DNA of 64,000 nt from an uncultured Acidobacteriota bacterium (GTDB taxonomy: Bacteria; Acidobacteriota; Thermoanaerobaculia; UBA5066): positions 1,056,001 through 1,120,000 of the forward strand of contig CAVZYA010000002.1 of the NCBI GenBank assembly GCA_963779415.1, given 5' to 3'. Under the pieces are notes generated by a model that searched no databases, was not told the origin of the DNA, and was given only the letters and a program-made list of their open reading frames with translations. The stretch's first letter is position 1; each line of letters starts with the position of its first letter. Positions 1-64,000 of this stretch are shown one piece after another. A program made the position numbers and the translations under genes.

Positions 1-700
1 AAGGACATCGAACTGGTGGAGTTCCCCTACGCGGATGACTGGTACAACGATCCGAAGATGCTGGATCCGATGGAGAATCCGTCCGAATTGTGGCTGAAGC
101 GCGACCACAAGCGCGACCTCGCCTTCCGTCCGTTGGAAACGGCCCTGGAAAAGGGCGTCATCGATGCGCTCTATTGTCAAAGCAAAGTGTTGAGCGTTCT
201 CGCCGAGGCAACCGGCAACTTCGTGTCCATTGAGGATTTGTCGAGGTATCCGGACTGGCGCCTGCAGGTGGCCAACATCCCGGCCGCGATCACGTGCAGC
301 GACGTGATGGCCGAGAAGCACCCCGAGCTGGCCGTCACGTTCATGAAGGGCATGATCAAGGTGGGGCGCTGGGCCAACGAGCACAAGCACGCGGCGGCGG
401 CGATCCTCGACAAGCAGACGTTTTACCTCGACGTCGAGGACACCTACCGGGGCATCAGAGACGTCGACATGGTGCCCAACCTGTCGCCGCAGAACCTGGC
501 CTCCGTGGAGATCGGGAAGAACTTCATGCTGAAGCATGGCTACATCAAGCGCGACTTCGACGTGCAGAAGTGGGCGGCTCCGGAGTTTCTCGAGCAGGCG
601 GCGCGGGAGCTCCTCGAAGCGCAGTGGAAGAAGACGACCACGGCGAAGCTCCCCGCGACGACTGAGCTGCAGGCGGCTTCCGCGGCGGGTCGGCTCGAGT
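1..700 (+). CDS. SsuA/THI5-fold substrate-binding-like protein, DszB (arylsulfinate desulfinase)-like; C-terminal part only, 3' end blurred by an indel
   Basis: The frame is open from the window edge. The C-terminus (..KHPELAVTFMKGMIKVGRWANEH..MVPNLS..NFMLKHGYIKRDFDVQKWAAPEFL) matches the SsuA/DszB-type class II binding-protein C-terminus as recalled (DszB ends ..DQWAAPEFL). The natural stop near 690-700 appears lost through extra bases. Confidence 0.6.
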
Positions 701-718
701 CGGAAGGGAGACAGATCC

Positions 719-2416
719 ATGAAAGTCATCATCGTGGGCGGAGTGGCGGGCGGAGCGTCGTGCGCGGCGCGGCTGCGCCGGCTGGACGAGAAGGCCGAGA
801 TCGTGATGGTGGAACGCGGGCCGTACCTCTCATACGCCAACTGCGGGCTGCCGTACCACGTCTCGGGCGTGATCGCCGAAGGAGTCGAGCCTCCTCGTGG
901 CCAACGAGCAGTACTTCAAGGCGAACCTCGGCGATCGACGCGCGGACGAACTGCGAGGCGGTCTCGATCGACCGGAAGAAGAAGACCGTCGGCCTGAAGA
1001 ACGTCAAGACCGGCGAGGTGACGACGGAGAAGTACGACAAGCTCGTCCTCTCGCCCGGGGCGCCTTCGGTCCGTCCGCCGCTTCCGGGGATCGACCTGCC
1101 CGGGATCTTCCAGGTGCGGACCGTGCCCGACGCGCGGGCGATCAAGGAGTGGATCGAGAAGGGGACGGTGTTCCTCGCCGGAATGTCCAACTACTCCGGG
1201 ATCCAGTTCGTCAAGCCGCCACGGCGCGCCGTCGTGATCGGCGGCGGGTTCATCGGCCTCGAGACGGCGGAGAACCTGATCCACGCGGGGTTCGAGGTGA
1301 CGCTCGTCGAGATGCTCGACCAGGTCCTCGCCCCGCTCGACCGCGAGTTCGCCCACCTCGTCGAGGAGCACCTGAAGAGGCACGGCATGACGGTCGCCCT
1401 CGGCGACGGCGTGGCCGGATTCACGCAGCTGGCGGGGGGCGCGATCGAGGTGAAGACGAAGTCCGGCAAGACGTACCCGGCCGACGTCGTGATCCTCGCC
1501 CTCGGCGTCCGGCCGGACACGACGCTCGCGAAGGCCGCCGGGCTCGAGATCGGCGAGCGCGGAGGGATCCGCGTCGACGACCAGATGCACACGAGCGACC
1601 CGGACATCTTCGCCGTCGGCGACGCCGTCGAGGTCAAGGACTGGGTGACGGGGCAGTGGAGCCTCGTGGCGCTCGCCGGGCCGGCGAACCGGCAGGGGCG
1701 GATCGCGGCCGACGTGATCGCCGGGCGCAAGTCCCGCTACCGCGGCACGCAGGGGACCTCGATCATCGGGCTCTTCGGCGGCGCCGCCGCCTGGACCGGC
1801 GTCAGCGAGAAGACGCTGAAGAAGAGCGGCGACACGGACTACGAGAAGATCTACATCTTCCCGAACTCGCACGCCGGCTACTACCCGGGCGCCAGGCTGA
1901 TCGGGCTGAAGTTCATCTTCCGGAAGTCCGACGGGCGGGTCCTCGGGGCGCAGGCGATCGGCGAGGACGCACCGGCGGTGGACAAGCGGATCAGCGCCCT
2001 CGCGATGGCCCTCCAGATGAAGGCGACGATCTACGACCTCGAGGAGGCCGAGCTCTGCTACGCGCCCCAGTTCGGCAGCGCGAAGGACGCGGTGAACTTC
2101 GCCGGGATGGTCGCGGCGGACGTCCTCCATGGGGACATGCCGCTCGCCCACTGGGACGAGACGAGAGGCGCGTTCCTCCTCGACGTGCGCCTGCCGGTCG
2201 AGCTCGTCGTCGAGAGCGTCCCCGGCGCCGTCAACATCCCGCTCCACCTGCTCCGCGCCCGCCTCGGCGAGGCTTCCGAAGGACCGGGAGATCCTCGTCA
2301 TCTGCCGCTCCGCCCAGCGCGCCTACTACGCGACGCGGGTCCTCCTGCAGAACGGATTCAAGGCCCGGAACATCTCGGGCGGCATGCTGTCGCGGGCCAT
2401 GCTTTCACCGCAGTAG
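719..2416 (+). CDS. CoA-disulfide/NADH persulfide reductase with C-terminal rhodanese domain (CoADR-RHD/Npsr-like), split by apparent frameshifts
   Basis: MKVIIVGGVAGGASCAARLRRL (FAD), SYANCGLPY redox Cys, GGGFIGLE (NADH), TSDPDIFAVGD, ELCYAPQF, rhodanese loop VICRSAQR. Pieces lie in different frames, with shifts near 880, 935 and 2270. Confidence 0.85.
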
Positions 2417-2449
2417 CAAGACACTGAACAAGGAATAGGAGAACAAACG

Positions 2450-4870
2450 ATGACAACCGCAGCTGCTTCCGAGAAGAGCACCACCGGCCGCGTCAAGGCC
2501 GACAGCGCCCGGATCGACCGGCTGAAAGAACAGCTCCTGAGCACGCCTCAGGCACTGGACAACGAGCGGGTCCGGATCATGGCGGAGGTCTACGAGGGAA
2601 CCGCCGGATACCAGCAGATCATCCGCAGGGCCAAGTTCTTCTCCGAGCTGATCGAGAGGAAGAAGCTCTACATCGACGAGAACCTCATCGTCGGCAGCAT
2701 GGCGAGCAGCGTGAACGCCGTCTACACGTACCCGGAGTGGAACGTGGAGTGGATGAAGGCAGAGAAGACCGTCGAGAAATCGAAGACCCCGGAAGACCGC
2801 AAGGCGAACCAGTGGGCGCTCGAGTACTGGGACAAGTGGGCGCTGCGCCCGCGGGCCGACGAGATCTTCATCAAGAAGTACGGCTTCGATCCGGACCCGG
2901 TCTACAAGGCGGGCCTCATCGCCGAGTTCATGTCCTGGCCAGGTGGCGGAGGCAACCTCAACTATCCCCGGGTCTACCGGGAGGGCCTCGCCAGCATGAT
3001 CAAGGAGGTCGAGGAGCGGCAGAAGGCCCTCGACATGCGGCTGCCGAACGCGCCCAAGTTCTACTTCTACGAGGCCTGCCTGATCACGATGACGGCCGTC
3101 ATCCGGCTGGCCAACCGCTACGCCGAGCTGGCCCGGGAGATGGCGGCCAAGGAGAAGAACGCGGACCGCAAGGCCGAGCTCATTGGCATCGCCGAGACCT
3201 GCAAGTGGGTGCCTGAGCATCCTGCCCGTAATCTGAGAGAAGCGATCCAGGCTCATTTCTTCTGTCATATCTGCGCAGAGATCGAGCAGGTGGGTTGCGG
3301 CTACTCGGAGGCCTACCTGGGCCAGAACCTCGAGCCGTTCTACCAGCGTGACAAGGCCGCGGGGCTGATCGGTCCCGATGAGGCGACCTACCTGCTGCAG
3401 CTGCTCTTCGTCAAGCTGAACGAGATCGGGTACTACTACGGAGAGCAGGTGGCTCTGCAGAACTCCGCCGACCTTGGCCAGAGCATCACGGTCGGCGGCT
3501 ACACCGAAGACGGAGACGATGCCACCGCGGAGATGGACTACAACATTCTCGACGCCGCGAAGTACCTGAAGCTGCCCCAGCCGCCCCTCTCCTGCTGCTA
3601 CACGGAGAAGATGAGCGGCAAGTTCCTGGAGAAGGTCCTCGACGTCATCGACACCGGCGTCGGCATGCCGCAGTTCGTGAACGGCGACGTGATGATCAAG
3701 CGGGCCCTCAACCTCTTCGCAGGGAGCAAGAACGGTCTCACGCTCGAGAAGGCACGACGGACCTGTATCGGCGCGTGCGTGGGAAGCTACATCCCGTACG
3801 AGACCGGGCATCCGGTGGAGGGGCAGCCGAACCTCGGAAAGGTCCTCGAGCTGACGCTGAACAACGGCTTCGACCCCCGGACCAAGGTGCAGATCGGCCC
3901 CAAGACCGGGGATCCCGAGAAGTTCAAGGACTTCGAGGAGCTGTACGCGGCTTTCGAAAAGCAGCTCCAGTTCTGCGAGGACACGCTCCGCCGCGAGGCA
4001 TGGATCGCGAGCATCCTCTGCGCCGAATACCTTCCCGTCGCCTGGCGCTCCATCCTGACGAAGGGGTGCATCGAGAGCGGAACCGAGGTCTGGAACGGCG
4101 GCGCCAACTACTACACGGTTGCCCAGATCACCGTCGGTGGCGTGGACGCCGCCAACGGGCTCATGGCGGTGAAGAAGCTGGTGTACGACGACAAGAAGCT
4201 GACGATGGCCGAGCTGAAGAAGGCGCTGGCGGCGAACTTCGAGGGCGAGTACGAGAAGGTCCGGAAGCTCTGCTACGAGGCCCCCAAGCACGGAAACGAC
4301 ATCCCCGAGGTCAACAAGTTCGTTCGCCGTGTGTACAACTCCATCTTCCAGGCGTTCCAGAACGTGGACGGCGGCGGTAACTACATCAGCCCGGACATCA
4401 GATCGGCCCCCGACTCCTACACCAAGAGCATCCACAACCTGATGGGTCTGGTGACGGGCGCCCTGCCGACCGGCAAGAAGGCCGGCGTAGCCCTCTGCGA
4501 TGGCAGCCTGTCCGCCATGCCCGGCACCGACGTCAACGGGCCGACCGCGCTGGTCATGTCCGCGGCAAAGGGCGCGGACGCGGTCAAGTTCACCGCGACG
4601 CACATGAACATGAAGCTCCCTCCCAACCAGCTCAAGACCCGCAAGGGCCGAGAGACCCTGCTGAACCTCGTCAAGACCTATATGGACAACGACGGCTATC
4701 ACATCCAGTTCAACGTGCTGGACACCAACATCCTGAAGGACGCGCAGAAGCACCCGGAGAAGTACCGCGACCTGGTCGTGCGGGTGGCGGGGTTCAGCGC
4801 CTTCTTCACGAAGCTGCACCCGGGTGTGCAGAACGAGATCATCGCCCGCACCGAGCAGAGCTTCGGTTGA
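2450..4870 (+). CDS. Glycyl radical enzyme, uncharacterised; resembles the arylacetate-decarboxylase clade rather than PFL
   Basis: 806 aa with RBS AGGAGA. Glycyl loop RVAGFSAFF (Gly781), HIQFNV, KHGND. Cys loop RRTCIGACVGSY (Cys443) lacks both the PFL CC pair and the eliminase CVE motif. Confidence 0.92.
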   Translation: MTTAAASEKSTTGRVKADSARIDRLKEQLLSTPQALDNERVRIMAEVYEGTAGYQQIIRRAKFFSELIERKKLYIDENLIVGSMASSVNAVYTYPEWNVEWMKAEKTVEKSKTPEDRKANQWALEYWDKWALRPRADEIFIKKYGFDPDPVYKAGLIAEFMSWPGGGGNLNYPRVYREGLASMIKEVEERQKALDMRLPNAPKFYFYEACLITMTAVIRLANRYAELAREMAAKEKNADRKAELIGIAETCKWVPEHPARNLREAIQAHFFCHICAEIEQVGCGYSEAYLGQNLEPFYQRDKAAGLIGPDEATYLLQLLFVKLNEIGYYYGEQVALQNSADLGQSITVGGYTEDGDDATAEMDYNILDAAKYLKLPQPPLSCCYTEKMSGKFLEKVLDVIDTGVGMPQFVNGDVMIKRALNLFAGSKNGLTLEKARRTCIGACVGSYIPYETGHPVEGQPNLGKVLELTLNNGFDPRTKVQIGPKTGDPEKFKDFEELYAAFEKQLQFCEDTLRREAWIASILCAEYLPVAWRSILTKGCIESGTEVWNGGANYYTVAQITVGGVDAANGLMAVKKLVYDDKKLTMAELKKALAANFEGEYEKVRKLCYEAPKHGNDIPEVNKFVRRVYNSIFQAFQNVDGGGNYISPDIRSAPDSYTKSIHNLMGLVTGALPTGKKAGVALCDGSLSAMPGTDVNGPTALVMSAAKGADAVKFTATHMNMKLPPNQLKTRKGRETLLNLVKTYMDNDGYHIQFNVLDTNILKDAQKHPEKYRDLVVRVAGFSAFFTKLHPGVQNEIIARTEQSFG

Positions 4871-4881
4871 CATTCAGCGGA

Positions 4882-4918
4882 GCCGGTACAGTGGGGCGGC
4901 CCGCCCCGCCGTACCGGC
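4882..4918 (+). terminator. Strong GC hairpin after the GRE gene (intercistronic stabiliser or weak terminator)
   Basis: GCCGGTACAGTGGGGCGG-C-CCGCCCCGCCGTACCGGC inverted repeat about 11 nt after the stop; no real U-tract. Confidence 0.55.
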
Positions 4919-5027
4919 CCATTCTTCACGAGCAGCCCGGCACGGTTGGACGAAGGACGACGACGGACAGCGACCGCACGAACACGAGAGGCAATTTGTG
5001 ATCAAAGAGATCGGCCATGGGAGTTTC

Positions 5028-6173
5028 ATGAGACGCATCGCAATCAACGTCGGCGCTGGCTACGTCCCGGGGCTGAATGCCGTGGTCAAGGGCGCGGCCC
5101 TGGCGGCGGGCAGGATGGGATGGGAGATCGTCGGCATCCGGGACGGATTCGACGGGCTGCTGCACCCGGAGCGCTACCCGGACGGCGGCCTGCTGACCCT
5201 CAGCCCCGAGCTGGTCGAGAACATCGATCCGGCCGGCGGGGGCTTCCTGGGCCAGTCGGGCCGGGTCGACCCGTTTCACGTCCGCCGGGTCAACGAAGAC
5301 GAGATGGTCGAGGAAGTCGACATGTCCGACGAGCTCCTTGCCGCGTTCCGGAAGGAGCAGCTCGATGCGCTGATCTCCGTCGTCGGGGGGCGCGGGCTGA
5401 GCATCCTCTACAAGCTCCACCGCAAGGGGCTCCATACGGTCTGCGTCCCCCGGTCGATCGAGAACGACATCGCCGCGACCGCGGTCTCTTTCGGCTTCAA
5501 CAGCGCGCTCAGCTTCACCATCGAGATGCTGGACCGGGCCCGTCAGGCGGCCCAGGCGGCCCGCAAGATCGGGGTGGTGGAGGTCCTGGGAGAGCAGTCC
5601 GGGTGGGTAGCGCTCCAGGCTGCCATCGCCGTCTGCGCCGATGCGGTCCTGATTCCCGAGATCCTCTGCGACCTCAAGGTGGTGGCGTCGCGGCTGAAGG
5701 ACAAGGTGTCGCTCCGGAGGCCGTACGGCCTGGTGGTGGTGGCCGAAGGGGCCAGGTTCCTCGAGACCTCGAAAGCCGAGGCGAAGCCTTCCTCCCTCAA
5801 GGCCTCTCTGTCGCCGCTGGCGACCGGGGATGCCAGCGAGCACGTCATCCACAGGTCGGGTCAGGCCGCCGAGAAGGTGGCGAACGGGCTGCAGCTTCTG
5901 CTCGCCGAGGAAACCTATCCGCTCGTCCTGGGGCCCTGGGTCAGGGGCGGCACTCCGACCGCGGTCGACCGCCAGCTGGGCCTCGGTTACGGGGCCGGAG
6001 CCGTGCGCGCCCTGAAGGCCGGCAAGAACGGGATGATGGTGGCGTTCGTTCCCCCGGACATGAAGTTCGTGCCGCTGACGGAAGCGATCAACAAGGTCAG
6101 GACCGTACCTGCGGACAGCGAGTTCATGCAGATCGCCCAGAGCCTCGGCATCTGCCTCGGGAAGGAGCTGTGA
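5028..6173 (+). CDS. 6-phosphofructokinase (PfkA)-fold protein with degenerate catalytic motifs
   Basis: The Pfk layout is retained (PGLNAVV, GIRDGFDGL, SFGFNSA, VVVAEGA, RGGTPTAVDR). Key motifs are changed: GGD->GAGY, GGDGS->GGRGL, KTIDND->RSIEND, MGR->LGE, GHxQRGG->GPWVRGG. Alternative GTG start at 4998. Confidence 0.8.
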   Translation: MRRIAINVGAGYVPGLNAVVKGAALAAGRMGWEIVGIRDGFDGLLHPERYPDGGLLTLSPELVENIDPAGGGFLGQSGRVDPFHVRRVNEDEMVEEVDMSDELLAAFRKEQLDALISVVGGRGLSILYKLHRKGLHTVCVPRSIENDIAATAVSFGFNSALSFTIEMLDRARQAAQAARKIGVVEVLGEQSGWVALQAAIAVCADAVLIPEILCDLKVVASRLKDKVSLRRPYGLVVVAEGARFLETSKAEAKPSSLKASLSPLATGDASEHVIHRSGQAAEKVANGLQLLLAEETYPLVLGPWVRGGTPTAVDRQLGLGYGAGAVRALKAGKNGMMVAFVPPDMKFVPLTEAINKVRTVPADSEFMQIAQSLGICLGKEL

Positions 6174-7135
6174 TGAGCACGCCCGTGAACCCATCCGCTC
6201 CGACCGGCTTCGTTCTGAACATCCAGCGCTATTGCAGTCACGACGGCCCGGGTATCCGCACGAACGTATTCCTCAAGGGTTGCTCGCTCCGCTGCAAGTG
6301 GTGCGGCAACCCCGAGAGCATCGCCTTCAAGCCCGAACTCTCCTACGACCCCAGGAAGTGCACCGGCAGGAAGGAATGCGGCGTCTGCCTGAAGCCTCCC
6401 TTCCCGGAAGGCGCCTTCTATGTGCCGGAAAACGCTGCCGACGACAAGGTCAAGGTCAACTGGGACCTGGCGACGGGCTGCGACGAGGCGATGGTCGCGC
6501 TGTGCGAGCCGGGCGCTCTCGAGATGTTCGGCAAGCGAATGACGGTGGACGAGGTCCTGGACGAGGTAGAGAAGGACAGCTCCTTCTACCGGAACACCGG
6601 GGGTGGCATGACGCTGAGTGGCGGCGAGTGCCTGCTGCAGCCGGACTTCGCGGCCGCCCTGCTGAAGGGGGCCCACGACCGCGGCTTCAACACGGCGATC
6701 GAAACGGCGTGCAACGTTCCCTGGGCGTACGTGGAGAAGGTGCTGCCCCACGTCGATACCGTCCTCCACGACCACAAGATGACGATCCCGGAGCGCCACA
6801 AGAAGTGGGTCGGAGTGAGTAACGAGCGGATCCTCACGAACTTCAAGAGAGCCTACGAGACGTTTCCAAACGCGGACTTCATCGCCAGGACGCCGCTGAT
6901 TCCGGGCATAAACGCCGACGAGGAGCACATCCGGGCCGTCCTGGCGTTCATTCGCCCGCACAAGAACGTCATCGACTACGAGCTGCTGCCGTACCACCGC
7001 TTCGGCCTCGGCAAGTACGAGCTGCTGGGCGAGGTGTACGAGCTGGACGACTACAAGACGCCGTCGGACGACTTGGTCAAGCACCTCCAGGCCATCATCG
7101 ACGAGGCCTTCGGCCGCAGCGGAGGCACCAAGTGA
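6173..7135 (+). CDS. Glycyl-radical enzyme activating protein (radical SAM)
   Basis: HDGPGIRTNVFLKGCSLRCKWCGNPES, GGMTLSGGE, AIETAC, ELLPYHRFG. The start overlaps the pfk-like stop (TGATG). Confidence 0.93.
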   Translation: MSTPVNPSAPTGFVLNIQRYCSHDGPGIRTNVFLKGCSLRCKWCGNPESIAFKPELSYDPRKCTGRKECGVCLKPPFPEGAFYVPENAADDKVKVNWDLATGCDEAMVALCEPGALEMFGKRMTVDEVLDEVEKDSSFYRNTGGGMTLSGGECLLQPDFAAALLKGAHDRGFNTAIETACNVPWAYVEKVLPHVDTVLHDHKMTIPERHKKWVGVSNERILTNFKRAYETFPNADFIARTPLIPGINADEEHIRAVLAFIRPHKNVIDYELLPYHRFGLGKYELLGEVYELDDYKTPSDDLVKHLQAIIDEAFGRSGGTK

Positions 7136-8280
7136 CACCTAACGAAGACATCTACGAAAGGCTGGCGGCGGCGCTGGAGGCGCTCCCGCACGGCTTCGCC
7201 CGCACGCCTTCGGGCGTGGAGATCAAGTTGATGAAGAAGGCCTTCACGGAGGAGGAGGTCCGGTTGGCCGGCCAACTCACCCGCACCCCCGAAACGGCTG
7301 CCGAGATCGCCAAGCGGTTGGGCCGGGATGTGGCCGAGGTCACCGCGCTGCTCGAGAGGCTGATTCCGCTGGGCCTGGTCTCGCTTCCCGGAAACACGGC
7401 GGGGGGGGGCGTTCTGAAAGAGGAAATGAAAGGCGAGAGGAGATACCGGCTGCGCCCGTTCATGGTGGGCTGGTACGAGGCCGGCATGCGCCGCCTTGAC
7501 AAGGAGTTCGCCGAGCTGTTCGAGCAGTTCATCACCGAAGGCGGGGGCGAGCGTGTCTTCGCGCCGCGACCGGGACTGCTGGGCGTGGTGCCGGTGCGAG
7601 GTTCGCTCAAGCCCGAGTATGTCAAGCGCGAGCCGCATATAGACATTGACGCCCACTTCCAGCGGCACGAGCGCTTTCTCGTCATCCCCTGCGTCTGCAA
7701 ACGGGAGCGGGAAGTCCTGGGGGACTCGTCCTGCGGGAAGCCCATGAAGCGTTGTGGATTCGTGGGACTGCCGCCCCAGACCCCGCTGGGCGAGACCGTG
7801 CTGGGCCGGGAGGAGGCGTCCAAGCTCCTCACCGAGCTCGGCGAGCAGGGTCACGTCAACCTCGCGTTCTACGGCTTCACCATGTTCGCGGATGCGCCGC
7901 AGTTCATGGGCACGTGCAACTGCTGCTCCTGCTGCTGCGGGATACTCCACGGCCCGAAGCTGGCCGGCCTGGAGTCCCACCAAGGGCCGCAGCCGTCGAA
8001 CTTCCGCGCTGTCATCGACCCGGAGGCGTGCATTGCATGCGGCGTCTGCCAGGAGCGTTGTCCGGTGGACGCGATCTCCGACATCACGGAGCCGGGCCCG
8101 ATCGAGGGGAAGTCACGCGTAGAGCGGGCAAAGTGCATCGGATGCGGAGTGTGCGTGATCGGCTGCGCATCCGACGCGATTGTGATGGAGCCGGTCTCCC
8201 CGGAGGAGTGGTTCCACGTCCCCTCCAGCATGGCGGAGTGGGAAGAGATGCGGCTGAAGAACTTGGCGTCACAGAAATGA
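7132..8280 (+). CDS. Fe-S protein: N-terminal HTH-like region, Cys-rich core, C-terminal 2x[4Fe-4S] ferredoxin
   Basis: PCVCK..C..C, CNCCSCCC, CIACGVCQERCP and CIGCGVCVIGCAS; GTGA overlap with the activase stop. Confidence 0.8.
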   Translation: MTPNEDIYERLAAALEALPHGFARTPSGVEIKLMKKAFTEEEVRLAGQLTRTPETAAEIAKRLGRDVAEVTALLERLIPLGLVSLPGNTAGGGVLKEEMKGERRYRLRPFMVGWYEAGMRRLDKEFAELFEQFITEGGGERVFAPRPGLLGVVPVRGSLKPEYVKREPHIDIDAHFQRHERFLVIPCVCKREREVLGDSSCGKPMKRCGFVGLPPQTPLGETVLGREEASKLLTELGEQGHVNLAFYGFTMFADAPQFMGTCNCCSCCCGILHGPKLAGLESHQGPQPSNFRAVIDPEACIACGVCQERCPVDAISDITEPGPIEGKSRVERAKCIGCGVCVIGCASDAIVMEPVSPEEWFHVPSSMAEWEEMRLKNLASQK

Positions 8281-9086
8281 GCGGGTGCAGCGCCCTCCTC
8301 TCTGGTCTTGCCATCCTCCTTGCCGCGGCCTTGCCCGCTCCGGTGAGCGCCCAGACTCAAGCGGAACCCGGCGGAGTGACGGCCCAGACGGAGGCCGACG
8401 CGAACAACCCCCTCGCCAAAGTCCAGGCATTCAACCTCCACGACTACTACGTCCCGACGCTCTCGGAGACTCCGGACCAGACCGCCAACACGTTCTGGCT
8501 CCGGTACGCACAGCCGGTTGGAGGGTTCCTGATCCGGGCGTCGCTGCCGCTGTCCCGGGTACCGGCGGGCGACGGCACCACGACGTCCGGGCTCGGCGAC
8601 TTCAATGCCTTCGCCGCCTACCTGTTCGACACAAAGCCGGGAGTGAGCTTCGGCCTGGGGCCGCAGGTGACGGCCCCCACCGCGACGGCTCACGAGACCG
8701 GGACAGGGAAGTGGCAGGGCGGCCTCGCCGCGGTCTACTTCGACGCGACGTCGCAGAGGGTCCAGTGGGGCGGGCTCGTCACCTGGCAGGCGGACTTCGC
8801 CGGCCCTTCCAACCGGCCCGGTACGAACGTCCTCGCCGTCCAGCCCTTCTACTTCATCCAACTCGGAAAGGGACTGTACGTGAGGAGCACGGCGGTGATG
8901 GCCTTCAATCTGGAGAATGGCTCGTACAACGTGCCCGTCGGCCTCGGCCTCGGCATGGTGATCCCGGCGGGCCGGACGGTCCTCAACGCGTTCGTGGAGC
9001 CGCAGTTCACGGTTCTTTCGCATGGCCCCGGCCAGCCGGAAGTGCAGATCTTCGTCGGCCTTAACACGCAGTTTCTGAAGAAGTAG
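8277..9086 (+). CDS. Putative outer-membrane beta-barrel or uptake protein with signal peptide
   Basis: Signal peptide MSGCSALLSGLAILLAAALPAPVSA, then ANNPLA, SGLGD, GTGKWQGG, alternating amphipathic strands and C-terminal NTQF; ATGA overlap with the upstream gene. Confidence 0.6.
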   Translation: MSGCSALLSGLAILLAAALPAPVSAQTQAEPGGVTAQTEADANNPLAKVQAFNLHDYYVPTLSETPDQTANTFWLRYAQPVGGFLIRASLPLSRVPAGDGTTTSGLGDFNAFAAYLFDTKPGVSFGLGPQVTAPTATAHETGTGKWQGGLAAVYFDATSQRVQWGGLVTWQADFAGPSNRPGTNVLAVQPFYFIQLGKGLYVRSTAVMAFNLENGSYNVPVGLGLGMVIPAGRTVLNAFVEPQFTVLSHGPGQPEVQIFVGLNTQFLKK

Positions 9087-9106
9087 CAGGGATGAGGAGA
9101 TAGTCG

Positions 9107-9991
9107 ATGTCGACCACCCTGACGCTCCTGTTCAAGATCACACTGGCGATCTTCATGGCGGGCAGCCTGCTGGAGATGGGCCTCCGGCTCAACCTCCAGG
9201 AGGCCTTCCGGGGGCTTCGCAACGTGCGCTTCGTGGCCTACACGCTGGTCTGGAGCTTCGTCCTCGTCCCCGCCCTCGCCTACGGGATCACACTCGTCAT
9301 CCCGCTGCAGGCCCCCTATGCCATCGGCCTCGTCCTTCTGGGCATGGCGCCCTGCGCGCCCTTTGTCCCCGGCCTCGTGGACAAGGCCAAGGGGGACCTT
9401 GGCTTCACGGCGGCCTTCATGCTCCTCGCCTCGGTCGGCACCGTCGTGTGCATGCCCTTTACGGTGCCTCTTCTCACCACGGGCCTGACCGCCAGCGCCT
9501 GGGCGATCGCCAAGCCCCTCCTGATCGTCGTCCTCCTGCCCATGGCAATCGGCGTCATCATCCGTCGTCAGGCGGATGCCTTCGCCTCCAAACTGCTCCC
9601 CTTCGCGAAGAAGCTCGCAGGGATCTTCGGCCTCCTCTGGTCCGTCCTGTGCCTCGTCATCTACGGGAAGGGCCTGCTCGGCGTGGCGGGCGAGTTCGCC
9701 CTCGCTTCGGAACTTCTCTTCTTCTGCGTGATCTTCCTGGGCACCTACTGGCTGGGCTTCGGCCTGCCCTATGAGCAGAAGATCGTGCTGAGCGTCGGGG
9801 TCACGACCCGGAACCTCGGCGCCTGTCTCACGCCGCTCCTCTCGGTGCCGGACATGGACCAGCGGGCCACGCTCATGATCGTGCTGGCGCTCCCCATCAT
9901 GGTCATCGTCTCGTTGCTGGGGGCGAAGTGGCTGGGCCCGGCGGCCGAACCGGGGTCCAAGACACCTGCGCCCGACCAGGCAAGTGCTTGA
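9107..9991 (+). CDS. Bile acid:Na+ symporter (BASS/ACR3) family transporter
   Basis: About 9 hydrophobic segments, MGLRL, APCAPFVP..AKGD, TRNLG. Confidence 0.8.
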   Translation: MSTTLTLLFKITLAIFMAGSLLEMGLRLNLQEAFRGLRNVRFVAYTLVWSFVLVPALAYGITLVIPLQAPYAIGLVLLGMAPCAPFVPGLVDKAKGDLGFTAAFMLLASVGTVVCMPFTVPLLTTGLTASAWAIAKPLLIVVLLPMAIGVIIRRQADAFASKLLPFAKKLAGIFGLLWSVLCLVIYGKGLLGVAGEFALASELLFFCVIFLGTYWLGFGLPYEQKIVLSVGVTTRNLGACLTPLLSVPDMDQRATLMIVLALPIMVIVSLLGAKWLGPAAEPGSKTPAPDQASA

Positions 9992-10082
9992 TGAGCCCCC
10001 AGCGCTCCTCCGCCGGCACCTCCCGATCCTGGAATGGGGGCCCAATACACCGGCAGGTTCTTGTTGATGGAGGGTTCACCGC

Positions 10083-11900
10083 ATGAGTGAAGGTGCTCCC
10101 GGCGTGCTTGCCATGATCAGCTGGCCCCGCCCGTTCGTGGGACTCCGGGGCATCAGGCTGGCCGACGTCCCCCGCGAGGTCTCGGCGGGCGTCACGCTGG
10201 CCGCCCTCATGATCCCGCTCAACATCGGTTACGCGCAGGTGGCCGGCCTGCCGCCCGTGGCCGGCCTCTACGCGGCCATCATTCCCCTGGCCGTCTTCGC
10301 CCTGCTGGCGAGTTCGCGCCACCTGGTGACGAGCCCCGACGCCTCCATGGCCACCCTGGTCGGTGCCACTCTGGTCGCCTTCGCTGCGCCCGGAGACCCG
10401 TTGCGCCTGCAGTACGCCCTCGCCCTGGCGATGGTCTGCGCGCTGCTGTTCTTCCTCTTCTGGATTTTCCGGTTGGCGTTCCTCGCCAACTTCCTGTCGC
10501 GCGCCGTGATGGCGGGGTTCATCACCGGGCTCGGGGTCGAGGTGTTCACGAACCAGGTGCGAAAGATCCTCGCCGCCCCCCACGTGGCGGGCGCCGCGAC
10601 AGGCGTGCTGGCGGCGGCCGAACGGATCAAGGACGTCATGGCGAGCTCGGTGAACACCGAGGGCTACTTCGTGGAGGTCGTCGCCCTGATCCACTCGATC
10701 CCCCGGGCCAACCTTTACTCGGTGGCGATCGGCGTCGCCGCCTTTCTGACCGTCCGCCTTCTCAAGCGCTTCGCGCCCAGGATCCCGGGGGCGCTGGTGG
10801 CGCTGGGGGTGCTCACGCTCGCCGTGGCTTACTTCAACCTCGCCCAAAAGGGGGTCGGCGTCCTCGGCGCGATTCCCTCGGGTCTTCCGACCCTGACCCT
10901 GCCGGCCATCCCTGCCGCCGACTACCTGAGGCTGTTTCCCGGCGCCATGGCGATTGTGGCGATCCTGCTGTGTGAGGGCCTGCTCGTGGTCCGCAGCTAC
11001 AGCAGCAAGTACGGATACAAGGCGGACGGCGATCAGATGTTGTTCGCCTACGGCGCGGCAAACCTCGCGGCCGGGTTTACCGGCTCGCTACTGACCGGCA
11101 ACAGCCCCTCCCGCTCGGCAGCGATGGACTCCTCGGGAGCGAAGAGCCAGCTGCCGAGCCTGGTGGCGGCCGGGACGATCGCCGTGGTCATGCTGTTCTT
11201 CACCGACATGCTCGCGTACCTGCCGAATGCGGCCCTGGCGGGGATCGTCGCCAATGCGGTGCTCTCCCTGATCGAGGTCCACGAGCTCGGCGAGCTGTGG
11301 CGGATGCGGCGTTCGGAGTTCTGGATCGCCGCCACCTGCCTCCTGAGCGTGCTGGCTCTGGGGCCGCTGCGCGCCGTCCTCATCGCCTTTCTCCTGTCCA
11401 CGATCGACGTCATCCGGCGGGCGTCCCGCCCGGAGACGGCGGCGCTGCTCGAAGCCGCGGACGGCAGCCATTTCGCCGCCACGGACCTGGGCCAGGGCGT
11501 CAGTCCGTCGGGCCTGGTCGTCTATCGGTTCGGCGCCCCGCTCTACTTCGCCAACGCGACCCTGTTTCTCGACGAGGTCGAGCAACTGATCGCCCGGGCG
11601 CCGACCCCGGTCCGCTGGTTCGTGCTGGACGCGCAGGCGATGGTCGACGTCGACACCACCGGCGCGGAGGTCCTTCGGCAGGCAATCACCTTGCTGACCG
11701 GGCGCGGCATCGTCTTCGCCGTCAGCCGCGCCGATCGGTCCTTCCGCTCCTGGCTGGAGCGATACGGGCTCATGAAGCTGATTGACCAGAAGCGCTTCTA
11801 CCCGACCAACCGCCACGCCGCGGCGGCGTTTCGCGAGGACTCGGGGCGCGAGGCGGAGCCGCCCGGAACGGCCTCGCCGCCTCTCCCTCAGGGTACGTGA
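10083..11900 (+). CDS. SulP/SLC26 anion permease with STAS domain
   Basis: AGVTLAALMIPLNIGYAQVAGLPPVAGLY, SPSRSA, YRFGAPLYFANA, DVDTTGAE. Confidence 0.92.
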   Translation: MSEGAPGVLAMISWPRPFVGLRGIRLADVPREVSAGVTLAALMIPLNIGYAQVAGLPPVAGLYAAIIPLAVFALLASSRHLVTSPDASMATLVGATLVAFAAPGDPLRLQYALALAMVCALLFFLFWIFRLAFLANFLSRAVMAGFITGLGVEVFTNQVRKILAAPHVAGAATGVLAAAERIKDVMASSVNTEGYFVEVVALIHSIPRANLYSVAIGVAAFLTVRLLKRFAPRIPGALVALGVLTLAVAYFNLAQKGVGVLGAIPSGLPTLTLPAIPAADYLRLFPGAMAIVAILLCEGLLVVRSYSSKYGYKADGDQMLFAYGAANLAAGFTGSLLTGNSPSRSAAMDSSGAKSQLPSLVAAGTIAVVMLFFTDMLAYLPNAALAGIVANAVLSLIEVHELGELWRMRRSEFWIAATCLLSVLALGPLRAVLIAFLLSTIDVIRRASRPETAALLEAADGSHFAATDLGQGVSPSGLVVYRFGAPLYFANATLFLDEVEQLIARAPTPVRWFVLDAQAMVDVDTTGAEVLRQAITLLTGRGIVFAVSRADRSFRSWLERYGLMKLIDQKRFYPTNRHAAAAFREDSGREAEPPGTASPPLPQGT

Positions 11901-11955
11901 TGTGACAACTCATCCCGAAGCAGGAGCCGACCCCACGTCGGCAGGAGGAATCAAG

Positions 11956-12387
11956 ATGTTGAAAAGACCGTCCACCACATTCTGGCTGATCGCCGCTCTG
12001 CTCCTCGCCGCCTCGCCCGCTGCCCTCGCCGGCGACCTGACGGGGACGAGCCGCTTCCTCTGCTCCGTCGTCAACGTCGGCCGGTGCGACGTCGACGGCT
12101 GCTGGGAGGACACTCCCGACGGCGCGCTCATCCCGCAGTTCGTCATCATCGACCTCGGGGCCAAGCTCCTCTCCACGACTGCGGCGAGCGGCCAGAACCG
12201 CTCCACCCCGATCGAGTCCGTCCGGCGCGATGGGGGCCTCATCGTCCTTCAGGGCCTCGAGAACGGCCGGGCTTTCAGCTTCGTCATCTCCGAGAAGTCG
12301 GGGAGCGCGTCAGTGGCCATCGCCCGGGAAGAGCTGGTCCTCGCCGTCTCGGCGGCCTGCACGCCCCTGCCGGCGTCCCAGAAGTAG
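11956..12387 (+). CDS. Secreted hypothetical protein with four Cys
   Basis: RBS GGAGG, signal peptide MLKRPSTTFWLIAALLLAASPAALA, FLC..RCDVDGC..AACTP. Confidence 0.65.
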   Translation: MLKRPSTTFWLIAALLLAASPAALAGDLTGTSRFLCSVVNVGRCDVDGCWEDTPDGALIPQFVIIDLGAKLLSTTAASGQNRSTPIESVRRDGGLIVLQGLENGRAFSFVISEKSGSASVAIAREELVLAVSAACTPLPASQK

Positions 12388-12405
12388 ATCAGGAGGAAAC
12401 ACACC

Positions 12406-12957
12406 ATGAAGAGAACCTTCGTCGCCATCCTGTGCCTGATCCTCGCCGGAGGCAGCCTCGTCCTCCTCGCGCAATCCTCCGGCCAGAAGTCCCTCGCCGC
12501 CACCCTCGGAGTCGCCGCCTTCCCGTCTGCCGGACAGAACGCCCAGCAGCAGTCGCAGGACGAGGCGGCCTGTTACAAGTGGGCGGTCCAGAACACGGGC
12601 ATCGACCCGTTCGAGGCCCAGAAACAGGGCGCGCAGGCGCAGCAGCAGGCCGCCCAGAACGCGCAGGCGGCCCAGTCGGCCGGACAGGGCGCCGCGGTGC
12701 AGGGGGCGGCCCGGGGCGCTGCGGCCGGCGCCCTCATCGGAGCAGCCGCCGGCGACGCCGGAACCGGCGCCGCGGTGGGCGCGGCGACGGGAGCAGTCGC
12801 GGGGCGGAGGAAGAAGAAACAGGCGGAGGCGTCGGCGACGCAGCAGGCGCAGGCCCAGGGCCAGCAGGCGCAGCAGGCCACGGCCCAGCAGATGCAGAGC
12901 TTCAAGAAGGCCTTCTGCGCCTGCCTCGAAGGGAAGAAGTACATCGCCAAGTACTGA
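12406..12957 (+). CDS. Secreted glycine-zipper (YMGG-like) protein
   Basis: Signal peptide, GQNAQQQSQDEAACYKWA, GAARGAAAGALIGAAAGDAGTGAAVGA, CLEGKKY. Confidence 0.8.
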   Translation: MKRTFVAILCLILAGGSLVLLAQSSGQKSLAATLGVAAFPSAGQNAQQQSQDEAACYKWAVQNTGIDPFEAQKQGAQAQQQAAQNAQAAQSAGQGAAVQGAARGAAAGALIGAAAGDAGTGAAVGAATGAVAGRRKKKQAEASATQQAQAQGQQAQQATAQQMQSFKKAFCACLEGKKYIAKY

Positions 12958-13368
12958 GCCGGCGGGAGCCGATGCTCGAAACGACCCTCGCCCGGGCGGC
13001 CCTGGTCTTCGCCGCGCTCGTCGGAGCCTCGCTCCTTCGCGCCGACGAGTCGGAGCAGCCCCGAATCTCACCGACCCGGCGAAGATTGAATCAAACGCGA
13101 GGTCATGCCCCGCTACGTGGGGGAAACGGCACGATCCTGATGGCCGAAGACGCGCCTTCACCTGTGGATCGTCTCGAGAGCCCTCTCGAGTTCGAGGTGC
13201 TGCTGGCGGGCCGCATGGTGGCCGTTTCTTCGCTCGGGGATCTGCCGGTGAAGACCGCCCCAGATCGGGAAAACGCCCGGCTTTCCCGGGTGAGATGGCC
13301 CCCGGCAAAGCCCTTTGCGCCCCGACAGGACCACGACCAGAAAATAGCCCCCGGCAGTTCAGAACGGA

Positions 13369-13389
13369 CATTGGACCTTGGTCTAACAC
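13369..13389 (-). promoter_or_regulatory. Palindromic operator copy 1 (GTGTTAGACCAAGGTCCAATG on minus strand)
   Basis: 19/20 identical to the copy at 16539-16558; lies just downstream of the FixJ-like gene. Confidence 0.6.
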
Positions 13390-13410
13390 CTGTCCGCCGT
13401 CCGGGCCCAC

Positions 13411-14031
13411 TCAGGAGGAGCGGGGTCTGACCCGCTGAGCGAGCCGGACGAGGTCGGCGAGGGAGGCCGCCTTCATCTTCTCCATCACGCGGGCCCGGTG
13501 GACCTTGATCGTCTTCTCCACGGTCCCGAGCCGGCCCGCGATCTGCTTGTTCAGCTCGCCCGAGACAACATGCTCGAGAACCTCCCGCTCCCGCGGCGTC
13601 AACGTCTCGAGCCGCTCTCGGATCGACGCGACCTCGGCTCTCTCTTCCCGCGCTACGACGTCTCTTTCCATCGCCCGGCGGATGGCCGCGAGGAGATCCT
13701 CGTCCTCGACCGGCTTCGTCAGGAAATCCGCCGCGCCACGTTTCATGGCCTGGACGGTCGCCGGGACGTCGGCCCGGCCCGTGAGGAAGATGACGGGCAG
13801 AAGGCAGCCACGCTTCTCGAGCTCCTGCTGAATCTCCAGCCCGCTCATCTGTGGCATCGACATGTCCAGGACGAGGCAGCCGGGCGCCCCCGGATCGAGC
13901 TGGTCGAGGAACTCGCGCGGGGACGAAAACGTCGCGACGGGGAAGCCCTCCGAGCGGAGGAGCCGCGCGACGGCTTTCAATACGTGCAGTTCGTCGTCGA
14001 CGACGGTAACCGTCGGGAGGCTGCCCTTCAT
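13411..14031 (-). CDS. FixJ/NodW/StyR-family response regulator (REC + LuxR HTH)
   Basis: VVDDE, CLVLDMSMP, IFLTG, DFLTKP, LTPREREVL..NKQIA..TIKVHRARVMEKM. Confidence 0.95.
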   Translation of the reverse strand: MKGSLPTVTVVDDELHVLKAVARLLRSEGFPVATFSSPREFLDQLDPGAPGCLVLDMSMPQMSGLEIQQELEKRGCLLPVIFLTGRADVPATVQAMKRGAADFLTKPVEDEDLLAAIRRAMERDVVAREERAEVASIRERLETLTPREREVLEHVVSGELNKQIAGRLGTVEKTIKVHRARVMEKMKAASLADLVRLAQRVRPRSS

Positions 14032-15896
14032 GTCCGACCGGAAGATGCGGGGAGGACGAGGTGGAAGGTCGCCCCGGGTACTCCCTCCTCGTTGTTCGAG
14101 GCCCGGATCTCGCCGTCGTGAGCGCTGACGATCGTCCGGCAGACGGCCAGGCCGAGGCCGAGCCCCTGCGGCTTCGTCGTGACGAACGGCTCGAAGATCG
14201 CGGCGAGCCGGTCGCCGGGGATGCCGCAGCCGCGGTCCGAGATCGAGACCCGAACCCTCCCGTCGCCATTCCGCTCCGTCCTCACAAGCAGCCGGCGCTC
14301 GGCGGGCGTCACCGCCGACATCGCGTCGCTGCCGTTCATCAGGAGGTTGAGGATCACCTGCTGGAGCTGGATGCGGTCGCCGTTCACGGCCGGGAGATCG
14401 GGCGCGAACTCCGCGCTCACGGCCACGCCGTGGTTCGCTAGGTCGCTTCGCATGATCTTCAGGACCTCCCGCACCAGCTCGGAGATGTCGAGGGGATTGC
14501 GATGCACCTCCACGTTTTTCAGCATCAGCCGCAGACGCTGGATCACCTCACCGGCGCGCCGGTCCTGATCCACGATGTCCTTCAGGATCTCGCGCGCCTC
14601 GTCCACGTCAGGCTCGCTCCGGGCCAGGAGGCGCTGGACGGCCTGCGCGTTGCTGAGGATCGCCGTCAGGGGCTGGTTCAGCTCGTGGGCGAGCGATCCC
14701 GACAGCTCGCCGATCGTCGAGACGCGGGAGAGGTGCGCGAGCTGGCTGTGCTGCTGGAGAAGGACCTGCTCCGCATCCTTGAGCGGCGTGATGTCGAGAG
14801 AGACGCCGTAGGCCCGCGCGGGCGATCCCCCGGGCGCCCGCTCCACGGCCCCTCGCGCCGCGATCCAACGGGTCCGGCCATCGGGACGCACGATCCGGTA
14901 ATCCGTCTTGAACTCGCCGGAACCGGCGAGGGTCTCCTCGATCAACAGACGCACCCGATCCTGGTCATCGCCGTGAATGGTGCCGAGGAATTCCGCGAGG
15001 TCGACCGGCGCGCCATCCTCGATGCCGTAGAGGACCCGGCCGCCGGGGGTGATCCAGATCGCGTCGCTCGGGATGTCCCACGTCCAGAGCGCCAGATCCG
15101 CCGCCTTCGCGGCGAGGCTCATCCTCCGCTCGCGCTCCCGCACCTCCGCCTCGCTCGCTTGGAGCTCCCGGGCCAGGTTTTTCGCCCGGACGATCTCCGC
15201 GCCGAGCTCCTGACCCATCGAGAGCAGGACCCCGAGGTAGGCGAAGGTGAGGAAGTAGGGCGAGCGGAGCCTTCCCTCGTGGATGAAGGCCACGTGCGTC
15301 GTCGCCACGAACATGAAGAAGAACATGCCGCCACACACCGTCAGGGCGCGGCGTCGGTCCCCACGCCGCCAGACCTCCACCCCTGCGTCGACGACGAAGG
15401 CCAGGAAGAGAAAGGCGCTGAACTGGGAGACCCGGACCCAGGGGTTCACGATACCTTCAGGGACCCAGACGGTTTCCCCGAGGAAGGGGGCGGGAATCGC
15501 CCGCTCGATCGCCGTGAAACTGAGGTTGGTCGGTGACAGGAAGTTCAGGACGAGCGAGGAGACGGCCCTCGTCCCGATCGCCGCCCACGCGAGCCAGGGC
15601 CGTCCGGCGCCGAGGTAGAGGCGGACGAACCCGACGAGAGCGCAGATGGTGATCGCCAGGGGAACGTGCGCCCACCGGATGAGAACGGTCATTCGCTCGG
15701 GGGTGCTCTCCCGCATGACCCAGAGCTCGAGGACGCCGAGCACCGCGTTGGAGATGGAAGCCGTCGCGAAGAGCAGATGAGACCAGGACGTCCGGTCGCT
15801 CGCCCACACGAGCAGGTTCAGAAGGGCGAGCGTCAAGCAGGCCGAGATGGCCGCGGACCACGCAGCCGTGACCCAACTGAAGGGCATCGCGGGCAT
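14028..15896 (-). CDS. Membrane PAS sensor histidine kinase (FixL/TodS-like)
   Basis: About 7 TM helices at the N-terminus, PAS/PAC (DYRIVRPDGRTRWIAARG), H-box SLAHELNQPL, QQVILNLLMN, DRGCG, GLGLGL. Confidence 0.93.
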   Translation of the reverse strand: MPAMPFSWVTAAWSAAISACLTLALLNLLVWASDRTSWSHLLFATASISNAVLGVLELWVMRESTPERMTVLIRWAHVPLAITICALVGFVRLYLGAGRPWLAWAAIGTRAVSSLVLNFLSPTNLSFTAIERAIPAPFLGETVWVPEGIVNPWVRVSQFSAFLFLAFVVDAGVEVWRRGDRRRALTVCGGMFFFMFVATTHVAFIHEGRLRSPYFLTFAYLGVLLSMGQELGAEIVRAKNLARELQASEAEVRERERRMSLAAKAADLALWTWDIPSDAIWITPGGRVLYGIEDGAPVDLAEFLGTIHGDDQDRVRLLIEETLAGSGEFKTDYRIVRPDGRTRWIAARGAVERAPGGSPARAYGVSLDITPLKDAEQVLLQQHSQLAHLSRVSTIGELSGSLAHELNQPLTAILSNAQAVQRLLARSEPDVDEAREILKDIVDQDRRAGEVIQRLRLMLKNVEVHRNPLDISELVREVLKIMRSDLANHGVAVSAEFAPDLPAVNGDRIQLQQVILNLLMNGSDAMSAVTPAERRLLVRTERNGDGRVRVSISDRGCGIPGDRLAAIFEPFVTTKPQGLGLGLAVCRTIVSAHDGEIRASNNEEGVPGATFHLVLPASSGRT

Positions 15897-15974
15897 GATT
15901 CTAGGCCTCCCTCTCGTCCCCCCGAGCACGCCCTGGGGGGACTCCCGCCCGAAGCACCTGCGGCAGGCCGAGCA

Positions 15975-15994
15975 CATTGGACCAAGGTCCAATG
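15975..15994. promoter_or_regulatory. Palindromic operator copy 2 (perfect CATTGGACC-AA-GGTCCAATG)
   Basis: 9-bp perfect arms in the divergent intergenic region between the kinase and the stand-alone receiver gene. Confidence 0.65.
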
Positions 15995-16027
15995 CTACCG
16001 GCACGCCGGACGGCCCATCCTTTCGGG

Positions 16028-16456
16028 GTGCGCCGGAGTCGGCCTCTCATCGCTGTGGTGGACGACGAGGAACCCGTCAGGAAGGCCTTTCGGCGGCTGA
16101 TCGTCGCCGCCGGAAACGACTGTGAGACCTTCGACTCGGGCGCCGACTTCCTCGCCTCCTTGGAGGATCATGAGCCGGACTGTCTCCTCCTCGACCTTCA
16201 CATGCCGGGTCTGACCGGTCTCGACGTGCAGGCGTGCCTCGCTCGTGTAGAGCCCAGGATTCCCGTCGTCATCATCACCGGCCAGGACGAGCCCGAGACG
16301 CGAGGCCGCGCCCTGGCGGCCGGCGCAGCCGCATACCTGCTGAAGCCCGTCGACGAGGAGACGCTGTTCGCGGCCATCGCCTCTGCGCTCTCCAGCATCC
16401 CCGGCTCACGAAACTCCCGCGAGGCCCCCCCCGGATGCCCGACGACGTCCCGATGA
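16028..16456 (+). CDS. Stand-alone receiver-domain protein
   Basis: AVVDDEE, CLLLDLHMP, VIITG, YLLKP; no output domain; start uncertain. Confidence 0.88.
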   Translation: MRRSRPLIAVVDDEEPVRKAFRRLIVAAGNDCETFDSGADFLASLEDHEPDCLLLDLHMPGLTGLDVQACLARVEPRIPVVIITGQDEPETRGRALAAGAAAYLLKPVDEETLFAAIASALSSIPGSRNSREAPPGCPTTSR

Positions 16457-16538
16457 TCGTCACCGACTCCGCCGGCACGTCGCCGATCCGGTACACGCCG
16501 TGGGAATCGCGACCGGCAGGAAGCCCCGCGCGCCCGCC

Positions 16539-16558
16539 GTGTTGGACCAAGGTCCAAT
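16539..16558 (+). promoter_or_regulatory. Palindromic operator copy 3 (TTGGACC-AA-GGTCCAA)
   Basis: About 55 nt upstream of the 16612 start, which opens a long plus-strand gene run. Confidence 0.65.
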
Positions 16559-16611
16559 TGCAGCCCCGCTTCCCGCGGACGTACAAATGACGCCCGGAAG
16601 GAGATACGACG

Positions 16612-17187
16612 ATGAGGAGTCTGAGAGTCTCGGTGGTGGCGGCCAGCGTCGCGGTCGCCTGGTGCATCGCGCCCGTGGCCCAGTCGCAGGCCCCGCCGAA
16701 AGGCGAGACGGTGGTCGCGTCCCTCACGGTCACCGCGACCGTGACGAAGATCGACCAGAAGACACGCGAGGTCACGCTCAAGGCGGCCGACGGAAAGACA
16801 TACAGCTTCGTCGCCGGCGAGGCGGTGCAGAACCTCGCCCAGGTGAAAAAGGGAGACGAGGTCACGGCGACGTACGTGGAGGCCGTGGCCTACGAGGTCC
16901 GGAAGGGCGGAAAGGCCGGCGTCGGAGCGGTCGCGGGAGCCGCAGCCGCTCCGATCGGTGAAAAGCCGGCGGGAGTCGTCGGGGGGCAGGTCACCGTGAC
17001 GGTCAAGATCACTGCGATCGACCACAAGGTCCCTTCGGTCACCTTCAAGTTGCCTTCGGGCGACACGCGGACCATCAAAGTGAAGTACCCCGAGAAGCTC
17101 CAGGGCGTGAGCGTGGGCGACACGGTCGAAATCACCTACACCGAAGCGCTCGCACTGACGGTCGAAGCAAAGCCGAAGAAGAAGTAG
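16612..17187 (+). CDS. Secreted hypothetical protein with two OB-fold-like repeats
   Basis: Signal peptide; repeats VTKIDQKTREVTLK..VKKGDEVTATYVEA and ITAIDHKVPSVTFK..VSVGDTVEITYTEA. Confidence 0.75.
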   Translation: MRSLRVSVVAASVAVAWCIAPVAQSQAPPKGETVVASLTVTATVTKIDQKTREVTLKAADGKTYSFVAGEAVQNLAQVKKGDEVTATYVEAVAYEVRKGGKAGVGAVAGAAAAPIGEKPAGVVGGQVTVTVKITAIDHKVPSVTFKLPSGDTRTIKVKYPEKLQGVSVGDTVEITYTEALALTVEAKPKKK

Positions 17188-17234
17188 GTCGGGAGCCGGA
17201 CAACGGAGACGATCGATCCTGAAGGAGGAGTGAA

Positions 17235-17807
17235 ATGGAAAGTGTCAGAGGGGCGGTCATCGACTGGGCTCAGGAAGTCAAGAAGAACGCCGGGTGGCTC
17301 GTGGGACTGGGCGTCCTGACGGTGGTTGCGGGATTCCTGTCCATCATGTCTCCCATGCTCGGCGGCCTCGGCGTCGTCTTCCTCGTCGGAATCGCGATGG
17401 CGATCGGCGGCGTCGCGCGAACCGTCGGCGTCTTTCGCGCGGGGTCGTTCGGGCAGGGCGCTCTGGCGCTGATCGGCGGCATCCTCACGTTCGGGGCGGG
17501 CCTGATCCTCGTGGCCCGGCCCGGAGTCGGGCTGGCGGGCCTGACCCTGCTGCTCGGGGGCTATCTGCTGGTGGACGGGATCTCCGGCGCCATTCTCGCG
17601 TTCCACGTGCGGCCGGAGAACGGATGGGGCTGGATGCTCTTCAGCGCCGCCATGGGCGTGCTCCTGGGATTCCTGCTGCTCCGGGAGTGGCCGCTCTCCG
17701 GGCTCTGGGCGATCGGGACTCTGGTGGGGGTGAACCTCCTGTTCACCGGCTTCTCCTTCATCTCCATAGGCTCGGCCGCGCGTAGCGTGGCCAAGCGGGT
17801 CGCGTAG
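17235..17807 (+). CDS. HdeD/DUF308 family membrane protein
   Basis: About 6 TM helices, GWGWMLFS, WPLSGLWAIGTLVGVNLLFTG. Confidence 0.85.
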   Translation: MESVRGAVIDWAQEVKKNAGWLVGLGVLTVVAGFLSIMSPMLGGLGVVFLVGIAMAIGGVARTVGVFRAGSFGQGALALIGGILTFGAGLILVARPGVGLAGLTLLLGGYLLVDGISGAILAFHVRPENGWGWMLFSAAMGVLLGFLLLREWPLSGLWAIGTLVGVNLLFTGFSFISIGSAARSVAKRVA

Positions 17808-17820
17808 ATTGAGCGAGGCG

Positions 17821-17872
17821 GCGGCCCGCCCTGTTTCGGATTCTGGACGAGGCGTCCGGACGGGCGGGCCGT
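17821..17872. other. Long intergenic stem-loop
   Basis: CGGCCCGCCC..GGGCGGGCCG outer stem enclosing TCTGGACG-AGG-CGTCCGGA. Confidence 0.4.
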
Positions 17873-17977
17873 AACACGGGAGCCGAGAAGGTTTCGTCTC
17901 TTGAATTCTCCTCGCCGATCGCTACCCCGGTCTGAAGCGCGCGATCGCCAGGATCGCGGATCAAGGGCCGTGCTGAC

Positions 17978-18499
17978 ATGAAGACCGAAGAATTGAAAGA
18001 ACGAGTCCATCACGGTCTGATCGAGTACGGGATCAATGTCGTCTATTTGACGTTTGTGTTCACCGCCTTTACGGAATACAGAAGGCTCATTCTGGCCGCC
18101 TACGACATCACGTATACGAATTACTGGGTGGCGCTGATCAAGAGCCTGGTCCTCGGAAAGGTCATCATGACCCTGGGCGCGTTCCACCTCGGTCGCCGTA
18201 TTGAAGCGAAGCCCTTGATCTATCCGACCCTTTACAAGGCGGTGGTCTTCAGTCTCCTAGTCGGTGTTTACACGGTCATCGAGCATGTGATCAAGGGTCT
18301 CTTTGCCGGAGAGGGGCTTGCGGGAGGTCTCGTTGATCTCTCGGGGAAGGGGTCTCAGGTATTGCTCGCCGACGGTCTGGTCCTTTTCGTGGCCTTGATT
18401 CCCTTCTTCGCGGTCAAGGAACTGGGACGGGTGTTGGGCCGGGAAAGGGTCGGCACGCTCTTCTTCAGGAGAAGCGTCGATGCCGACCGGAAGGGATAA
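17978..18499 (+). CDS. Hypothetical membrane protein (lower GC than its neighbours)
   Basis: 173 aa, about 4 hydrophobic segments, many A/T-ending codons. Confidence 0.7.
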
Positions 18500-18502
18500 G
18501 GT

Positions 18503-19204
18503 ATGAGACCGAAAGAGACGGAGAGCCCAAGGCGCGTCCTCGCGATCGACGTCGGCGGGACGCACGTGAAGATCCTCGTAACGGGGGAGAACGAGCCGCG
18601 GAAGTTCCAGTCCGGCATGGAGATGACGCCCGAACGGATGGTCGCTGGTGTCAGAGAACTGGCCGGAGATGGGACGTACGACGCCATCTCGATCGGGTAT
18701 CCGGGTCCTGTCGTCGGGGGCGCTCCGGCGGCCGAGCCGCACAACCTCGCTCACGGCTGGGTCGGATTCGACTTCGAAGCCGCCTTCGGATGCCCGGTCA
18801 AGCTGATCAACGACGCGGCGATGCAGGCTCTCGGGAGCTACAGGGGCGGGACGATGCTCTTTCTCGGCCTCGGGACGGGCCTCGGCTCGGCGCTCATCGC
18901 CAACGGCACCCTGGTCCCGATGGAGCTCGGGCACCTTCCGTACAAGAAGGGCACGTTCGAGGATTACACGGGCATTCGCGGGCTGGAGAGATACGGCGAG
19001 GAGAAGTGGCGCCAGGCCGTCTCGAACGTCGTGGAGCGGTTCACGTCGGCCCTCTTCCTGGACGACGTCGTCCTCGGAGGGGGAAACGCGAAGAAGCTGA
19101 AGGAACTCCCTCCCGGCTGCCGACTCGGAGACAACGCCAACGCCTTTCTGGGGGGCTTTCGCCTCTGGAAGGGCAGGGAGAGCGGGAAGAGGAGCACACC
19201 ATGA
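18503..19204 (+). CDS. ROK-family (polyphosphate/ATP) glucokinase
   Basis: [42 protein letters not shown]. Confidence 0.85.
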
Positions 19205-20217
19205 AACTCGGAATGATCGGGGTCGGGCGGATGGGGGCGAACATGGTTCGCCGGCTGATCGGCGGCGGCCACGACTGTGTCGTCTTCGACATGTCGCCCG
19301 AGGCGGTGGCCGGACTCGTCAAGGAGAAGGCAGTCGGCGCCTCCTCTCTCGCCGACTTTGTGAAGAAGCTTGCTAAACCCCGTGCGGTCTGGCTGATGGT
19401 CCCAGCGGCCGTCGTCGACAAGACGATCGCCGACCTTTTTCCCCTGCTCGAAAAGGGGGACGTCGTCATCGACGGCGGCAACTCCTACTACGTCGACGAC
19501 ATCCGCCGCGCGAAGGAACTCGCGGCAAAGGGCGTTCACTACGTGGACGTCGGGACGAGCGGCGGCGTCTGGGGCCTCGAGCGGGGCTACTGCATGATGA
19601 TCGGGGGCGAGACGGACGTCGTGCAGCATCTCGACCCGATCCTCAAGCGGCTCGCCCCGGGCCGGGGGGACGTCCCGCTGACGCCGGGACGCGACAAGGT
19701 GAAAGGGACGGCGGAGGAGGGCTACCTCCACTGCGGGCCGAACGGGGCGGGCCACTTCGTCAAGATGGTCCACAACGGAATCGAATACGGGCTCATGGCT
19801 GCCTACGCCGAAGGGCTCGGCATCCTCCGCGCCGCGAACGTCGGAAAGGGAGATCACGCGGTCGACGCCGAGACGACGCCGCTCCGGGACCCCGAGCACT
19901 ACCAGTACGACCTGAACCTTCCCGACATCACAGAGGTCTGGCGGCGCGGGAGCGTCATCGCGTCGTGGCTCCTCGACCTGACGGCCGCGGCCCTGATCGA
20001 GGACCCGGCCCTCGCGAAGTTCGCCGGGCGCGTCTCGGATTCCGGCGAGGGGCGCTGGACGATCAAGGCCGCCATCGACGAGGCGGTCCCCGCTCCCGTC
20101 CTGACCACGGCGCTCTACGAGCGGTTCGCGTCCCGCGGCGAGGCGGAGTTTCAGAACAAGCTCCTCTCGGCGATGCGCTACGAGTTCGGCGGCCATCTCG
20201 AAAAGCCGTCGAAGTGA
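19201..20217 (+). CDS. gnd: Decarboxylating 6-phosphogluconate dehydrogenase (short type)
   Basis: [53 protein letters not shown]. Confidence 0.95.
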
Positions 20218-20227
20218 GGAGAAGGAC

Positions 20228-21604
20228 ATGAGCGCTCCCCGATCGGACGCCCTCGTTTTCTTCGGGGCGACGGGCGATCTCGCTTACAAGAAGATCTTCC
20301 CGTCGCTCCAGGCGATGCTGAAGCGCAACCACCTCGACGTGCCGGTCGTCGCCGTCGCGAAGGCCGGCTGGAACCTCGACCAGATGAAGGCCCGCGCGAA
20401 GGACAGCCTCGAAAAGCACGGCGGGCTCGACCCCATTGCCTTCACGACGCTCTCCGGGCTCCTCCGGTACGTCGACGGCGACTACAACGACCCCGCGACG
20501 TTCGCGGCGATCAAGAAGAAGCTGGGCACTGCGAGTCGGCCGGCGCACTACCTCGCCATCCCCCCGGTCCTCTTCGGCAAGGTCGTGGAGCAGCTCGGGA
20601 CGTCAGGCCTCTCGGAGAATGCCCGCGTCATCGTCGAGAAGCCGTTCGGAACGGACCTCGCCTCGGCGAGAGAGCTGAACCGGATCCTCTTTTCGGAGTT
20701 TCCGGAGTCGTCGATCTTCCGGATCGACCACTACCTCGGCAAGAAGCCGGTCCAGGCTGTCCTCGTCTTCCGGTTCGCGAACGCGTTCATGGAGCCGTTC
20801 TGGAACCGGAACTACGTCGAAAGCGTCCAGATCACGATGGCGGAGAACTTCGGCGTCCAGGGGCGGGGCGCGTTCTACGACCAGACGGGGACGATTCGGG
20901 ACGTCATTCAGAACCACATCTTCCAAGTTCTCTGCAACCTGACGATGGAGCCCCCCGTCCGGACCGACAGCGAATCGGTCCGGGACGAGAAGGTCAAGAT
21001 GCTGAAGGCCATCCCGGACCTCGAGCCGGCCGAGCTCGTCCGCGGGCAGTTCACCGGCTTCAGGTCGGAGCCGGGCGTGGCAAAGGACTCGAAGACTGAG
21101 ACGTTCGCCGCGCTGAAGCTGGAGATCGACTCGTGGCGCTGGAAGGGCGTCCCCTTTTACATCCGCGCCGGGAAGTCGCTCCCCGTCACCTGCACGGAAG
21201 TCCTCGCCCGGCTCAAGAAGCCGCCGACGGTCATCAAGGAGAGCAGGCTCCACCAGAACACGCTTCGATTCCGGATCAGTCCCGAGCCGACCGTTGCCCT
21301 TGGCACGATGATCATGGGCGCCTCGGACGATATGACCGGCCAGACGGCGGAGCTGGTGGCGAGCCGCCACCCGGCGGCCGGCGAGGCCGACGCCTACGAG
21401 CGGGTCCTGACCGATGCCATCGCGGGGGACGCGACCCTCTTCGCGCGCCAGGACTACGTCGAGGAGGCCTGGCGGATCGTCGACCCGGTTCTGAGGGCAG
21501 GAACGCCCGTCTTCGGGTACGCCCCCGGCTCGTGGGGGCCGGCAGAGGTCGAGCAGCGTCTCACGCCTCCCGGTGGCTGGAACGATCCGAAGGAAGGAGC
21601 CTGA
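20228..21604 (+). CDS. zwf: Glucose-6-phosphate 1-dehydrogenase
   Basis: [45 protein letters not shown]. Confidence 0.96.
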
Positions 21605-21605
21605 G

Positions 21606-23753
21606 ATGAGTTCCATGGCACCAAACGTGAGCGGCGTGGGCGCCCCGGGCCGACGCACGGTCTACAGCATGTGCGGCATGTGCGCGGTCCGCTGCCCGAT
21701 GGAAGTGACCGTCGAGGACGGTCGGGTGGCCTGGATTCAGGGTAATCCGCACGACAAGGCCATCGGCACCAGCCTCTGTGCGAAGGGCGCGGCCGGGCTG
21801 TCCTTCGAGTTCGACGACCAGCGGCCGCAGTCGCCGCTGATCCGTACCGGCCCGCGGGGCAGCGGCCAGTGGCGGCGGGCGTCCTGGGACGAGGCCCTTG
21901 ACTACGTCGCCGACAAGCTGAAGGAGACGATCGAAGCTTTCGGGGGGCGCGGAATCGCGCTTTCCGACCGCGGCGGCCCCTTCAACGACCTGACCCGCAC
22001 CTTCGTGCAGGCGCTCGGCTCGCCGAACTACTTCAACCACGACGCCACCTGCAATGCCAATGCTCATAACGCCGGGCGCTCTATTTACGGCTTCGGCAGC
22101 GCCGGGCTCATCTTCGACCTCCCAAACACGAAGCACCTCGTGCTCTACGGCCGCAACATCGTCGAATCGCTGATGGTCAAGGAGGCCAAGGCCTTCATGG
22201 GCGCGCTGGCGAAGGGAATGCGCGTCACGTACATCGATCCGCGCGCGAGCATCACGGCGTGCAAGGCTACCCGCTATTGGCAAGTGCGGCCGAACAGCGA
22301 CTACGCCTTGAACCTCGCCATCATTCACGAAGTCCTGGAGACGCAGGCGTACGACAAGGACTTCGTCGAGCGCTTCGTCACCGGCATGGAGTCGCTGCGA
22401 GAAGCGGTCCGGGAGACGACGCCCGAGTGGCAGGAAGCCCGCACCGGCGTTCCCGCCGGCGAGCTTCGCGCTTTCGTGAAGGAGATCGCCGGGCAGGTTC
22501 CGCACGTCATCTTCCATCCGGGCTGGATGACGGCGCGCCACAAGCAGTCGTCCTACGTCAGCCGCACGGCGCTGATCCTGAACGCGCTCATGGGCAACAT
22601 CGAGATCCCCGGCGGCTGCGTGATCGCCAAGCCGCCCGAGTACTACGGCCGCAAGAGCCTGAAGCCGCTGGTTTCTCGCGTGCCGGCGGTCACGGAGCCG
22701 CGCGTGGACGGCGCGGGCACCACCCGGCCGTCCTGGGACCCGGCGATCGGGATGCTGCACCGGCTGTTCGCCGCCCTCGAGACCGGTCAGCCCTACGGAA
22801 TCGGCGCCTACGTGGCCTATCGCCACGATCCCCTGACCGGCATGCCCGACGTGGAGGCAATGAAGCGCGCGCTGGACAAGCTGAAGCTTCTCGTCTCGAT
22901 CGACGTCCGCTACTCGGAAACGGGCTGGTACTCCGACGTCATCCTGCCCGAATCGACCTACCTCGAGCGCGCCAACATCCTCGCTCAGATGCCCGGTCCC
23001 GTGCCCGTCTTTCTCATGCGCGACCAGGCGATCGCCCCGCGCTTCGACAGCCGCCCGGCCTGGTGGATCTTCCGCGAGATCCTGCGCCGCATGGACGTCA
23101 AGGAAGCGCTGGACTTCGAGACCATCGAGGAGATCTGGAACTACCAGCTCGAGGGCACGGGCGTCACCGTCGCCGAGATGCGCGAGCAGGGCATCGTCGC
23201 GCTGGCGGTCGCGCCGAAGCTCACACCGCGCGACAAGCTCAGGTTCCCGACCCCCTCCGGCAAGATCGAGATCGACAGCGACGTCCTGAAGAAGGCGGGG
23301 CTGGCCAGCCTGCCGCCCTACGAGCCGAAGGTCGCGCCGTCGGGCGATCACTTCACCCTGCTGTTCTCGAAGACCGCGACGCTGGCGCACGGCCAGTCCC
23401 TCAACAACCCCCTCCTCAACGGGATCGCGCCGGAACAGGTGCTCTGGATCCATCCCGACCGCGCAAGGCCGCTCGGCATCGGCGACGGCACGGAGGTCGA
23501 GGTCAGCGGCGGCGGAGCCTACGTCGGAAAGATGAAGGCCCGGGTCACCCCCTGGATCCACCCGGAGGCGGTCTTCATGCTGCACGGCTACGGGGCGACG
23601 GTTCCGGTCGCGACGCGTGCCCTCGGCCGAGGCGTCGCCGACCAGCGTCTGCAGCACGGCAAGCTCGACGAGTTCGACCCGGCCGGCGGCGGCTGCGCCC
23701 TGACCGAGACCATCGTCCGGATAAAGCCGGCGGCGGAGGAGGTGAGGCCGTGA
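21606..23753 (+). CDS. Mo/W-bisPGD oxidoreductase catalytic subunit, PsrA/PhsA (polysulfide/thiosulfate reductase)-like, no Tat signal
   Basis: CGMCAVRC..LCAKG FS0 motif, NHDATC probable Cys ligand, SETGWYSDVILPESTYLER, TPSGKIE, C-terminal molybdopterin-dinucleotide domain. Confidence 0.88.
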   Translation: MSSMAPNVSGVGAPGRRTVYSMCGMCAVRCPMEVTVEDGRVAWIQGNPHDKAIGTSLCAKGAAGLSFEFDDQRPQSPLIRTGPRGSGQWRRASWDEALDYVADKLKETIEAFGGRGIALSDRGGPFNDLTRTFVQALGSPNYFNHDATCNANAHNAGRSIYGFGSAGLIFDLPNTKHLVLYGRNIVESLMVKEAKAFMGALAKGMRVTYIDPRASITACKATRYWQVRPNSDYALNLAIIHEVLETQAYDKDFVERFVTGMESLREAVRETTPEWQEARTGVPAGELRAFVKEIAGQVPHVIFHPGWMTARHKQSSYVSRTALILNALMGNIEIPGGCVIAKPPEYYGRKSLKPLVSRVPAVTEPRVDGAGTTRPSWDPAIGMLHRLFAALETGQPYGIGAYVAYRHDPLTGMPDVEAMKRALDKLKLLVSIDVRYSETGWYSDVILPESTYLERANILAQMPGPVPVFLMRDQAIAPRFDSRPAWWIFREILRRMDVKEALDFETIEEIWNYQLEGTGVTVAEMREQGIVALAVAPKLTPRDKLRFPTPSGKIEIDSDVLKKAGLASLPPYEPKVAPSGDHFTLLFSKTATLAHGQSLNNPLLNGIAPEQVLWIHPDRARPLGIGDGTEVEVSGGGAYVGKMKARVTPWIHPEAVFMLHGYGATVPVATRALGRGVADQRLQHGKLDEFDPAGGGCALTETIVRIKPAAEEVRP

Positions 23754-24266
23754 GCACGTACGTTCTGCGCCACGACGAGCCGAACTGCATCGCCTGCCAG
23801 GCCTGCGAGGTGCACTGCGCGACGAACAAGGACCTCGGCCCCGGCCCGGCCCCGTGCAAGATCCTCACCGTCGGGCCGCTCGAGGTCGGCGGACGGCCCC
23901 GCCTTCGCATCACGTTCATGCCGTGCTTCCATTGCGAGGACCCGTGGTGTGTCCGGGCCTGCCCGACCGGCGCGATGCGGCGGCGCGAGAAGGACGGGAT
24001 CGTCTTCGTCGAGTCGAGCGTCTGCATCGGCTGCAAGAGCTGCATGGCCGCCTGCCCGTGGGGGACGCCGCAATGGGATCCGGCCACGCGCAGGGTCGTC
24101 AAGTGCGATTACTGCAAGGACCGGCTCGATGCGGGGCTGAAGCCGGCCTGCGTCACGAAGTGCGTGACGGGCTGCCTTTCGTTCGGCGTCGCCAGCGAGG
24201 CTTCCGGACCCGCGTCGCGAGCGTTACGCCCGCCAGATCCTCGCCGAGCCGCTGGACGGCGCATAG
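23750..24266 (+). CDS. 4Fe-4S electron-transfer subunit (PsrB/DmsB-like); 3' frameshift near 24200
   Basis: CIACQACEVHC, CFHCEDPWCVRACP, CIGCKSCMAACP, KCDYC..PACVTKC; GTGA overlap. Confidence 0.9.
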
Positions 24267-24275
24267 GGAGGAGCC

Positions 24276-27246
24276 ATGAGCGAACTCCGGACGCTGCCGG
24301 CGTGGCTCGACCCGGGCGCCAGCGCCCTCTCCGGCGCGGCGCCGCCGGCGCCGACCCTGGAAGGTGCGATGCCCGGCCTCGCCCGGGCCCAGTCGATGAC
24401 GCCCCTCCAGCGGCTGCACCGCCTCCAGGAGTCCGGCCTCGCCGAATGCGGCGGCGCGGGCGAGCCGATCCATCTCGCCTGGCGCCAGTTCCTGCGCGGC
24501 CGCGGGCCTTCGGTGCTCGTGATCGACGCGACCGGCCTCGACGCGCGGTCGCGCGGCTCGGCCGCCGTTCTCGACGGCGCGCCGTGGCTCCTGGCCGAGG
24601 GCGTTCTGATCGCCGTCGGCCTGCGCGACAGCCTCAAGGTCGAGCTGCGTCTGCCCGCCGAACTGAATGGCCGTGAAGCGGCTTTCCTGAATGCCGTCGA
24701 CTCCATCCGTTCGCTCGCCCAGGTCGCCATTCCCGCGCCGGCAGGTGGAGGTGCTGCGCGACAGCCGGCCGGGCTGCTGGGGGGAGGGGCGTCCCGCCGA
24801 CGCGTCCCGGCTCATCCACACGCCGGAGACGTGGTGCCGGATCGCCCTGCTGTTCGCAGGCGCCCCGGACCTCGACGCGTCGCTGCTGACCCTCCGGCGC
24901 GGCCTGGAGCAGCGCGGCCTCGTCGAGCTCCAGCGCGCCGGGAACCTCAGGCGCCAGATCGACGAGTGGGGCGGCGGCGGCGTGGGGCAGAGCGGGGATG
25001 CTCTGCTCGTCTTCGACGACGGGCTGGGCGGCTTCCTGCCGCTCTCCGCCTCGGATCTCGCGTGCGACCCGCTGTCCCTCGCGTCCGCGGGCGTCGTCCC
25101 GGCGCCGTCCACCCTCATGGCCATGGCCGAGGGCGTCTGCGTCGTCAAGCGGACCGGGCGCGCGGTCTACCGGCACTGGCAGCTCGCCGACGGCGAAGAG
25201 GCCCCGGTCCGGGGGGCCCTGGCGCGCGCCGCGCGCCTGATCTCCGAGATCTCGCTCGGCCGCGGCGAGGCCGCGCATCTCGCCGCGCTCGACGCGATGG
25301 CGATGGAGCTCGCCACGCAGGGGCTGGCGGCCGCGTGGCCGCTCGGCAGCTCCCTGCGCCACTACCGCGAGCAGTGGGAGCGCCACGTCCGGCGGGAGTC
25401 CTGCCCGGAGGGGCTCTGCCTTTCGCCGCGGGCCGCGCCCTGCCACAGCACCTGCCCGGCCAACATCGACATCCCGAGCTTCATCGCCCACCTCGGGCAC
25501 GGGGACTATCGCTCCACCATCGAGGTCATCCGGCGCGACAACCCGCTGCCGCTGACCTGCGGCCTGGTCTGCCCGGCGCCGTGCGAATCCGCCTGCGTCC
25601 GCGGCAGCCACGACGGCGCCGTCTTCATCCGGCCGCTGAAGGCCAAGGCGGCCGAGCACTGCCTCGCCGACGGGGGCTACCCGAAACCCGAGCTCGCGCC
25701 CGAAACGGGCAAGCGGATCGGCCTCGTCGGCTCCGGCCCGTCCAGTCTCACGGCGGCCTACTACCTGCGCACCCTTGGCCACGACGTCGAGATCCACGAG
25801 GCGCAGGAGCACGCCGGCGGAATGCTGCGCTACGGCATCCCCGCGTACCGGAATCCCGCCCGATCTGCTCGAAAAGGAGATCGACCAGATCCGGGCCCTC
25901 GGGGTCCGGATTCTCACCGGCTCTCCGGTCGCCAGCGTCGAGGAGTTCCGCAAGAAGTACGACGCCGTCTTCCTCGGGCTCGGCACGCAGAAGGCCCGGC
26001 TGCTGCCGGTCGAAGGCGCCCATCTTCCGTTCGTCCTCGGCGGCATCGACTTCCTCCGCGCCGCGCGGAGTGGAGAGCCGGTGCGCGTCGGGCCGCGCGT
26101 CGTCGTCATCGGCGGCGGAAACGTCTCGATCGACGTCGCCCTGACGGCCCTGCGCCAGGGTGCAAGGCACGTGGACCTGACCTCGCTCGAGAAGCGCCGC
26201 GACATGCCGGCCAGCCCCGACGAGATCGAGCTCGCGGTCGCCGAAGGCGTTCAGGTGCACGCCGGCTGGGGGCCGCTGCGTTTCGAGGAAGAGGGCCTCG
26301 CCGTCTTCCAGTTCTGCGAGCGCGTCAAGGACGAGACCGGCAAGTTCGATCCGAAATTCGACGTCAACCGCCTCCTGCAGCTGGAAGCCGATCACGTCAT
26401 CCTCGCGACCGGCCAGGGCACGGACCTTTCGTGCCTCGAGGGGAGCGGCGTCGAGAACAACCGCGGCTTCATCGTCGCCGACCCGAAGACGAAGATGACG
26501 ACGGTCCCGGGCATCTTCGCCGGAGGCGACGGGCAGCACGGCCCGCGGACGGCGGTGGAGGCGATCCGCTCCGGGAAAGATCGCCGCGGCCTCGATCGAC
26601 GCCTGGCTGCGCGGGACGACGCTCGACGCGGCCGACCGGAACGCCCGTGCGCCGCGCCGAGGTGACGCCGCTGACCGTCGTGGCGGAAGACCGGGCCCAT
26701 CTGCGGCGTGCCGCGATGCCCGAGAGGACGGTCGAAGAGACCGTCGGGGAGGGCAACTACGTCCGGATCGAGGAGGGCCTGACCGACGCGATGGCGCACG
26801 ACGAGGCGCGGCGCTGCCTGCGGTGCGACGTGTGCATCGGCTGCGGCCTCTGCATGGCCGCCTGCAGCGAGATGGGCGTCGAGGCGATCCGCATGGCCGA
26901 CACGCCGGCCGGTCGCCTCGCCCACTACGACTACCTGCGCCCGGGGGAGCGGTGCATCGGCTGCGGCGCCTGCACCGAGGTCTGCCCGACCGGCGCGATC
27001 CACCTCGAGGATCAGGGCGGCGTGCGGCGCACGATCATCACGGGAACCGTCGTGAAGGAACAGCCGCTCCTGACGTGCTGCGAGTGCGGCGCGCCGACGC
27101 AGACGCCGGCTCACCGCGACTTCGTCCGCCGTCGCCTGCCGGATCACATGGTGAGCCACCTGGACCGCGAGCTCTGCACGGCCTGCGCCCGCGGGCGGGG
27201 CGATCGTCCCGGAGTGGGAGCGAACGTGGTGGCGCCGCCGGGGTAG
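24276..27246 (+). CDS. Fusion of a degenerate NuoF-like domain, a GltD/NfnB-type FAD/NAD(P)H oxidoreductase and a ferredoxin; frameshifted in this assembly
   Basis: SGLAECGGAG (NuoF-like), APCHSTCPANIDIP, CGLVCPAPCESAC, GSGPSS, GGMLRYGIP, GGGNVSIDVA, IFAGGD, EARRCLRC, two CxxCxxCxxxC motifs, terminal CxxC..CxxC. Shifts near 24735, 25850 and 26580-26640. Confidence 0.8.
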
Positions 27247-27276
27247 CTCCCGGCATCCCCGATCGCGCCCCTGCGG

Positions 27277-28896
27277 CTACAGCATCGAGTCGACCGGCAG
27301 CGCGCGCAGCAGGTTCGCAGTCAGCTTCTTCCAGAAGCCCGCGTAGGGCTCGGAGTCGAAGACGACCTGTCGGCCCTCTGTCGTTCCCGTCCAACGCAGC
27401 GTCTCGCGGCCGCCCACGCCACGGGCAAGGCCCACCCGGAAGGCCACCTTGTCCACGTTCTCGTCGAAGCTCTTTGCGGCGCCGCCTGCGACCGTCGGCT
27501 CGTGGAAAAGGATCCCGATTTCGTCGTTCAGAAACAGGGAGCGCTGGTCGAAGTTGAACGAGCCCACGAACATCGTCGTGCCATCGATTGCCATGGTCTT
27601 GGCGTGCAGGCTCGACTTGCTCAGGCCGGGAAGCCAGGTGAACAGCGTGCGTTCCAGGTCCTTGACCTGCTCGTTCAGCTCGTAGAGCTGCACCCCGCTT
27701 CGAACGAGCTGCTTGCGGTGCCGCATGTACCCGGCGTGCACCGCGGTTACGTCGTTGGAGACGAGTGAGTTGGTCAGAATCCGAACCTTCACTCCCTTGC
27801 GGCTCAGGTCGCACAGCGCGTCGGCGCCGACCTGGCCGGGTACGAAGTAGGGCGAAACGAGAATGAACTCCCGCGTCGCCGCTCGGATGACCGGCGCGAG
27901 CTGCGAGATGAGGAGTTCGTCGCGCCAGGCACCGTCCCGGTCCTGCTTGACGGCCGGGTCGTGAATGACCCGGGCCGTCGCGAAGAGGAAGCGGAGCGTT
28001 CGGTCTCTCAACGACTGAGTCAACGTGGAGGCATTCAGGGCCTCGACGTATGCCGACGCGGCGTCCTGGCGCGCGGCGTCGGCCAGGGTGCCGCGGAGCT
28101 TCTCCAGGGCCCCGGCGGGCGCGGGACGGATCAACGTGCCGGCCGGCCGGGCGTGCGGGCTGTTCCAGTACTCGTCGAAGGCCCCGGAGACTTCCGCCAC
28201 GACCGGTCCGATCGCCATGACGTCGAGATCGGTGAACGCAAGGCTCGGGTCCGCCTGAAAGTACTCGTCGCCGATGTTGCGGCCGCCGACGATGGAGACC
28301 TGGCTGTCCACGGTGAAACTCTTGCTGTGCATCCGATGATTCACCGTCCTGAACCGCGTGAGGAACTGGAGGGTCTTCGATCGCCGGCGCTTGAAGGGGT
28401 TGAACAGCCGCACGTCGACGCCGCGGTGGGAGTCGATTGCCGACCACACGTCGTCGGCCTCCCCGCCGTACATGTCGTCGATCAGCATGCGTACCCGTAC
28501 GCCCCGGTCGGCGGCCTCGACGAGCTCCCGGAGCAGGAGCCTCCCGACGGTGTCCTGGTGGAACATGTAGTACTGCACGTCGATGCTGCGCTCGGCGTGG
28601 CGCGCGTTCACGGCCCGCGCCACGAACGCGTCGCGTCCGCTGCCCAGCAGGTGAACGCCGGAAAGCCCCGCGTGCTGCTCCAGCTGGGGCCGAAACGTCC
28701 TGCCAAGGGTCGTGCTCTCGCCGTCGCCGATCGTGAAGGAGATCGCGAGACCTCCGCCTGCTTCGATCGTCGCATCCGTGCCGAACGGCACCGAGGAGAC
28801 GTCCACCTTCTTGCCGGCCTTGACCGTCGTCTCGGTTTCGTCGGCGAACGGCAGGAACGGCAGGGCGGCGAGCGTCGGCAGGGTTCGCGTTCTCAT
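27277..28896 (-). CDS. Phospholipase D family, cardiolipin synthase ClsC-like
   Basis: Two HKD motifs (RMHSKSFTVD, LHAKTMAID), GGRNIGDEYF, GSFNFD. Confidence 0.88.
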   Translation of the reverse strand: MRTRTLPTLAALPFLPFADETETTVKAGKKVDVSSVPFGTDATIEAGGGLAISFTIGDGESTTLGRTFRPQLEQHAGLSGVHLLGSGRDAFVARAVNARHAERSIDVQYYMFHQDTVGRLLLRELVEAADRGVRVRMLIDDMYGGEADDVWSAIDSHRGVDVRLFNPFKRRRSKTLQFLTRFRTVNHRMHSKSFTVDSQVSIVGGRNIGDEYFQADPSLAFTDLDVMAIGPVVAEVSGAFDEYWNSPHARPAGTLIRPAPAGALEKLRGTLADAARQDAASAYVEALNASTLTQSLRDRTLRFLFATARVIHDPAVKQDRDGAWRDELLISQLAPVIRAATREFILVSPYFVPGQVGADALCDLSRKGVKVRILTNSLVSNDVTAVHAGYMRHRKQLVRSGVQLYELNEQVKDLERTLFTWLPGLSKSSLHAKTMAIDGTTMFVGSFNFDQRSLFLNDEIGILFHEPTVAGGAAKSFDENVDKVAFRVGLARGVGGRETLRWTGTTEGRQVVFDSEPYAGFWKKLTANLLRALPVDSML

Positions 28897-29114
28897 TGAG
28901 GAATCCTCTCACTTCGCTTGTCTGAAGTGTTCACGACGTCGTCACGGAAGCCCCCGGAGTTCCGTTTTCTTGAGCGTAAATCTCGCGCCGTCCCATGTAC
29001 ACGAAGAAGGCGGGCGGCGCGCATTGCCCCAAAGAACCGCACAGGAAACGCGGCCGGCGTTGGGCGAGTCACCTCGCGGCGGTCAGGACGGGCCGGCTCG
29101 GATTAAGATCGCGC

Positions 29115-30182
29115 ATGCCTCGCTGGACATGGCTCGTTCCCTCCGCCGCGTTGCTTCTACTTACCACAGCCGTCGTCGTGGGTGTCAGCCCTCTGCTCAC
29201 CGTCTTGAGTGCGGCGACGCTCATCGGCGCGGTCATCGCCGCGGTGCACCACGCCGAAGTGGTCGCGCATAGGGTGGGTGAGCCGTTCGGGACGCTCGTA
29301 CTCGCGGTGGCGGTCACGGTCATCGAGGCCTCACTCATCCTCTCGATGATGCTGGCCGGTGGTGCGGGCAAGGCGATGCTTGCGCGCGACACGATCTTCT
29401 CGGCCATCATGATCATCACCAACGGCGTGATCGGAATCTGCCTCCTGGTTGGGGGGCTGCGCCACCGCGAGCAGTCGTTTCGCGTCGAGGGAGCCGGGCC
29501 GGCGCTCGCCGCGCTGATCGCCCTCGCGACGCTCTCGCTCGTTCTGCCATCGTTCACGACGACCACGCCGGGCGCGACGTACAGCACCCCACAACTGGCC
29601 TTCGCGGCCGTGGCCTCACTCACGCTGTGGGCGGTGTTCGTCTTCGTGCAGACGGTACGGCACCGGGACTACTTCCTGCCCGTCACAGGTGCCGCGGACG
29701 AGAACACGCACGCCCCGGCACCGTCGAAAGGACAAGCGTGGGCGAGTTTCGGCCTGCTGCTCCTGTCGCTCGTGGCGGTCGTTGGCCTCGCCAAGGTGCT
29801 TTCGCCCACGATCGAGCGAGCCGTCGTCGCCGCCGGTGCGCCCGAGGCGGTGATCGGGATCGCGATTGCCATGCTCGTACTACTTCCCGAGACATGGTCC
29901 GCGGTGCGGGCCGCCCGGGCCGACCGGCTTCAGACAAGTATTAACCTCGCCCTCGGCTCGGCCCTCGCCACCATCGGCCTCACGATCCCCGTCGTCGCGA
30001 TCGCGTCGGTGACGTTTCACATCCCGATGACGCTCGGCCTCGAGCCCACGGGGGTCGTGATGCTCACACTCAGCTTTGTCGTGGGCTCGATCACATTGGG
30101 CACCGGCCGGACCAACATGATGCAGGGCGCGGTGCACCTCGTGATCTTCGCGGTGTACCTGTTCCTCTCGTTTGTTCCCTGA
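29115..30182 (+). CDS. chaA: Ca2+/H+ antiporter (ChaA-like)
   Basis: AVHHAEVVAHRVGEPFGTLVLA, LLPE, NLALGSALATIGLTIP, QGAVHLV. Confidence 0.88.
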   Translation: MPRWTWLVPSAALLLLTTAVVVGVSPLLTVLSAATLIGAVIAAVHHAEVVAHRVGEPFGTLVLAVAVTVIEASLILSMMLAGGAGKAMLARDTIFSAIMIITNGVIGICLLVGGLRHREQSFRVEGAGPALAALIALATLSLVLPSFTTTTPGATYSTPQLAFAAVASLTLWAVFVFVQTVRHRDYFLPVTGAADENTHAPAPSKGQAWASFGLLLLSLVAVVGLAKVLSPTIERAVVAAGAPEAVIGIAIAMLVLLPETWSAVRAARADRLQTSINLALGSALATIGLTIPVVAIASVTFHIPMTLGLEPTGVVMLTLSFVVGSITLGTGRTNMMQGAVHLVIFAVYLFLSFVP

Positions 30183-30312
30183 GGGCCGTAGGGGCGGACA
30201 GGAAGCAGGCGGCGCCCACGCCGTCTCCGGGAAAACCGGCGTCCCGGTCGCGGCGGCAGATGTATGATTCCGCGTGACCTCGACGGTCGGTCCCGAGGCA
30301 GAGATCACGGCC

Positions 30313-31533
30313 ATGTATCTGAATATTGCCGTCCTGTTTGCCTTCGTGTTCGTGTACGGACTCGTCGCCGGGCGTGCCGGGGCCGCGCCGATCGGTGGGG
30401 CAGTCGCGTTCACCGCCTTCGGCCTCGCCTGTGGGCCGGCGGGTCTCGGCCTCATCAAGATGAATCTTCGCGCCGAGGAGCTGCGGCTCCTGGCAGAGCT
30501 CACGCTGGCGCTCGTCCTCTTCACCGACGCGGCCAACGCCAACCTCGCCGTCGTCCGGCAGAATCGCGCGACGATCGGGCGGTTGCTGCTCGTGGGCCTT
30601 CCGCTCACGATCCTCCTGGGGTGGGCTGTCGGGGCCCTCCTGCTGGGGGGCCTCGGCGTGATCGAGCTCGCCATCCTCGCCACGATGCTGGCGCCGACCG
30701 ACGCGGCGCTCGGGCAAGCCGTCGTCAGCAACCCCGCCGTCCCCTCATCGGTCCGCGAGGACCTGAACGTGGAGAGCGGCCTGAACGACGGGATCTGCGT
30801 TCCCGTGCTCCTCGTGCTCCTGGCGTTTGCCGCAGAGGAAGCCGGCCTGGGCTCGGGAATCGCCCTGAGGCGCCTCGCCGAGGAGATTGGCGTTGGCGCC
30901 CTCGCGGGCGGCGCCCTCGCCTTCCTCGGGGCGCGGGCGGTCCGATTGACCGCCGAGCGCAACTGGGGCTCGGGGGCCTGGCGACAGTTCCTGGTGATCA
31001 GTATGGCGCTCACCTGCTTCGCGACCGCCCAGGCGCTTGGTGGGAGTGGCTTCATCGCGTGCTTCGTCGGCGGGCTCGTGGCGGGCGCCATGGCCAAGGA
31101 ACAGAAGCACGAGTACCTCCTGGCGGCCGAAGGGTTCGGCGGTGTACTCAGCCTCCTCACCTGGGTGGCCTTCGGTGCCACGGTCGTCGGGCCGGCGCTC
31201 GGGCACGTCACCCTGCCGGTATTGGCCTACGCAGTCCTGAGCCTCACGGTCGTCCGGATGCTTCCGGTGTACCTGGCTCTGGCCGGAGCGGGGATGCGCG
31301 CGGACGCCAAGCTGTTCATCGGCTGGTTCGGCCCACGCGGGCTCGCAAGCATCGTCTTCGGGGTCATCGTGGCCCAGGCGAACCTGCCAGGCGGTGAGAC
31401 CCTGACATTCACCGTTGCCTGGACGGTCATTTTCAGCGTCCTGGCGCACGGGCTGACCGCCAACCCGCTCGCAGCCGCGTTCGCTCGCCGCGTCTCGCCG
31501 GAGACGGCGAGTCCTTCGTCCGCCCGTCGTTAG
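30313..31533 (+). CDS. CPA1-family cation:proton antiporter
   Basis: LAPTDAALG, NVESGLNDG, WFGPRGLASIVF, SVLAHGLTA. Confidence 0.9.
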   Translation: MYLNIAVLFAFVFVYGLVAGRAGAAPIGGAVAFTAFGLACGPAGLGLIKMNLRAEELRLLAELTLALVLFTDAANANLAVVRQNRATIGRLLLVGLPLTILLGWAVGALLLGGLGVIELAILATMLAPTDAALGQAVVSNPAVPSSVREDLNVESGLNDGICVPVLLVLLAFAAEEAGLGSGIALRRLAEEIGVGALAGGALAFLGARAVRLTAERNWGSGAWRQFLVISMALTCFATAQALGGSGFIACFVGGLVAGAMAKEQKHEYLLAAEGFGGVLSLLTWVAFGATVVGPALGHVTLPVLAYAVLSLTVVRMLPVYLALAGAGMRADAKLFIGWFGPRGLASIVFGVIVAQANLPGGETLTFTVAWTVIFSVLAHGLTANPLAAAFARRVSPETASPSSARR

Positions 31534-31677
31534 AGCCTTGACTTTGCTCGGAGGCCGTGGGAGCGCCTCGGCAACCTGGGAAAAGGACTGGTCCCGCCCG
31601 ACGCGGCCGGTGGCGTTCATCCGCGGGAATGTCTTCGGTTTATGATCGTCTCGCCCGGTAGGCAGGTGGGGACGCAC

Positions 31678-32613
31678 ATGACGCCATTCCAGGGGATCAT
31701 CGCGGCGGCCTCCGCCATCGTTCTCTTCCTGTACGCACTCGAAGGATTCAGCCGGGAATTGCAGGCGGTCGGCGGCACGGCGCTCCAGTCGTGGCTGTCG
31801 CGGGTAACGGCAAGCCGCTGGCTCGCGTTCCTGATCGGCGCAATCGCCACGGCGCTCGTTCAGTCGAGCAGCGCCGTGACGGCGCTGGCCGTCACCCTGG
31901 TCGATGCGTCGGTGATTTCGTTCCGCGGAAGCCTCGGCGTGCTGCTCGGCGCGAACGTCGGGACGACGACCACGGCCTGGCTCGTCGCGTTCAAGCTGAC
32001 GGGGATCGGACCCTTCTTCATCGTCCTGGGGGCGGTGCTGTCGGCGTTGCCGATTCGCGCCCGGGCGATCGGCAAGGTGGCGTTCTACTTCGGAGCGATC
32101 TTCTTCGCGCTCGACCTGGTCTCGAGCGAGCTGAAGCCGCTGCAATCGCAGCCGTGGTTCCAGCAGGCGCTCGTCATGGCGAGTGCGCCGGCGGTCGGAG
32201 TCCTGGTCGGCCTGGTTTTCACCGCTCTAATCCAGTCGAGCAGCGTAACGACCGGCGTGGCGATCATGCTGGTTCAGCAGGGACTGGTCCCCCCGGAGTC
32301 GGCAATCGCGATCGTCCTGGGGGCCAATGTGGGATCGACCTCCACGGCACTGATCGCCAGCCTCGCCATGAAGCCGACAGCCCGGGCGACGGCAATCTCG
32401 AACTTCCTGTTCAACGCGTCCGGCGTCGTGATGTTCTTCCCTTTCCTCGGGCCGTTCTCGCGGGCGATGGCTGCTCTCGGGCCACCGGCTGCGGCGGTCG
32501 CCGCCGCGCATCTCCTGTTCAACCTCGCGGTTGCCGCGGTCTACCTCCCGGCGCTTGGATGGGTCGAGCCGATTCTGCGCCGGCGCCTCGGCGCCGATGC
32601 CGGCGCAGGTTGA
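31678..32613 (+). CDS. Na+/Pi cotransporter (NptA/YjbB-like), membrane domain only
   Basis: Repeated QSSSA/QSSSV and GANVGT/GANVGS motifs. Confidence 0.88.
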   Translation: MTPFQGIIAAASAIVLFLYALEGFSRELQAVGGTALQSWLSRVTASRWLAFLIGAIATALVQSSSAVTALAVTLVDASVISFRGSLGVLLGANVGTTTTAWLVAFKLTGIGPFFIVLGAVLSALPIRARAIGKVAFYFGAIFFALDLVSSELKPLQSQPWFQQALVMASAPAVGVLVGLVFTALIQSSSVTTGVAIMLVQQGLVPPESAIAIVLGANVGSTSTALIASLAMKPTARATAISNFLFNASGVVMFFPFLGPFSRAMAALGPPAAAVAAAHLLFNLAVAAVYLPALGWVEPILRRRLGADAGAG

Positions 32614-32958
32614 CGGGCAGGCTGCGTCGGCCGGGAGGTTCCGACCGCGCGAACCTGCTCAGGGACGGCTGCAGAGGATCCGGCGCCGTCAGCCAGCGCT
32701 TCGTGCGCGGGATGGGAACGGGATCAGGCTGGTCCGTCATTCTCGGAGTCCCTTCCGGGAGTCGCCCACCACATCCCGATCGTGAATCGAATCTATCCGA
32801 GCCGGCCTTGTCCCCGCCGGGTCCGCGCGAAGGGTAAACTTCTGCATTGCACTCGCCGTGCCGGCGGTGATCCGCTGAGGAGATTGGACACGGCGGCGTG
32901 GTAGCGTGTTCCCTTGCCGGCGAGAGGAAGTGCATGATGAAAGAGACCGTTGTCCGCC

Positions 32959-33636
32959 ATGGTCACTAAGCCCGTGGCTGACGAGCCCCCGGGATCCTCT
33001 CGGCGGGTGCTGGACCCCGTCGAACACACGTCCGAGATCCTGTTCGGCCTGATCATGGTCATGGCCTGCACGGGCTCGTTCAGCGTCGCCGGTGCCGGCC
33101 GGGCACAGGTCCGCACGATGCTCCTCGCCGCCCTCGGCTGCAATCTGGCTTGGGGCGTCATCGACGCCGTCTTCTACCTGATGGGCCGTCTTGCCGAGAC
33201 GGGACAGGTCATCAAGATCCTGAACGCCGTACGCCAGAGCGCAGATCCCGAGGAGACGCAGAAGGCCCTCGCCGGGACGCTGCCGCCGCAGGTCGCTTCC
33301 GTCCTCGAGCCACGGGAGCTGGGGGCGATGTGCCTTCGATTGAAGGCGCTCGATGAAGCGTCCGATCCGAAGTTCCCGAGCAAGGACGATCTTCTGGGCG
33401 CCCTGGGGGTCTTCCTGCTGGTCTTTCTCTCCACGTTCCCGGTGGTCATTCCGTTCCTCTTCATGAAAGACGTCCGGATGGCCCTGCACGTCTCCAACGC
33501 CGTCGCCATCGTCCTGTTGTTCGTGACGGGCTATCACTTCGGCAGATCGGCCGGGCGCCGCCCGGTCCGGACCGGAACCCTGATGGTCCTTCTCGGGGCG
33601 GCCCTCGTGGGGCTCACGATCGCTCTCGGAGGATGA
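32959..33636 (+). CDS. VIT1/CCC1-like membrane protein
   Basis: LDPVEHTSEILFGLIM, GCNLAWGVIDA, TFPVVIPF. Confidence 0.7.
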   Translation: MVTKPVADEPPGSSRRVLDPVEHTSEILFGLIMVMACTGSFSVAGAGRAQVRTMLLAALGCNLAWGVIDAVFYLMGRLAETGQVIKILNAVRQSADPEETQKALAGTLPPQVASVLEPRELGAMCLRLKALDEASDPKFPSKDDLLGALGVFLLVFLSTFPVVIPFLFMKDVRMALHVSNAVAIVLLFVTGYHFGRSAGRRPVRTGTLMVLLGAALVGLTIALGG

Positions 33637-34277
33637 CGCTGAGGCGTGCGATTCGGGCGCTCCCGGCCGTCCTGGCCCTGTGCGCCTGTCCATTGCTGGC
33701 GCAGTCGACGGCGACGGCCGGCACGGAATCGGAGAAGGCCTGGTCCTACTCGGCGTCGATCTACGGCTACCTCCTCCCGGAAAGCACGGACTACCTGCAG
33801 CCGACAGTCACGGCGGACCGCGGATGGCTCCACCTCGAGGCTCGCTACAACTACGAGGCCGCGAGGACAGGCTCCTTCTGGGTCGGTTACAACTTCAGCG
33901 TCGGGAAGGACGTGACTCTCGACTTCACGCCGATGCTCGGCGGCGTCTTCGGCGACATGACCGGTATCGCGCCCGGATACGCGGGCTCGCTCCGCTGGTG
34001 GAAGCTCGAGCTCTACAGCCAGGGCGAATACGTCATCGACACCAGCCCCTCGTCCGAAAGCTTCTTCTACACCTGGTCGGAGCTGACGATGGCCCCAGCC
34101 GACTGGTTCAAGTTCGGCTTCGTGATCCAGCGGACGAAGCTCTATCAAACCGAGTTCGACATCCAGCGCGGCGTCCTGCTGGGCTTCTCCTGGAAGAAGG
34201 CGAACTTCACCGCCTACGTCTTCAACCCGGACGCGAGCAAGCCGGTGGTCGTCCTCGCACTCGGCCTGGACTTCTGA
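33633..34277 (+). CDS. Secreted or outer-membrane hypothetical protein
   Basis: Signal peptide, aromatic-rich alternating strands, C-terminal LGLDF. Confidence 0.7.
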   Translation: MTLRRAIRALPAVLALCACPLLAQSTATAGTESEKAWSYSASIYGYLLPESTDYLQPTVTADRGWLHLEARYNYEAARTGSFWVGYNFSVGKDVTLDFTPMLGGVFGDMTGIAPGYAGSLRWWKLELYSQGEYVIDTSPSSESFFYTWSELTMAPADWFKFGFVIQRTKLYQTEFDIQRGVLLGFSWKKANFTAYVFNPDASKPVVVLALGLDF

Positions 34278-34279
34278 CC

Positions 34280-35014
34280 GTGTTTCCGCGCGACGGGGCC
34301 GGGCTCCCCGGTTGCCGGTTCCTGATCCTGTGTCTTGCGTTGGCTCTCGCCCGTACCGCGCGGGCCGGCGATCCCACCGAGTTCTGGCCCGAGCTGAATC
34401 TCTACGAGGGCCTCGGCCCCACGACGAGGCTCTACTTCGCCACGGCGTACGCCAACGGCAAGGAATCCGAGTTCCGGACGCTGGACCTCGCCGGGTATCT
34501 CGACGTCACCTTCAAGCCGTTCCTCAGGGACAAATACAAGGGGGACTGGAGGTCCGACGAGGACTGGAGGAAGAAGAGGTACTTCTGGGTCCGGGTCGGC
34601 TTCGACTACGTCGGGAAGCAGTCGACGGCGGACGGCACGTCCTCCACGCCGGAGTACCGGGGAATACTCGCGGCCCTCGGGAGGGTCTACCTTCCGGCCG
34701 AGATCCTCCTCGAAACCCGCTTTCGGGTCGACTTTCGCTGGATCGGCACCGACTACTCGAACCGGTACCGCCCGAGGATCGAGCTGAACCGCGACTTTCC
34801 CGTCTTCGGAACCGTCGCCAACGTCTACTTCCAGGCCGAGTTCTTCTATGACACCCGGTACGACGGATGGGCCCGGCAGCTCTACCAGGTGGGAGCGGAG
34901 GTCACGCTCACCAGGCATTTCCGGATCGAGCCGTTCGTCGCGCGGCAGATCGACCGCCTCCCCGCCGCGTCGGGGCTCTACGCAATCGGGCTCGTCGCCC
35001 GCTGGTACTACTGA
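34280..35014 (+). CDS. Outer-membrane beta-barrel (DUF2490-like)
   Basis: EFWPEL, RVDFRWI..RYRPRIE, EFFYD, C-terminal aromatic residues; start uncertain. Confidence 0.6.
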   Translation: MFPRDGAGLPGCRFLILCLALALARTARAGDPTEFWPELNLYEGLGPTTRLYFATAYANGKESEFRTLDLAGYLDVTFKPFLRDKYKGDWRSDEDWRKKRYFWVRVGFDYVGKQSTADGTSSTPEYRGILAALGRVYLPAEILLETRFRVDFRWIGTDYSNRYRPRIELNRDFPVFGTVANVYFQAEFFYDTRYDGWARQLYQVGAEVTLTRHFRIEPFVARQIDRLPAASGLYAIGLVARWYY

Positions 35015-35023
35015 GAGGGAAAC

Positions 35024-35896
35024 ATGGCAGACTCGAGATCAGAAAGAGAGGTCCGGTACATGGGTAAGAAGAAGAAGAAAGAACACGGGGACCCGACGAA
35101 GGCCGATGTGGGGGTGCCCGGCGAGAAGATCTCGAAGAAGGATTACGCACGGGAGATGAAGAAGCTTCACGTGGAACTTGTCAAGCTCCAGGAGTGGGTG
35201 AAGCACAAGGGGCTCAAGGTCTGCGTCGTTTTCGAGGGGCGCGACGGCGCCGGCAAGGGCGGCACGATCAAGGCGATTACGGAGCGGGTGAGCCCTCGGG
35301 TCTTTCGGGTCGTTGCGCTGACCGCTCCGACCGAGCGCGAGAAGTCGCAGATGTACGCGCAGCGCTACATGCCGTACCTGCCGGCATCGGGTGAGGTGGT
35401 GATCTTCGACCGCAGCTGGTACAACCGGGCCGGGGTCGAGCGCGTGATGGGCTTCTGTACTGAGGAGGAGGCCCGGCGTTTCCTGAAACTTGTGCCGCTG
35501 TTCGAGAAGATCGTGGTCGAGTCCGGCATCATCCTCCTGAAGTACTGGCTGGAGGTGAACCCGGACGAGCAGACGCGGCGGCTCAAGGCGCGCATCGACG
35601 ACGGCCGCAAGATCTGGAAGCTTTCGCCGATGGACCTGAAATCGTACAGCCGCTGGTACGACTACTCGAAGGCGCGCGACGAGATGTTCGCCGCGACCGA
35701 TACCGCGTGGGCGCCGTGGTTCGTCGCGCGATCCGACGACAAGCAACGGGCGCGGCTGAACATCATCGCGCACCTTCTCGGCAGCATCCGGTACAAGGAG
35801 GCGCCGCGTGAGAAGGTGAAGCTGCCGAAGCGGCAGAAGCCCGGCGGCTACCACGAGCCGGACTATCCGTACAAGATCATCGCGGAGAAGTACTGA
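35024..35896 (+). CDS. ppk2: Polyphosphate kinase 2
   Basis: FEGRDGAGKGG, PTERE, FDRSWYNRAGVERVMGF, WKLSPMD. Confidence 0.95.
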   Translation: MADSRSEREVRYMGKKKKKEHGDPTKADVGVPGEKISKKDYAREMKKLHVELVKLQEWVKHKGLKVCVVFEGRDGAGKGGTIKAITERVSPRVFRVVALTAPTEREKSQMYAQRYMPYLPASGEVVIFDRSWYNRAGVERVMGFCTEEEARRFLKLVPLFEKIVVESGIILLKYWLEVNPDEQTRRLKARIDDGRKIWKLSPMDLKSYSRWYDYSKARDEMFAATDTAWAPWFVARSDDKQRARLNIIAHLLGSIRYKEAPREKVKLPKRQKPGGYHEPDYPYKIIAEKY

Positions 35897-35933
35897 GCGG
35901 GCCGCGTGATACGCTGCTAGCGGGAGACTGATC

Positions 35934-36653
35934 ATGCTCAAACGTGTAGGTGTCGTCGCGGGACTGGCGCTTCTCGTCACAGCCCTGCAAGCGCAGCAGC
36001 CCGGGCAACCCCAGGGACAGTCCCAAACCCCGCAAACGAAGGGTCAGGAGCCGCCGATCACCGTCTACCGTGTCGACCTCGTTCCCACCGGGACCGCTTT
36101 CGCGATGAACGAGCCGGTCTTGGAAGGAGACGTCTGGGTCTTCCGCAGCCTCCCGGACAGAACGCTCGAGCGGGTTCCCAAGTCGAAGGTGAAGGCGGTT
36201 TCCCGATGGTCGACGGACTACTCGAAGGAGTTCGTCTTCCAGGTGGAGTTCGTCCCGACGGGCGGGGTCCTCGTCCGCGAGGAACCGGTGAAGAAGGGAA
36301 CGAACTTCGTCTTCAAGACCTGGAGGCAGGGAACGCTTCTCTCCATGCAGGAGGCGGACGTCAAGAAGATCACGCGTCTGACGGGGTTCGAGGCGTTCAA
36401 GGCCGAGATGACGGAACTGGGGGTCGTCGTCCTGAAGGGCGAGACGACGGAAGCGGGCTTCAACAACGCGGCGGCGAATTCCCCCGAACCCGCCGGTGCC
36501 TCCTCCCAGCCCCCGGGGGCGAGGCCGGGCCAGGGCAATTGGACGTACCAGGGAACGCCGGGCTCGTCCGACGCGTACGCGCCGGCAGGCGGGACGGTTG
36601 CGAAACCGGGCGACACGCCGATGGCGCCCCAGCCGACCCGGCCTCCCCGCTGA
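35934..36653 (+). CDS. Secreted hypothetical protein with an internal duplication
   Basis: Signal peptide; YRVDLVPTG..EPV and FQVEFVPTG..EPV repeats; Pro/Gly-rich tail. Confidence 0.65.
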   Translation: MLKRVGVVAGLALLVTALQAQQPGQPQGQSQTPQTKGQEPPITVYRVDLVPTGTAFAMNEPVLEGDVWVFRSLPDRTLERVPKSKVKAVSRWSTDYSKEFVFQVEFVPTGGVLVREEPVKKGTNFVFKTWRQGTLLSMQEADVKKITRLTGFEAFKAEMTELGVVVLKGETTEAGFNNAAANSPEPAGASSQPPGARPGQGNWTYQGTPGSSDAYAPAGGTVAKPGDTPMAPQPTRPPR

Positions 36654-36680
36654 CGTCGCCTCTGCCCAGAGCGGGGTCGT

Positions 36681-37487
36681 TTAACTGTCTGTTCCCGTGG
36701 GCAGCCTGGGCGCGGCCAGGCGGCGGAAGAGCCGGTCGCGGTCGCTGTCGAAGTAGTAGAGCTTGGCGACCTCGATCCGCTTCGCGAGGAAGCTGCAGGC
36801 GAGAACGGCCAGGAGCATTCCGAAAAGCGGCCCGGCCCAGTAGATCCACCACCCCTGCCATTCTCCGGAGATGATCGCCGGACCGAGGCTGCGGGCAGGG
36901 TTCGTGCTGGTGCCGGAGATCGGCGACTCTGCCCAGACCATGATCGCGTAGAGAGGGGGGAAGATTCCCGGTGTGAACGGCCGGAGGTGCCGGAAACCGA
37001 GGAAAACGGCCAGGAGAGCGACCATCGCGAACGTCGTGATCACCTCGCCCAGGAACGCCGTCGAGAGCGTCGTGTCGGAACCCGGTAGGGTCGCTCCGAA
37101 GGCCACGCTCTTCCCCATCGCTCCCCAGAGAAGAAGAGGCAGGGACCCCACGACCGCGCCAACGAGCTGGGCCCCGATATAGACGAGGGTCGTCTTCAGG
37201 TCGAGTTTGCCCATCAGCCGGAAGCCGAGCGTGACGGCGGGGTTGATGTGCGCTCCGCTCACCTTCCCGACGGGAGAGAGCGCGATGGAGGCTCCCGTCG
37301 TCCCGAAGAGAAAACCGGTGATCAGGCGTCTGAGCCCCTCGCTCGGGAAAAGACGCGCCATTGGGGTGCCGGTTCCGAACATCAGGATGACGAGCGACAG
37401 GCCGACCAGCAGCAGGAGGGCCGTGCCGACGAGCTCGGAGAGGAACACCCGAGGGAGAGCTCCGGGTTCTTTCCGGTCGTTCGTCAT
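36681..37487 (-). CDS. MIP/aquaporin family channel
   Basis: SGAHINPAVT and GTSTNPARSLGP (two NPA motifs). Confidence 0.93.
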   Translation of the reverse strand: MTNDRKEPGALPRVFLSELVGTALLLLVGLSLVILMFGTGTPMARLFPSEGLRRLITGFLFGTTGASIALSPVGKVSGAHINPAVTLGFRLMGKLDLKTTLVYIGAQLVGAVVGSLPLLLWGAMGKSVAFGATLPGSDTTLSTAFLGEVITTFAMVALLAVFLGFRHLRPFTPGIFPPLYAIMVWAESPISGTSTNPARSLGPAIISGEWQGWWIYWAGPLFGMLLAVLACSFLAKRIEVAKLYYFDSDRDRLFRRLAAPRLPTGTDS

Positions 37488-38665
37488 GGCGCGGGCGAAA
37501 AGAGGATGCAGACCGGTTCCGGCACCGCGACCGGAGTGCCGACGGCGTGAGGAAGCCCTGTCTCCGGATCGAGACGGAAAACGGCGACCGAGCCGGAGTC
37601 CTGGTTGGCAACGATCAACCAGCGGCCCGAAGGGTCGATCGCGAAGTGCCGCGGCGTGTGCCCTCCGGTAGGGACACGTCCGACGTGCGCGAGCCGACCT
37701 CCTGCGTCGATCGTCAAGATCGTAAGGGCGTCATCGCCGCGGTTCGAGACGTAGAGGAAGCGCCCGTCGGGCGCGACGGCGATCTCCGCGGACTTGTTGT
37801 CCCCCGAAAAGCCGGTCGCGACGGCCGGGACCGTCTGGAACGGCTCGAGGCGCCCACGCTCCGCATCCCAGCGAAACGCCGTCACGGTGGAGAAGAGCTC
37901 GTTGACGGCGTAGAGGATCCGGCCGGACGGATGCCAGGCGAGGTGGCGCGGCCCCGAACCCGGCTCGAGCGCGACGCCGGCCGACGCCTCGCCGGAGAGT
38001 GGGCCCGCGGCCCTGTCGAAGCGATCGACGAGGATCCGATCAGCTCCGAGGTCGACCGTCAGAAGGAATTTCTTCGAAGGGTCGAAGAAGACGCCGTGCG
38101 CGTGCGGTGACTGCTGCCGCGCGGCGTTCGGGCCCGATCCCGAGAGGGGTCGCACGCGGACAGCGGGCCGCAGCCGGCCGTCGGCATCGAGCGGAAGGAC
38201 GGCGACGGAGCCGCCGGAGTAGTTCGCGACAACCACGCTGCGGCCCTCCGAGTCCACCGCCAGGTGACAGGGATCAGCGCCCTCCGAAGGTACCTGGTTG
38301 AGGAGAGAGAGATTCCCCGTGGACGGGTCGACCGAAAAGGCGCTGACCGCGCCGGTGGGCCGGCCGCCGAAGGTCGGCACCTCGTTGACGGCGTAGAGGA
38401 TCCGGCCACCCGGACAGAGAGCCAGGAAAGAGGGATTCTCCGATTGAGCAGCGAGGACGGGCCCCTCGACGACGGCCCCGTTGGACGCATCCAGCTCAAC
38501 CTTGTAGATCCCCCGGCTTCCGGCGCCCGTGTACGTGCCGACGTAGACGCGGAGGAGATTCTTCGAGTCGCGACTCTCGTCGGGGCCGGGCTGCGCCGCG
38601 ACCGCTCCCGCGAGGAGGAGCGCGGCCGCCAATACCCTTCTGAGAAATCTCCCGGCCGACGTCAC
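37484..38665 (-). CDS. pgl: 6-phosphogluconolactonase (beta-propeller lactonase) with signal peptide
   Basis: YVGTYT, NPSFL, VANYSGG, RQQSPHAH, GSGPRH, YVSNRG, PRHF. Confidence 0.88.
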   Translation of the reverse strand: MTSAGRFLRRVLAAALLLAGAVAAQPGPDESRDSKNLLRVYVGTYTGAGSRGIYKVELDASNGAVVEGPVLAAQSENPSFLALCPGGRILYAVNEVPTFGGRPTGAVSAFSVDPSTGNLSLLNQVPSEGADPCHLAVDSEGRSVVVANYSGGSVAVLPLDADGRLRPAVRVRPLSGSGPNAARQQSPHAHGVFFDPSKKFLLTVDLGADRILVDRFDRAAGPLSGEASAGVALEPGSGPRHLAWHPSGRILYAVNELFSTVTAFRWDAERGRLEPFQTVPAVATGFSGDNKSAEIAVAPDGRFLYVSNRGDDALTILTIDAGGRLAHVGRVPTGGHTPRHFAIDPSGRWLIVANQDSGSVAVFRLDPETGLPHAVGTPVAVPEPVCILFSPAP

Positions 38666-38676
38666 CCTTCAGCGCC

Positions 38677-39726
38677 TCATGCCTCGGAGAACTGGATCAC
38701 GACCTTGATGTCGTCCGGTCTTCTTTCCAGAGCCTGCGTGAAGCTCTCCGGCTTTTCACGGCGTGTGATCAGGCGGCTCAGCCACTTCCGGTCCGCGCGG
38801 GCGAGGGCCTCGCTCGCCTTGTACCAGTGCCGCTTGTTCGCGTTGACGCTCCCGACGACGACGTTGTTCCGGAGGACCACGTTGGCCGCCACGTCCGCAA
38901 TCGGCATCGTGCCCGTGCGCCCGCCGCTCCCGACGCCGGTGAGGCAGACGACGCCGCCGGACGAGACCGCCTGCAGCGCGTCCGAGATGACCGCGCCGAC
39001 GCCGGTACATTCGACAATGGCATCGGGCTGGAAGCCGATGCCGGCGGCCGTGCCCGAGTGGTACGTCGCCCCGAGGGCCCGCACGAGGTCCGGCTTCGGT
39101 CCCGATTCGACCCGGTCCAGGACGTGGACCTCGAGGCCGCGCTGCATCGCCACGAGAGCCGCGAGGAGGCCGATCGGCCCGGCCCCCGCCACGAGGACCG
39201 TCCGAGGCTCCCAGAAGGCGCGGTGCCCCACGGCGGAGACCTGCTCCCATGCCTTCGCGACGACGGTCATCGGCTCGAGGAGGACGCCGAGGAGGCCGAG
39301 CGTCGGGTCGACCTTCATCGCGTACTCGGGCTCGATCCGCCACCGCTCCGACATGTAGCCGTGGATCTCCTTGATGCCGCGCTCGGTGTACTGCCCGTTC
39401 CGGCACATGTCCCACTCGCCGACGGCGCAGCTCGGGCAGGGGACCGGGTCCGGGCGGCGGACGATCCCGACGACGAGATCGCCCTTCTTCAGCGCGCCCG
39501 CCGGCCCCGGGTCGACGACGCGCCCGAGCGACTCGTGGCCGAGGACCAGGCGGCTCGCCCCGGGGGGCGCCCAGCCGTACTTCCCCTCCACGATCTCGAT
39601 ATCCGTCCCGCAGACACCGACGGCTACGGCCTCGACGAGGACGGACCCTTCGTGCGCACCGGGCTCGGGGAACTCTTCGAGCCGCGCGCTTCCCGCGCGG
39701 CGCGGTTCGACCGTGATCGCTTTCAT
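38677..39726 (-). CDS. Zn-dependent NAD(P) glucose 1-dehydrogenase (MDR family)
   Basis: GVCGTD, LGHESLG, VRRPDPVPCPSC..DMC..YTERGI, GAGPIG, GSVNAN. Confidence 0.88.
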   Translation of the reverse strand: MKAITVEPRRAGSARLEEFPEPGAHEGSVLVEAVAVGVCGTDIEIVEGKYGWAPPGASRLVLGHESLGRVVDPGPAGALKKGDLVVGIVRRPDPVPCPSCAVGEWDMCRNGQYTERGIKEIHGYMSERWRIEPEYAMKVDPTLGLLGVLLEPMTVVAKAWEQVSAVGHRAFWEPRTVLVAGAGPIGLLAALVAMQRGLEVHVLDRVESGPKPDLVRALGATYHSGTAAGIGFQPDAIVECTGVGAVISDALQAVSSGGVVCLTGVGSGGRTGTMPIADVAANVVLRNNVVVGSVNANKRHWYKASEALARADRKWLSRLITRREKPESFTQALERRPDDIKVVIQFSEA

Positions 39727-39748
39727 GACGGGACCTCCTCGGATTCGT

Positions 39749-40834
39749 TCATTCGTTCCGCCCCCGCTGGGCCATCGAAACCTTCCCCCAGAAGAGCTGG
39801 AGCGGCAGGTGGAGCCGGCTTCCCCACGCGGATTCCTCGTGCGCCTGGAGCGGGAAGGCGAAGTGGAGGAAGTCGCGCCCGTAGACATACCCGCGGCTCT
39901 GGAGGGCGATCGCCATCGCGAGCGTCGCCTCGAAGTTGTCCCCCGGCCAGCCGCTGTCGACGTAGAACTTCGCGGTGTTCTTCGGCTCGGTCAGGACCCG
40001 GTCGATGAGGTCGTCCCTGTGGGAGAAGGTACTGGACATGCAGGCCGCCGCCCCGAAGACCTCCGGCCACTGCCACGCCATGTAGAACGAGACGACGCCC
40101 CCGAGCGAGGAGCCCATGACGGCCGTCTCCTTCCGGCCCCCGATCAGCCGGAGACGCTGACTGGCCAAGGGGACGATCTCCTCCACGACCGACCGGCCGT
40201 AGGCCTCGTAGCCCGGCTTCGTGTACTCGGCCATCCGGTCGCCCGAGTGGACGCCGACGACGACGACCTTGTCGATTGCGTTCATCCCGTCGAGGAGCTG
40301 GAGCGACTCGCCGACGTTCCAGTCGTGGCCGGCGAACGCTTCCTCCGGAAAGAAGAGGTTCTTGCCGTCCTGCATGAAGAGGACCGGGTACTTCTTGAGC
40401 GTGTTTTCCTGGTAGCCGGGAGGGACGTAGGCCCGGACGGCGTGCCGCCGGCCGAGGATCGCCGAGTCGAGCTGGATGAGCGGCGAGAACGTCCCCTTCT
40501 CCGACCCGGAGAAGTACGGATAGACGTCTCGCGTGCCCGGAGAGGTCATCAGGACGAGCCCGTCGGCCCCGACCGCCCAGCGCATTTCGCTCCCGACCTT
40601 CCAGCAGGCCTTGAAATAGAGGAAGGGCCTCTTTGCTTCGAGCCGGAAGGTGAAGGTGGTCCCGTCGTCCGAGACTGAAGCTGCCTCGACGTCGCGGTCC
40701 CAGTCGAGATCGGTTCTCAGGACGATCCGTCCCTCCGCGAGCGGGTATCGGACGCGCAGCTCGCGACGGAGGACCGTTTCCGTCCGGTACAGCGCCTCCG
40801 AGTCGTCTCGCCCACCGGATCCGCCCGGACTCAT
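39749..40834 (-). CDS. Alpha/beta hydrolase (putative esterase)
   Basis: YPVLFMQDGKNLF, nucleophile elbow GSSLGG, HEESAW. Confidence 0.85.
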   Translation of the reverse strand: MSPGGSGGRDDSEALYRTETVLRRELRVRYPLAEGRIVLRTDLDWDRDVEAASVSDDGTTFTFRLEAKRPFLYFKACWKVGSEMRWAVGADGLVLMTSPGTRDVYPYFSGSEKGTFSPLIQLDSAILGRRHAVRAYVPPGYQENTLKKYPVLFMQDGKNLFFPEEAFAGHDWNVGESLQLLDGMNAIDKVVVVGVHSGDRMAEYTKPGYEAYGRSVVEEIVPLASQRLRLIGGRKETAVMGSSLGGVVSFYMAWQWPEVFGAAACMSSTFSHRDDLIDRVLTEPKNTAKFYVDSGWPGDNFEATLAMAIALQSRGYVYGRDFLHFAFPLQAHEESAWGSRLHLPLQLFWGKVSMAQRGRNE

Positions 40835-42324
40835 GCGGGCCCCCTTCCCGTCACTCCGAAGACATGGTATCCCCATGCCGGAAGGTCGAGGTAGAGGCCA
40901 CGCGCCGTGAGGTCGTCGCCCGGGCGGTCGTAGACGGCGTCGCTCATCCGGTCGGCGAGACGCCAGGCGCGGCCGCCGAGGTCGCTCCACGGCATCGCGA
41001 CGTAGCACTGGCTCCGGTGCTCGGCGTAGTTCACGGCGACGAGACGGCGGCGGTCGCCGGGCCCGGTCCAGGAGAAGGCCGATGAAGTCGTCGCCGGTCG
41101 GGTTTCCGTCCCACGCGGAGCGGCACTCGAGGAGCTGCCACTCTCCGTCGCGGAAAGCCGGGTCTTTCAGACAGGCGAGAAGCCGGCCGTAGAAATCGCG
41201 TATCGCCTCGTCCACCGGCTCCGACAGGTCCCCGCCCGAGGTGGACGGGGATCCGGACCCGCTTTCCCTCGCGCTGCCCCTGGTGGATGAAGCGAAGGCC
41301 CGGTGAGAGGAAGGTGAGGACGGCGGCCGCCCGGTGCGACCTCCGGCGGGAACGTCGCGGCCGCCCGCGGCTCGTCGTGGTTCTCGAGGAAGCGGGCCAG
41401 ACGGTCCTGGTAGTCGAGGCCCGCGAAGAGGTGCTCGCGTACCGGGCGCGCGCGGCCCCGCGCTCGAGGCGGTCGTAGAGCCGCTTGTCGTACGTGTAGT
41501 CGAATCCCTGCTGCTGGAGCGTCCACTCGAGGTCCCAGTAGACCTCGGCCATGAAAAGGAAGCCCGGATGTTCCTGCCGAACGGAATCGATTGCCTTCGG
41601 CCAGAAGGGACGGCGCCGGATGCCCCAGGTCCGTTCGAAGACGTCGGGCAGGACCAGCATCGCCATGTCGCAGCGGACCCCGTCGCACTGTCGCGCGATC
41701 CGGGCCAGTTCGCCGATCATGGCCCGCTGCAGCTCCGGGTTGCCATAGTTCAACTGGAGCGTGTCGGGCCAGCCGTCGAAGTAGGGGTCGCGGCCGTACG
41801 CGAGGATGCGTGTTTCGCGGCCCGTTGACGCGGCAGTAGTTCTGGGGCGCGGCGGCGAGCTTCGCTTCCGTCCCCGTCGACGAAGAACTCCGGGCGGTTC
41901 TCGACCCAGCGGTGGTCCGGCGCCATGTGGTTGGGGACGAAGTCGAGGATCAGGCGGAGGCCGCGGCGCCGGAGCCTTTCGCGAAGGCGGGCGAGAGCCT
42001 GCGTCGCCGCCGAAGTCCTCGTGGACCCGGTAGTCGCGGACCGCGAAGCAGGAGCCGCAGACGTCGGACTCGCGGAAGTCGGGGAGGACGCGGCGGTATT
42101 CGGCGAGCCACTCCGGGCTTCGACCGCGACACCCGCCGCGCCGCCTCGCCCGTCTGCCAGACGCCGAGGAACCAGACGAGGTCGAAGCCGTCCGCGGCCA
42201 GCCGGTCCAGCTTCTCGTCCGTGATGTCGTCCAGCGTCGCCGTGCGGCCCAGCTCGGCGGACAGCTCCGAGAGCCGGACGCGCGTGTTGACCTGGAAAAG
42301 CGACGGGATATCGGACGGGGGACA

Positions 42325-42328
<4 letters not shown>
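40831..42328 (-). CDS. GH13 alpha-amylase-family protein, multiply frameshifted
   Basis: [48 protein letters not shown], spread across frames. Confidence 0.85.
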
Positions 42329-45102
<2,774 letters not shown>

Positions 45103-45180
45103 TTCGGCAGTCCTCCTGGGCGGTCCGCATCATAGCGACCGAACTCTAGTCGGACCCCCGAAGGGTGTGACCTCGGAAAA

Positions 45181-46842
45181 CTACGGGGATTCCCGGAGGA
45201 TCGACTCCGCTGCGCGGATGCCGGAATCCTGGGCGTCCTCGAAGAGCGGAAGGCCGGTGTCCGCGTGGGCGAACCGGACGCCGCCGAGCGGCTCGTCCGG
45301 AAGCCGCCGCACCGGGCTGGCCAGGAAGCCGGGCGCGGGGCGGAGCATCGCGTGCCCCCAGCGAGCCACGTCGAGACGCGTCACGAGCCCCGGAAGGTCG
45401 GGATGTGCACGCGAGAGGTCCGCGAGGACGGCCGCGGCGATCTCCTCCCACGTCATGCCGAATAGCTTCTCGCGCGCCGCCTTCGGCGCTTCGCCCGCGA
45501 AGGAGTGATACCAGGTGAATACCGTCGGCCCGTGGTCGCTTCCGGTCTGGTGCCCTGTCTGATGAGTAGCCACGACGTAGCCGAGCGACTTCGAGTCGTA
45601 GAGGACGTTGTCCCAGGCCAGCTCCACCCGGCGCTCCTTCGGCCGGCCGGAGAGGGTCAGGTTCGCCACGATCCACGGGGCATAGCCCATGTCTCGGAGA
45701 AAGGCGGGGGGCGCCTCCCGCCACGGGGCGAGAACGCGCGCCGCGACGAACTTCGGGAGGGCGAGGACGGCGTCGCGCGCTTCGACATCGACGACTTCGT
45801 TCTTCGCGGCGTCGAGGTACCGGACGAGGACCGGAGCGCCCGGCGTCCTCCGGGGGACGACGTCGAAGACCAGAGCCGACGGGACCATCCGGCCGGCCGC
45901 CGACTTCGAAAGGTGATGGACGAGCCTTCCGTTCCCCTCGGGCCAGGTCAGGAACGGGGCGGGCTCCTCGTCGGGAGCGTTCCCCGCCATCCGGGCGGCG
46001 TAATAGAAGATTCCTGCCCACGCGGAGATCTCGTCGAGGCTTCCGGCGTAGTCGTCGCGGCAGCCGTAGTCGGCCAGCCAGAGGAGGCGCGGCGAGTCGA
46101 ATCCCTTCGACCGCATCCAGTCGCCCATCGTCAGCCGGTCGAGGGAGGTGAACTCCGCGTCCTCGGAGGAGCCGCGGGTCGGGACGGCGAAGGCCCGCCG
46201 GCCTTTCGCATCCCTCATCGCCGCGAAGGCGGCCATCTCGGCCTCGAAGCGGTTCAGCTGCATGAGGTCCGCCGGCGAGGCGCCGGCGTGCGGGTAGAGC
46301 CCGGTGTGCCACTCGAAGCCGAAGAAGAGCCGCTCCTCCGGCTCCCGGCAGAGCATCTCCTCGGCGAAGAGAGGCCGGCCGTTCCCGTCGTGCCCCGTGA
46401 TCGCGCCGATCTCGGCAAGGAGCGTCTCTATTGCCGGATTCGGATAGGCGGGGACGGGGACGTAGTGCGCGCCCCACGGGAAGCGAGAGACGTCGTTTCC
46501 GCCTGAGATCGCCGTCCCGCCCGGCTCGGCCTCCAGGTCGTAGAGGCGGAAGTCCGTCTTGCCCGCTCGCGCCAGAGTCCACGCGGCGGAAAGCCCGGAG
46601 ACTCCTCCCCCGAGAATCGCCGTGCCGACGCGCTCCGTCCGGACGGCCGGGCGCGCGAGGAGGTCGGCGCTCCAGAGCCGGTGGCCGAGCGCCTCGTCCG
46701 GGACGACGAAACCCCCGTCGAACCGGAGCGCCCGCTCGTCCCTTCGCCCGCAGGAAGCGAGGGCGGAAGCGAGCGCCGCCGCGGCTCCCGTTCCCATCAG
46801 TGCGACGATCGCGTCGCGCCGCGTCAGTCGAACTTCTTCCAC
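45181..46842 (-). CDS. FAD-dependent amine-oxidase-like oxidoreductase with Tat/lipobox-like N-terminus
   Basis: TRRDAI..LASC, GGGVSGLSAA, PWGAHYVP, RDDYA, RWGHAM. Confidence 0.8.
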   Translation of the reverse strand: MEEVRLTRRDAIVALMGTGAAAALASALASCGRRDERALRFDGGFVVPDEALGHRLWSADLLARPAVRTERVGTAILGGGVSGLSAAWTLARAGKTDFRLYDLEAEPGGTAISGGNDVSRFPWGAHYVPVPAYPNPAIETLLAEIGAITGHDGNGRPLFAEEMLCREPEERLFFGFEWHTGLYPHAGASPADLMQLNRFEAEMAAFAAMRDAKGRRAFAVPTRGSSEDAEFTSLDRLTMGDWMRSKGFDSPRLLWLADYGCRDDYAGSLDEISAWAGIFYYAARMAGNAPDEEPAPFLTWPEGNGRLVHHLSKSAAGRMVPSALVFDVVPRRTPGAPVLVRYLDAAKNEVVDVEARDAVLALPKFVAARVLAPWREAPPAFLRDMGYAPWIVANLTLSGRPKERRVELAWDNVLYDSKSLGYVVATHQTGHQTGSDHGPTVFTWYHSFAGEAPKAAREKLFGMTWEEIAAAVLADLSRAHPDLPGLVTRLDVARWGHAMLRPAPGFLASPVRRLPDEPLGGVRFAHADTGLPLFEDAQDSGIRAAESILRESP

Positions 46843-48344
46843 TCGCTCTCGTACATCCGGACGAGGACCTGGTCGTTCAGCCGGTTCACCGGCGCCTCGA
46901 CGCGTGAGATGTCGGGCCCGAAGACGAAGAGCGAAGCGAGAGTCTCGGACGAGAGGGCACGGAGGCCCGGCAGGACCCGCGTCGGCGCCTCGAACGGACG
47001 CGGCGCCGCGAGGACGTAGCCCCAGACGCCGAACGACGGCACCGTCATCTGGTAGGGGTGGACGAAGAAGCCGGCCGCCTCGATCGTCCGCGCGACGCTC
47101 CAGAACGAGGTCCGTGCAAAGAGGGGAGACGTCGACTGGACCGCCATGGCGCCCTGCGGGTCGAGGCGACGCTTCGCGAGCGAGTAGAAGCGCGTCGTGT
47201 AGAGCTTTCCGACCGAATAGCTGTTCGGGTCGGGGAAGTCGACGAGGATCAGGTCGAAGAGGTCCTTTCCCTCCTCGAGCCAGACCATCGCGTCCTCGTT
47301 GATCACCCGGACGCGCGGGTCGGCGAGGGAATCCCGGTTCAGGGCGGTGAAGAGGGGATGCGTCCGCGCGAGCGTCGTCATCGCGGGGTCGAGGTCGACC
47401 AGGGTGACCCGCTCGACTTCAGGGTGCTTGAGCACCTCGCGGACGGCGAGTCCGTCGCCGCCGCCGAGGACGAGGACTCTCCTCGCGTCGGGGACGACGC
47501 CGAACGCCGGGTGGACGAGCGCCTCGTGGTACCGGTACTCGTCGACGGAGGAGAACTGGAGGTGTCCGTTCAGGAAGAGCTGGAAGCCGGCCCGGTTCCG
47601 CGTCACGACGATCCTCTGGTACGGCGTCGACTTTGCGACGATCACCTCGTCGGCGTACTGCGTCTCCTCGGCCATGGTCGTCAGCCGGTCGGCTGAGGCG
47701 AACGCGCCGAGGAGGAGAAGGACGACGAGCCCGGCGCGCGCGAGGAGCCCTCCGGAGGGGCCGATCTGGCGCTGGAAGAGCCGGATCGACCAGAAGGCGA
47801 CCGCCGCGTTCAGGAGGCCGAAGAGGACCGACGTCCGGACGAGCCCGAGGCGGGGGACAAGGACGAGCGGGAAGAGAACCGAGGCCGCGAGGGAGCCGAG
47901 ATAATCAAACGTCAGGACCTGCGAGACGAGGTCCTTGAAGACGACCGAGTCCTTGAGGAGCCGCATCAGGAGGGGGATCTCGACGCCGACGAGGATCCCG
48001 ACGAGGAGGACGATCCCGAAGAAGACAGGCGAAAACCACCGGGGAGACGAGAAGGCGAAGAAGAGCGCGGGCGCCGAGAGGCCGCCGATCAGCGCGACGG
48101 CGGTCTCGGCCTCGACGAAGCGGCGGGCCACGTTTCGGGCGACGAAGCGCGTCAGGAACGCGCCCACGCCCATCGCCGTGAGGTAGATCCCGATGACGAG
48201 GGAGAACTGCGTGACCGAGTCGCCGAGGAGATAGCTCGCGAGCGTCCCGGCGACGAGTTCGTAGACGAGCCCGCACGAGGCGATGACGAGGACCGTCAGG
48301 TAGACGGGCCCCGGCCGGACGCGGGCGGTCTCCGGAGAGGTCAA
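46824..48344 (-). CDS. speE: Membrane-fused polyamine aminopropyltransferase (spermidine synthase-like)
   Basis: About 7 TM helices, then STPYQRI, DEYRYHEALVHP, LGGGDGLA, VDFPDP; TTG start inferred. Confidence 0.88.
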   Translation of the reverse strand: MTSPETARVRPGPVYLTVLVIASCGLVYELVAGTLASYLLGDSVTQFSLVIGIYLTAMGVGAFLTRFVARNVARRFVEAETAVALIGGLSAPALFFAFSSPRWFSPVFFGIVLLVGILVGVEIPLLMRLLKDSVVFKDLVSQVLTFDYLGSLAASVLFPLVLVPRLGLVRTSVLFGLLNAAVAFWSIRLFQRQIGPSGGLLARAGLVVLLLLGAFASADRLTTMAEETQYADEVIVAKSTPYQRIVVTRNRAGFQLFLNGHLQFSSVDEYRYHEALVHPAFGVVPDARRVLVLGGGDGLAVREVLKHPEVERVTLVDLDPAMTTLARTHPLFTALNRDSLADPRVRVINEDAMVWLEEGKDLFDLILVDFPDPNSYSVGKLYTTRFYSLAKRRLDPQGAMAVQSTSPLFARTSFWSVARTIEAAGFFVHPYQMTVPSFGVWGYVLAAPRPFEAPTRVLPGLRALSSETLASLFVFGPDISRVEAPVNRLNDQVLVRMYESEWKKFD

Positions 48345-48354
48345 GAGGCCGGGC

Positions 48355-48580
48355 TCAGCCGCCCGTGACGCTCGCCGCGATGATGATCGACGATCGCGAT
48401 GATGATCGACCCGATCACGATCCCGAGGGCGATGTTCTGGTCCTCCTCCATCTCCTTCTTGATCGAGAAGGGGAGGACCTTCGGAAGGATGGCGAAAAAG
48501 ATCGAGAAGATGACGATCCCGATGACCGAAAAGATGATCGTCGAGACGACCTGATGCCCGTGGAGATTCCACCAGTCCAT
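48355..48580 (-). CDS. DUF350 small membrane protein (one indel near 48390)
   Basis: PFSIKKEMEEDQNIALGIVIG; removing one base gives ..IIIAASVTGG-stop. Confidence 0.8.
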
Positions 48581-48747
48581 TACTTACCTCCGCTCCAGAA
48601 GTGGTAGCTGCGCCAGCCGCCGGCGTTCCGCGCCGTAGCCGGCAGGGTGTTTTTCTGCGTCCCGACCGAAGCGTCCCAGCCGCTGAACGCCGCCCAGGCG
48701 TAAAGGACGAGGAGCCCGGTTCCGAGGGCCCGGAAGATTCGTCTCAT
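48580..48747 (-). CDS. Small 55-aa protein missed by the ORF track
   Basis: MRRIFRALGTGLLVLYAWAAFSGWDASVGTQKNTLPATARNAGGWRSYHFWSGGK*; its TAA overlaps the DUF350 ATG (TAATG). Confidence 0.7.
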   Translation of the reverse strand: MRRIFRALGTGLLVLYAWAAFSGWDASVGTQKNTLPATARNAGGWRSYHFWSGGK

Positions 48748-48750
48748 GAG

Positions 48751-50778
48751 TCATCTCCGCTCTCTTCTTCCGAGTCCTTTTCGGACCCCGTGGAAGAGAA
48801 GTCGCTCTCGGACCACCGCCGCCCTTCGAAGGCGGCGTGCGAGATCAGGAGGGAGAGTGGCCCGCAGAAGAGGAGGAAGAGGACGAGCGACGAGGTGGAA
48901 GAGCCGCGGGACTCCGCTCGTCAGCTTCACGCGGAACGACGGCGGGGGATTCGGCGAGTCGGTCTCCGGCTCGAGCCTGAGGACGTATCGCCCGGCCGGG
49001 AGGCGCGAGATCCACGTCGTGTGCGCCTGGCTCCCCTCGCTCCACTTTTCGCCGCCGTCCACGCCGGAGTAGCGGTCCGAGAGGAGGTAGAACGAATGGA
49101 CCTCGCCCGTCCCCTCGGCGATCAGGTCGGCCCCGGCACCCACCCAGTTGTTGTTCGTCGCCGCGAAGAAGTCGGCCTTCATGTTCGTCCGGCGCGTCGT
49201 CTCGAACGGCTCGCTGATGAGGACGCGTTCGGCGGCCCCCGTGGCCTGCGCGGTCCAGCTCCCGGACGGGGCCTCCGCCGTCCCCCGCTCGGCCCAGATC
49301 CGGTTCTTCGGGTCGACGAGATCGAAGGTCTTGTCGAGGACCACTTTCCGCGGCGCGAAGAGCGTCGCGACGACGAAGATGCCGATTGCGACCACGCCGA
49401 GGATTCCCGCCAGCCGCCACCAGAGATGCGAACGGCCGGCCTCGGGCCACGGCTGGCAGGCGCCGACTCCGGTCGGGGCGGGGAGCGGCTCCTTCAGCTT
49501 GAGTCCCGCCTCGATCTCCTCCTTCGGGACATAGACCCCTTCCGTCCAGTTGACCTCTTCGTCCGCCCCCTCCTTGGAGAGCATCCGTGGGGGAGCGACG
49601 AAGTCGACGGCGAGGGTCGTCTCCCCCTTCGAGACGGTCCAGTAGAACTCGCCGAGAACGGCCGCGACCGACGCGGGGTTTCGCGTGAAGATCCGGTAGC
49701 GGGCGCCGCGATATGTCGCGTAGCGCGGGCCTTCCACGACTTCCCCCGCGGCCACCGGGGCGAGGAGCGTGTGATGCCCGTTCGACTCGGCGAGCCAGTG
49801 ATACGCCTCGATCTTCGTCTCCTTCAGGAGGTACTCCGTCCAGAAATAGTCGGTCCCGCCCGAGTTCGTAGTCTTCAGGACGGCCCCGAGGAGGACGTAC
49901 GGGTGTCCGTTCAGGGTCCCTTCGCTCCCGAGCGGGAGGCGCGGCCGGAACGGAACCTCGGAGAGCTTTTCGAGGACCTCGAACTTCGTCGGAGGGCCGC
50001 CGGTCTCCTTCGGTGAGCCGAGGAGCGATCCGCACTAGGGGCAGGCGATCCGGACGGTCGCGGAGGGGTCCTTCAGCGAGAGCGCGCCGCCGCAGTTCGG
50101 GCAGTTGAGCGCCTGCGCGCTCGCCGCGACCTTCCGCTCCGTCCACGCCGCAAGCCCCTCGATGCCGAGGTCGGAAAGCTCGACCTTCCGTCCGACGAAG
50201 AAGCCGTCGAGGCCGGGGTCGTCTCCGTAGTCGAGGGTCCCGAGCGAGCCGTCGCCTCCGGAGATGTCCGCGTAGTGAAAGACGGCGCCCGGGGGCGCGA
50301 CGAAGGGAAGCTCCCCTTCCGCCGAGATGTAGGCCGCGCTCCGCCGCTCGGCGACGGTGAAGAGACCGTACGCCCCGAGGTTCAGACGCTCGCCCGGATG
50401 CAGCTCCTTCCATTCCGGGACGGGCGGCGGCGGGAGCGGCAGCATCATCCAGAAGGCCCCCTGCGCCTCGGCGAGCCACGCGTAGCCCCCCGATTCGAAG
50501 GCGACGTGCCATTCGTCCCACGTCCCCGACCCCGTCGAGAGCTGAATCCGTCCCACGATACGGAACGGCTTCGTCCCGTACTTCGGCCGCGCCGACATAC
50601 CGACCTTGAAGGGAGACGACGTCGGCACCAGCTCGGCGACCTTGCCGATCGCTTCGAGGTCCACTCCCTTCCGGGCCACGGCCGAACGGCACTGGGGGCA
50701 GACGGTGACGAGAGAGGAGCCCGCGGAGAAAAGGATCTCCTCACCGCAGTTGGGACACTGGGTCGCCCGGGCGCTCAA
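48751..50778 (-). CDS. DUF4178-domain protein with zinc ribbons; in-frame TAG at 50035-50037 and a likely 3' indel
   Basis: CPNCG..CPQCRS, WDEW..WLAEAQG, GELPF, second ribbon CPNCG..CP*CGS, FWTEYLL, VLGEFYW. Confidence 0.75.
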
Positions 50779-50839
50779 GGTGGGGGAATCTTACGGTACG
50801 TCCGTGCGGCGCTGTGGGAAGGCGGGAGACAATCGGCGT

Positions 50840-51436
50840 GTGAGAGACCGCGCGGCGTCCGTTCTGCCCTGGATTCTCGTGGCGCTCCTCTCCGCGGCAC
50901 TCGCCGCCGTCCTTGCGCGCCGGGGAGGGGGGACGGCGCGCGTCTCGGCGGCTCCTGTCGTCACGGTCGTGAACAACGTCCTGAAGCTCGCGACCGTCGA
51001 GATCGAGGTGTCGGACGTCCTTCGCGTCGAGGAGGTGAAGACGTTCGTCGTCGTGGACCTGCCGAAGAGCGCGATCCTCCGTCTGAAGGGGCGGGTCTCC
51101 GGGGGCTTCGACCTGTCGCGCGGCTCCTCGGTGAATGCGGACGAGTCGGCGCGCCGGCTCCGCGTGACGCTCCCGCACGCTTCCATCCTCTCCGTCGATC
51201 CCGTCGTCGAGTGGTTCGACGAGAAGAGCGGCTGGCTCAACCCGATCACGCCGGACGACCGGACACGCTGGCTCTCGTGGGCTCGCCTCTCGGTCGTCGC
51301 GGCCGCCCGCCGGGCGGGCATCGTCTCGAAGTCCGAGGAGCGCGCGATTTCCCTCGTCCGGGAAGCCGCCGCGGCTTACGGCTGGACCGCCGAGGTCACC
51401 TTCGTGGACGCCCCGGCACCCACGCCCATCCCGTGA
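50840..51436 (+). CDS. DUF4230-like membrane-anchored protein
   Basis: N-terminal TM helix, KLATVE, GRVSGGFDLS, VTLPHASILS. Confidence 0.7.
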   Translation: MRDRAASVLPWILVALLSAALAAVLARRGGGTARVSAAPVVTVVNNVLKLATVEIEVSDVLRVEEVKTFVVVDLPKSAILRLKGRVSGGFDLSRGSSVNADESARRLRVTLPHASILSVDPVVEWFDEKSGWLNPITPDDRTRWLSWARLSVVAAARRAGIVSKSEERAISLVREAAAAYGWTAEVTFVDAPAPTPIP

Positions 51437-51452
51437 CCGGCCGGCAGGGCCC

Positions 51453-51716
51453 TCAGCGGGATCGGTACACGTCTCCCCGGTGACCGACCGTGAGAACGAG
51501 GACGAGGAGGACGTCGTCGTGGATTTCGTAGACAACCCTAAAGTCGCCGACCCGGATCCGCCAGCGGTCACGTGAACCGGCCAGCTTTCTTACGCCGGGC
51601 GGCCGTGGTTCAACGGCAAGAGCTTCGATCTGAGGCTGGAGACGGGTTCGGACGGAGACGGGCAGCTTCAGGAAGGAGCGTTCGGCCGCAGGGCGAAACG
51701 CGATCCGGTAGTGCAC
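51453..51716 (-). CDS. RelE/ParE-family toxin
   Basis: 87 aa, PRPPGVRKL, WRIRVGDFRVVYEI, VGHRGDVY. Confidence 0.92.
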   Translation of the reverse strand: MHYRIAFRPAAERSFLKLPVSVRTRLQPQIEALAVEPRPPGVRKLAGSRDRWRIRVGDFRVVYEIHDDVLLVLVLTVGHRGDVYRSR

Positions 51717-51720
51717 GCCC

Positions 51721-51984
51721 CTACTTCAGCCCTGCTCTCTTCTTGACCGTCGTCCATGGGACGTTCTTTCCCTTCTCGCGAAGCGCCGCGTCGGCAGCCG
51801 CGTTGTCGAGCCGATCTTCTTCCTCCTCGGAAAGCTGCTCGAGGCGTTCGAAGTCGGCGACGGGAACGAGGGCGGCAATCGCCTTTCCCCGACGTTGCAG
51901 GATGATCCGCTCTCCGCGGTAGGCGACACGATTCACGGTGTCGGAGAAAGACTCCCGGGCTTTCGATGCGGTGAGCCGTGTCAT
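51721..51984 (-). CDS. Phd/YefM-family antitoxin
   Basis: TASKARESFSDTVNRV..GERIILQRRGKAIAALV, acidic C-terminus, upstream of the toxin. Confidence 0.9.
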   Translation of the reverse strand: MTRLTASKARESFSDTVNRVAYRGERIILQRRGKAIAALVPVADFERLEQLSEEEEDRLDNAAADAALREKGKNVPWTTVKKRAGLK

Positions 51985-52010
51985 TGGCGTTTCCGTCCCT
52001 CTCGGCTGAA

Positions 52011-52037
52011 TTGTACGTCCCGTACGTTTCGTACGTC
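52011..52037. promoter_or_regulatory. Probable TA autoregulatory operator: three GTACGT units at 9-bp period
   Basis: GTACGT at 52013, 52022 and 52031, just upstream of the antitoxin start. GTAC cores are typical of Phd/YefM operators. Confidence 0.55.
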
Positions 52038-52163
52038 TACTTCGAAAGGTGGAGGAGCTGCAGCTCCCGCTGCCTATTCGGGGCCATCTGAAGGAACCGT
52101 GTCCGGGTACTAGCCGGACTGATCCCGAGGACGAGGCCGCCTCCTCGGCGAGGGGTTTACGAC

Positions 52164-53129
52164 TCAGGAGTCGTCGAACTCGTCGCTAACCTCATGGAGT
52201 TCTTCCTCTCGTCCGTGAAATCGCCGTCGGACTTCGGAGTCGATATCGAGAGGGTCCCCCCACGCTTTATGGAGGGACTCGTTCGGTCCATCCCAAAACG
52301 CTTGGATTTCGTCGTCGTTCTCGAAGCAGCGCAGTAGGGCCTCGTTATCAAGAAATCGGTGCCACGCATGGCTAGCTATTAGTTCAGCCTGGAACGAGAG
52401 ACGAAAGGATTCGCGGACTGGATCGTCCGTGGTCGGTTCTTCCCTCTTTACGAGATCCACCGGATTCTTCAAATGTTCGACATGACCCCTGAGTCGATAA
52501 AGGGCCTTCAAGAGCGATCTATGCTCTTCACGTTTCCCTATCAGGTATTGACCTCTGTGAATGAAGTCTCTTTCTCCACGGCCCTGTCTCGTTGCGAGCA
52601 ATCCATCTAGGGACCGAATTGCGAGGTGCAGCCTCTGCGCCGCGTAGTCCGCCCTCATCAGAGCGTCCATGGCCAGGAGGCCCATCCGGACCCTGTAGAA
52701 ATCATCGTGTGGGCGCATGACGTCTCCGACGAGGTTCACGTGTCGCGCCGCGAATTCGAAGACTTCCTTTCGAAGGGTGGGGAAGTAGACACGCGGTGTA
52801 GCGACGTACCGAGGCCATTCCTGAAACTGCTCAAGCCTTCCGCTGTGGCCGAGGCAGTAATACCCTGCCTGAGCCTTCGGCACGGACCCGAAACACGCTA
52901 GCGAGATGAGGTGTTGAAGGCGTCGCATCAGCTTGAAAGGTTCCGACGCCGCGTACTCTCCCGGATACCACGTCCTGGCGAGAAGTACGACGAGCGTGCT
53001 CTCTGAGATGGACTTGGCCGTCAGGTCGCCGAGGTTTCGCTTCCAGAACTCGTCAACTTCTCCTGGAAGCTTTTCGAGCAGCCAGCAACCTTCGCCGATT
53101 CCGAGAGGCGCCGGACCAAGACTAGACAC
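52164..53129 (-). CDS. Hypothetical protein with HEPN-like Rx4H motif (ApeA-like), lower GC
   Basis: Helical C-terminal half: RLHLAIRSLDGLL..LKALYRLRGHVEH. Codon usage differs from the flanks; start uncertain. Confidence 0.55.
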   Translation of the reverse strand: MSSLGPAPLGIGEGCWLLEKLPGEVDEFWKRNLGDLTAKSISESTLVVLLARTWYPGEYAASEPFKLMRRLQHLISLACFGSVPKAQAGYYCLGHSGRLEQFQEWPRYVATPRVYFPTLRKEVFEFAARHVNLVGDVMRPHDDFYRVRMGLLAMDALMRADYAAQRLHLAIRSLDGLLATRQGRGERDFIHRGQYLIGKREEHRSLLKALYRLRGHVEHLKNPVDLVKREEPTTDDPVRESFRLSFQAELIASHAWHRFLDNEALLRCFENDDEIQAFWDGPNESLHKAWGDPLDIDSEVRRRFHGREEELHEVSDEFDDS

Positions 53130-53206
53130 GCGAGGCCCCTATAGGGCCGCGAGCGCAAAGCCGAAGTTATCGCCGAGTTCGGTAGGCCACCCGCTCAGTG
53201 GCCCTC

Positions 53207-55887
53207 CTACGCCGACGCGAGCTGGCGGAGGACGAAGTGGAGGATGCCGCCGTTCCGGTAGTAGTCGACCTCGTTCGGGGTGTCGAGGCGGCAGGTGACG
53301 GTGAAGGTCGTCTTCTTGCCGTCCTCGGCCGTCGCGGTGACGGTCAGGTTCTTCTTGGGCGAGAGCTCCTTCGAGATGCCGGAAATCGCGAAGCTCTCCT
53401 TTCCCGTCAGGCCGAGCGACGCCGCGTCCTGCCCGGCCTCGAACTGGAGCGGGAGGACCCCCATCCCGGCGAGGTTCGAGCGGTGGATCCGCTCGAAGCT
53501 CTTCGCGATCACCGCCTTGATTCCGAGGAGGTACGTCCCCTTCGCGGCCCAGTCGCGCGAGCTGCCGGTCCCGTACTCGGCGCCGGCCACCACGACGAGG
53601 GGAGTCTTCGCCGCCTGGTACTTCATCGACGCGTCGTAGATGGAGATTTGCTCGTTCGTCGGGAAGTGGAGCGTGACGTTTCCCTCGCTCCCGGGAATGA
53701 GGAGGTTCCGGAGCCGGATGTTGCCGAAGGTGCCGCGCATCATGACTTCGTGATTGCCGCGGCGGGCGCCGTAGGAGTTGAAGTCCTTCTGCTCGACGCC
53801 GTGCTCGACGAGGTACTTCGCGGCCGGCGACGTCTTCGCGATGTTTCCGGCCGGGGAAATGTGGTCGGTCGTGACGGAGTCGCCCAGGAGAACGAGACAG
53901 CGGGCGCCCGAGATCTCCTTCACCGGGGCCGGCTCCTTCGCGATCTTCTCGAAGAAGGGGGGCTTACGGACGTAGGTGGACTTCTCCTCCCAGAGATAGG
54001 TCCGCCCCTTCGGCACCTTCAGCCCCTGCCAGTTCCGGTCCCCGTCGAACACCTCGCCGTAGGCCTTCTTGAACTGCGAAGGCTTGAGGGAGGAGATCAT
54101 CGCCGCCTGGATCTCTTCCGGGGCCGGCCAGATGTCCTTGAGAAAGACCGGCGTCCCGTTCCGGTCGACGCCGAGCGGCTCGGTCACGAGGTCCTTGTCC
54201 ATCTCGCCGGCCAGCGCGTACGCCACGACGAGCGGCGGCGAGGCGAGGTAGTTCATCTTCACCTGCGGGTTGATCCGCCCTTCGAAGTTGCGGTTCCCGG
54301 AAAGGACTCCCGCCACGACGAGGTCGGCGCTCTTCACGGCCTCCGACACGGCTTTCGGGGAGCGGGCCGGAGTTGCCGATGCAGGTCGTGCAGCCGTAGC
54401 CGACGAGGTGGAATCCGAGCGCCTCGAGATACGGCATGAGGCCGGCGTCGGTGAGGTAGTCGGTCACGACCTTGGAGCCGGGGGCGAGCGAGGTCTTCAC
54501 CCACGGCTTCACGGTGAGGCCGCGCTCGACGGCCTTCTTCGCGAGGAGGCCGGCGCCGAGGAGGACCGACGGGTTCGAGGTGTTCGTGCAGGAGGTGATG
54601 GCGGCGATGACGACGCCTCCCTGCGGGATCTCGTACGAGATCCGCCCGTCCTTCACCGAGCCGGTCTTCGCGTCGGAGCCCGCGGGCTGCTTCTCGAGGA
54701 AGACCTTGAGCGACTCGCGGAACGCCTTCTTCGACTCCCGGAGCGGGACGCGGTCCTGCGGCCGGCGCGGCCCGGCGAGGGAGGGCTCGACGTCCGCGAG
54801 ATTCAGCTCCAGCGTGTCGGTGAACACGGGCTCGGGCGAATCCTTCGTCCGGAAGAGCCCCTGCTTCTTGCAGTAGGCCTCGGCGAGGGCGACGGTCTTC
54901 GCCGGGCGCCCGGTGAACTTCAGGTACCGGATCGTCTCGGCGTCGACGGGGAAGAAGCCCATCGTGGCGCCGTACTCCGGGGCCATGTTGGCGATCGTGG
55001 CGCGGTCGGTCAGGGCGAGCGCGGCGACGCCGGGCCCGTAGAACTCGACGAACTTCCCGACGACCCCCTTCTTCCGGAGCATCTGGGTCACGGTCAGGAC
55101 GAGGTCGGTCGCCGTCGCGCCGGCGGGGAGCGTCCCCTTCAGCTTGAAGCCGACGACATCGGGGATCAGCATCGACTGCGGCTGGCCGAGAAGGGCGGCC
55201 TCCGCCTCGATCCCGCCGACGCCCCAGCCGAGAACGCCGAGCCCGTTGATCATCGTCGTGTGGCTGTCGGTCCCGACGACCGTGTCGGGATAGGCGGTCT
55301 TCCCCTCGCCCGAAAAGACGACGCTCGCGAGGTACTCGAGGTTCACCTGGTGGCAGATCCCGGTGTCGGGGGGGACGACGCGGAAGTTCCGGAAGGCGTT
55401 CTGTCCCCAGCGGAGGAAGGCGTACCGCTCCCGGTTCCGCTCGAACTCGATCTGGGCGTTCGCGGCGAACGCCGTGCGTAGAGGCGAACTGGTCGACGAT
55501 GACGGAGTGGTCGATGACGAGGTCGGCCGGAGCCAGGGGGTTGATCTTCTCGGGGTTTCCGCCCATTTCGGCCAGCGCCTCGCGCATCGTCGCGAGGTCG
55601 ACGACGGCCGGGACGCCGGTGAAGTCCTGCAGAAGGACGCGCGCCGGGCGGAAGGCGATCTCCCGGTCGGTCGGCTTCTTCACGTCCCGCGTCGCGAGAG
55701 CCTCGATGTCCTCTTTGTGGACGGAGCGGCCGTCCTCGTGCCGGAGGAGGTTCTCGAGGAGGATCCGGAGGGAGAAGGGGAGCTTCCGGACCCGGGGAAA
55801 CTTCTTCTCGAGGGCCTTGAGGTCGTAGATCGTGTAGCTTGCAGATCCCACCTTGAGGCGGGTCTTCGTGTTGTAGCTGTCGTGCAT
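53207..55887 (-). CDS. acnA: Aconitate hydratase A, frameshifted near 55480 and 54355
   Basis: [75 protein letters not shown]. Confidence 0.95.
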
Positions 55888-55991
55888 GGGACCTCCGAAA
55901 GCTCCGCTGGAGGCGGGCGGCGGAATTCTAGTTGAGGGAGGGGCTCTTTCGACCGGCAGACGGCCCGATCTGATGCATCTGCTTCTCCGAA

Positions 55992-56717
55992 TCAGCGGGC
56001 CGACGCCGGGGAGGGGGCACCGGCCGGGAGGCGCGAGATCCGCCGGACCATCTCGTCCCACTCCGAATGCGTGAGCGCCTTCTGGAGGGCGGCGACGCTC
56101 GCAGCGAACCGGTCGTCCAGCTTCGCCTGAGTCTTGTCGAATCCCTCGATCCCCGACACGAAGTCGTCCCGCCTGGAACTCTGTTTTTCGAGGAGGCGGA
56201 AAAGCTCTCTCCGCGCCGCCTCCCGGTCTTCGGAGTTCCGTTCCACGACGTTTCCCATCTCCTTGAGGGCCTTGTCGATCTGCGGGCGCCGCGCCGGGTC
56301 GCTCACGAGCGAGGGAATTTCATTCTTGACGCCCTCGAAGAGCGTCGGCTCCGGGCCGCTGGACGTGAAGTCCTCGACCAGTTTCTTCCACTGGTCCTTC
56401 GGGAAGTCGCCCCGGACGGCGAGAAGCGCCTCGACGGCGTCGAGCGCGGCGAGCCGCCGCGTCCTGCGGAAATTCTCGAGGGCCATGTAATGGTCGGACG
56501 CCGTCGCGCCCCAGGTGAGGAAGACGGATTTCCGCTGGGCGTCGGCCTGCCGGATCGTCGTGACGGCCTTCTCGATGCGCGCCTGCGTGGCCGGGTCGAG
56601 GCTGCCCTGCTGGGCAGGGGCGGAGATCGCGGCGGCGAGAAAGGCCACGAGGCCGAAAGTGCGGAACGCCGTCGAGGAAGAACTCATGTTCGGAAGTCGC
56701 CGAAGCACCTGCATCAT
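55992..56717 (-). CDS. Secreted helical hypothetical protein
   Basis: Signal-like segment FGLVAFLAAAISAPA; alpha-helical heptad-like body. Confidence 0.6.
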   Translation of the reverse strand: MMQVLRRLPNMSSSSTAFRTFGLVAFLAAAISAPAQQGSLDPATQARIEKAVTTIRQADAQRKSVFLTWGATASDHYMALENFRRTRRLAALDAVEALLAVRGDFPKDQWKKLVEDFTSSGPEPTLFEGVKNEIPSLVSDPARRPQIDKALKEMGNVVERNSEDREAARRELFRLLEKQSSRRDDFVSGIEGFDKTQAKLDDRFAASVAALQKALTHSEWDEMVRRISRLPAGAPSPASAR

Positions 56718-56827
56718 GCCACGAGCGTCCGGAACAGGGCCGGGCGCCGCGCCTCACCTCTCCACTTCCGCTATATTCCCCCGGCCCCGGAACGCTCGAC
56801 CGACGGTTTCGAGCGGGAGGATTCCCC

Positions 56828-58822
56828 GTGAGATCGCGTCCCCCGCTTCTATCGGGGGGTATCGCTCCGCTTCTTCTGGTCACGTGCCTCTCGGCGTTCC
56901 CCTCCGGGGCCGAGGAGCGGTTTCACCTTTTCCCGGAGACCGAAGGCCCTCCACCCTCGCCGCGCCTCCGCAGCCAGGTCGAGGGCTTACCGCCCGCCTC
57001 GCCGCTCGCGGAATTCACCGCGGCGACGGCCCTGCCCGTCTCCTCTCAGGCGCCCTCACTTCCGCCGGAGATCCTCCCCCCTATCCGACGGAGAAGCGCT
57101 TCGCGGCGGCGGCGCTCGAGACGATCGGGCTCGATCTCGTTCCCTGGTACCTCAACCGCTACGCCGCCGACTCTTTCTTCGCCGAGATCTCCACGGCGTC
57201 CACCCGGCACAACCTCCAGACAGGCTTCACGTACGACCACGATCCGTTCCCGACCAACCAGGCGTCGCACCCGTACCACGGGAGCGCCTACTTCAACGCG
57301 GCCCGGACGAACGGCTACTCGTTCTGAGAGTCGGCCCCCTTCGCGCTCGCCGGCAGCTTCTTATGGGAGATGTTCTCGGAGAGCCAGCCCCCCTCGATTC
57401 CCGATCTCGTCCAGACGACCTTGGGCGGCATGGCCTGGGGCGAGGGCCAGTTCCGTATCGCGAACATGATCTTCGACAACACGAAGAGCGGCTCCGAGAG
57501 GTTTCTCCGGGAGGCAGCGGGGCTCGTAGTGAACCCGATGGCCGGCTTCAACCGGCTTCTCCGCGGCGAGATGTGGAAGGACTTCCAGAACCCGCCGGAC
57601 CGCTATCCGGGCCGGCTCTACACGGAGCTGGACGGCGCCTACATCCACAATGGCGGGGCGGCGGCCGAAGGGACCTATCGGGACCAGGGAGGCGTCTCCG
57701 TCCTTCTGCGCTATGGAGACCCGTTCGACGGGGACCTCCGGCGCCCGTTCGACAGCTTCGAGGTCCTGCTGGGCCTTAGAGAGCCGGCTCCCGTCCTCCT
57801 GACGCGGCTCGACATCGACGGGCTTCTCGCGGAGTGGAAGCTCTCCGAAGAACCGGCGTCCGGGCAGAGGCTCGCGCTCTTTTTTGCCGGCTACTACCTC
57901 AACACGCCCCCCTGGGTCTTCGGGGCACAGGCTTTCGGCGTGCGCCACCTGACTCTCGTTCCGCTCGGAAGGGAAACCGATCTCCGGACAGAGGCTTCGG
58001 TGATGGGGATGCCGCTCGCGGCCTTTGGCGTCGACTATCCCGAGACGGGCATGGCAAGCCCGATCGGCCGGACGTACGACTACGGGCCGGGGCTCGGGGC
58101 GCAGGCGAGCGCCCGGGTGAGGCGGCGCGAGGTCGACCTTCTCGTCCTCTCCTGGTCGCTCATCGGCACCACCACGTCCAACGGCATCTCGAATCACAGC
58201 CGACTCCAGACGCTTTCCGCCGAGGCCCGGGCACCGCTCACCTCCCACCTCCTTCTCGGTGGAGCCTGGTCCTGGAGCGAGCGGCTGACCACGTACCCGT
58301 CTCTTTCCACGGTCCGTCTCGCCGGCACGTCGTGGAGCCTCCTCGCCGGGTGGGCGATCCCCGAAAGCCGGGGAGTTCCGGACCGGGGAAACGAGACGCC
58401 GGCTTCGCCGCCTGCCGGGCCGGACGTCGCCGGGCGCTTCGACTTGAGCGCGTTCGCGGGAGCTCTCTTCGGCACCCGTGACGGTCGACAACTGGGAGCT
58501 GGACGGTCTCTTCGGATTCGGCAGCCGGACGGTACGTGGCTATGTCGGCGTCGGGGGAGGCTTTCAGTCGATCCGCCCCTCCGTTCCCAGCCTCGACGCC
58601 TCGAGGGCGACCACGCGTTTCGCCGCGAACATCGCGCTCGGCGGGCTCTACTTCGTCACTCCCCATATCGCGCTGCGTGCGGACGGCCGTTACCGCTGGC
58701 GCGTGGCCGACGAGCGGGTCGGCAGTTTCGGCTGCGAGCCCGAGCCGATCGGCTGCAAGCCCTTCACGACGGATCTTTACTCGACGGGCGAGGTGACCGG
58801 CGGGGTGACCTTTCGCTTCTGA
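56828..58822 (+). pseudogene. DUF3943-like outer-membrane protein with C-terminal barrel; disrupted
   Basis: DHDPFPTNQASHPYHGSAYFNAARTNGYSF*ES..WEMFSE..PS..D..TTLGG. In-frame TGA at 57325-57327, frameshifts near 57080 and 58480, ends ..GVTFRF. Confidence 0.6.
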
Positions 58823-58995
58823 GCGGAAGCCCGTGTCGCGGCCTTCGATAAGACGGGGACGAAGGTTCCGGGGGGACGGGGGCCCGAAGCCTGAGGGGAA
58901 GTTCGAGGACGCCGTCCCCGCTCTCCTCTTCGCCGCCTCCGCCATCGTGACGGGGCTGGTCGGCCGCGCGCAGGGAGTCGCCGCGAAACCGCCGC

Positions 58996-59472
58996 TCAGC
59001 GCTCCGAAAGCTCCGCGGCGAAGGTCGCTGAGTCGACGACGCGCACGCCTTTCGAGGCGAGGGAAGAGAAGTGGCGGAGGTTATCCGTGACCACCACGGT
59101 CGCCGCCGCCTGACGAGCGATCTCGCCGATGTGCGCGTCGTAAACACGTCCGCCGACCAGATGCCCCTGGGTCAGGCCCATCAAGAAGGGCCGTCGGACG
59201 GCGCTCGGCAACTCCAGAATCTGAAACCTGCCGAGGATCTCTTCTTCCATCAGGCGGCAAGCGTCCGCCGGCGACAGGCGAAACTCCTCGGGCAGGCGGG
59301 TCGAAACCGCGAAGAACTCCAGGCAGCAGTGCCATGCCGTGAGCGGCCGAAGGAGCCGGCCCTCGGCGACCGACGTCAGGATCTCCTGGGCGGGTCGGGG
59401 CGCGGGACCGATCTCGACGAGGCCCGCGAGAAGGACGCTCGTGTCGAGGAATACCCGCGTCAAACGGGCCAT
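58996..59472 (-). CDS. PIN-domain toxin (VapC-like)
   Basis: FLDTSVL, LEFFAVSTR, GRVYDAHI, VVTDNLRHF. Confidence 0.9.
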   Translation of the reverse strand: MARLTRVFLDTSVLLAGLVEIGPAPRPAQEILTSVAEGRLLRPLTAWHCCLEFFAVSTRLPEEFRLSPADACRLMEEEILGRFQILELPSAVRRPFLMGLTQGHLVGGRVYDAHIGEIARQAAATVVVTDNLRHFSSLASKGVRVVDSATFAAELSER

Positions 59473-59717
59473 CGGCTCCGCTCTTCCTCCACGAGGGCGG
59501 CGATATCAAGCGTTGGGAGGTCTCGCGCCGGCACGGATGGCCGGGCCAGCAGCCTTCGGCCCACCTTTACGAGACGGGGTCCGGGTACCTTCCGAAACAG
59601 CCGCACCGACACATCGTCCAGTACGACCTCCAGCGTCGTGCCGGGCCGGAGCCCGGCGCGCGCGCGAAGGGGGGCCGGAATGACCACCCGCCCTGCCTTG
59701 TCAATGGTTGTTCGCAT
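59460..59717 (-). CDS. AbrB/MazE-type antitoxin (VapB-like)
   Basis: MRTTIDKAGRVVIPAPLR..GLRPGT; overlaps the toxin start. Confidence 0.9.
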   Translation of the reverse strand: MRTTIDKAGRVVIPAPLRARAGLRPGTTLEVVLDDVSVRLFRKVPGPRLVKVGRRLLARPSVPARDLPTLDIAALVEEERSRWPV

Positions 59718-59819
59718 GCCATCAATCTACCATACACACGGCTCGTCCGGCATCTGCTGAGGATCCGGGGTCCGCCCGGTTCCGGCCGAAGCGCCAGGCC
59801 GGCCGGGCCGTGGGCCGTC

Positions 59820-60365
59820 GTGGCGGCCTGGGGACCCGGCGGTTGGGCGGCGACGAGCGGAAACGTCTACCACCAATACGGAGCGACGTCGGGCGTCTCC
59901 CGCAGCTCGGCCGGCTACAACGCCTGGACCGGGAACTCCTGGAGCAGCAAGGTAGGGACCTCGTACAACTCTGTGACCGGACGCGTCTCGGCGGGGCAGA
60001 CGGCCTCCGTCTCGAACGCGTACACCGGCAACTACGCTACCGGCAGCCGGGGCGCGACGTACAACCCGACGACAGGCGTAGCCGCATCCGGCGGGAAAGC
60101 CACCGTTGGGAACGCATACACCGGTCAACAGGCCACGGTGGGGCACGCCGAAATGAGCGGGCCGGGCGGCCAGACCGCCCGCGTTCAGCAGGTGAACGGC
60201 AACACCTACGCCGAGAAGGACGGCAGCGTCTACAAGAACAGCGGCAGCGGGTGGCAGCAGAACAACGGCAGCGGAGGGAACAGAAGCTACGGCGGGGGTG
60301 GTGGCGGCAGAAGCTGGGGCGGCGGCGGCAGCTTCGGCGGCTTCCACGGAGGCGGGCGCCGCTGA
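59820..60365 (+). pseudogene. Orphan C-terminal fragment of a Gly/Ser/Asn/Tyr-rich repeat protein
   Basis: YNAWTG/YNSVTG/NAYTG/YNPTTG repeats, YAEKDGSVYK, RGG-like tail; no signal peptide, RBS or convincing start. Confidence 0.5.
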
Positions 60366-60379
60366 CCTAGAATCTCCCC

Positions 60380-61174
60380 GTGGATTCTTTACGGCCGTTC
60401 CACGCCACCGCCCCGTGGCTTCTTGCGGCCTTTCTCACCGCCCCGCTCTCCGCGGCGGCCGGGTTTTTCGACGATCTGCCACGCCGTGGCTACATCCAGC
60501 AGGACGCACAGGTCGACGCCGTCCGGCGGGGCTCCGGGGTCGATCGGAGCGTCGTCGCGACGATCCGCTACCTCTCCATCCGCCTCGATCCCGGGAGCCG
60601 CGGAATCGCGATGGACCTCTGGCCGGTCCGATCGATGCTTCTCGTCGAGTACGCCGACGGCACGCGGATCGTCTTCGAGCGCGTCGACCGGGCGCCGGAC
60701 CCGAGCCACCCCGGGGACGGGGCGCCGGTCGGCAGGATCGGCCTCGACGGAAATGCCGTCGAGCTGTTTCGGCGGATTCCCGGAGCCGGCGGCGGCGCGC
60801 CGCTCCCGAACGCCTGCTCGGGGGCGTACGACGTTCTCGTCGCGGGAGGTCGGAATTTTCCCGTCGCGCCGGAGGACCTCGACGCCCCGACCGTGCGGGC
60901 GGGAATCGCCCGCTTTCTCGACGCGGCTCTCTCGTCGGGAGATCGAGAGACGATCGACCGGAGCGTTCCCCTTGTCCGGCGCGCGTCGCAGTCGCAGACA
61001 TTTCCGCTCGGGCCGCTCGACGTCTTGAGGACGCTCTTCCCCGGCCGGGAGTTCGCCTCGGCCGCCGAGGGGATCACCTTCGAGCCGACGCAGGTGACCC
61101 CCCTCGACCTCGGAGGCGCCTTCCGGAGCCTGACCGACGCACCGGAGCTCCTCCCCGGACTCCCGGCGTACTGA
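60380..61174 (+). CDS. Secreted hypothetical protein
   Basis: Signal-like N-terminus; codon usage as in the flanks. Confidence 0.55.
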   Translation: MDSLRPFHATAPWLLAAFLTAPLSAAAGFFDDLPRRGYIQQDAQVDAVRRGSGVDRSVVATIRYLSIRLDPGSRGIAMDLWPVRSMLLVEYADGTRIVFERVDRAPDPSHPGDGAPVGRIGLDGNAVELFRRIPGAGGGAPLPNACSGAYDVLVAGGRNFPVAPEDLDAPTVRAGIARFLDAALSSGDRETIDRSVPLVRRASQSQTFPLGPLDVLRTLFPGREFASAAEGITFEPTQVTPLDLGGAFRSLTDAPELLPGLPAY

Positions 61175-61176
61175 CG

Positions 61177-61809
61177 ATGGTCGCCATTCGCCGCTCCGCC
61201 CTCACGCTCGTCGGATTCGTCCTCGGCGTCGCCGCGGCGGCGCCTCTCGCGGGACAGGAGGTCCGGATGGTCCGGTTCTTCCGCGACGGAAACCCGGGGA
61301 GCATCTCGAGCGTCCGGGTCTCGCGCACGACGCCCGACGGAGAGACGGTGATCTTCGCGATCCAGGGCCCGGCCGGCCGGCGGCTCTTCCTCAGGTGGCA
61401 GCCGTCGGATTCCGGGAGCGTCTTCCATGAGGTCTGGCTCGACGCGCGCCCCGGTCTTTCGGTGACGCGCCGCGGCCGCGAGCCCGCCGTCGTCGAAGGG
61501 GGCGGCTGGTCGCTCCAGCTCTTCGAGCCGGACCTCGGCCGGCGCACCGTCCGCTGCTGGCTCGGAATCGTCGCGTCGAAGGTCGACCCGCGCCTCCTGA
61601 CGGCGGCCGCCGACTTCGGGGCCCTCTACGAGGCTTCCGGCCTGGGCCCGCTCGACCCGGCGTTCTATCCGGTCTGGCTCCTCTGGCACGTGGACGAGCC
61701 CGCCTCCCTTCCGCCGGGCGGTCCCCTCAAGTCCGAAGCCGGGCCGTTCTCCGGCGCGCCGTGGGACGACCTCGCGCGACTCGGTCTCGAGGAACTGGGC
61801 CGGCCGTGA
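61177..61809 (+). CDS. Secreted hypothetical protein
   Basis: MVAIRRSALTLVGFVLGVAAAAPLAG signal; starts 2 nt after the upstream stop. Confidence 0.55.
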   Translation: MVAIRRSALTLVGFVLGVAAAAPLAGQEVRMVRFFRDGNPGSISSVRVSRTTPDGETVIFAIQGPAGRRLFLRWQPSDSGSVFHEVWLDARPGLSVTRRGREPAVVEGGGWSLQLFEPDLGRRTVRCWLGIVASKVDPRLLTAAADFGALYEASGLGPLDPAFYPVWLLWHVDEPASLPPGGPLKSEAGPFSGAPWDDLARLGLEELGRP

Positions 61810-63155
61810 CGGGTCCGGACTCACCGCGGGCTCCGTCGGACACTCCCCCCCAGTCCTCCGCGAAGAAGCCGGGAGGCTTCGCCCATCTCCTCCTTCACCT
61901 CCATCCCAAGTTGGTCCCCGAGGAGACTCTCGCTCTGGAGCGGACGTTCGGCCTCGGGGGGGTGGCGCTCGTCCTCTTCCTCGTCCTGATCGCGAGCGGA
62001 GCGCTCCTTCTCTTCGCGTACGAGCCGTCCACCGAGCGTGCCTGGGGGGCGGTCCGCGCCCTGGAGGACGAGGTGCCGTTCGGCGGCTTCGTCCGCGCGG
62101 TCCACCACTGGGCCGGGAACCTCTTCCTCGTCGTCGCGGCCCTTCACCTCCTCCGCGTCTTCTATACGGGAGCGTACCTTCCGCCGCGCCGCTTCAACTG
62201 GCTTCTCGGCCTTGGCCTTCTCGCGCTCGTGGCGCTCGGAAACTTCACCGGCTACCTCCTCCCGTGGGATCAGCTCGCCTACTGGGCCGTGACGATCGGG
62301 ACGGGGATGCTGAAGTACGTCCCCCTCGCCGGCGAGGGGCTCGTCCGGATGGCGCGCGGGGGCGCGGACGTCTCTCCCAAGACGCTCTCCCTCTTCTTCG
62401 TCTTCCACATCGCCATCATTCCGATCCTCCTCTTCGGCCTCGTCTCGTTCCACTTCTGGCTCGTCCGGAAAGCGGGGGGGGTGATGCGGAGGAGCCCGGT
62501 GGAGGGCGCCGCCGCGCGGCCCCGGCTCGTCCCGGTGAGCCCCGACCTCATCGTCCGCGAAGGAGCCGCCGCGCTCGTCACTCTCGCGGCCGTCTTTCTT
62601 TCGGCCGCGATCTTAAGGGCTCCGCTGGAAACCGCCGCCAACCCCGGCCTCTCCCCGAATCCCGCGAAGGCACCCTGGTACTTCATGGGAGTCCAGGAGC
62701 TGCTCGTCCAGATCCACCCGACGTTCGCGGTCCTCGTCGTACCGCTTCTCGGCGCGGCATTCCTCGCTGGCCTCCCGTTTCTGCGCTATACGGAGCCGTC
62801 GGACGGGTGCTGGTTCCGCTCGGCGCGGGGACGGAGATCGGCGGCGCTTTCGGCCGTCGCGGCGCTCGTCCTGACGCCCTCCGCGATTCTTCTCGCCGAG
62901 CGCGGGATCCGGCCGGACCGGCTCTTTCCGAAGCTCGCCCCCGTTGTCTCCGCGGGCGTCCTCCCGCTCGCGATCTGGGCGATCCTGACCGGAGCACTTC
63001 TCTTCGCCCTCGTCCGGACGCTCTCTCTCTCTCGACTCGAGGCGGTTCAGGCGCTCTTTACCTTCATTTTCGTCGTCTTCCTCGTCCTCACCATCGTCGG
63101 CACTCTTTTTCGCGGGCCGAGCATGCGGCTCTTCCTTCCGGGAGGAGGGACATGA
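61806..63155 (+). CDS. Cytochrome b of a Rieske/cytb complex (b6-like domain fused to a subunit-IV-like region plus extra TMs)
   Basis: RAVHHWAGN..LHLLRVF, GYLLPWDQLAYWA, FHIAIIPILLFGLVSFH, NPAKAPWYF. Confidence 0.9.
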   Translation: MTGPDSPRAPSDTPPQSSAKKPGGFAHLLLHLHPKLVPEETLALERTFGLGGVALVLFLVLIASGALLLFAYEPSTERAWGAVRALEDEVPFGGFVRAVHHWAGNLFLVVAALHLLRVFYTGAYLPPRRFNWLLGLGLLALVALGNFTGYLLPWDQLAYWAVTIGTGMLKYVPLAGEGLVRMARGGADVSPKTLSLFFVFHIAIIPILLFGLVSFHFWLVRKAGGVMRRSPVEGAAARPRLVPVSPDLIVREGAAALVTLAAVFLSAAILRAPLETAANPGLSPNPAKAPWYFMGVQELLVQIHPTFAVLVVPLLGAAFLAGLPFLRYTEPSDGCWFRSARGRRSAALSAVAALVLTPSAILLAERGIRPDRLFPKLAPVVSAGVLPLAIWAILTGALLFALVRTLSLSRLEAVQALFTFIFVVFLVLTIVGTLFRGPSMRLFLPGGGT

Positions 63156-63637
63156 CGCCGGAACCGGGCGTCTCCCGGCGGGGCGTTCTCGGCCACCTCT
63201 GGAAGATCCTCGGCCTGGCCGCGGCCGCGGAGGCGGCGGTCGTCATCGTGGCTTTCCTCTGGCCGCGCAAGGGGAAGGAGGGGGCGCGGGGCGGCCTCGT
63301 CGTGGCCGGCCCCGTCGCGGAGTTCACCCCTGCCTCGGTGACGCCTTTTCCTGCGCACCGCTTCTACCTCGTGAGGCTCACGGACGGCGGCTTTCTCGCC
63401 CTCTCGAGCATCTGCTCGCACCTCGAGTGCAGCGTTCCGTGGAACGAGAGGGACCGGACCTTCCCCTGTCCCTGCCACGGTTCCGTCTTCGACATGACGG
63501 GCGAGGTGAAGAGCCCCCCCGCGCCGCGCCCCCTCGACCTCTTTCCGGTCACGCTCGAAGGGGGGATCGTCCGCGTCGACACGAGCCGGAAGATCCGCCG
63601 CTCTAAGTTCGAGCCGTCGCAGGTCGTCCGCCTGTGA
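63152..63637 (+). CDS. Rieske 2Fe-2S protein
   Basis: Tat motif SRRGVL plus TM helix, CSHLEC and CPCHGS boxes, PAPRPL. Confidence 0.92.
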   Translation: MTPEPGVSRRGVLGHLWKILGLAAAAEAAVVIVAFLWPRKGKEGARGGLVVAGPVAEFTPASVTPFPAHRFYLVRLTDGGFLALSSICSHLECSVPWNERDRTFPCPCHGSVFDMTGEVKSPPAPRPLDLFPVTLEGGIVRVDTSRKIRRSKFEPSQVVRL

Positions 63638-64000
63638 GCGAAAGCGTCCCCGCTGCCCCCTCCGACGCCCCGGACCCGCTGCGTGGGTACCGGCTTGCGG
63701 CCGTCGCGGCGGCAGCCGTCGTCGTCCTCTCCGTTCCGCTCTACCTCGGGCTTCGCACCCTCGCCGGCCCGCCGAAGAGCGCGATCGCCTTGCCGCGCTA
63801 TGTCGGAAGCGACAGATGCGCGGCGTGCCACAAGCCGGCCTTCGACAAGTGGAAGGTCTCGAACCATGCCCTCGCCATGCAGGCGGCGAGACCGGAGACC
63901 GTTCTCGGCGACTTTTCCGGCGCGACCTTTCCGCACCGAGGAAAGACGTGGCGCTTCTACCGGCGTGGCGAGAAGTTCCTCGTCGATGCCGAAGGGCCCG
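63634..64000 (+). CDS. c-type cytochrome (c554/c552-like multiheme family), runs off the window
   Basis: TM anchor then YVGSDRCAACHK..W..SNHALAM..VLGDF; only one CxxCH is visible in the window. Confidence 0.8.
   Translation, partial: MSESVPAAPSDAPDPLRGYRLAAVAAAAVVVLSVPLYLGLRTLAGPPKSAIALPRYVGSDRCAACHKPAFDKWKVSNHALAMQAARPETVLGDFSGATFPHRGKTWRFYRRGEKFLVDAEGP

Follow-up and report, generated by a model that had tools for sequence, protein, structure and literature searches.

The gene cluster at the start of the window, which is the whole stretch of 64,000 nucleotides that was analysed, is best explained as a copy of a module that has spread horizontally and has at its core a glycyl radical enzyme (GRE) of an undescribed subfamily. 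By its sequence, the GRE carries the glycyl motif together with the thiyl Cys and lacks both acid/base residues of the eliminases and isomerases. The locus very probably encodes a real, undescribed GRE system in which a protein with the fold of phosphofructokinase (PFK) is the partner of the GRE-activating enzyme (AE, or activase). The substrate may well be an organosulfur compound, with an anionic organosulfur compound as the best guess. The complete explanation, which combines the GRE module with a pseudo-kinase subunit of the activase and organosulfur C-S cleavage, is advanced tentatively.

Nine genes were recovered between positions 1 and 11900, all on the + strand, and they include every gene that had been named in an earlier sequence-only reading of this DNA. 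That reading had listed co-directional genes for a DszB-like protein, a CoADR-rhodanese, the GRE, a degenerate PfkA, the activase, an Fe-S protein, an outer-membrane barrel, a BASS transporter and SulP, and all of them are there. The gene arrangement is far beyond chance. The three stop/start overlaps reported at 6173, 7132 and 8277 are real (TGATG at 6171-6175, GTGA at 7132-7135 and ATGA at 8277-8280). The last three genes encode an outer-membrane beta-barrel candidate of 269 aa with a signal peptide, no known family and no Pfam match (8277..9086), a BASS (bile acid:sodium symporter family) transporter (9107..9991; SBF 78 bits), and a SulP-family anion permease with a STAS domain (10083..11900; Sulfate_transp 263.7 bits, STAS 42.7 bits). 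The barrel gene starts at ATG 8277 in frame 3, as had been read before, and the frame-2 ORF at 8285-9064 is a shadow; frame 3 is conserved at 62-80% identity in six loci, compared with 50-62% for the shadow. The ORF at 12406-12957 encodes a Gly-zipper protein and is probably outside the cluster because it was found in only 1/80 related loci.

The first gene in the window encodes the 3' two thirds of a DszB-like (SsuA-fold) protein (1..700, end approximate). The window cuts this gene, whose start lies 504 nt before position 1 (L083:14497). In the present assembly its frame has no stop and continues into the neighbouring CoADR-rhodanese gene, to position 2427. The profile searches gave no Pfam match and a weak SsuA_fam match. 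The sole significant PDB match is DszB (2DE2, E 8.9e-12, 47.6 bits, residues 30-368 against 23-360). The Cys, His and Arg of the NCP, PHY and RFGG motifs align with NCP, VHF and RFGG of DszB and are kept in 33/33 orthologues; all three positions match Cys27, His60 and Arg70 of DszB, which we take to be its sulfinate-site residues. The DszB-like assignment is thus stronger than a mere fold match. The protein has no signal peptide and is therefore cytoplasmic, as DszB is.

The second gene encodes a CoA-disulfide/persulfide reductase with a rhodanese domain (CoADR-RHD, 719..2416; Pyr_redox_2 186.8 bits, Pyr_redox_dim 49 bits). The FAD/NAD(P) disulfide-reductase domains, the redox Cys and the C-terminal rhodanese are present, so the identity proposed earlier stands; in this assembly the gene is not intact, and its three frame breaks had been overlooked. 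Compared with an intact orthologue of 589 aa, to which it is 82% identical, the coding sequence lies in four frame segments (719-874, 876-920, 934-2271 and 2267-2407), and SYANCGLPYH and the rhodanese C-terminus are readable across the frames. The frame is disrupted by three 1-nt insertions near 875, 933 and 2271. These are probably assembly errors because a related locus (L061) has the intact gene without the three extra bases, which the metagenome contigs of relatives lack too.

The GRE (2450..4870; 806 aa) matches the Pfam PFL-like (492 bits) and Gly_radical (96 bits) families. Its glycyl motif RVAGFS lies at 778-783 with Gly781, and RVAGF[SC] is found in 68/79 family sequences, the remaining 11 having gaps or being one broken sequence. 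The thiyl Cys443 lies within G-A-C-V-G, falls opposite the Cys in HypD, glycerol dehydratase and propanediol dehydratase, and is kept in 79/79. The GRE passes none of the NCBIfam equivalog cut-offs; its best match is HypD (NF043068, 495.5 against 1100), and it scores 472 against 678.2 on the PFL2-3 subfamily and 421.7 against 1000 on HpsG. The other GRE of the genome scores 1194.6 on the HypD equivalog (cut-off 1100) and is a true HypD. According to the available part of a review (PMC13450708), the CXE motif is retained in each of the six C-O eliminases, in CutC, in the C-S lyases and in the three isomerases; it was found in 0/79 members of the present family (CVG in 70, CVP in 9), where its Glu corresponds to Gly445. 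The active-site His of the dehydratases (glycerol dehydratase His164, HypD His160) corresponds to Gly168, with Gly in 74/74 non-gap sequences. HMMER alignments to HypD and glycerol dehydratase place GACVG opposite GCVE and PGGGG opposite PGH / GVGH, and BLASTP against the genome's own HypD places Gly168, Gly445, Gln459 and Lys659 in the same way. Among non-gap sequences, Cys283 is conserved in 76/76, Gln459 in 79/79, and at position 659 the 74 sequences have K (71) or R (3). These three residues map to positions lining the HypD pocket, Cys283 at, or at most two residues from, HypD Trp277-Asp278. None of the residue patterns identifies a substrate. With no equivalog cut-off passed and no CXE, the earlier placement of the GRE outside every characterised family is borne out. 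Literature searches that included the available part of that June 2026 GRE review turned up no described GRE locus of the same composition, in agreement with what had been claimed.

The activase is a radical SAM enzyme of 320 aa (6173..7135) that exceeds the TIGR02494 cut-off of 174.35 with 313.9 bits. Among NCBIfam models it comes closest to HpsH, the activase of HpsG, at 344.1 bits, which is below the cut-off of 430. Its CX3CX2C motif (Cys37/41/44) is invariant. Its auxiliary insert has five Cys instead of eight, and one of the two auxiliary cluster motifs is lost by comparison with the genome's HypD activase. The PfkA-fold protein (5028..6173; 381 aa; Pfam PFK 200 bits) is encoded between the GRE and the activase and has degenerate kinase motifs. 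GGDG is GGRG here and has R/Q/P/K in relatives, TIDND is SIEND with Glu in most, and MGR is LGE; we take the Mg-ATP loop GGDG and the catalytic Asp of TIDND to have the roles they have in E. coli PfkA. The protein falls below every NCBIfam PFK cut-off (best 240.4 against 430.55).

The PFK-like gene adjoins the AE gene in 70/70 loci that have both and adjoins the GRE gene in 69/75. It lies beside AE and not GRE in five loci and beside GRE and not AE in none. The AE gene is followed by a gene for a 382-aa protein with wHTH, Cys-rich (CNCCSCCC) and 2x[4Fe-4S] ferredoxin domains (7132..8280), and of six extra PFK-like copies, which occur in other genomes, five lie beside this wHTH/Fe-S gene. The predicted complex of the PFK-like protein and AE scores 0.63, compared with 0.00 for the best of three controls. 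The benchmark mark for such models is reached by 58/80 solved complexes and 2/110 mismatched pairs, counts that are only rough for this model because own alignments were used. At least 60% of contacts are shared among the three runs, with partner pLDDT of at least 82. The predicted interface on AE includes residues 80-101, where the genome's HypD activase has a second CX2CX2CX3C motif. On the PFK-like side it includes a family-specific insertion at 81-98, in which D81, F83, V85, R86, E96 and D98 are invariant, and the interface residues are modestly enriched in invariant columns (8/22 against 83/381 overall). The complex model, as a prediction, supports binding, and the PFK-like protein probably binds the activase. 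It had earlier been taken as one more accessory enzyme; the decayed motifs, the constant AE adjacency and the complex model point instead to a non-catalytic activase partner.

The GRE/PFK-like/AE core recurs in 80 loci, the best 80 of 113 being retained at a GRE identity of 67-97%. By record titles they span more than 10 phyla, including Acidobacteriota, Planctomycetota, Nitrospiraceae, Bacteroidota, Verrucomicrobiota, Gemmatimonadota, Actinomycetota, Aminicenantes and several proteobacterial classes, and genomes from soil, peat, wetland and sediment often carry the family. The PFK-like gene is present in 75/80 loci; the other five end at or just past the GRE. Among the 49 loci of at least 20 kb, any rhodanese is present in 42, CoADR in 39, DszB-like in 26, BASS or SulP in 30 and SulP in 17, and no sulfur gene lies within 10 kb in five. 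Conservation of the neighbourhood, the check suggested in the earlier reading, is borne out; the DszB-like and SulP genes are not universal. The link between sulfur handling and the GRE that had been proposed is statistical but real, as the frequency of rhodanese domains indicates. The rhodanese genes are mostly on the GRE strand. A tblastn search across the 80 loci found BASS in 38/80 and SulP in 28/80, and the wHTH/Fe-S gene is present in 29/80. Sulfite respiration is not the general purpose of the module because dsrA was found above cut-off in only 8/40 other genomes that bear the GRE family.

Other genes also recur in the neighbourhood. They include stand-alone rhodaneses, MetK, ferredoxin and an FNR-type reductase, and the DszB-like gene is adjoined by enoyl-CoA hydratase and ferredoxin-nitroreductase. 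A GH63/MGH1-like protein is encoded in 17/80 loci and a glucose-dehydrogenase-like ADH in eight. The outer-membrane gene belongs to the Phenol_MetA_deg family in six loci.

In the proposed mechanism, the PfkA-fold protein would be a non-catalytic subunit that docks on the activase loop replacing the lost cluster motif and stabilises or gates the activase. Lys659 would hold an anionic organosulfur substrate from which the GRE abstracts an H atom, and the C-S bond would be broken by beta-scission with no acid/base help. The Kolbe-type desulfination or desulfonation put forward in the earlier reading is a purely hypothetical chemistry. The DszB-like desulfinase would handle the sulfur product by converting sulfinate to sulfite, and the rhodanese and CoADR-rhodanese proteins would convert sulfane sulfur to sulfide. 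Transport of the substrate and of sulfur anions may fall to the outer-membrane channel, BASS and SulP. A more far-reaching version, in which the pseudo-kinase is a new obligatory activase subunit at the lost auxiliary [4Fe-4S] site and the GRE performs a new base-free radical C-S cleavage, for example releasing a sulfinate or a thiyl/persulfide fragment, is doubtful.

The alternative that survives best, which we consider rather unlikely, is that the GRE acts on a non-sulfur anion such as an aromatic or aliphatic carboxylate. In that case the DszB-like protein would be of decarboxylase type, and an aromatic acid is possible as its substrate because sulfinate and carboxylate are nearly alike in shape; its sole solved relative is nevertheless a desulfinase. 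The rhodanese and CoADR-rhodanese would serve as a defence against reactive sulfur species that is co-induced in sulfidic, anoxic habitats, and CoADR-rhodanese and rhodaneses do form a persulfide-stress operon in Enterococcus. The long loci without any sulfur gene fit this alternative, but rhodanese domains accompany the GRE across many phyla more tightly than habitat co-regulation would give. It is also favoured by indoleacetate decarboxylase as the third-best NCBIfam match of the GRE (443.9 bits), by the Phenol_MetA_deg genes, and by the transporters, as SulP and BASS carry non-sulfur anions too and the NCBIfam matches to DauA, BicA and PanS are all below cut-off. However, the Glu of the Cys loop is absent in the present GRE, unlike in the proposal for the arylacetate decarboxylases, where HPAD would use Glu505 and Glu637 and IAD Glu502 (PMC13450708, available part).

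It is improbable that the GRE is a radical reductase like ribonucleotide reductase, in which Cys443 and Cys283 give two electrons (e.g., for reductive desulfonation or dehydroxylation) and the rhodanese and CoADR-rhodanese with NAD(P)H re-reduce the disulfide or persulfide. The second invariant Cys near HypD Trp277-Asp278, the pyridine-nucleotide disulfide reductase gene in 39/49 long loci and the absence of eliminase-type acid/base residues would suit such an enzyme, but CoADR is absent in 10/49 long loci and no recurrent thioredoxin-like gene was found among the annotated neighbour families. It is very improbable that the PFK-like protein is an active kinase of new specificity whose phosphorylated (sulfo)sugar is cleaved by the GRE, as YbiW and PflD do with anhydro-sugar phosphates. 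The PfkA-family SF kinase SqiK of the sulfo-EMP2 pathway (PMC9594981, available part), the sugar 6-phosphate substrates of GRE isomerases (PMC13450708, available part) and the GH63/MGH1-like and ADH genes favour this reading, but the Mg-ATP Asp of GGDG, the TIDND Asp in most relatives and MGR are lost, every PFK cut-off is missed, and the gene tracks the activase and not the GRE while its extra copies track the Fe-S protein.

The GREs are the main known anaerobic means of breaking inert C-H, C-C, C-N, C-O and C-S bonds, and to our knowledge every new GRE subfamily so far has opened a new pathway. A decayed glycolytic kinase fold tied to an activase is a partner type that has not been reported for GREs. 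The PFK-like partner may bear on the practical bottleneck of poor activase solubility, which is flagged in the available part of the 2026 review (PMC13450708). Should the substrate prove to be an organosulfur anion, the system would supply an anaerobic step that is missing from the terrestrial sulfur cycle. If the reading of a pseudo-kinase and base-free C-S cleavage is true, soil and sediment bacteria of more than 10 phyla would have an O2-independent route into an abundant organosulfur pool.

The best matches of the GRE among known systems are HypD (PDB 6VXC/6VXE) and the PFL2-type 1,2-eliminases (glycerol and propanediol dehydratases, CutC, HpyG/HpzG), at full length with E 4.9e-126 to 1e-101. 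They share with it the ten-stranded barrel family (Pfam), the glycyl motif and the placement of the thiyl Cys, and in both cases the activase is encoded next to the GRE and has an auxiliary insert. The identity between the genome's own HypD and the present GRE is about 34%. The present GRE differs in having CVG for CXE, Gly for His and a PFK-like partner gene, and HypD Thr645, Tyr450 and Arg156 correspond to Lys659, Gln459 and Pro164.

The C-S cleaving GREs IslA/IseG and HpsG also lie beside sulfur-handling and anion-transport genes. Unlike them, the present GRE has no CXE, and BMC shell genes are absent from the related loci; the whole genome (92% complete) likewise gave no BMC shell domain, and no alcohol or aldehyde dehydrogenase of the kind in IslA/HpsG loci was identified in the loci of the present family. 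Two Arg and one Gln anchor the sulfonate in IslA/IseG/HpsG (PMC13450708, available part). By offset from the Cys only, the first two of these anchors in IslA, Arg189 and Gln193, fall in P164-G168 (PGGGG), and Arg678 falls near Thr658/Lys659, so that the known sulfonate anchor may not be kept here. DszB (2'-hydroxybiphenyl-2-sulfinate desulfinase) resembles the DszB-like protein in the full-length alignment and the catalytic-position residues; overall similarity is low, and the DszB-like protein sits in anaerobic GRE loci without the DszA or DszC monooxygenases.

An extra protein encoded between the GRE and activase genes is also known from the multisubunit GREs (HPAD gamma; BSS beta and gamma; MASS beta, gamma and delta). 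The extra subunit is needed by those systems, and its role may be stability or gating (PMC13450708, available part). Their small HiPIP- or rubredoxin-like Fe subunits bind the GRE, whereas the present protein is a 381-aa PfkA fold without a Cys cluster motif that is predicted to bind the activase. No HiPIP-like Fe-S subunit was found among the annotated recurrent neighbour families, which cover ORFs of at least 90 aa, and the known subunits are small. PfkA itself (PDB 1PFK, 1ZXX) has the same fold, with Pfam PFK covering residues 71-397 of the long ORF and about 30-34% identity to true PFKs. The kinase motifs are intact in PfkA and decayed here, and the insertion at 81-98 is specific to the PFK-like family.

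The glycyl radical enzyme (GRE, 2450-4870) and its activase (AE, 6173-7135) are intact. The best PDB matches of the GRE are HypD, the glycerol and propanediol dehydratases, CutC, and HpyG/HpzG. The GRE scored below every NCBIfam equivalog cut-off, including those of HypD (495.5 against 1100), HpsG (421.7 against 1000), and CutC (382.2 against 1050), and it also scored below the cut-off of the PFL2-3 subfamily model (472 against 678.2). In the HMMER alignments, GACVG of the GRE lies opposite SGCVE of HypD and GCVE of glycerol dehydratase, and WPGGGGNLNY lies opposite RAPGH of HypD and GVGH of glycerol dehydratase. With all equivalog cut-offs missed and the eliminase active-site residues replaced, the GRE falls outside the characterised enzyme groups, as the sequence-only reading had proposed. 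The HpsG family search yielded no member over the cut-off in the source genome or in 14 control genomes.

The source genome is 4.36 Mb in three contigs and is 92% complete. Pfam and NCBIfam profile searches bear out the co-directional gene row that had been claimed. The row is on the + strand and consists of the DszB-like gene, a CoADR-type flavoprotein with rhodanese (719-2416; Pyr_redox_2, 186.8 bits), the GRE (PFL-like, 492.1 bits; Gly_radical, 96.3 bits), a PfkA-fold protein termed PFK-like (5028-6173; PFK, 200.2 bits), the activase (TIGR02494, 313.9 bits against a cut-off of 174.35), an Fe-S protein in which two 4Fe-4S motifs and a weak wHTH were detected (7132-8280), a candidate outer-membrane barrel (8277-9086), BASS (9107-9991; SBF, 78.2 bits), and SulP-STAS (10083-11900; 263.7 and 42.7 bits). 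The claimed stop/start overlaps at 6173, 7132, and 8277 were all found. Long shadow ORFs are common because the GC content of the window is 63-71%. The barrel gene corresponds to the frame-3 ORF. Its product has a signal peptide, and six related loci contain ORFs that match it at 62-80% identity; the overlapping ORF in frame 2 (8285-9064) was rejected as a shadow of this gene. The cluster had been drawn to 12957, but the ORF at 12406-12957 encodes a Gly-zipper protein seen in one relative only, and the cluster end was therefore set at 11900. A 7TMR-DISM/PAS/HisKA histidine kinase gene is located just beyond the cluster (14028-16004, - strand).

The DszB-like gene is truncated by the window edge. 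It starts at position 14497 of the 15 kb upstream stretch (L083) and encodes no signal peptide. The genes 5' of it include a further barrel-like gene with a signal peptide. They also include a GAF-PAS-HisKA_3 histidine kinase, a LuxR-type response regulator, and a CheY-like receiver (L083:9746-11940 and 13115-13612), with an AbiEii-type nucleotidyltransferase toxin gene (L083:11975-12826, - strand) between the regulators and the cluster. Among the 49 related loci of at least 20 kb, ORF clustering identified the kinase in 28 and the LuxR regulator in 18. The kinase and LuxR-type pair is probably a dedicated regulator of the cluster, since it recurs upstream of the GRE across many phyla. In a few Acidobacteria, a sigma-54 activator takes its place. 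A DUF3300-DUF2950 protein (L083:3576-5789, - strand) was also found as c47/c48 in several Acidobacteria loci; the recurrence of this protein or pair near Acidobacteria clusters probably reflects lineage synteny.

The sequence-only reading was right that a CoADR-rhodanese gene exists and overlooked its frame breaks, which appear as out-of-frame stretches in the translation of 1-2427. Compared with an intact 589-aa orthologue, the gene is split into four frame segments (719-874, 876-920, 934-2271, and 2267-2407). A 91.6% identical locus (L061) has an intact gene with one base fewer at each junction, and its DszB-like gene ends in a TAA stop that the window does not have at the same place. Single extra bases are present in the window at 875, 933, 2271, and within 661-720 relative to L061 and metagenome contigs; contigs of related organisms from four public metagenome or metatranscriptome runs leave out one base at each of 875, 933, and 2271. 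Two of these three bases adjoin GATC, a pattern that points to base-calling errors linked to methylation in an assembly of long reads. Assembly error appears more likely than recent gene decay, as each segment, read in its proper frame, is free of stops and matches the orthologue at 82-94% identity. The source strain was not found in any public run (best share of sampled words, 0.21). Contigs from two sediment metatranscriptome runs (X2 and X18) with 90-99% likeness map to the CoADR-rhodanese gene of relatives (window 600-2500). These matches are contigs of an RNA library and thus give a weak hint of expression.

The relatives of the GRE were collected from a scan of one genome per GTDB species, and the best 80 of 113 were taken. 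These 80 share 67-97% identity, are all MAGs, and have titles that span more than ten phyla. The neighbourhood is conserved, as had been proposed, with the PFK-like gene nearly universal and CoADR and the DszB-like gene less frequent. By tblastn, the PFK-like gene was detected in 75 of the 80 loci (the other five stop at or just past the GRE), the activase in 71, CoADR in 50, the DszB-like gene in 39, BASS in 38, the Fe-S protein in 29, and SulP in 28. Nearly all of these neighbours share the strand of the GRE. ORF clustering with coverage filters in the 49 loci of at least 20 kb identified CoADR in 39, any rhodanese domain in 42, the DszB-like gene in 26, and BASS or SulP in 30. Stand-alone rhodaneses, a small ferredoxin with an FNR-type reductase, and several outer-membrane proteins are also recurrent neighbours. 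Two further families usually lie directly 3' of the DszB-like gene, namely an enoyl-CoA hydratase in 13 loci and a ferredoxin-nitroreductase fusion in 8. Other neighbours are a GH63/MGH1-like protein of about 915 aa (17 loci; its Atlas matches are GH63/MGH1-like 'hypothetical' clusters only), SAM synthetase (MetK; 11 loci), and a glutamate-type dehydrogenase (7 loci). MetK, ferredoxin, and FNR are consistent with the activase having a self-contained supply line.

The sole significant PDB match of the DszB-like protein is DszB (E 8.9e-12, residues 30-368 against 23-360). The Cys of NCP, a His, and the Arg of RFGG are aligned between both proteins and kept in 33/33 orthologues; we take them to be catalytic or sulfinate-binding residues of DszB. 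We propose that the substrate of the GRE would be an anionic organosulfur compound. The GRE would abstract hydrogen, followed by C-S beta-scission without a base. If the sulfur product is a sulfinate, the DszB-like enzyme would then convert it into sulfite; if it is sulfane sulfur, the rhodanese and CoADR-rhodanese proteins would take it on to sulfide. The source genome also carries dsrA (572.4 bits against a cut-off of 392.85) with an adjoining dsrB-like gene (G000:C1:710337-712548; L086 and L087), so that the organism may be a reducer of sulfite or sulfate, or a sulfur oxidiser, and could respire the sulfite. Sulfite respiration was rejected as a general role of the system because, of 40 other carriers searched among the 80, only 8 have a dsrA over the cut-off, with one split copy in addition.

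The rival that survives best is that the GRE acts on a non-sulfur aromatic or aliphatic acid. Sulfur genes are absent from 5 of the 49 loci of at least 20 kb, as this rival would allow; weighing against it is the statistical tie of the GRE to rhodanese, persulfide-reductase, desulfinase-like, and anion-transport genes. A second rival is an RNR-like reductase that uses Cys283, which is kept in 76/76 non-gap sequences. HMMER aligns Cys283 with Asp278 of HypD and BLASTP places it two residues earlier, and its equivalence to Asp278 is therefore uncertain.

A third rival is that the PFK-like protein is a genuine kinase that supplies a GRE acting on sugar phosphates; the state of the kinase motifs weighs against it. 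Relative to PfkA structures, GGDG is replaced by GGRG, TIDND by SIEND, MGR by LGE, and the F6P-site His by Pro; these positions are taken to be kinase motifs in PfkA. The GGDG Asp position varies among R, Q, P, and K in the relatives, which indicates no selection there for metal-ATP binding. The protein also misses every NCBIfam PFK cut-off. A tblastn search for plasmid carriage against 72,556 plasmids retrieved true PFKs only, all below 60% identity (about 30-34% among the matches listed). The annotated neighbour families include no genes in support of arsenic, glucosinolate, ergothioneine, or DMSP-type readings, which were dropped.

The PFK-like gene tracks the activase and not the GRE. It adjoins the activase gene in 70/70 loci that have both and the GRE in 69/75; five loci show adjacency to the activase only and none to the GRE only. 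Two or three PFK-like paralogues were seen in six related loci (L016, L068, L007, L071, L025, and L074), where each extra copy is followed by a wHTH/Fe-S gene (5/6 extra copies directly adjoin one). The pseudo-kinase may accordingly pair with more than one Fe-S protein. Apparent natural fusions were given no weight as they are frame artefacts. The PFK-like and activase ORFs read through in frame in two related loci (L025 and L042), which are long-read MAGs whose junctions look like late 1-nt frame changes; a 712-aa database protein (P0005) has PFK and Radical_SAM domains, with the PFK part out of frame about 55 residues before its end.

As the PFK-like gene tracks the activase, the complex model was run on this pair; the alignment for each protein had 39 rows. 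The pair scored 0.63, compared with 0.00 for the best of 3 controls. The 0.63 mark is reached by 58/80 solved complexes and 2/110 mismatched pairs, counts that are rough because of the custom alignments. At least 60% of contacts are shared between the runs, and the pLDDT of the partner is at least 82. No solved PFK/radical-SAM complex is known to us that would account for the score. The model supports, but does not demonstrate, binding between both proteins. On the PFK-like protein, the predicted interface comprises residues 81-96, an insertion specific to the family, and residues 122-129, the decayed GGDG loop; on the activase, it comprises residues 37-40, 80-101, 181-183, and 214-219.

No GRE system of such composition was found described in the openly accessible full-text literature. 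The available portions of a June 2026 review (PMC13450708) describe no GRE with a kinase-fold partner, and state that CXE is kept by all C-O, C-N, and C-S eliminases and the three isomerases. The motif occurs in 0/79 sequences of this GRE family, where CVG (70) and CVP (9) are found. Gln459, Glu451, and His454 are each kept in 79/79 sequences. We class the cluster as a GRE system in which both the type of active site and the type of partner are new.

A further comparison is within the same genome, where the second GRE is a true trans-4-hydroxy-L-proline dehydratase HypD (G000:C1:1567738-1570080, L084:1501-3843, - strand; NF043068, 1194.6 bits against 1100) with a CVE loop and its own adjoining activase. 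Both GREs share 34% identity by BLASTP, which gives the same residue mapping as HMMER. In the cluster GRE, the HypD His is replaced by Gly168, Glu by Gly445, Tyr450 by Gln459, Thr645 by Lys659, and Arg156 by Pro164 (residue roles as given in the available portions of PMC7077986). The eliminase acid/base pair is thus lost, and a conserved Lys (K in 71/74 and R in 3/74 non-gap sequences) stands where HypD binds the carboxylate. The activases differ as well. Both auxiliary CX2CX2CX3C motifs are complete in the HypD activase, whereas the insert of the cluster activase holds five Cys (63, 69, 72, 103, and 111), and its residues 80-101 sit where the second motif would be. From the modelled interface, we infer that the pseudo-kinase may replace or compensate for the auxiliary cluster that this activase has lost relative to that of HypD.

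Follow-up and report, generated by a model that had tools for sequence, protein, structure and literature searches.

Several glycyl radical enzymes (GREs) are accompanied by accessory proteins, namely the beta and gamma subunits of BSS, the gamma subunit of HPAD and the beta, gamma and delta subunits of MASS, which aid solubility and regulate activation (PMC13450708, section 4.2), while BssE, an AAA+ protein, is a putative chaperone whose function is uncertain (PMC7285207). In the sections of PMC13450708 available to us, accessory subunits are described for the GREs only, the function of the auxiliary domain of the activating enzymes (AEs, or activases) is called unknown, and the word 'kinase' occurs once, in a reference. 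Most GRE-AEs carry an auxiliary ferredoxin domain with eight Cys, and PFL-AE is given as the sole activase with a solved structure (PMC13450708, section 2.1). Among the sulfonate C-S lyase systems IseG/IseH, IslA/IslB and HpsG/HpsH, which come closest to the activases considered below, IseH activated IseG in vitro as an MBP fusion with a chaperone and without a partner of the kind described here; 'kinase' is absent from the main text of that paper (PMC6453916).

The phosphofructokinases (Pfks) provide two examples of altered function. The C-terminal half of eukaryotic Pfk is no longer catalytic and instead contributes to stability and allosteric control (PMC12203962, in the part seen), and SqiK, the sulfofructose kinase of sulfo-EMP2, belongs to PF00365 (PMC9594981, likewise). 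Like the protein described here, SqiK is a PF00365 member with a changed role in sulfur metabolism, but it is an active kinase. Presumably it retains the ATP/Mg motifs. The eukaryotic C-terminal half is fused to an active Pfk that it regulates, whereas ours is encoded by a gene of its own in bacteria and is predicted to pair with a radical SAM enzyme, to which it is unrelated. The GRE small subunits are HiPIP- or rubredoxin-like metalloproteins that sit on the GRE; ours is a 391-aa Pfk fold and a predicted activase binder with no conserved Cys cluster motif, C139 being the only Cys invariant among 60 close members. In the literature searched, which included few subscription journals, we came across no account of GRE operons with a Pfk-like gene, and neighbourhood tables in supplements might name a 'phosphofructokinase'. 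The pseudo-kinase component thus has no precedent that we found, while the GRE/activase framework, like pseudo-enzyme subunits as such, is already known.

The locus and its neighbours

The gene lies in an island within the window, by which we mean the whole stretch of 64,000 nucleotides that was analysed. The features are as follows:

1..717, + strand: 3' part of a DszB (aryl-sulfinate desulfinase)-like gene, cut by the window edge; part of the island in 38 of 78 loci
719..2416, + strand: CoA-disulfide reductase-rhodanese fusion (persulfide-reductase type), frameshifted in the assembly; in 43 of 78 loci
2450..4870, + strand: orphan glycyl radical enzyme of 806 aa, below all named NCBIfam GRE cut-offs
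4998..6173, + strand: Pfk-fold pseudo-kinase, predicted activase-binding subunit; 391 aa from GTG 4998, 381 aa from ATG 5028
6173..7135, + strand: GRE activating enzyme, radical SAM; over the TIGR02494 cut-off (313.9 vs 174.35 bits)
7132..8280, + strand: Cys-rich protein with a C-terminal 2[4Fe-4S] ferredoxin domain; paralogues in other genomes have their own Pfk-like partner gene
9107..9991, + strand: SBF/BASS family Na+ symporter; part of the island in 41 of 78 loci
10083..11900, + strand: SulP/SLC26 anion transporter with STAS domain; part of the island in 26 of 78 loci

DszB-like proteins, CoA-disulfide reductase-rhodanese fusions, rhodaneses, SulP and SBF transporters recur in 25-43 loci. 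The DszB-like protein matches 2de2 (E 1e-11), and in a full-length homologue (locus L005) the N-terminal Cys aligns with the DszB Cys. The GRE has the Cys loop CIGACVGSY and the Gly loop RVAGF. A CxE motif on the Cys loop marks GRE 1,2-eliminases and is used by the C-S lyases (PMC13450708, section 5.6); unlike the sulfonate C-S lyases, the window's GRE lacks this glutamate, which is also missing from the four commonest forms of the loop (35 of 38 sequences). The neighbours suggest organosulfur chemistry, but the absence of the eliminase Glu from the Cys loop speaks against a simple C-S lyase assignment of the GRE.

The named model nearest to the window's AE is HpsH, with a score under the cut-off, and coupled AEs, those encoded directly behind a pseudo-kinase, likewise score best with the HpsH model (344 and 383 bits, cut-off 430). 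The radical SAM motif CxxxCxxC (C37/C41/C44) is invariant in 60 close members. The auxiliary domain does not have the set of eight Cys: only C63, C69, C72 and C111 are invariant (60/60), enough for one cluster. It also carries an N-W-D-L motif (N96-W97-D98-L99), a predicted docking segment. Modelled alone, the AE reached pLDDT 80.0 and pTM 0.77. The protein at 7132..8280 may have an N-terminal winged helix, to judge from a weak Pfam hit.

A phosphofructokinase fold with rewritten kinase residues

The initial annotation had described an intact open reading frame with ordinary codon bias that overlaps the activase start, and this description holds: positions 5028-6173 encode 381 aa without interruption, GC3 is 0.91 and similar to that of the GRE and AE genes, and the stop codon shares one base with the activase ATG (TGATG, 6171-6175). 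The true start is probably GTG 4998, giving 391 aa, because it is preceded at 7 nt by a GAGAGG, the database protein likewise has 391 aa and the N-terminal extension is common to many close homologues. A promoter and terminator scan gave no signal above shuffles. In three sediment RNA-library runs from one study only 0.07-0.12 of the words were present; contigs over the pseudo-kinase and the rest of the island were mostly of 85-95% likeness. These come from relatives, and as no contig was shown to bridge genes we do not count them as evidence of transcription.

The protein has the PfkA fold. It matches the Pfam PFK domain (E 3e-59; 201 bits against a PF00365 gathering score of 30.9), the only domain found in the Pfam search, with no DNA-binding or output domain. 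The AF2 model (pLDDT 71.8, pTM 0.59) retrieved the PfkA family in all Foldseek rows listed, with a best E of 1e-24. However, the protein stays under the cut-off of all 11 matching NCBIfam Pfk models, the best being TIGR02483 (241 vs 430.55 bits), whereas the canonical relatives in loci L086 and L088 exceed the PRK03202 cut-off. Fold, domain layout and ancestry are shared with the Group III 'mixed-substrate' PfkA family (TIGR02483, IPR012829), among which the family branches and which supplies the nearest canonical relatives (37-48% identical); a hairpin near residue 90 and the C-terminal helix are shared as well. Unlike in Group III Pfks, GGGD, GGDG, PKTIDND, MGR and GHxxRGG are all rewritten, and there is a family-specific insert near 257-267.

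GGDG is the ATP-type and GGDD the PPi-type Pfk motif, P(G/K)TIDXD contains the catalytic base Asp127, and Arg162 binds F6P, as described in the part of PMC12203962 seen. All five motif changes listed in the initial annotation are present, but one had been read one residue out of register: aligned without gaps to the 17 nearest canonical Pfks, the protein has VGGR, and not GGRG, as the counterpart of GGDG. In the same alignment the Mg-binding Asp becomes Gly121 and the Gly at the ATP alpha-phosphate site becomes Arg122. The P(G/K)TIDXD site reads PRSIEND. We take E. coli M169, R171, R243, H249, R252 and E222 to be F6P-binding residues.

These losses extend across the family. Seven canonical residues are all present in 17/17 canonical relatives, whereas 159 of 175 family members keep none of them and the other 16 keep one, so the motif changes are neither chance nor private decay. 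Residue by residue, D12 is kept in 0/174 family members, the Mg-binding D103 in 0/174 (17/17 in canonical relatives), T125 in 1/175, M169 in 2/175, R171 in 0/175, R243 in 1/175 and H249 in 3/175; position G104 is G or D in 3/174, and the ATP alpha-phosphate position is Arg, Gln or Lys in 157/174. At the catalytic base D127 is kept in 10/175 and replaced by Glu in 161/175, so that an acid of either kind stands there in 171/175. R162 is kept in 47/175, with Lys in 123. Other positions are retained, namely G11 (167/174), D129 (157/175), E222 (156/175) and R252 (132/174, with Lys in 41), and R or K at 72, 162 and 252 is largely retained; the 17 canonical relatives retain every one of the tallied residues. 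The charge reversal from MGR to LGE that had been proposed is present in the window's protein but is no family constant, the position being Glu in only 124/175 and otherwise Ala, Gln, Gly, Ser or Thr. In a divergent set of homologues (described below), position 120 drifts among G/S/D/E, 121 among S/A/P/T and 142 among K/T/E/V. With neither GGDG nor GGDD, no TIDXD, F6P residues replaced and scores below the NCBIfam cut-offs, the protein does not look like an active ATP- or PPi-dependent 6-phosphofructokinase. Given the Glu at the catalytic base (161/175) and the retained D129, E222 and R/K252, some residual activity or a ligand site may persist.

The family is large and conserved. Of the 4986 hits in a protein search, at least the best 120 are homologues with 79-100% identity, and the degenerate family reaches down to about 42% identity among the best 150 matches when 50%-cluster representatives are searched with a profile. 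A tree built from 88 rows (49 sampled from the family and 39 from other Pfks; quick mode, midpoint root) separates the family rows from the others by a branch with SH-aLRT 100. Among the representatives, the degenerate-looking Pfks P0165, P0189 and P0235 fall outside the family branch. The gene is under purifying selection, with a median dN/dS of 0.154 against 0.125 for the AE and 0.147 for the GRE (416 of 703 pairs among 38 sequences, those with dS 0.05-1.5).

By record titles, the hosts of 78 genome loci are Acidobacteriota, Actinomycetota, Chloroflexota, Bacteroidota, Verrucomicrobiota, Kiritimatiellota, Nitrospirota, Gemmatimonadota, Hydrogenedentes and delta- and alpha/beta/gamma-proteobacteria, and all 78 are metagenome-derived assemblies. 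A cluster look-up of 10 proteins returned no cultured isolate, and the 19 records from a plasmid search were all below 60% identity, with 12 listed at 30-34%. Databases name family members '6-phosphofructokinase', and the ESM Atlas neighbours are PFK-named clusters only; these names look automatic.

Genomic coupling to the activase

The initial annotation had tied the gene to the GRE and suggested testing whether homologues always stand beside it. A genome scan, of which the best 80 of 195 confirmed stretches gave 78 loci at 67-96% identity, showed instead that the constant neighbour is the AE, found directly downstream of the pseudo-kinase in 77/77 informative loci, the lone miss among the 78 lying at a contig edge; the estimated gap is at most 25 nt in 76 of the 77. 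A GRE is present in 78/78 of these loci and usually lies directly upstream, yet in L019, L029 and L065 it has moved away while the pseudo-kinase/AE pair is intact. In the divergent set (the best 80 of 449 metagenome stretches retrieved with a divergent alignment query, 51-67% identical to the window's protein), an AE follows directly in 66/66 informative loci, the other 14 of the 80 being too short, whereas the GRE lies alongside in 13 loci and apart in 27. Nearly all GREs of this set are of another class, a sister of IseG/IslA/HpsG (E 8e-238; 981.7 bits against a cut-off of 1000 for IseG/HpsG), to which the example in L084 is close. A comparison of 37 loci from the first set with 16 from the second, each with the complete trio of genes, gives median identities of 60% (Pfk-like protein), 66% (AE) and only 31% (GRE). 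Pairwise distances of the pseudo-kinase correlate with those of the AE at rho 0.60 and of the GRE at 0.11, the pairs being non-independent. The pseudo-kinase thus travels with the activase across unrelated GRE classes, and the activase, not the GRE, is its partner.

Extra copies of the pseudo-kinase, of two subtypes, occur in many loci. Of 23 copies without an AE behind them, 22 precede a paralogue of the Cys-rich ferredoxin-domain protein (7132-8280) and the remaining one is a contig-edge case; 0/22 precede a GRE. Since 22/23 of these copies are followed by the ferredoxin-domain protein and the other informative family members by an AE, the family always precedes a protein with a ferredoxin-type domain. 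In the tree the paralogue subtypes B and C form one branch nested in A. A comparison of 17 coupled with 19 uncoupled ferredoxin proteins gives 11 distinguishing positions, of which 6 lie in the ferredoxin domain (nominal p 0.007, from a single tree split).

Searches in the reverse direction agree with this pattern. Of 401 genomes from the window's phylum, the 5 with a pseudo-kinase (its own genome among them) are also the 5 with an AE of the clade, and the two genes are always adjacent; the family was counted among 150 of 246 matches, ranked by E-value. Among 401 genomes of a second phylum 6/7 clade AEs have the partner, one being the search centre and one frameshifted, and the 2 next-tier AEs have none. 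A pseudo-kinase lay within 1.5 kb of 0/20 next-tier AEs (38-44%), and no Pfk-like gene stands beside the second GRE of the window's genome or its own activase. Conversely, while the pseudo-kinase gene always precedes an Fe-S protein gene, 0/17 of the fetched canonical Pfks (37-48%) had a GRE or AE in 5.6-16 kb of context.

One case departs from the rule. The AE of genome G473 is 75% identical to that of L084 and keeps N-W-D-L, but its operon reads GRE-SDR-AE without the partner where that of L084 reads GRE-SDR-partner-AE; no pseudo-kinase copy was found with the query used in this incomplete genome. In this single case Gln replaces R40, a predicted contact that is Arg in 112/113 coupled AEs. 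Because of G473 the partner is the rule but not obligatory, and a strictly obligate partnership is ruled out.

Predicted complex, competing explanations and meaning

Modelling of a complex with the GRE and the activase had been suggested as a check, and a model of the pair with the activase supports binding. Three runs scored 0.72, 0.64 and 0.68 (median 0.68) against 0.03 for the best of 3 controls, and pass a mark that was reached by 116/157 solved complexes and 2/215 mismatched pairs, counts which are only rough because our own alignments were used. The complex alignments held 60 and 59 rows, the runs share at least 46% of contacts and partner pLDDT is at least 83. We know of no solved Pfk-activase complex that the model could have copied. 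On the AE side the confident contacts are residues 80-101 of the auxiliary domain (above all N96, D98 and L99), 37-40 of the cluster loop, 181-183 and 214-219; on the pseudo-kinase side they are residues 81, 83, 86-96, 122-129 and 351-359. The DGPG motif (AE 24-27), which we take to be the Gly-loop binding motif in PFL-AE, is absent from the listed contacts, although an unlisted residue is uncertain. Residues 122 and 126 correspond, by sequence alignment and not by superposition, to ATP alpha-phosphate and adenine positions named in the part of PMC12203962 seen, and the auxiliary ferredoxin domain is therefore predicted to fill the former ATP pocket.

In the 79 divergent members D81, F83, R86, E95, E96 and N355 are kept in 77, 79, 76, 74, 79 and 76, respectively, while catalytic positions drift. 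Most of 18 ferredoxin-coupled paralogues, none of them part of the model's input, lack the hairpin 86-96 (DEMVEE) or have it in altered form. Positions specific to AE-coupled copies fall inside the 25-residue interface in 7/22 and 4/10 cases (nominal p 2e-4 and 2e-3), values that overstate the effect because the loss of the hairpin is one evolutionary event and its positions are neighbours. On the AE side, W97 together with L99 is present in 113/113 coupled and 0/20 uncoupled activases and N181 in 113/113 coupled ones; two attempts to find clade-specific positions enriched in the predicted AE interface gave no significant enrichment (5/23, p 0.38; 4/23, p 0.44).

We consider it probable that the pseudo-kinase is a non-catalytic subunit that binds the glycyl-radical activase encoded directly behind it. 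In the model the activase segment N96-W97-D98-L99 would plug the former ATP pocket (residues 81, 83, 122-129 and 354-356) while the hairpin 86-96 (DEMVEE) would touch the activase cluster loop C37-S38-L39-R40. In this way the pseudo-kinase could clamp the auxiliary Fe-S domain onto the catalytic cluster loop; such clamping may keep the activase folded and soluble and set its electron loading, which in turn would set how efficiently the GRE receives its glycyl radical. The protein would be an accessory with no absolute requirement, and a remnant sugar-site pocket (E145, D147, K180, E240, R306) might, speculatively, add control by a ligand. That it compensates for a lost second auxiliary cluster is ruled out, as 44/52 divergent coupled AEs keep all eight auxiliary Cys.

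The initial annotation had left open either a pseudo-enzyme or a kinase for a non-sugar substrate. An active phosphotransferase or other enzyme with a rebuilt active site, acting on a non-sugar substrate of the GRE pathway in the manner of SqiK but further diverged, would agree with the near-universal acid at the catalytic base (171/175; Glu 161, Asp 10), with the largely kept G11, D129, E222 and R/K at 72, 162 and 252, with the precedent for repurposing in PF00365 (PMC9594981, in the part seen) and with organosulfur neighbours. Yet the Mg-binding Asp is missing in 174/174, Arg, Gln or Lys occupies the ATP alpha-phosphate site in 157/174, positions 120, 121 and 142 drift as a conserved new active site would not, and in the model the AE sits over the former ATP pocket. 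It is moreover unlikely that the GREs share a small-molecule substrate, because those served by this one family are only 31% identical and differ in their Cys loops. Since the phosphoryl-donor site is not conserved within the family, the kinase option is weakened and we think it improbable, while that of a pseudo-enzyme accessory gains support. That the protein is a normal glycolytic Pfk, intact or in decay, is scarcely credible: the database names and the PFK clusters of the ESM Atlas speak for it, but the protein is below all Pfk cut-offs, its residues are lost family-wide, the family stands on its own side of the SH-aLRT 100 branch and two canonical Pfks are encoded on another contig of the same genome. 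Decay is itself ruled out by a dN/dS of 0.15 and more than 120 homologues at 79-100% identity. The proposal that this is no glycolytic Pfk but probably a pseudo-enzyme accessory factor has thus stood.

Two further readings concern what the accessory would act on. A subunit or chaperone of the GRE proper, like the small subunits of BSS, HPAD and MASS or the putative chaperone BssE, has the precedent of GRE-binding accessory subunits (PMC13450708, section 4.2) and the GRE gene found in every close locus, usually directly upstream; but the GRE can be separated, downstream or swapped for a class 31% identical while the AE stays adjacent, distances follow the AE above the GRE (in non-independent pairs), and 22/22 extra copies precede a ferredoxin-domain protein and no GRE, which leaves this reading little chance. 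It is likewise unlikely that the protein is a stand-alone metabolite sensor or regulator, merely co-translated with the activase and without stable binding. A partly retained sugar-side pocket, the clade AE of G473 without the gene and the regulatory turn of the eukaryotic Pfk C-terminal half (PMC12203962, in the part seen) would fit a sensor, whereas the lone PFK domain, a complex model that passes with controls near zero, and predicted contact residues among the best conserved argue against it.

Going beyond the subunit itself, we tentatively suggest, as a wider and rather doubtful scheme, that the activases of this clade are two-subunit enzymes and that a Pfk was recruited to dock 2[4Fe-4S]-ferredoxin domains, that of the activase and, for the duplicated copies, that of the second ferredoxin-domain protein. 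The sugar-phosphate pocket would then gate radical installation by a metabolite, and the pair would form a portable module for unrelated GREs in at least ten phyla.

This is a widespread, strongly conserved and real family of pseudo-kinases, most likely a subunit of glycyl-radical activases. The interest lies in a large family predicted to bind exactly the auxiliary domain of the activase, with named interface residues to mutate. If this reading is true, the pseudo-kinase would be the first dedicated protein subunit of a GRE activase in the literature searched, and the complex would offer a way to the structure of an activase with an auxiliary domain. Co-expression would be the obvious route to activating two GRE clades so far uncharacterised, an orphan one and a sister clade of the sulfonate lyases. 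Many '6-phosphofructokinase' annotations from soils and sediments would also be wrong and would inflate the glycolysis inferred from them.

Two classes of glycyl radical enzyme with one partner-activase pair

The pair formed by the Pfk-like protein and the radical SAM activating enzyme is found with glycyl radical enzymes (GREs) of two classes:
2450-4870 of the window, orphan GRE, Cys loop CIGACVGSY
4057-6564 of related locus L084, and related loci L128-L207, second GRE clade, sister to IseG/IslA/HpsG

The orphan GRE scores under every named GRE cut-off and is 68-97% identical across many phyla; its Cys loop often carries an extra Cys four residues ahead of the presumed catalytic Cys and has no Glu. 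The same partner-activase pair serves the second clade, in which the Cys loops read GCTE, GCSE, GCCEN or GCME and which is often accompanied by an SDR gene (L084, L128-L207).

Ferredoxin-domain proteins and other Pfks

Cys-rich proteins with a ferredoxin domain (CxC, a CNCCxCCC run and 2[4Fe-4S]) were identified at:
7132-8280 of the window
11573-12760 and 14047-15180 of related locus L075

Two paralogue types of the window's protein each have a Pfk-like gene of their own, and both carry H-T and Y substitutions within the ferredoxin domain.

The genome itself encodes a PPi-type Pfk with GGDD a few kb from:
G000:C1:84119-86344 (own genome, L001), tandem double-domain Pfk, eukaryote-like, 741 aa

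The cluster representatives P0165, P0189 and P0235 are other group III Pfks with eroded motifs outside the branch of the Pfk-like family, and are possibly independent pseudo-kinases.

A DszB-like gene and other genes of the island

Among the 78 genome loci counted (best 80 of 195 stretches), the anaerobic GRE island includes a gene for a protein like DszB (2'-hydroxybiphenyl-2-sulfinate desulfinase) in 38, and twice in L036:
1-717 of the window, DszB-like protein
2478-3680 of related locus L005, DszB-like protein

The N-terminal Cys of the full-length L005 protein aligns with the DszB Cys. The CoA-disulfide reductase-rhodanese gene (719-2416) is frameshifted in the present assembly. Since single letters near 875, 933 and 2271 of the window are missing in relatives' RNA-library contigs, these frameshifts are probably assembly errors, and the end of the DszB-like gene (~680-700) seems likewise affected.

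Several related loci are flanked by regulators similar to a pair that adjoins the island:
13411-16004 of the window, minus strand, PAS histidine kinase and LuxR-type response regulator

Within the island, genes for SAM synthetase (11 loci; for instance, L006 3472-4665), an FNR-type reductase (10 loci; L045 10330-11163) and a ferredoxin-nitroreductase (8 loci; L036 15279-16064) recur, in keeping with a role in providing the activation reaction with SAM and electrons.
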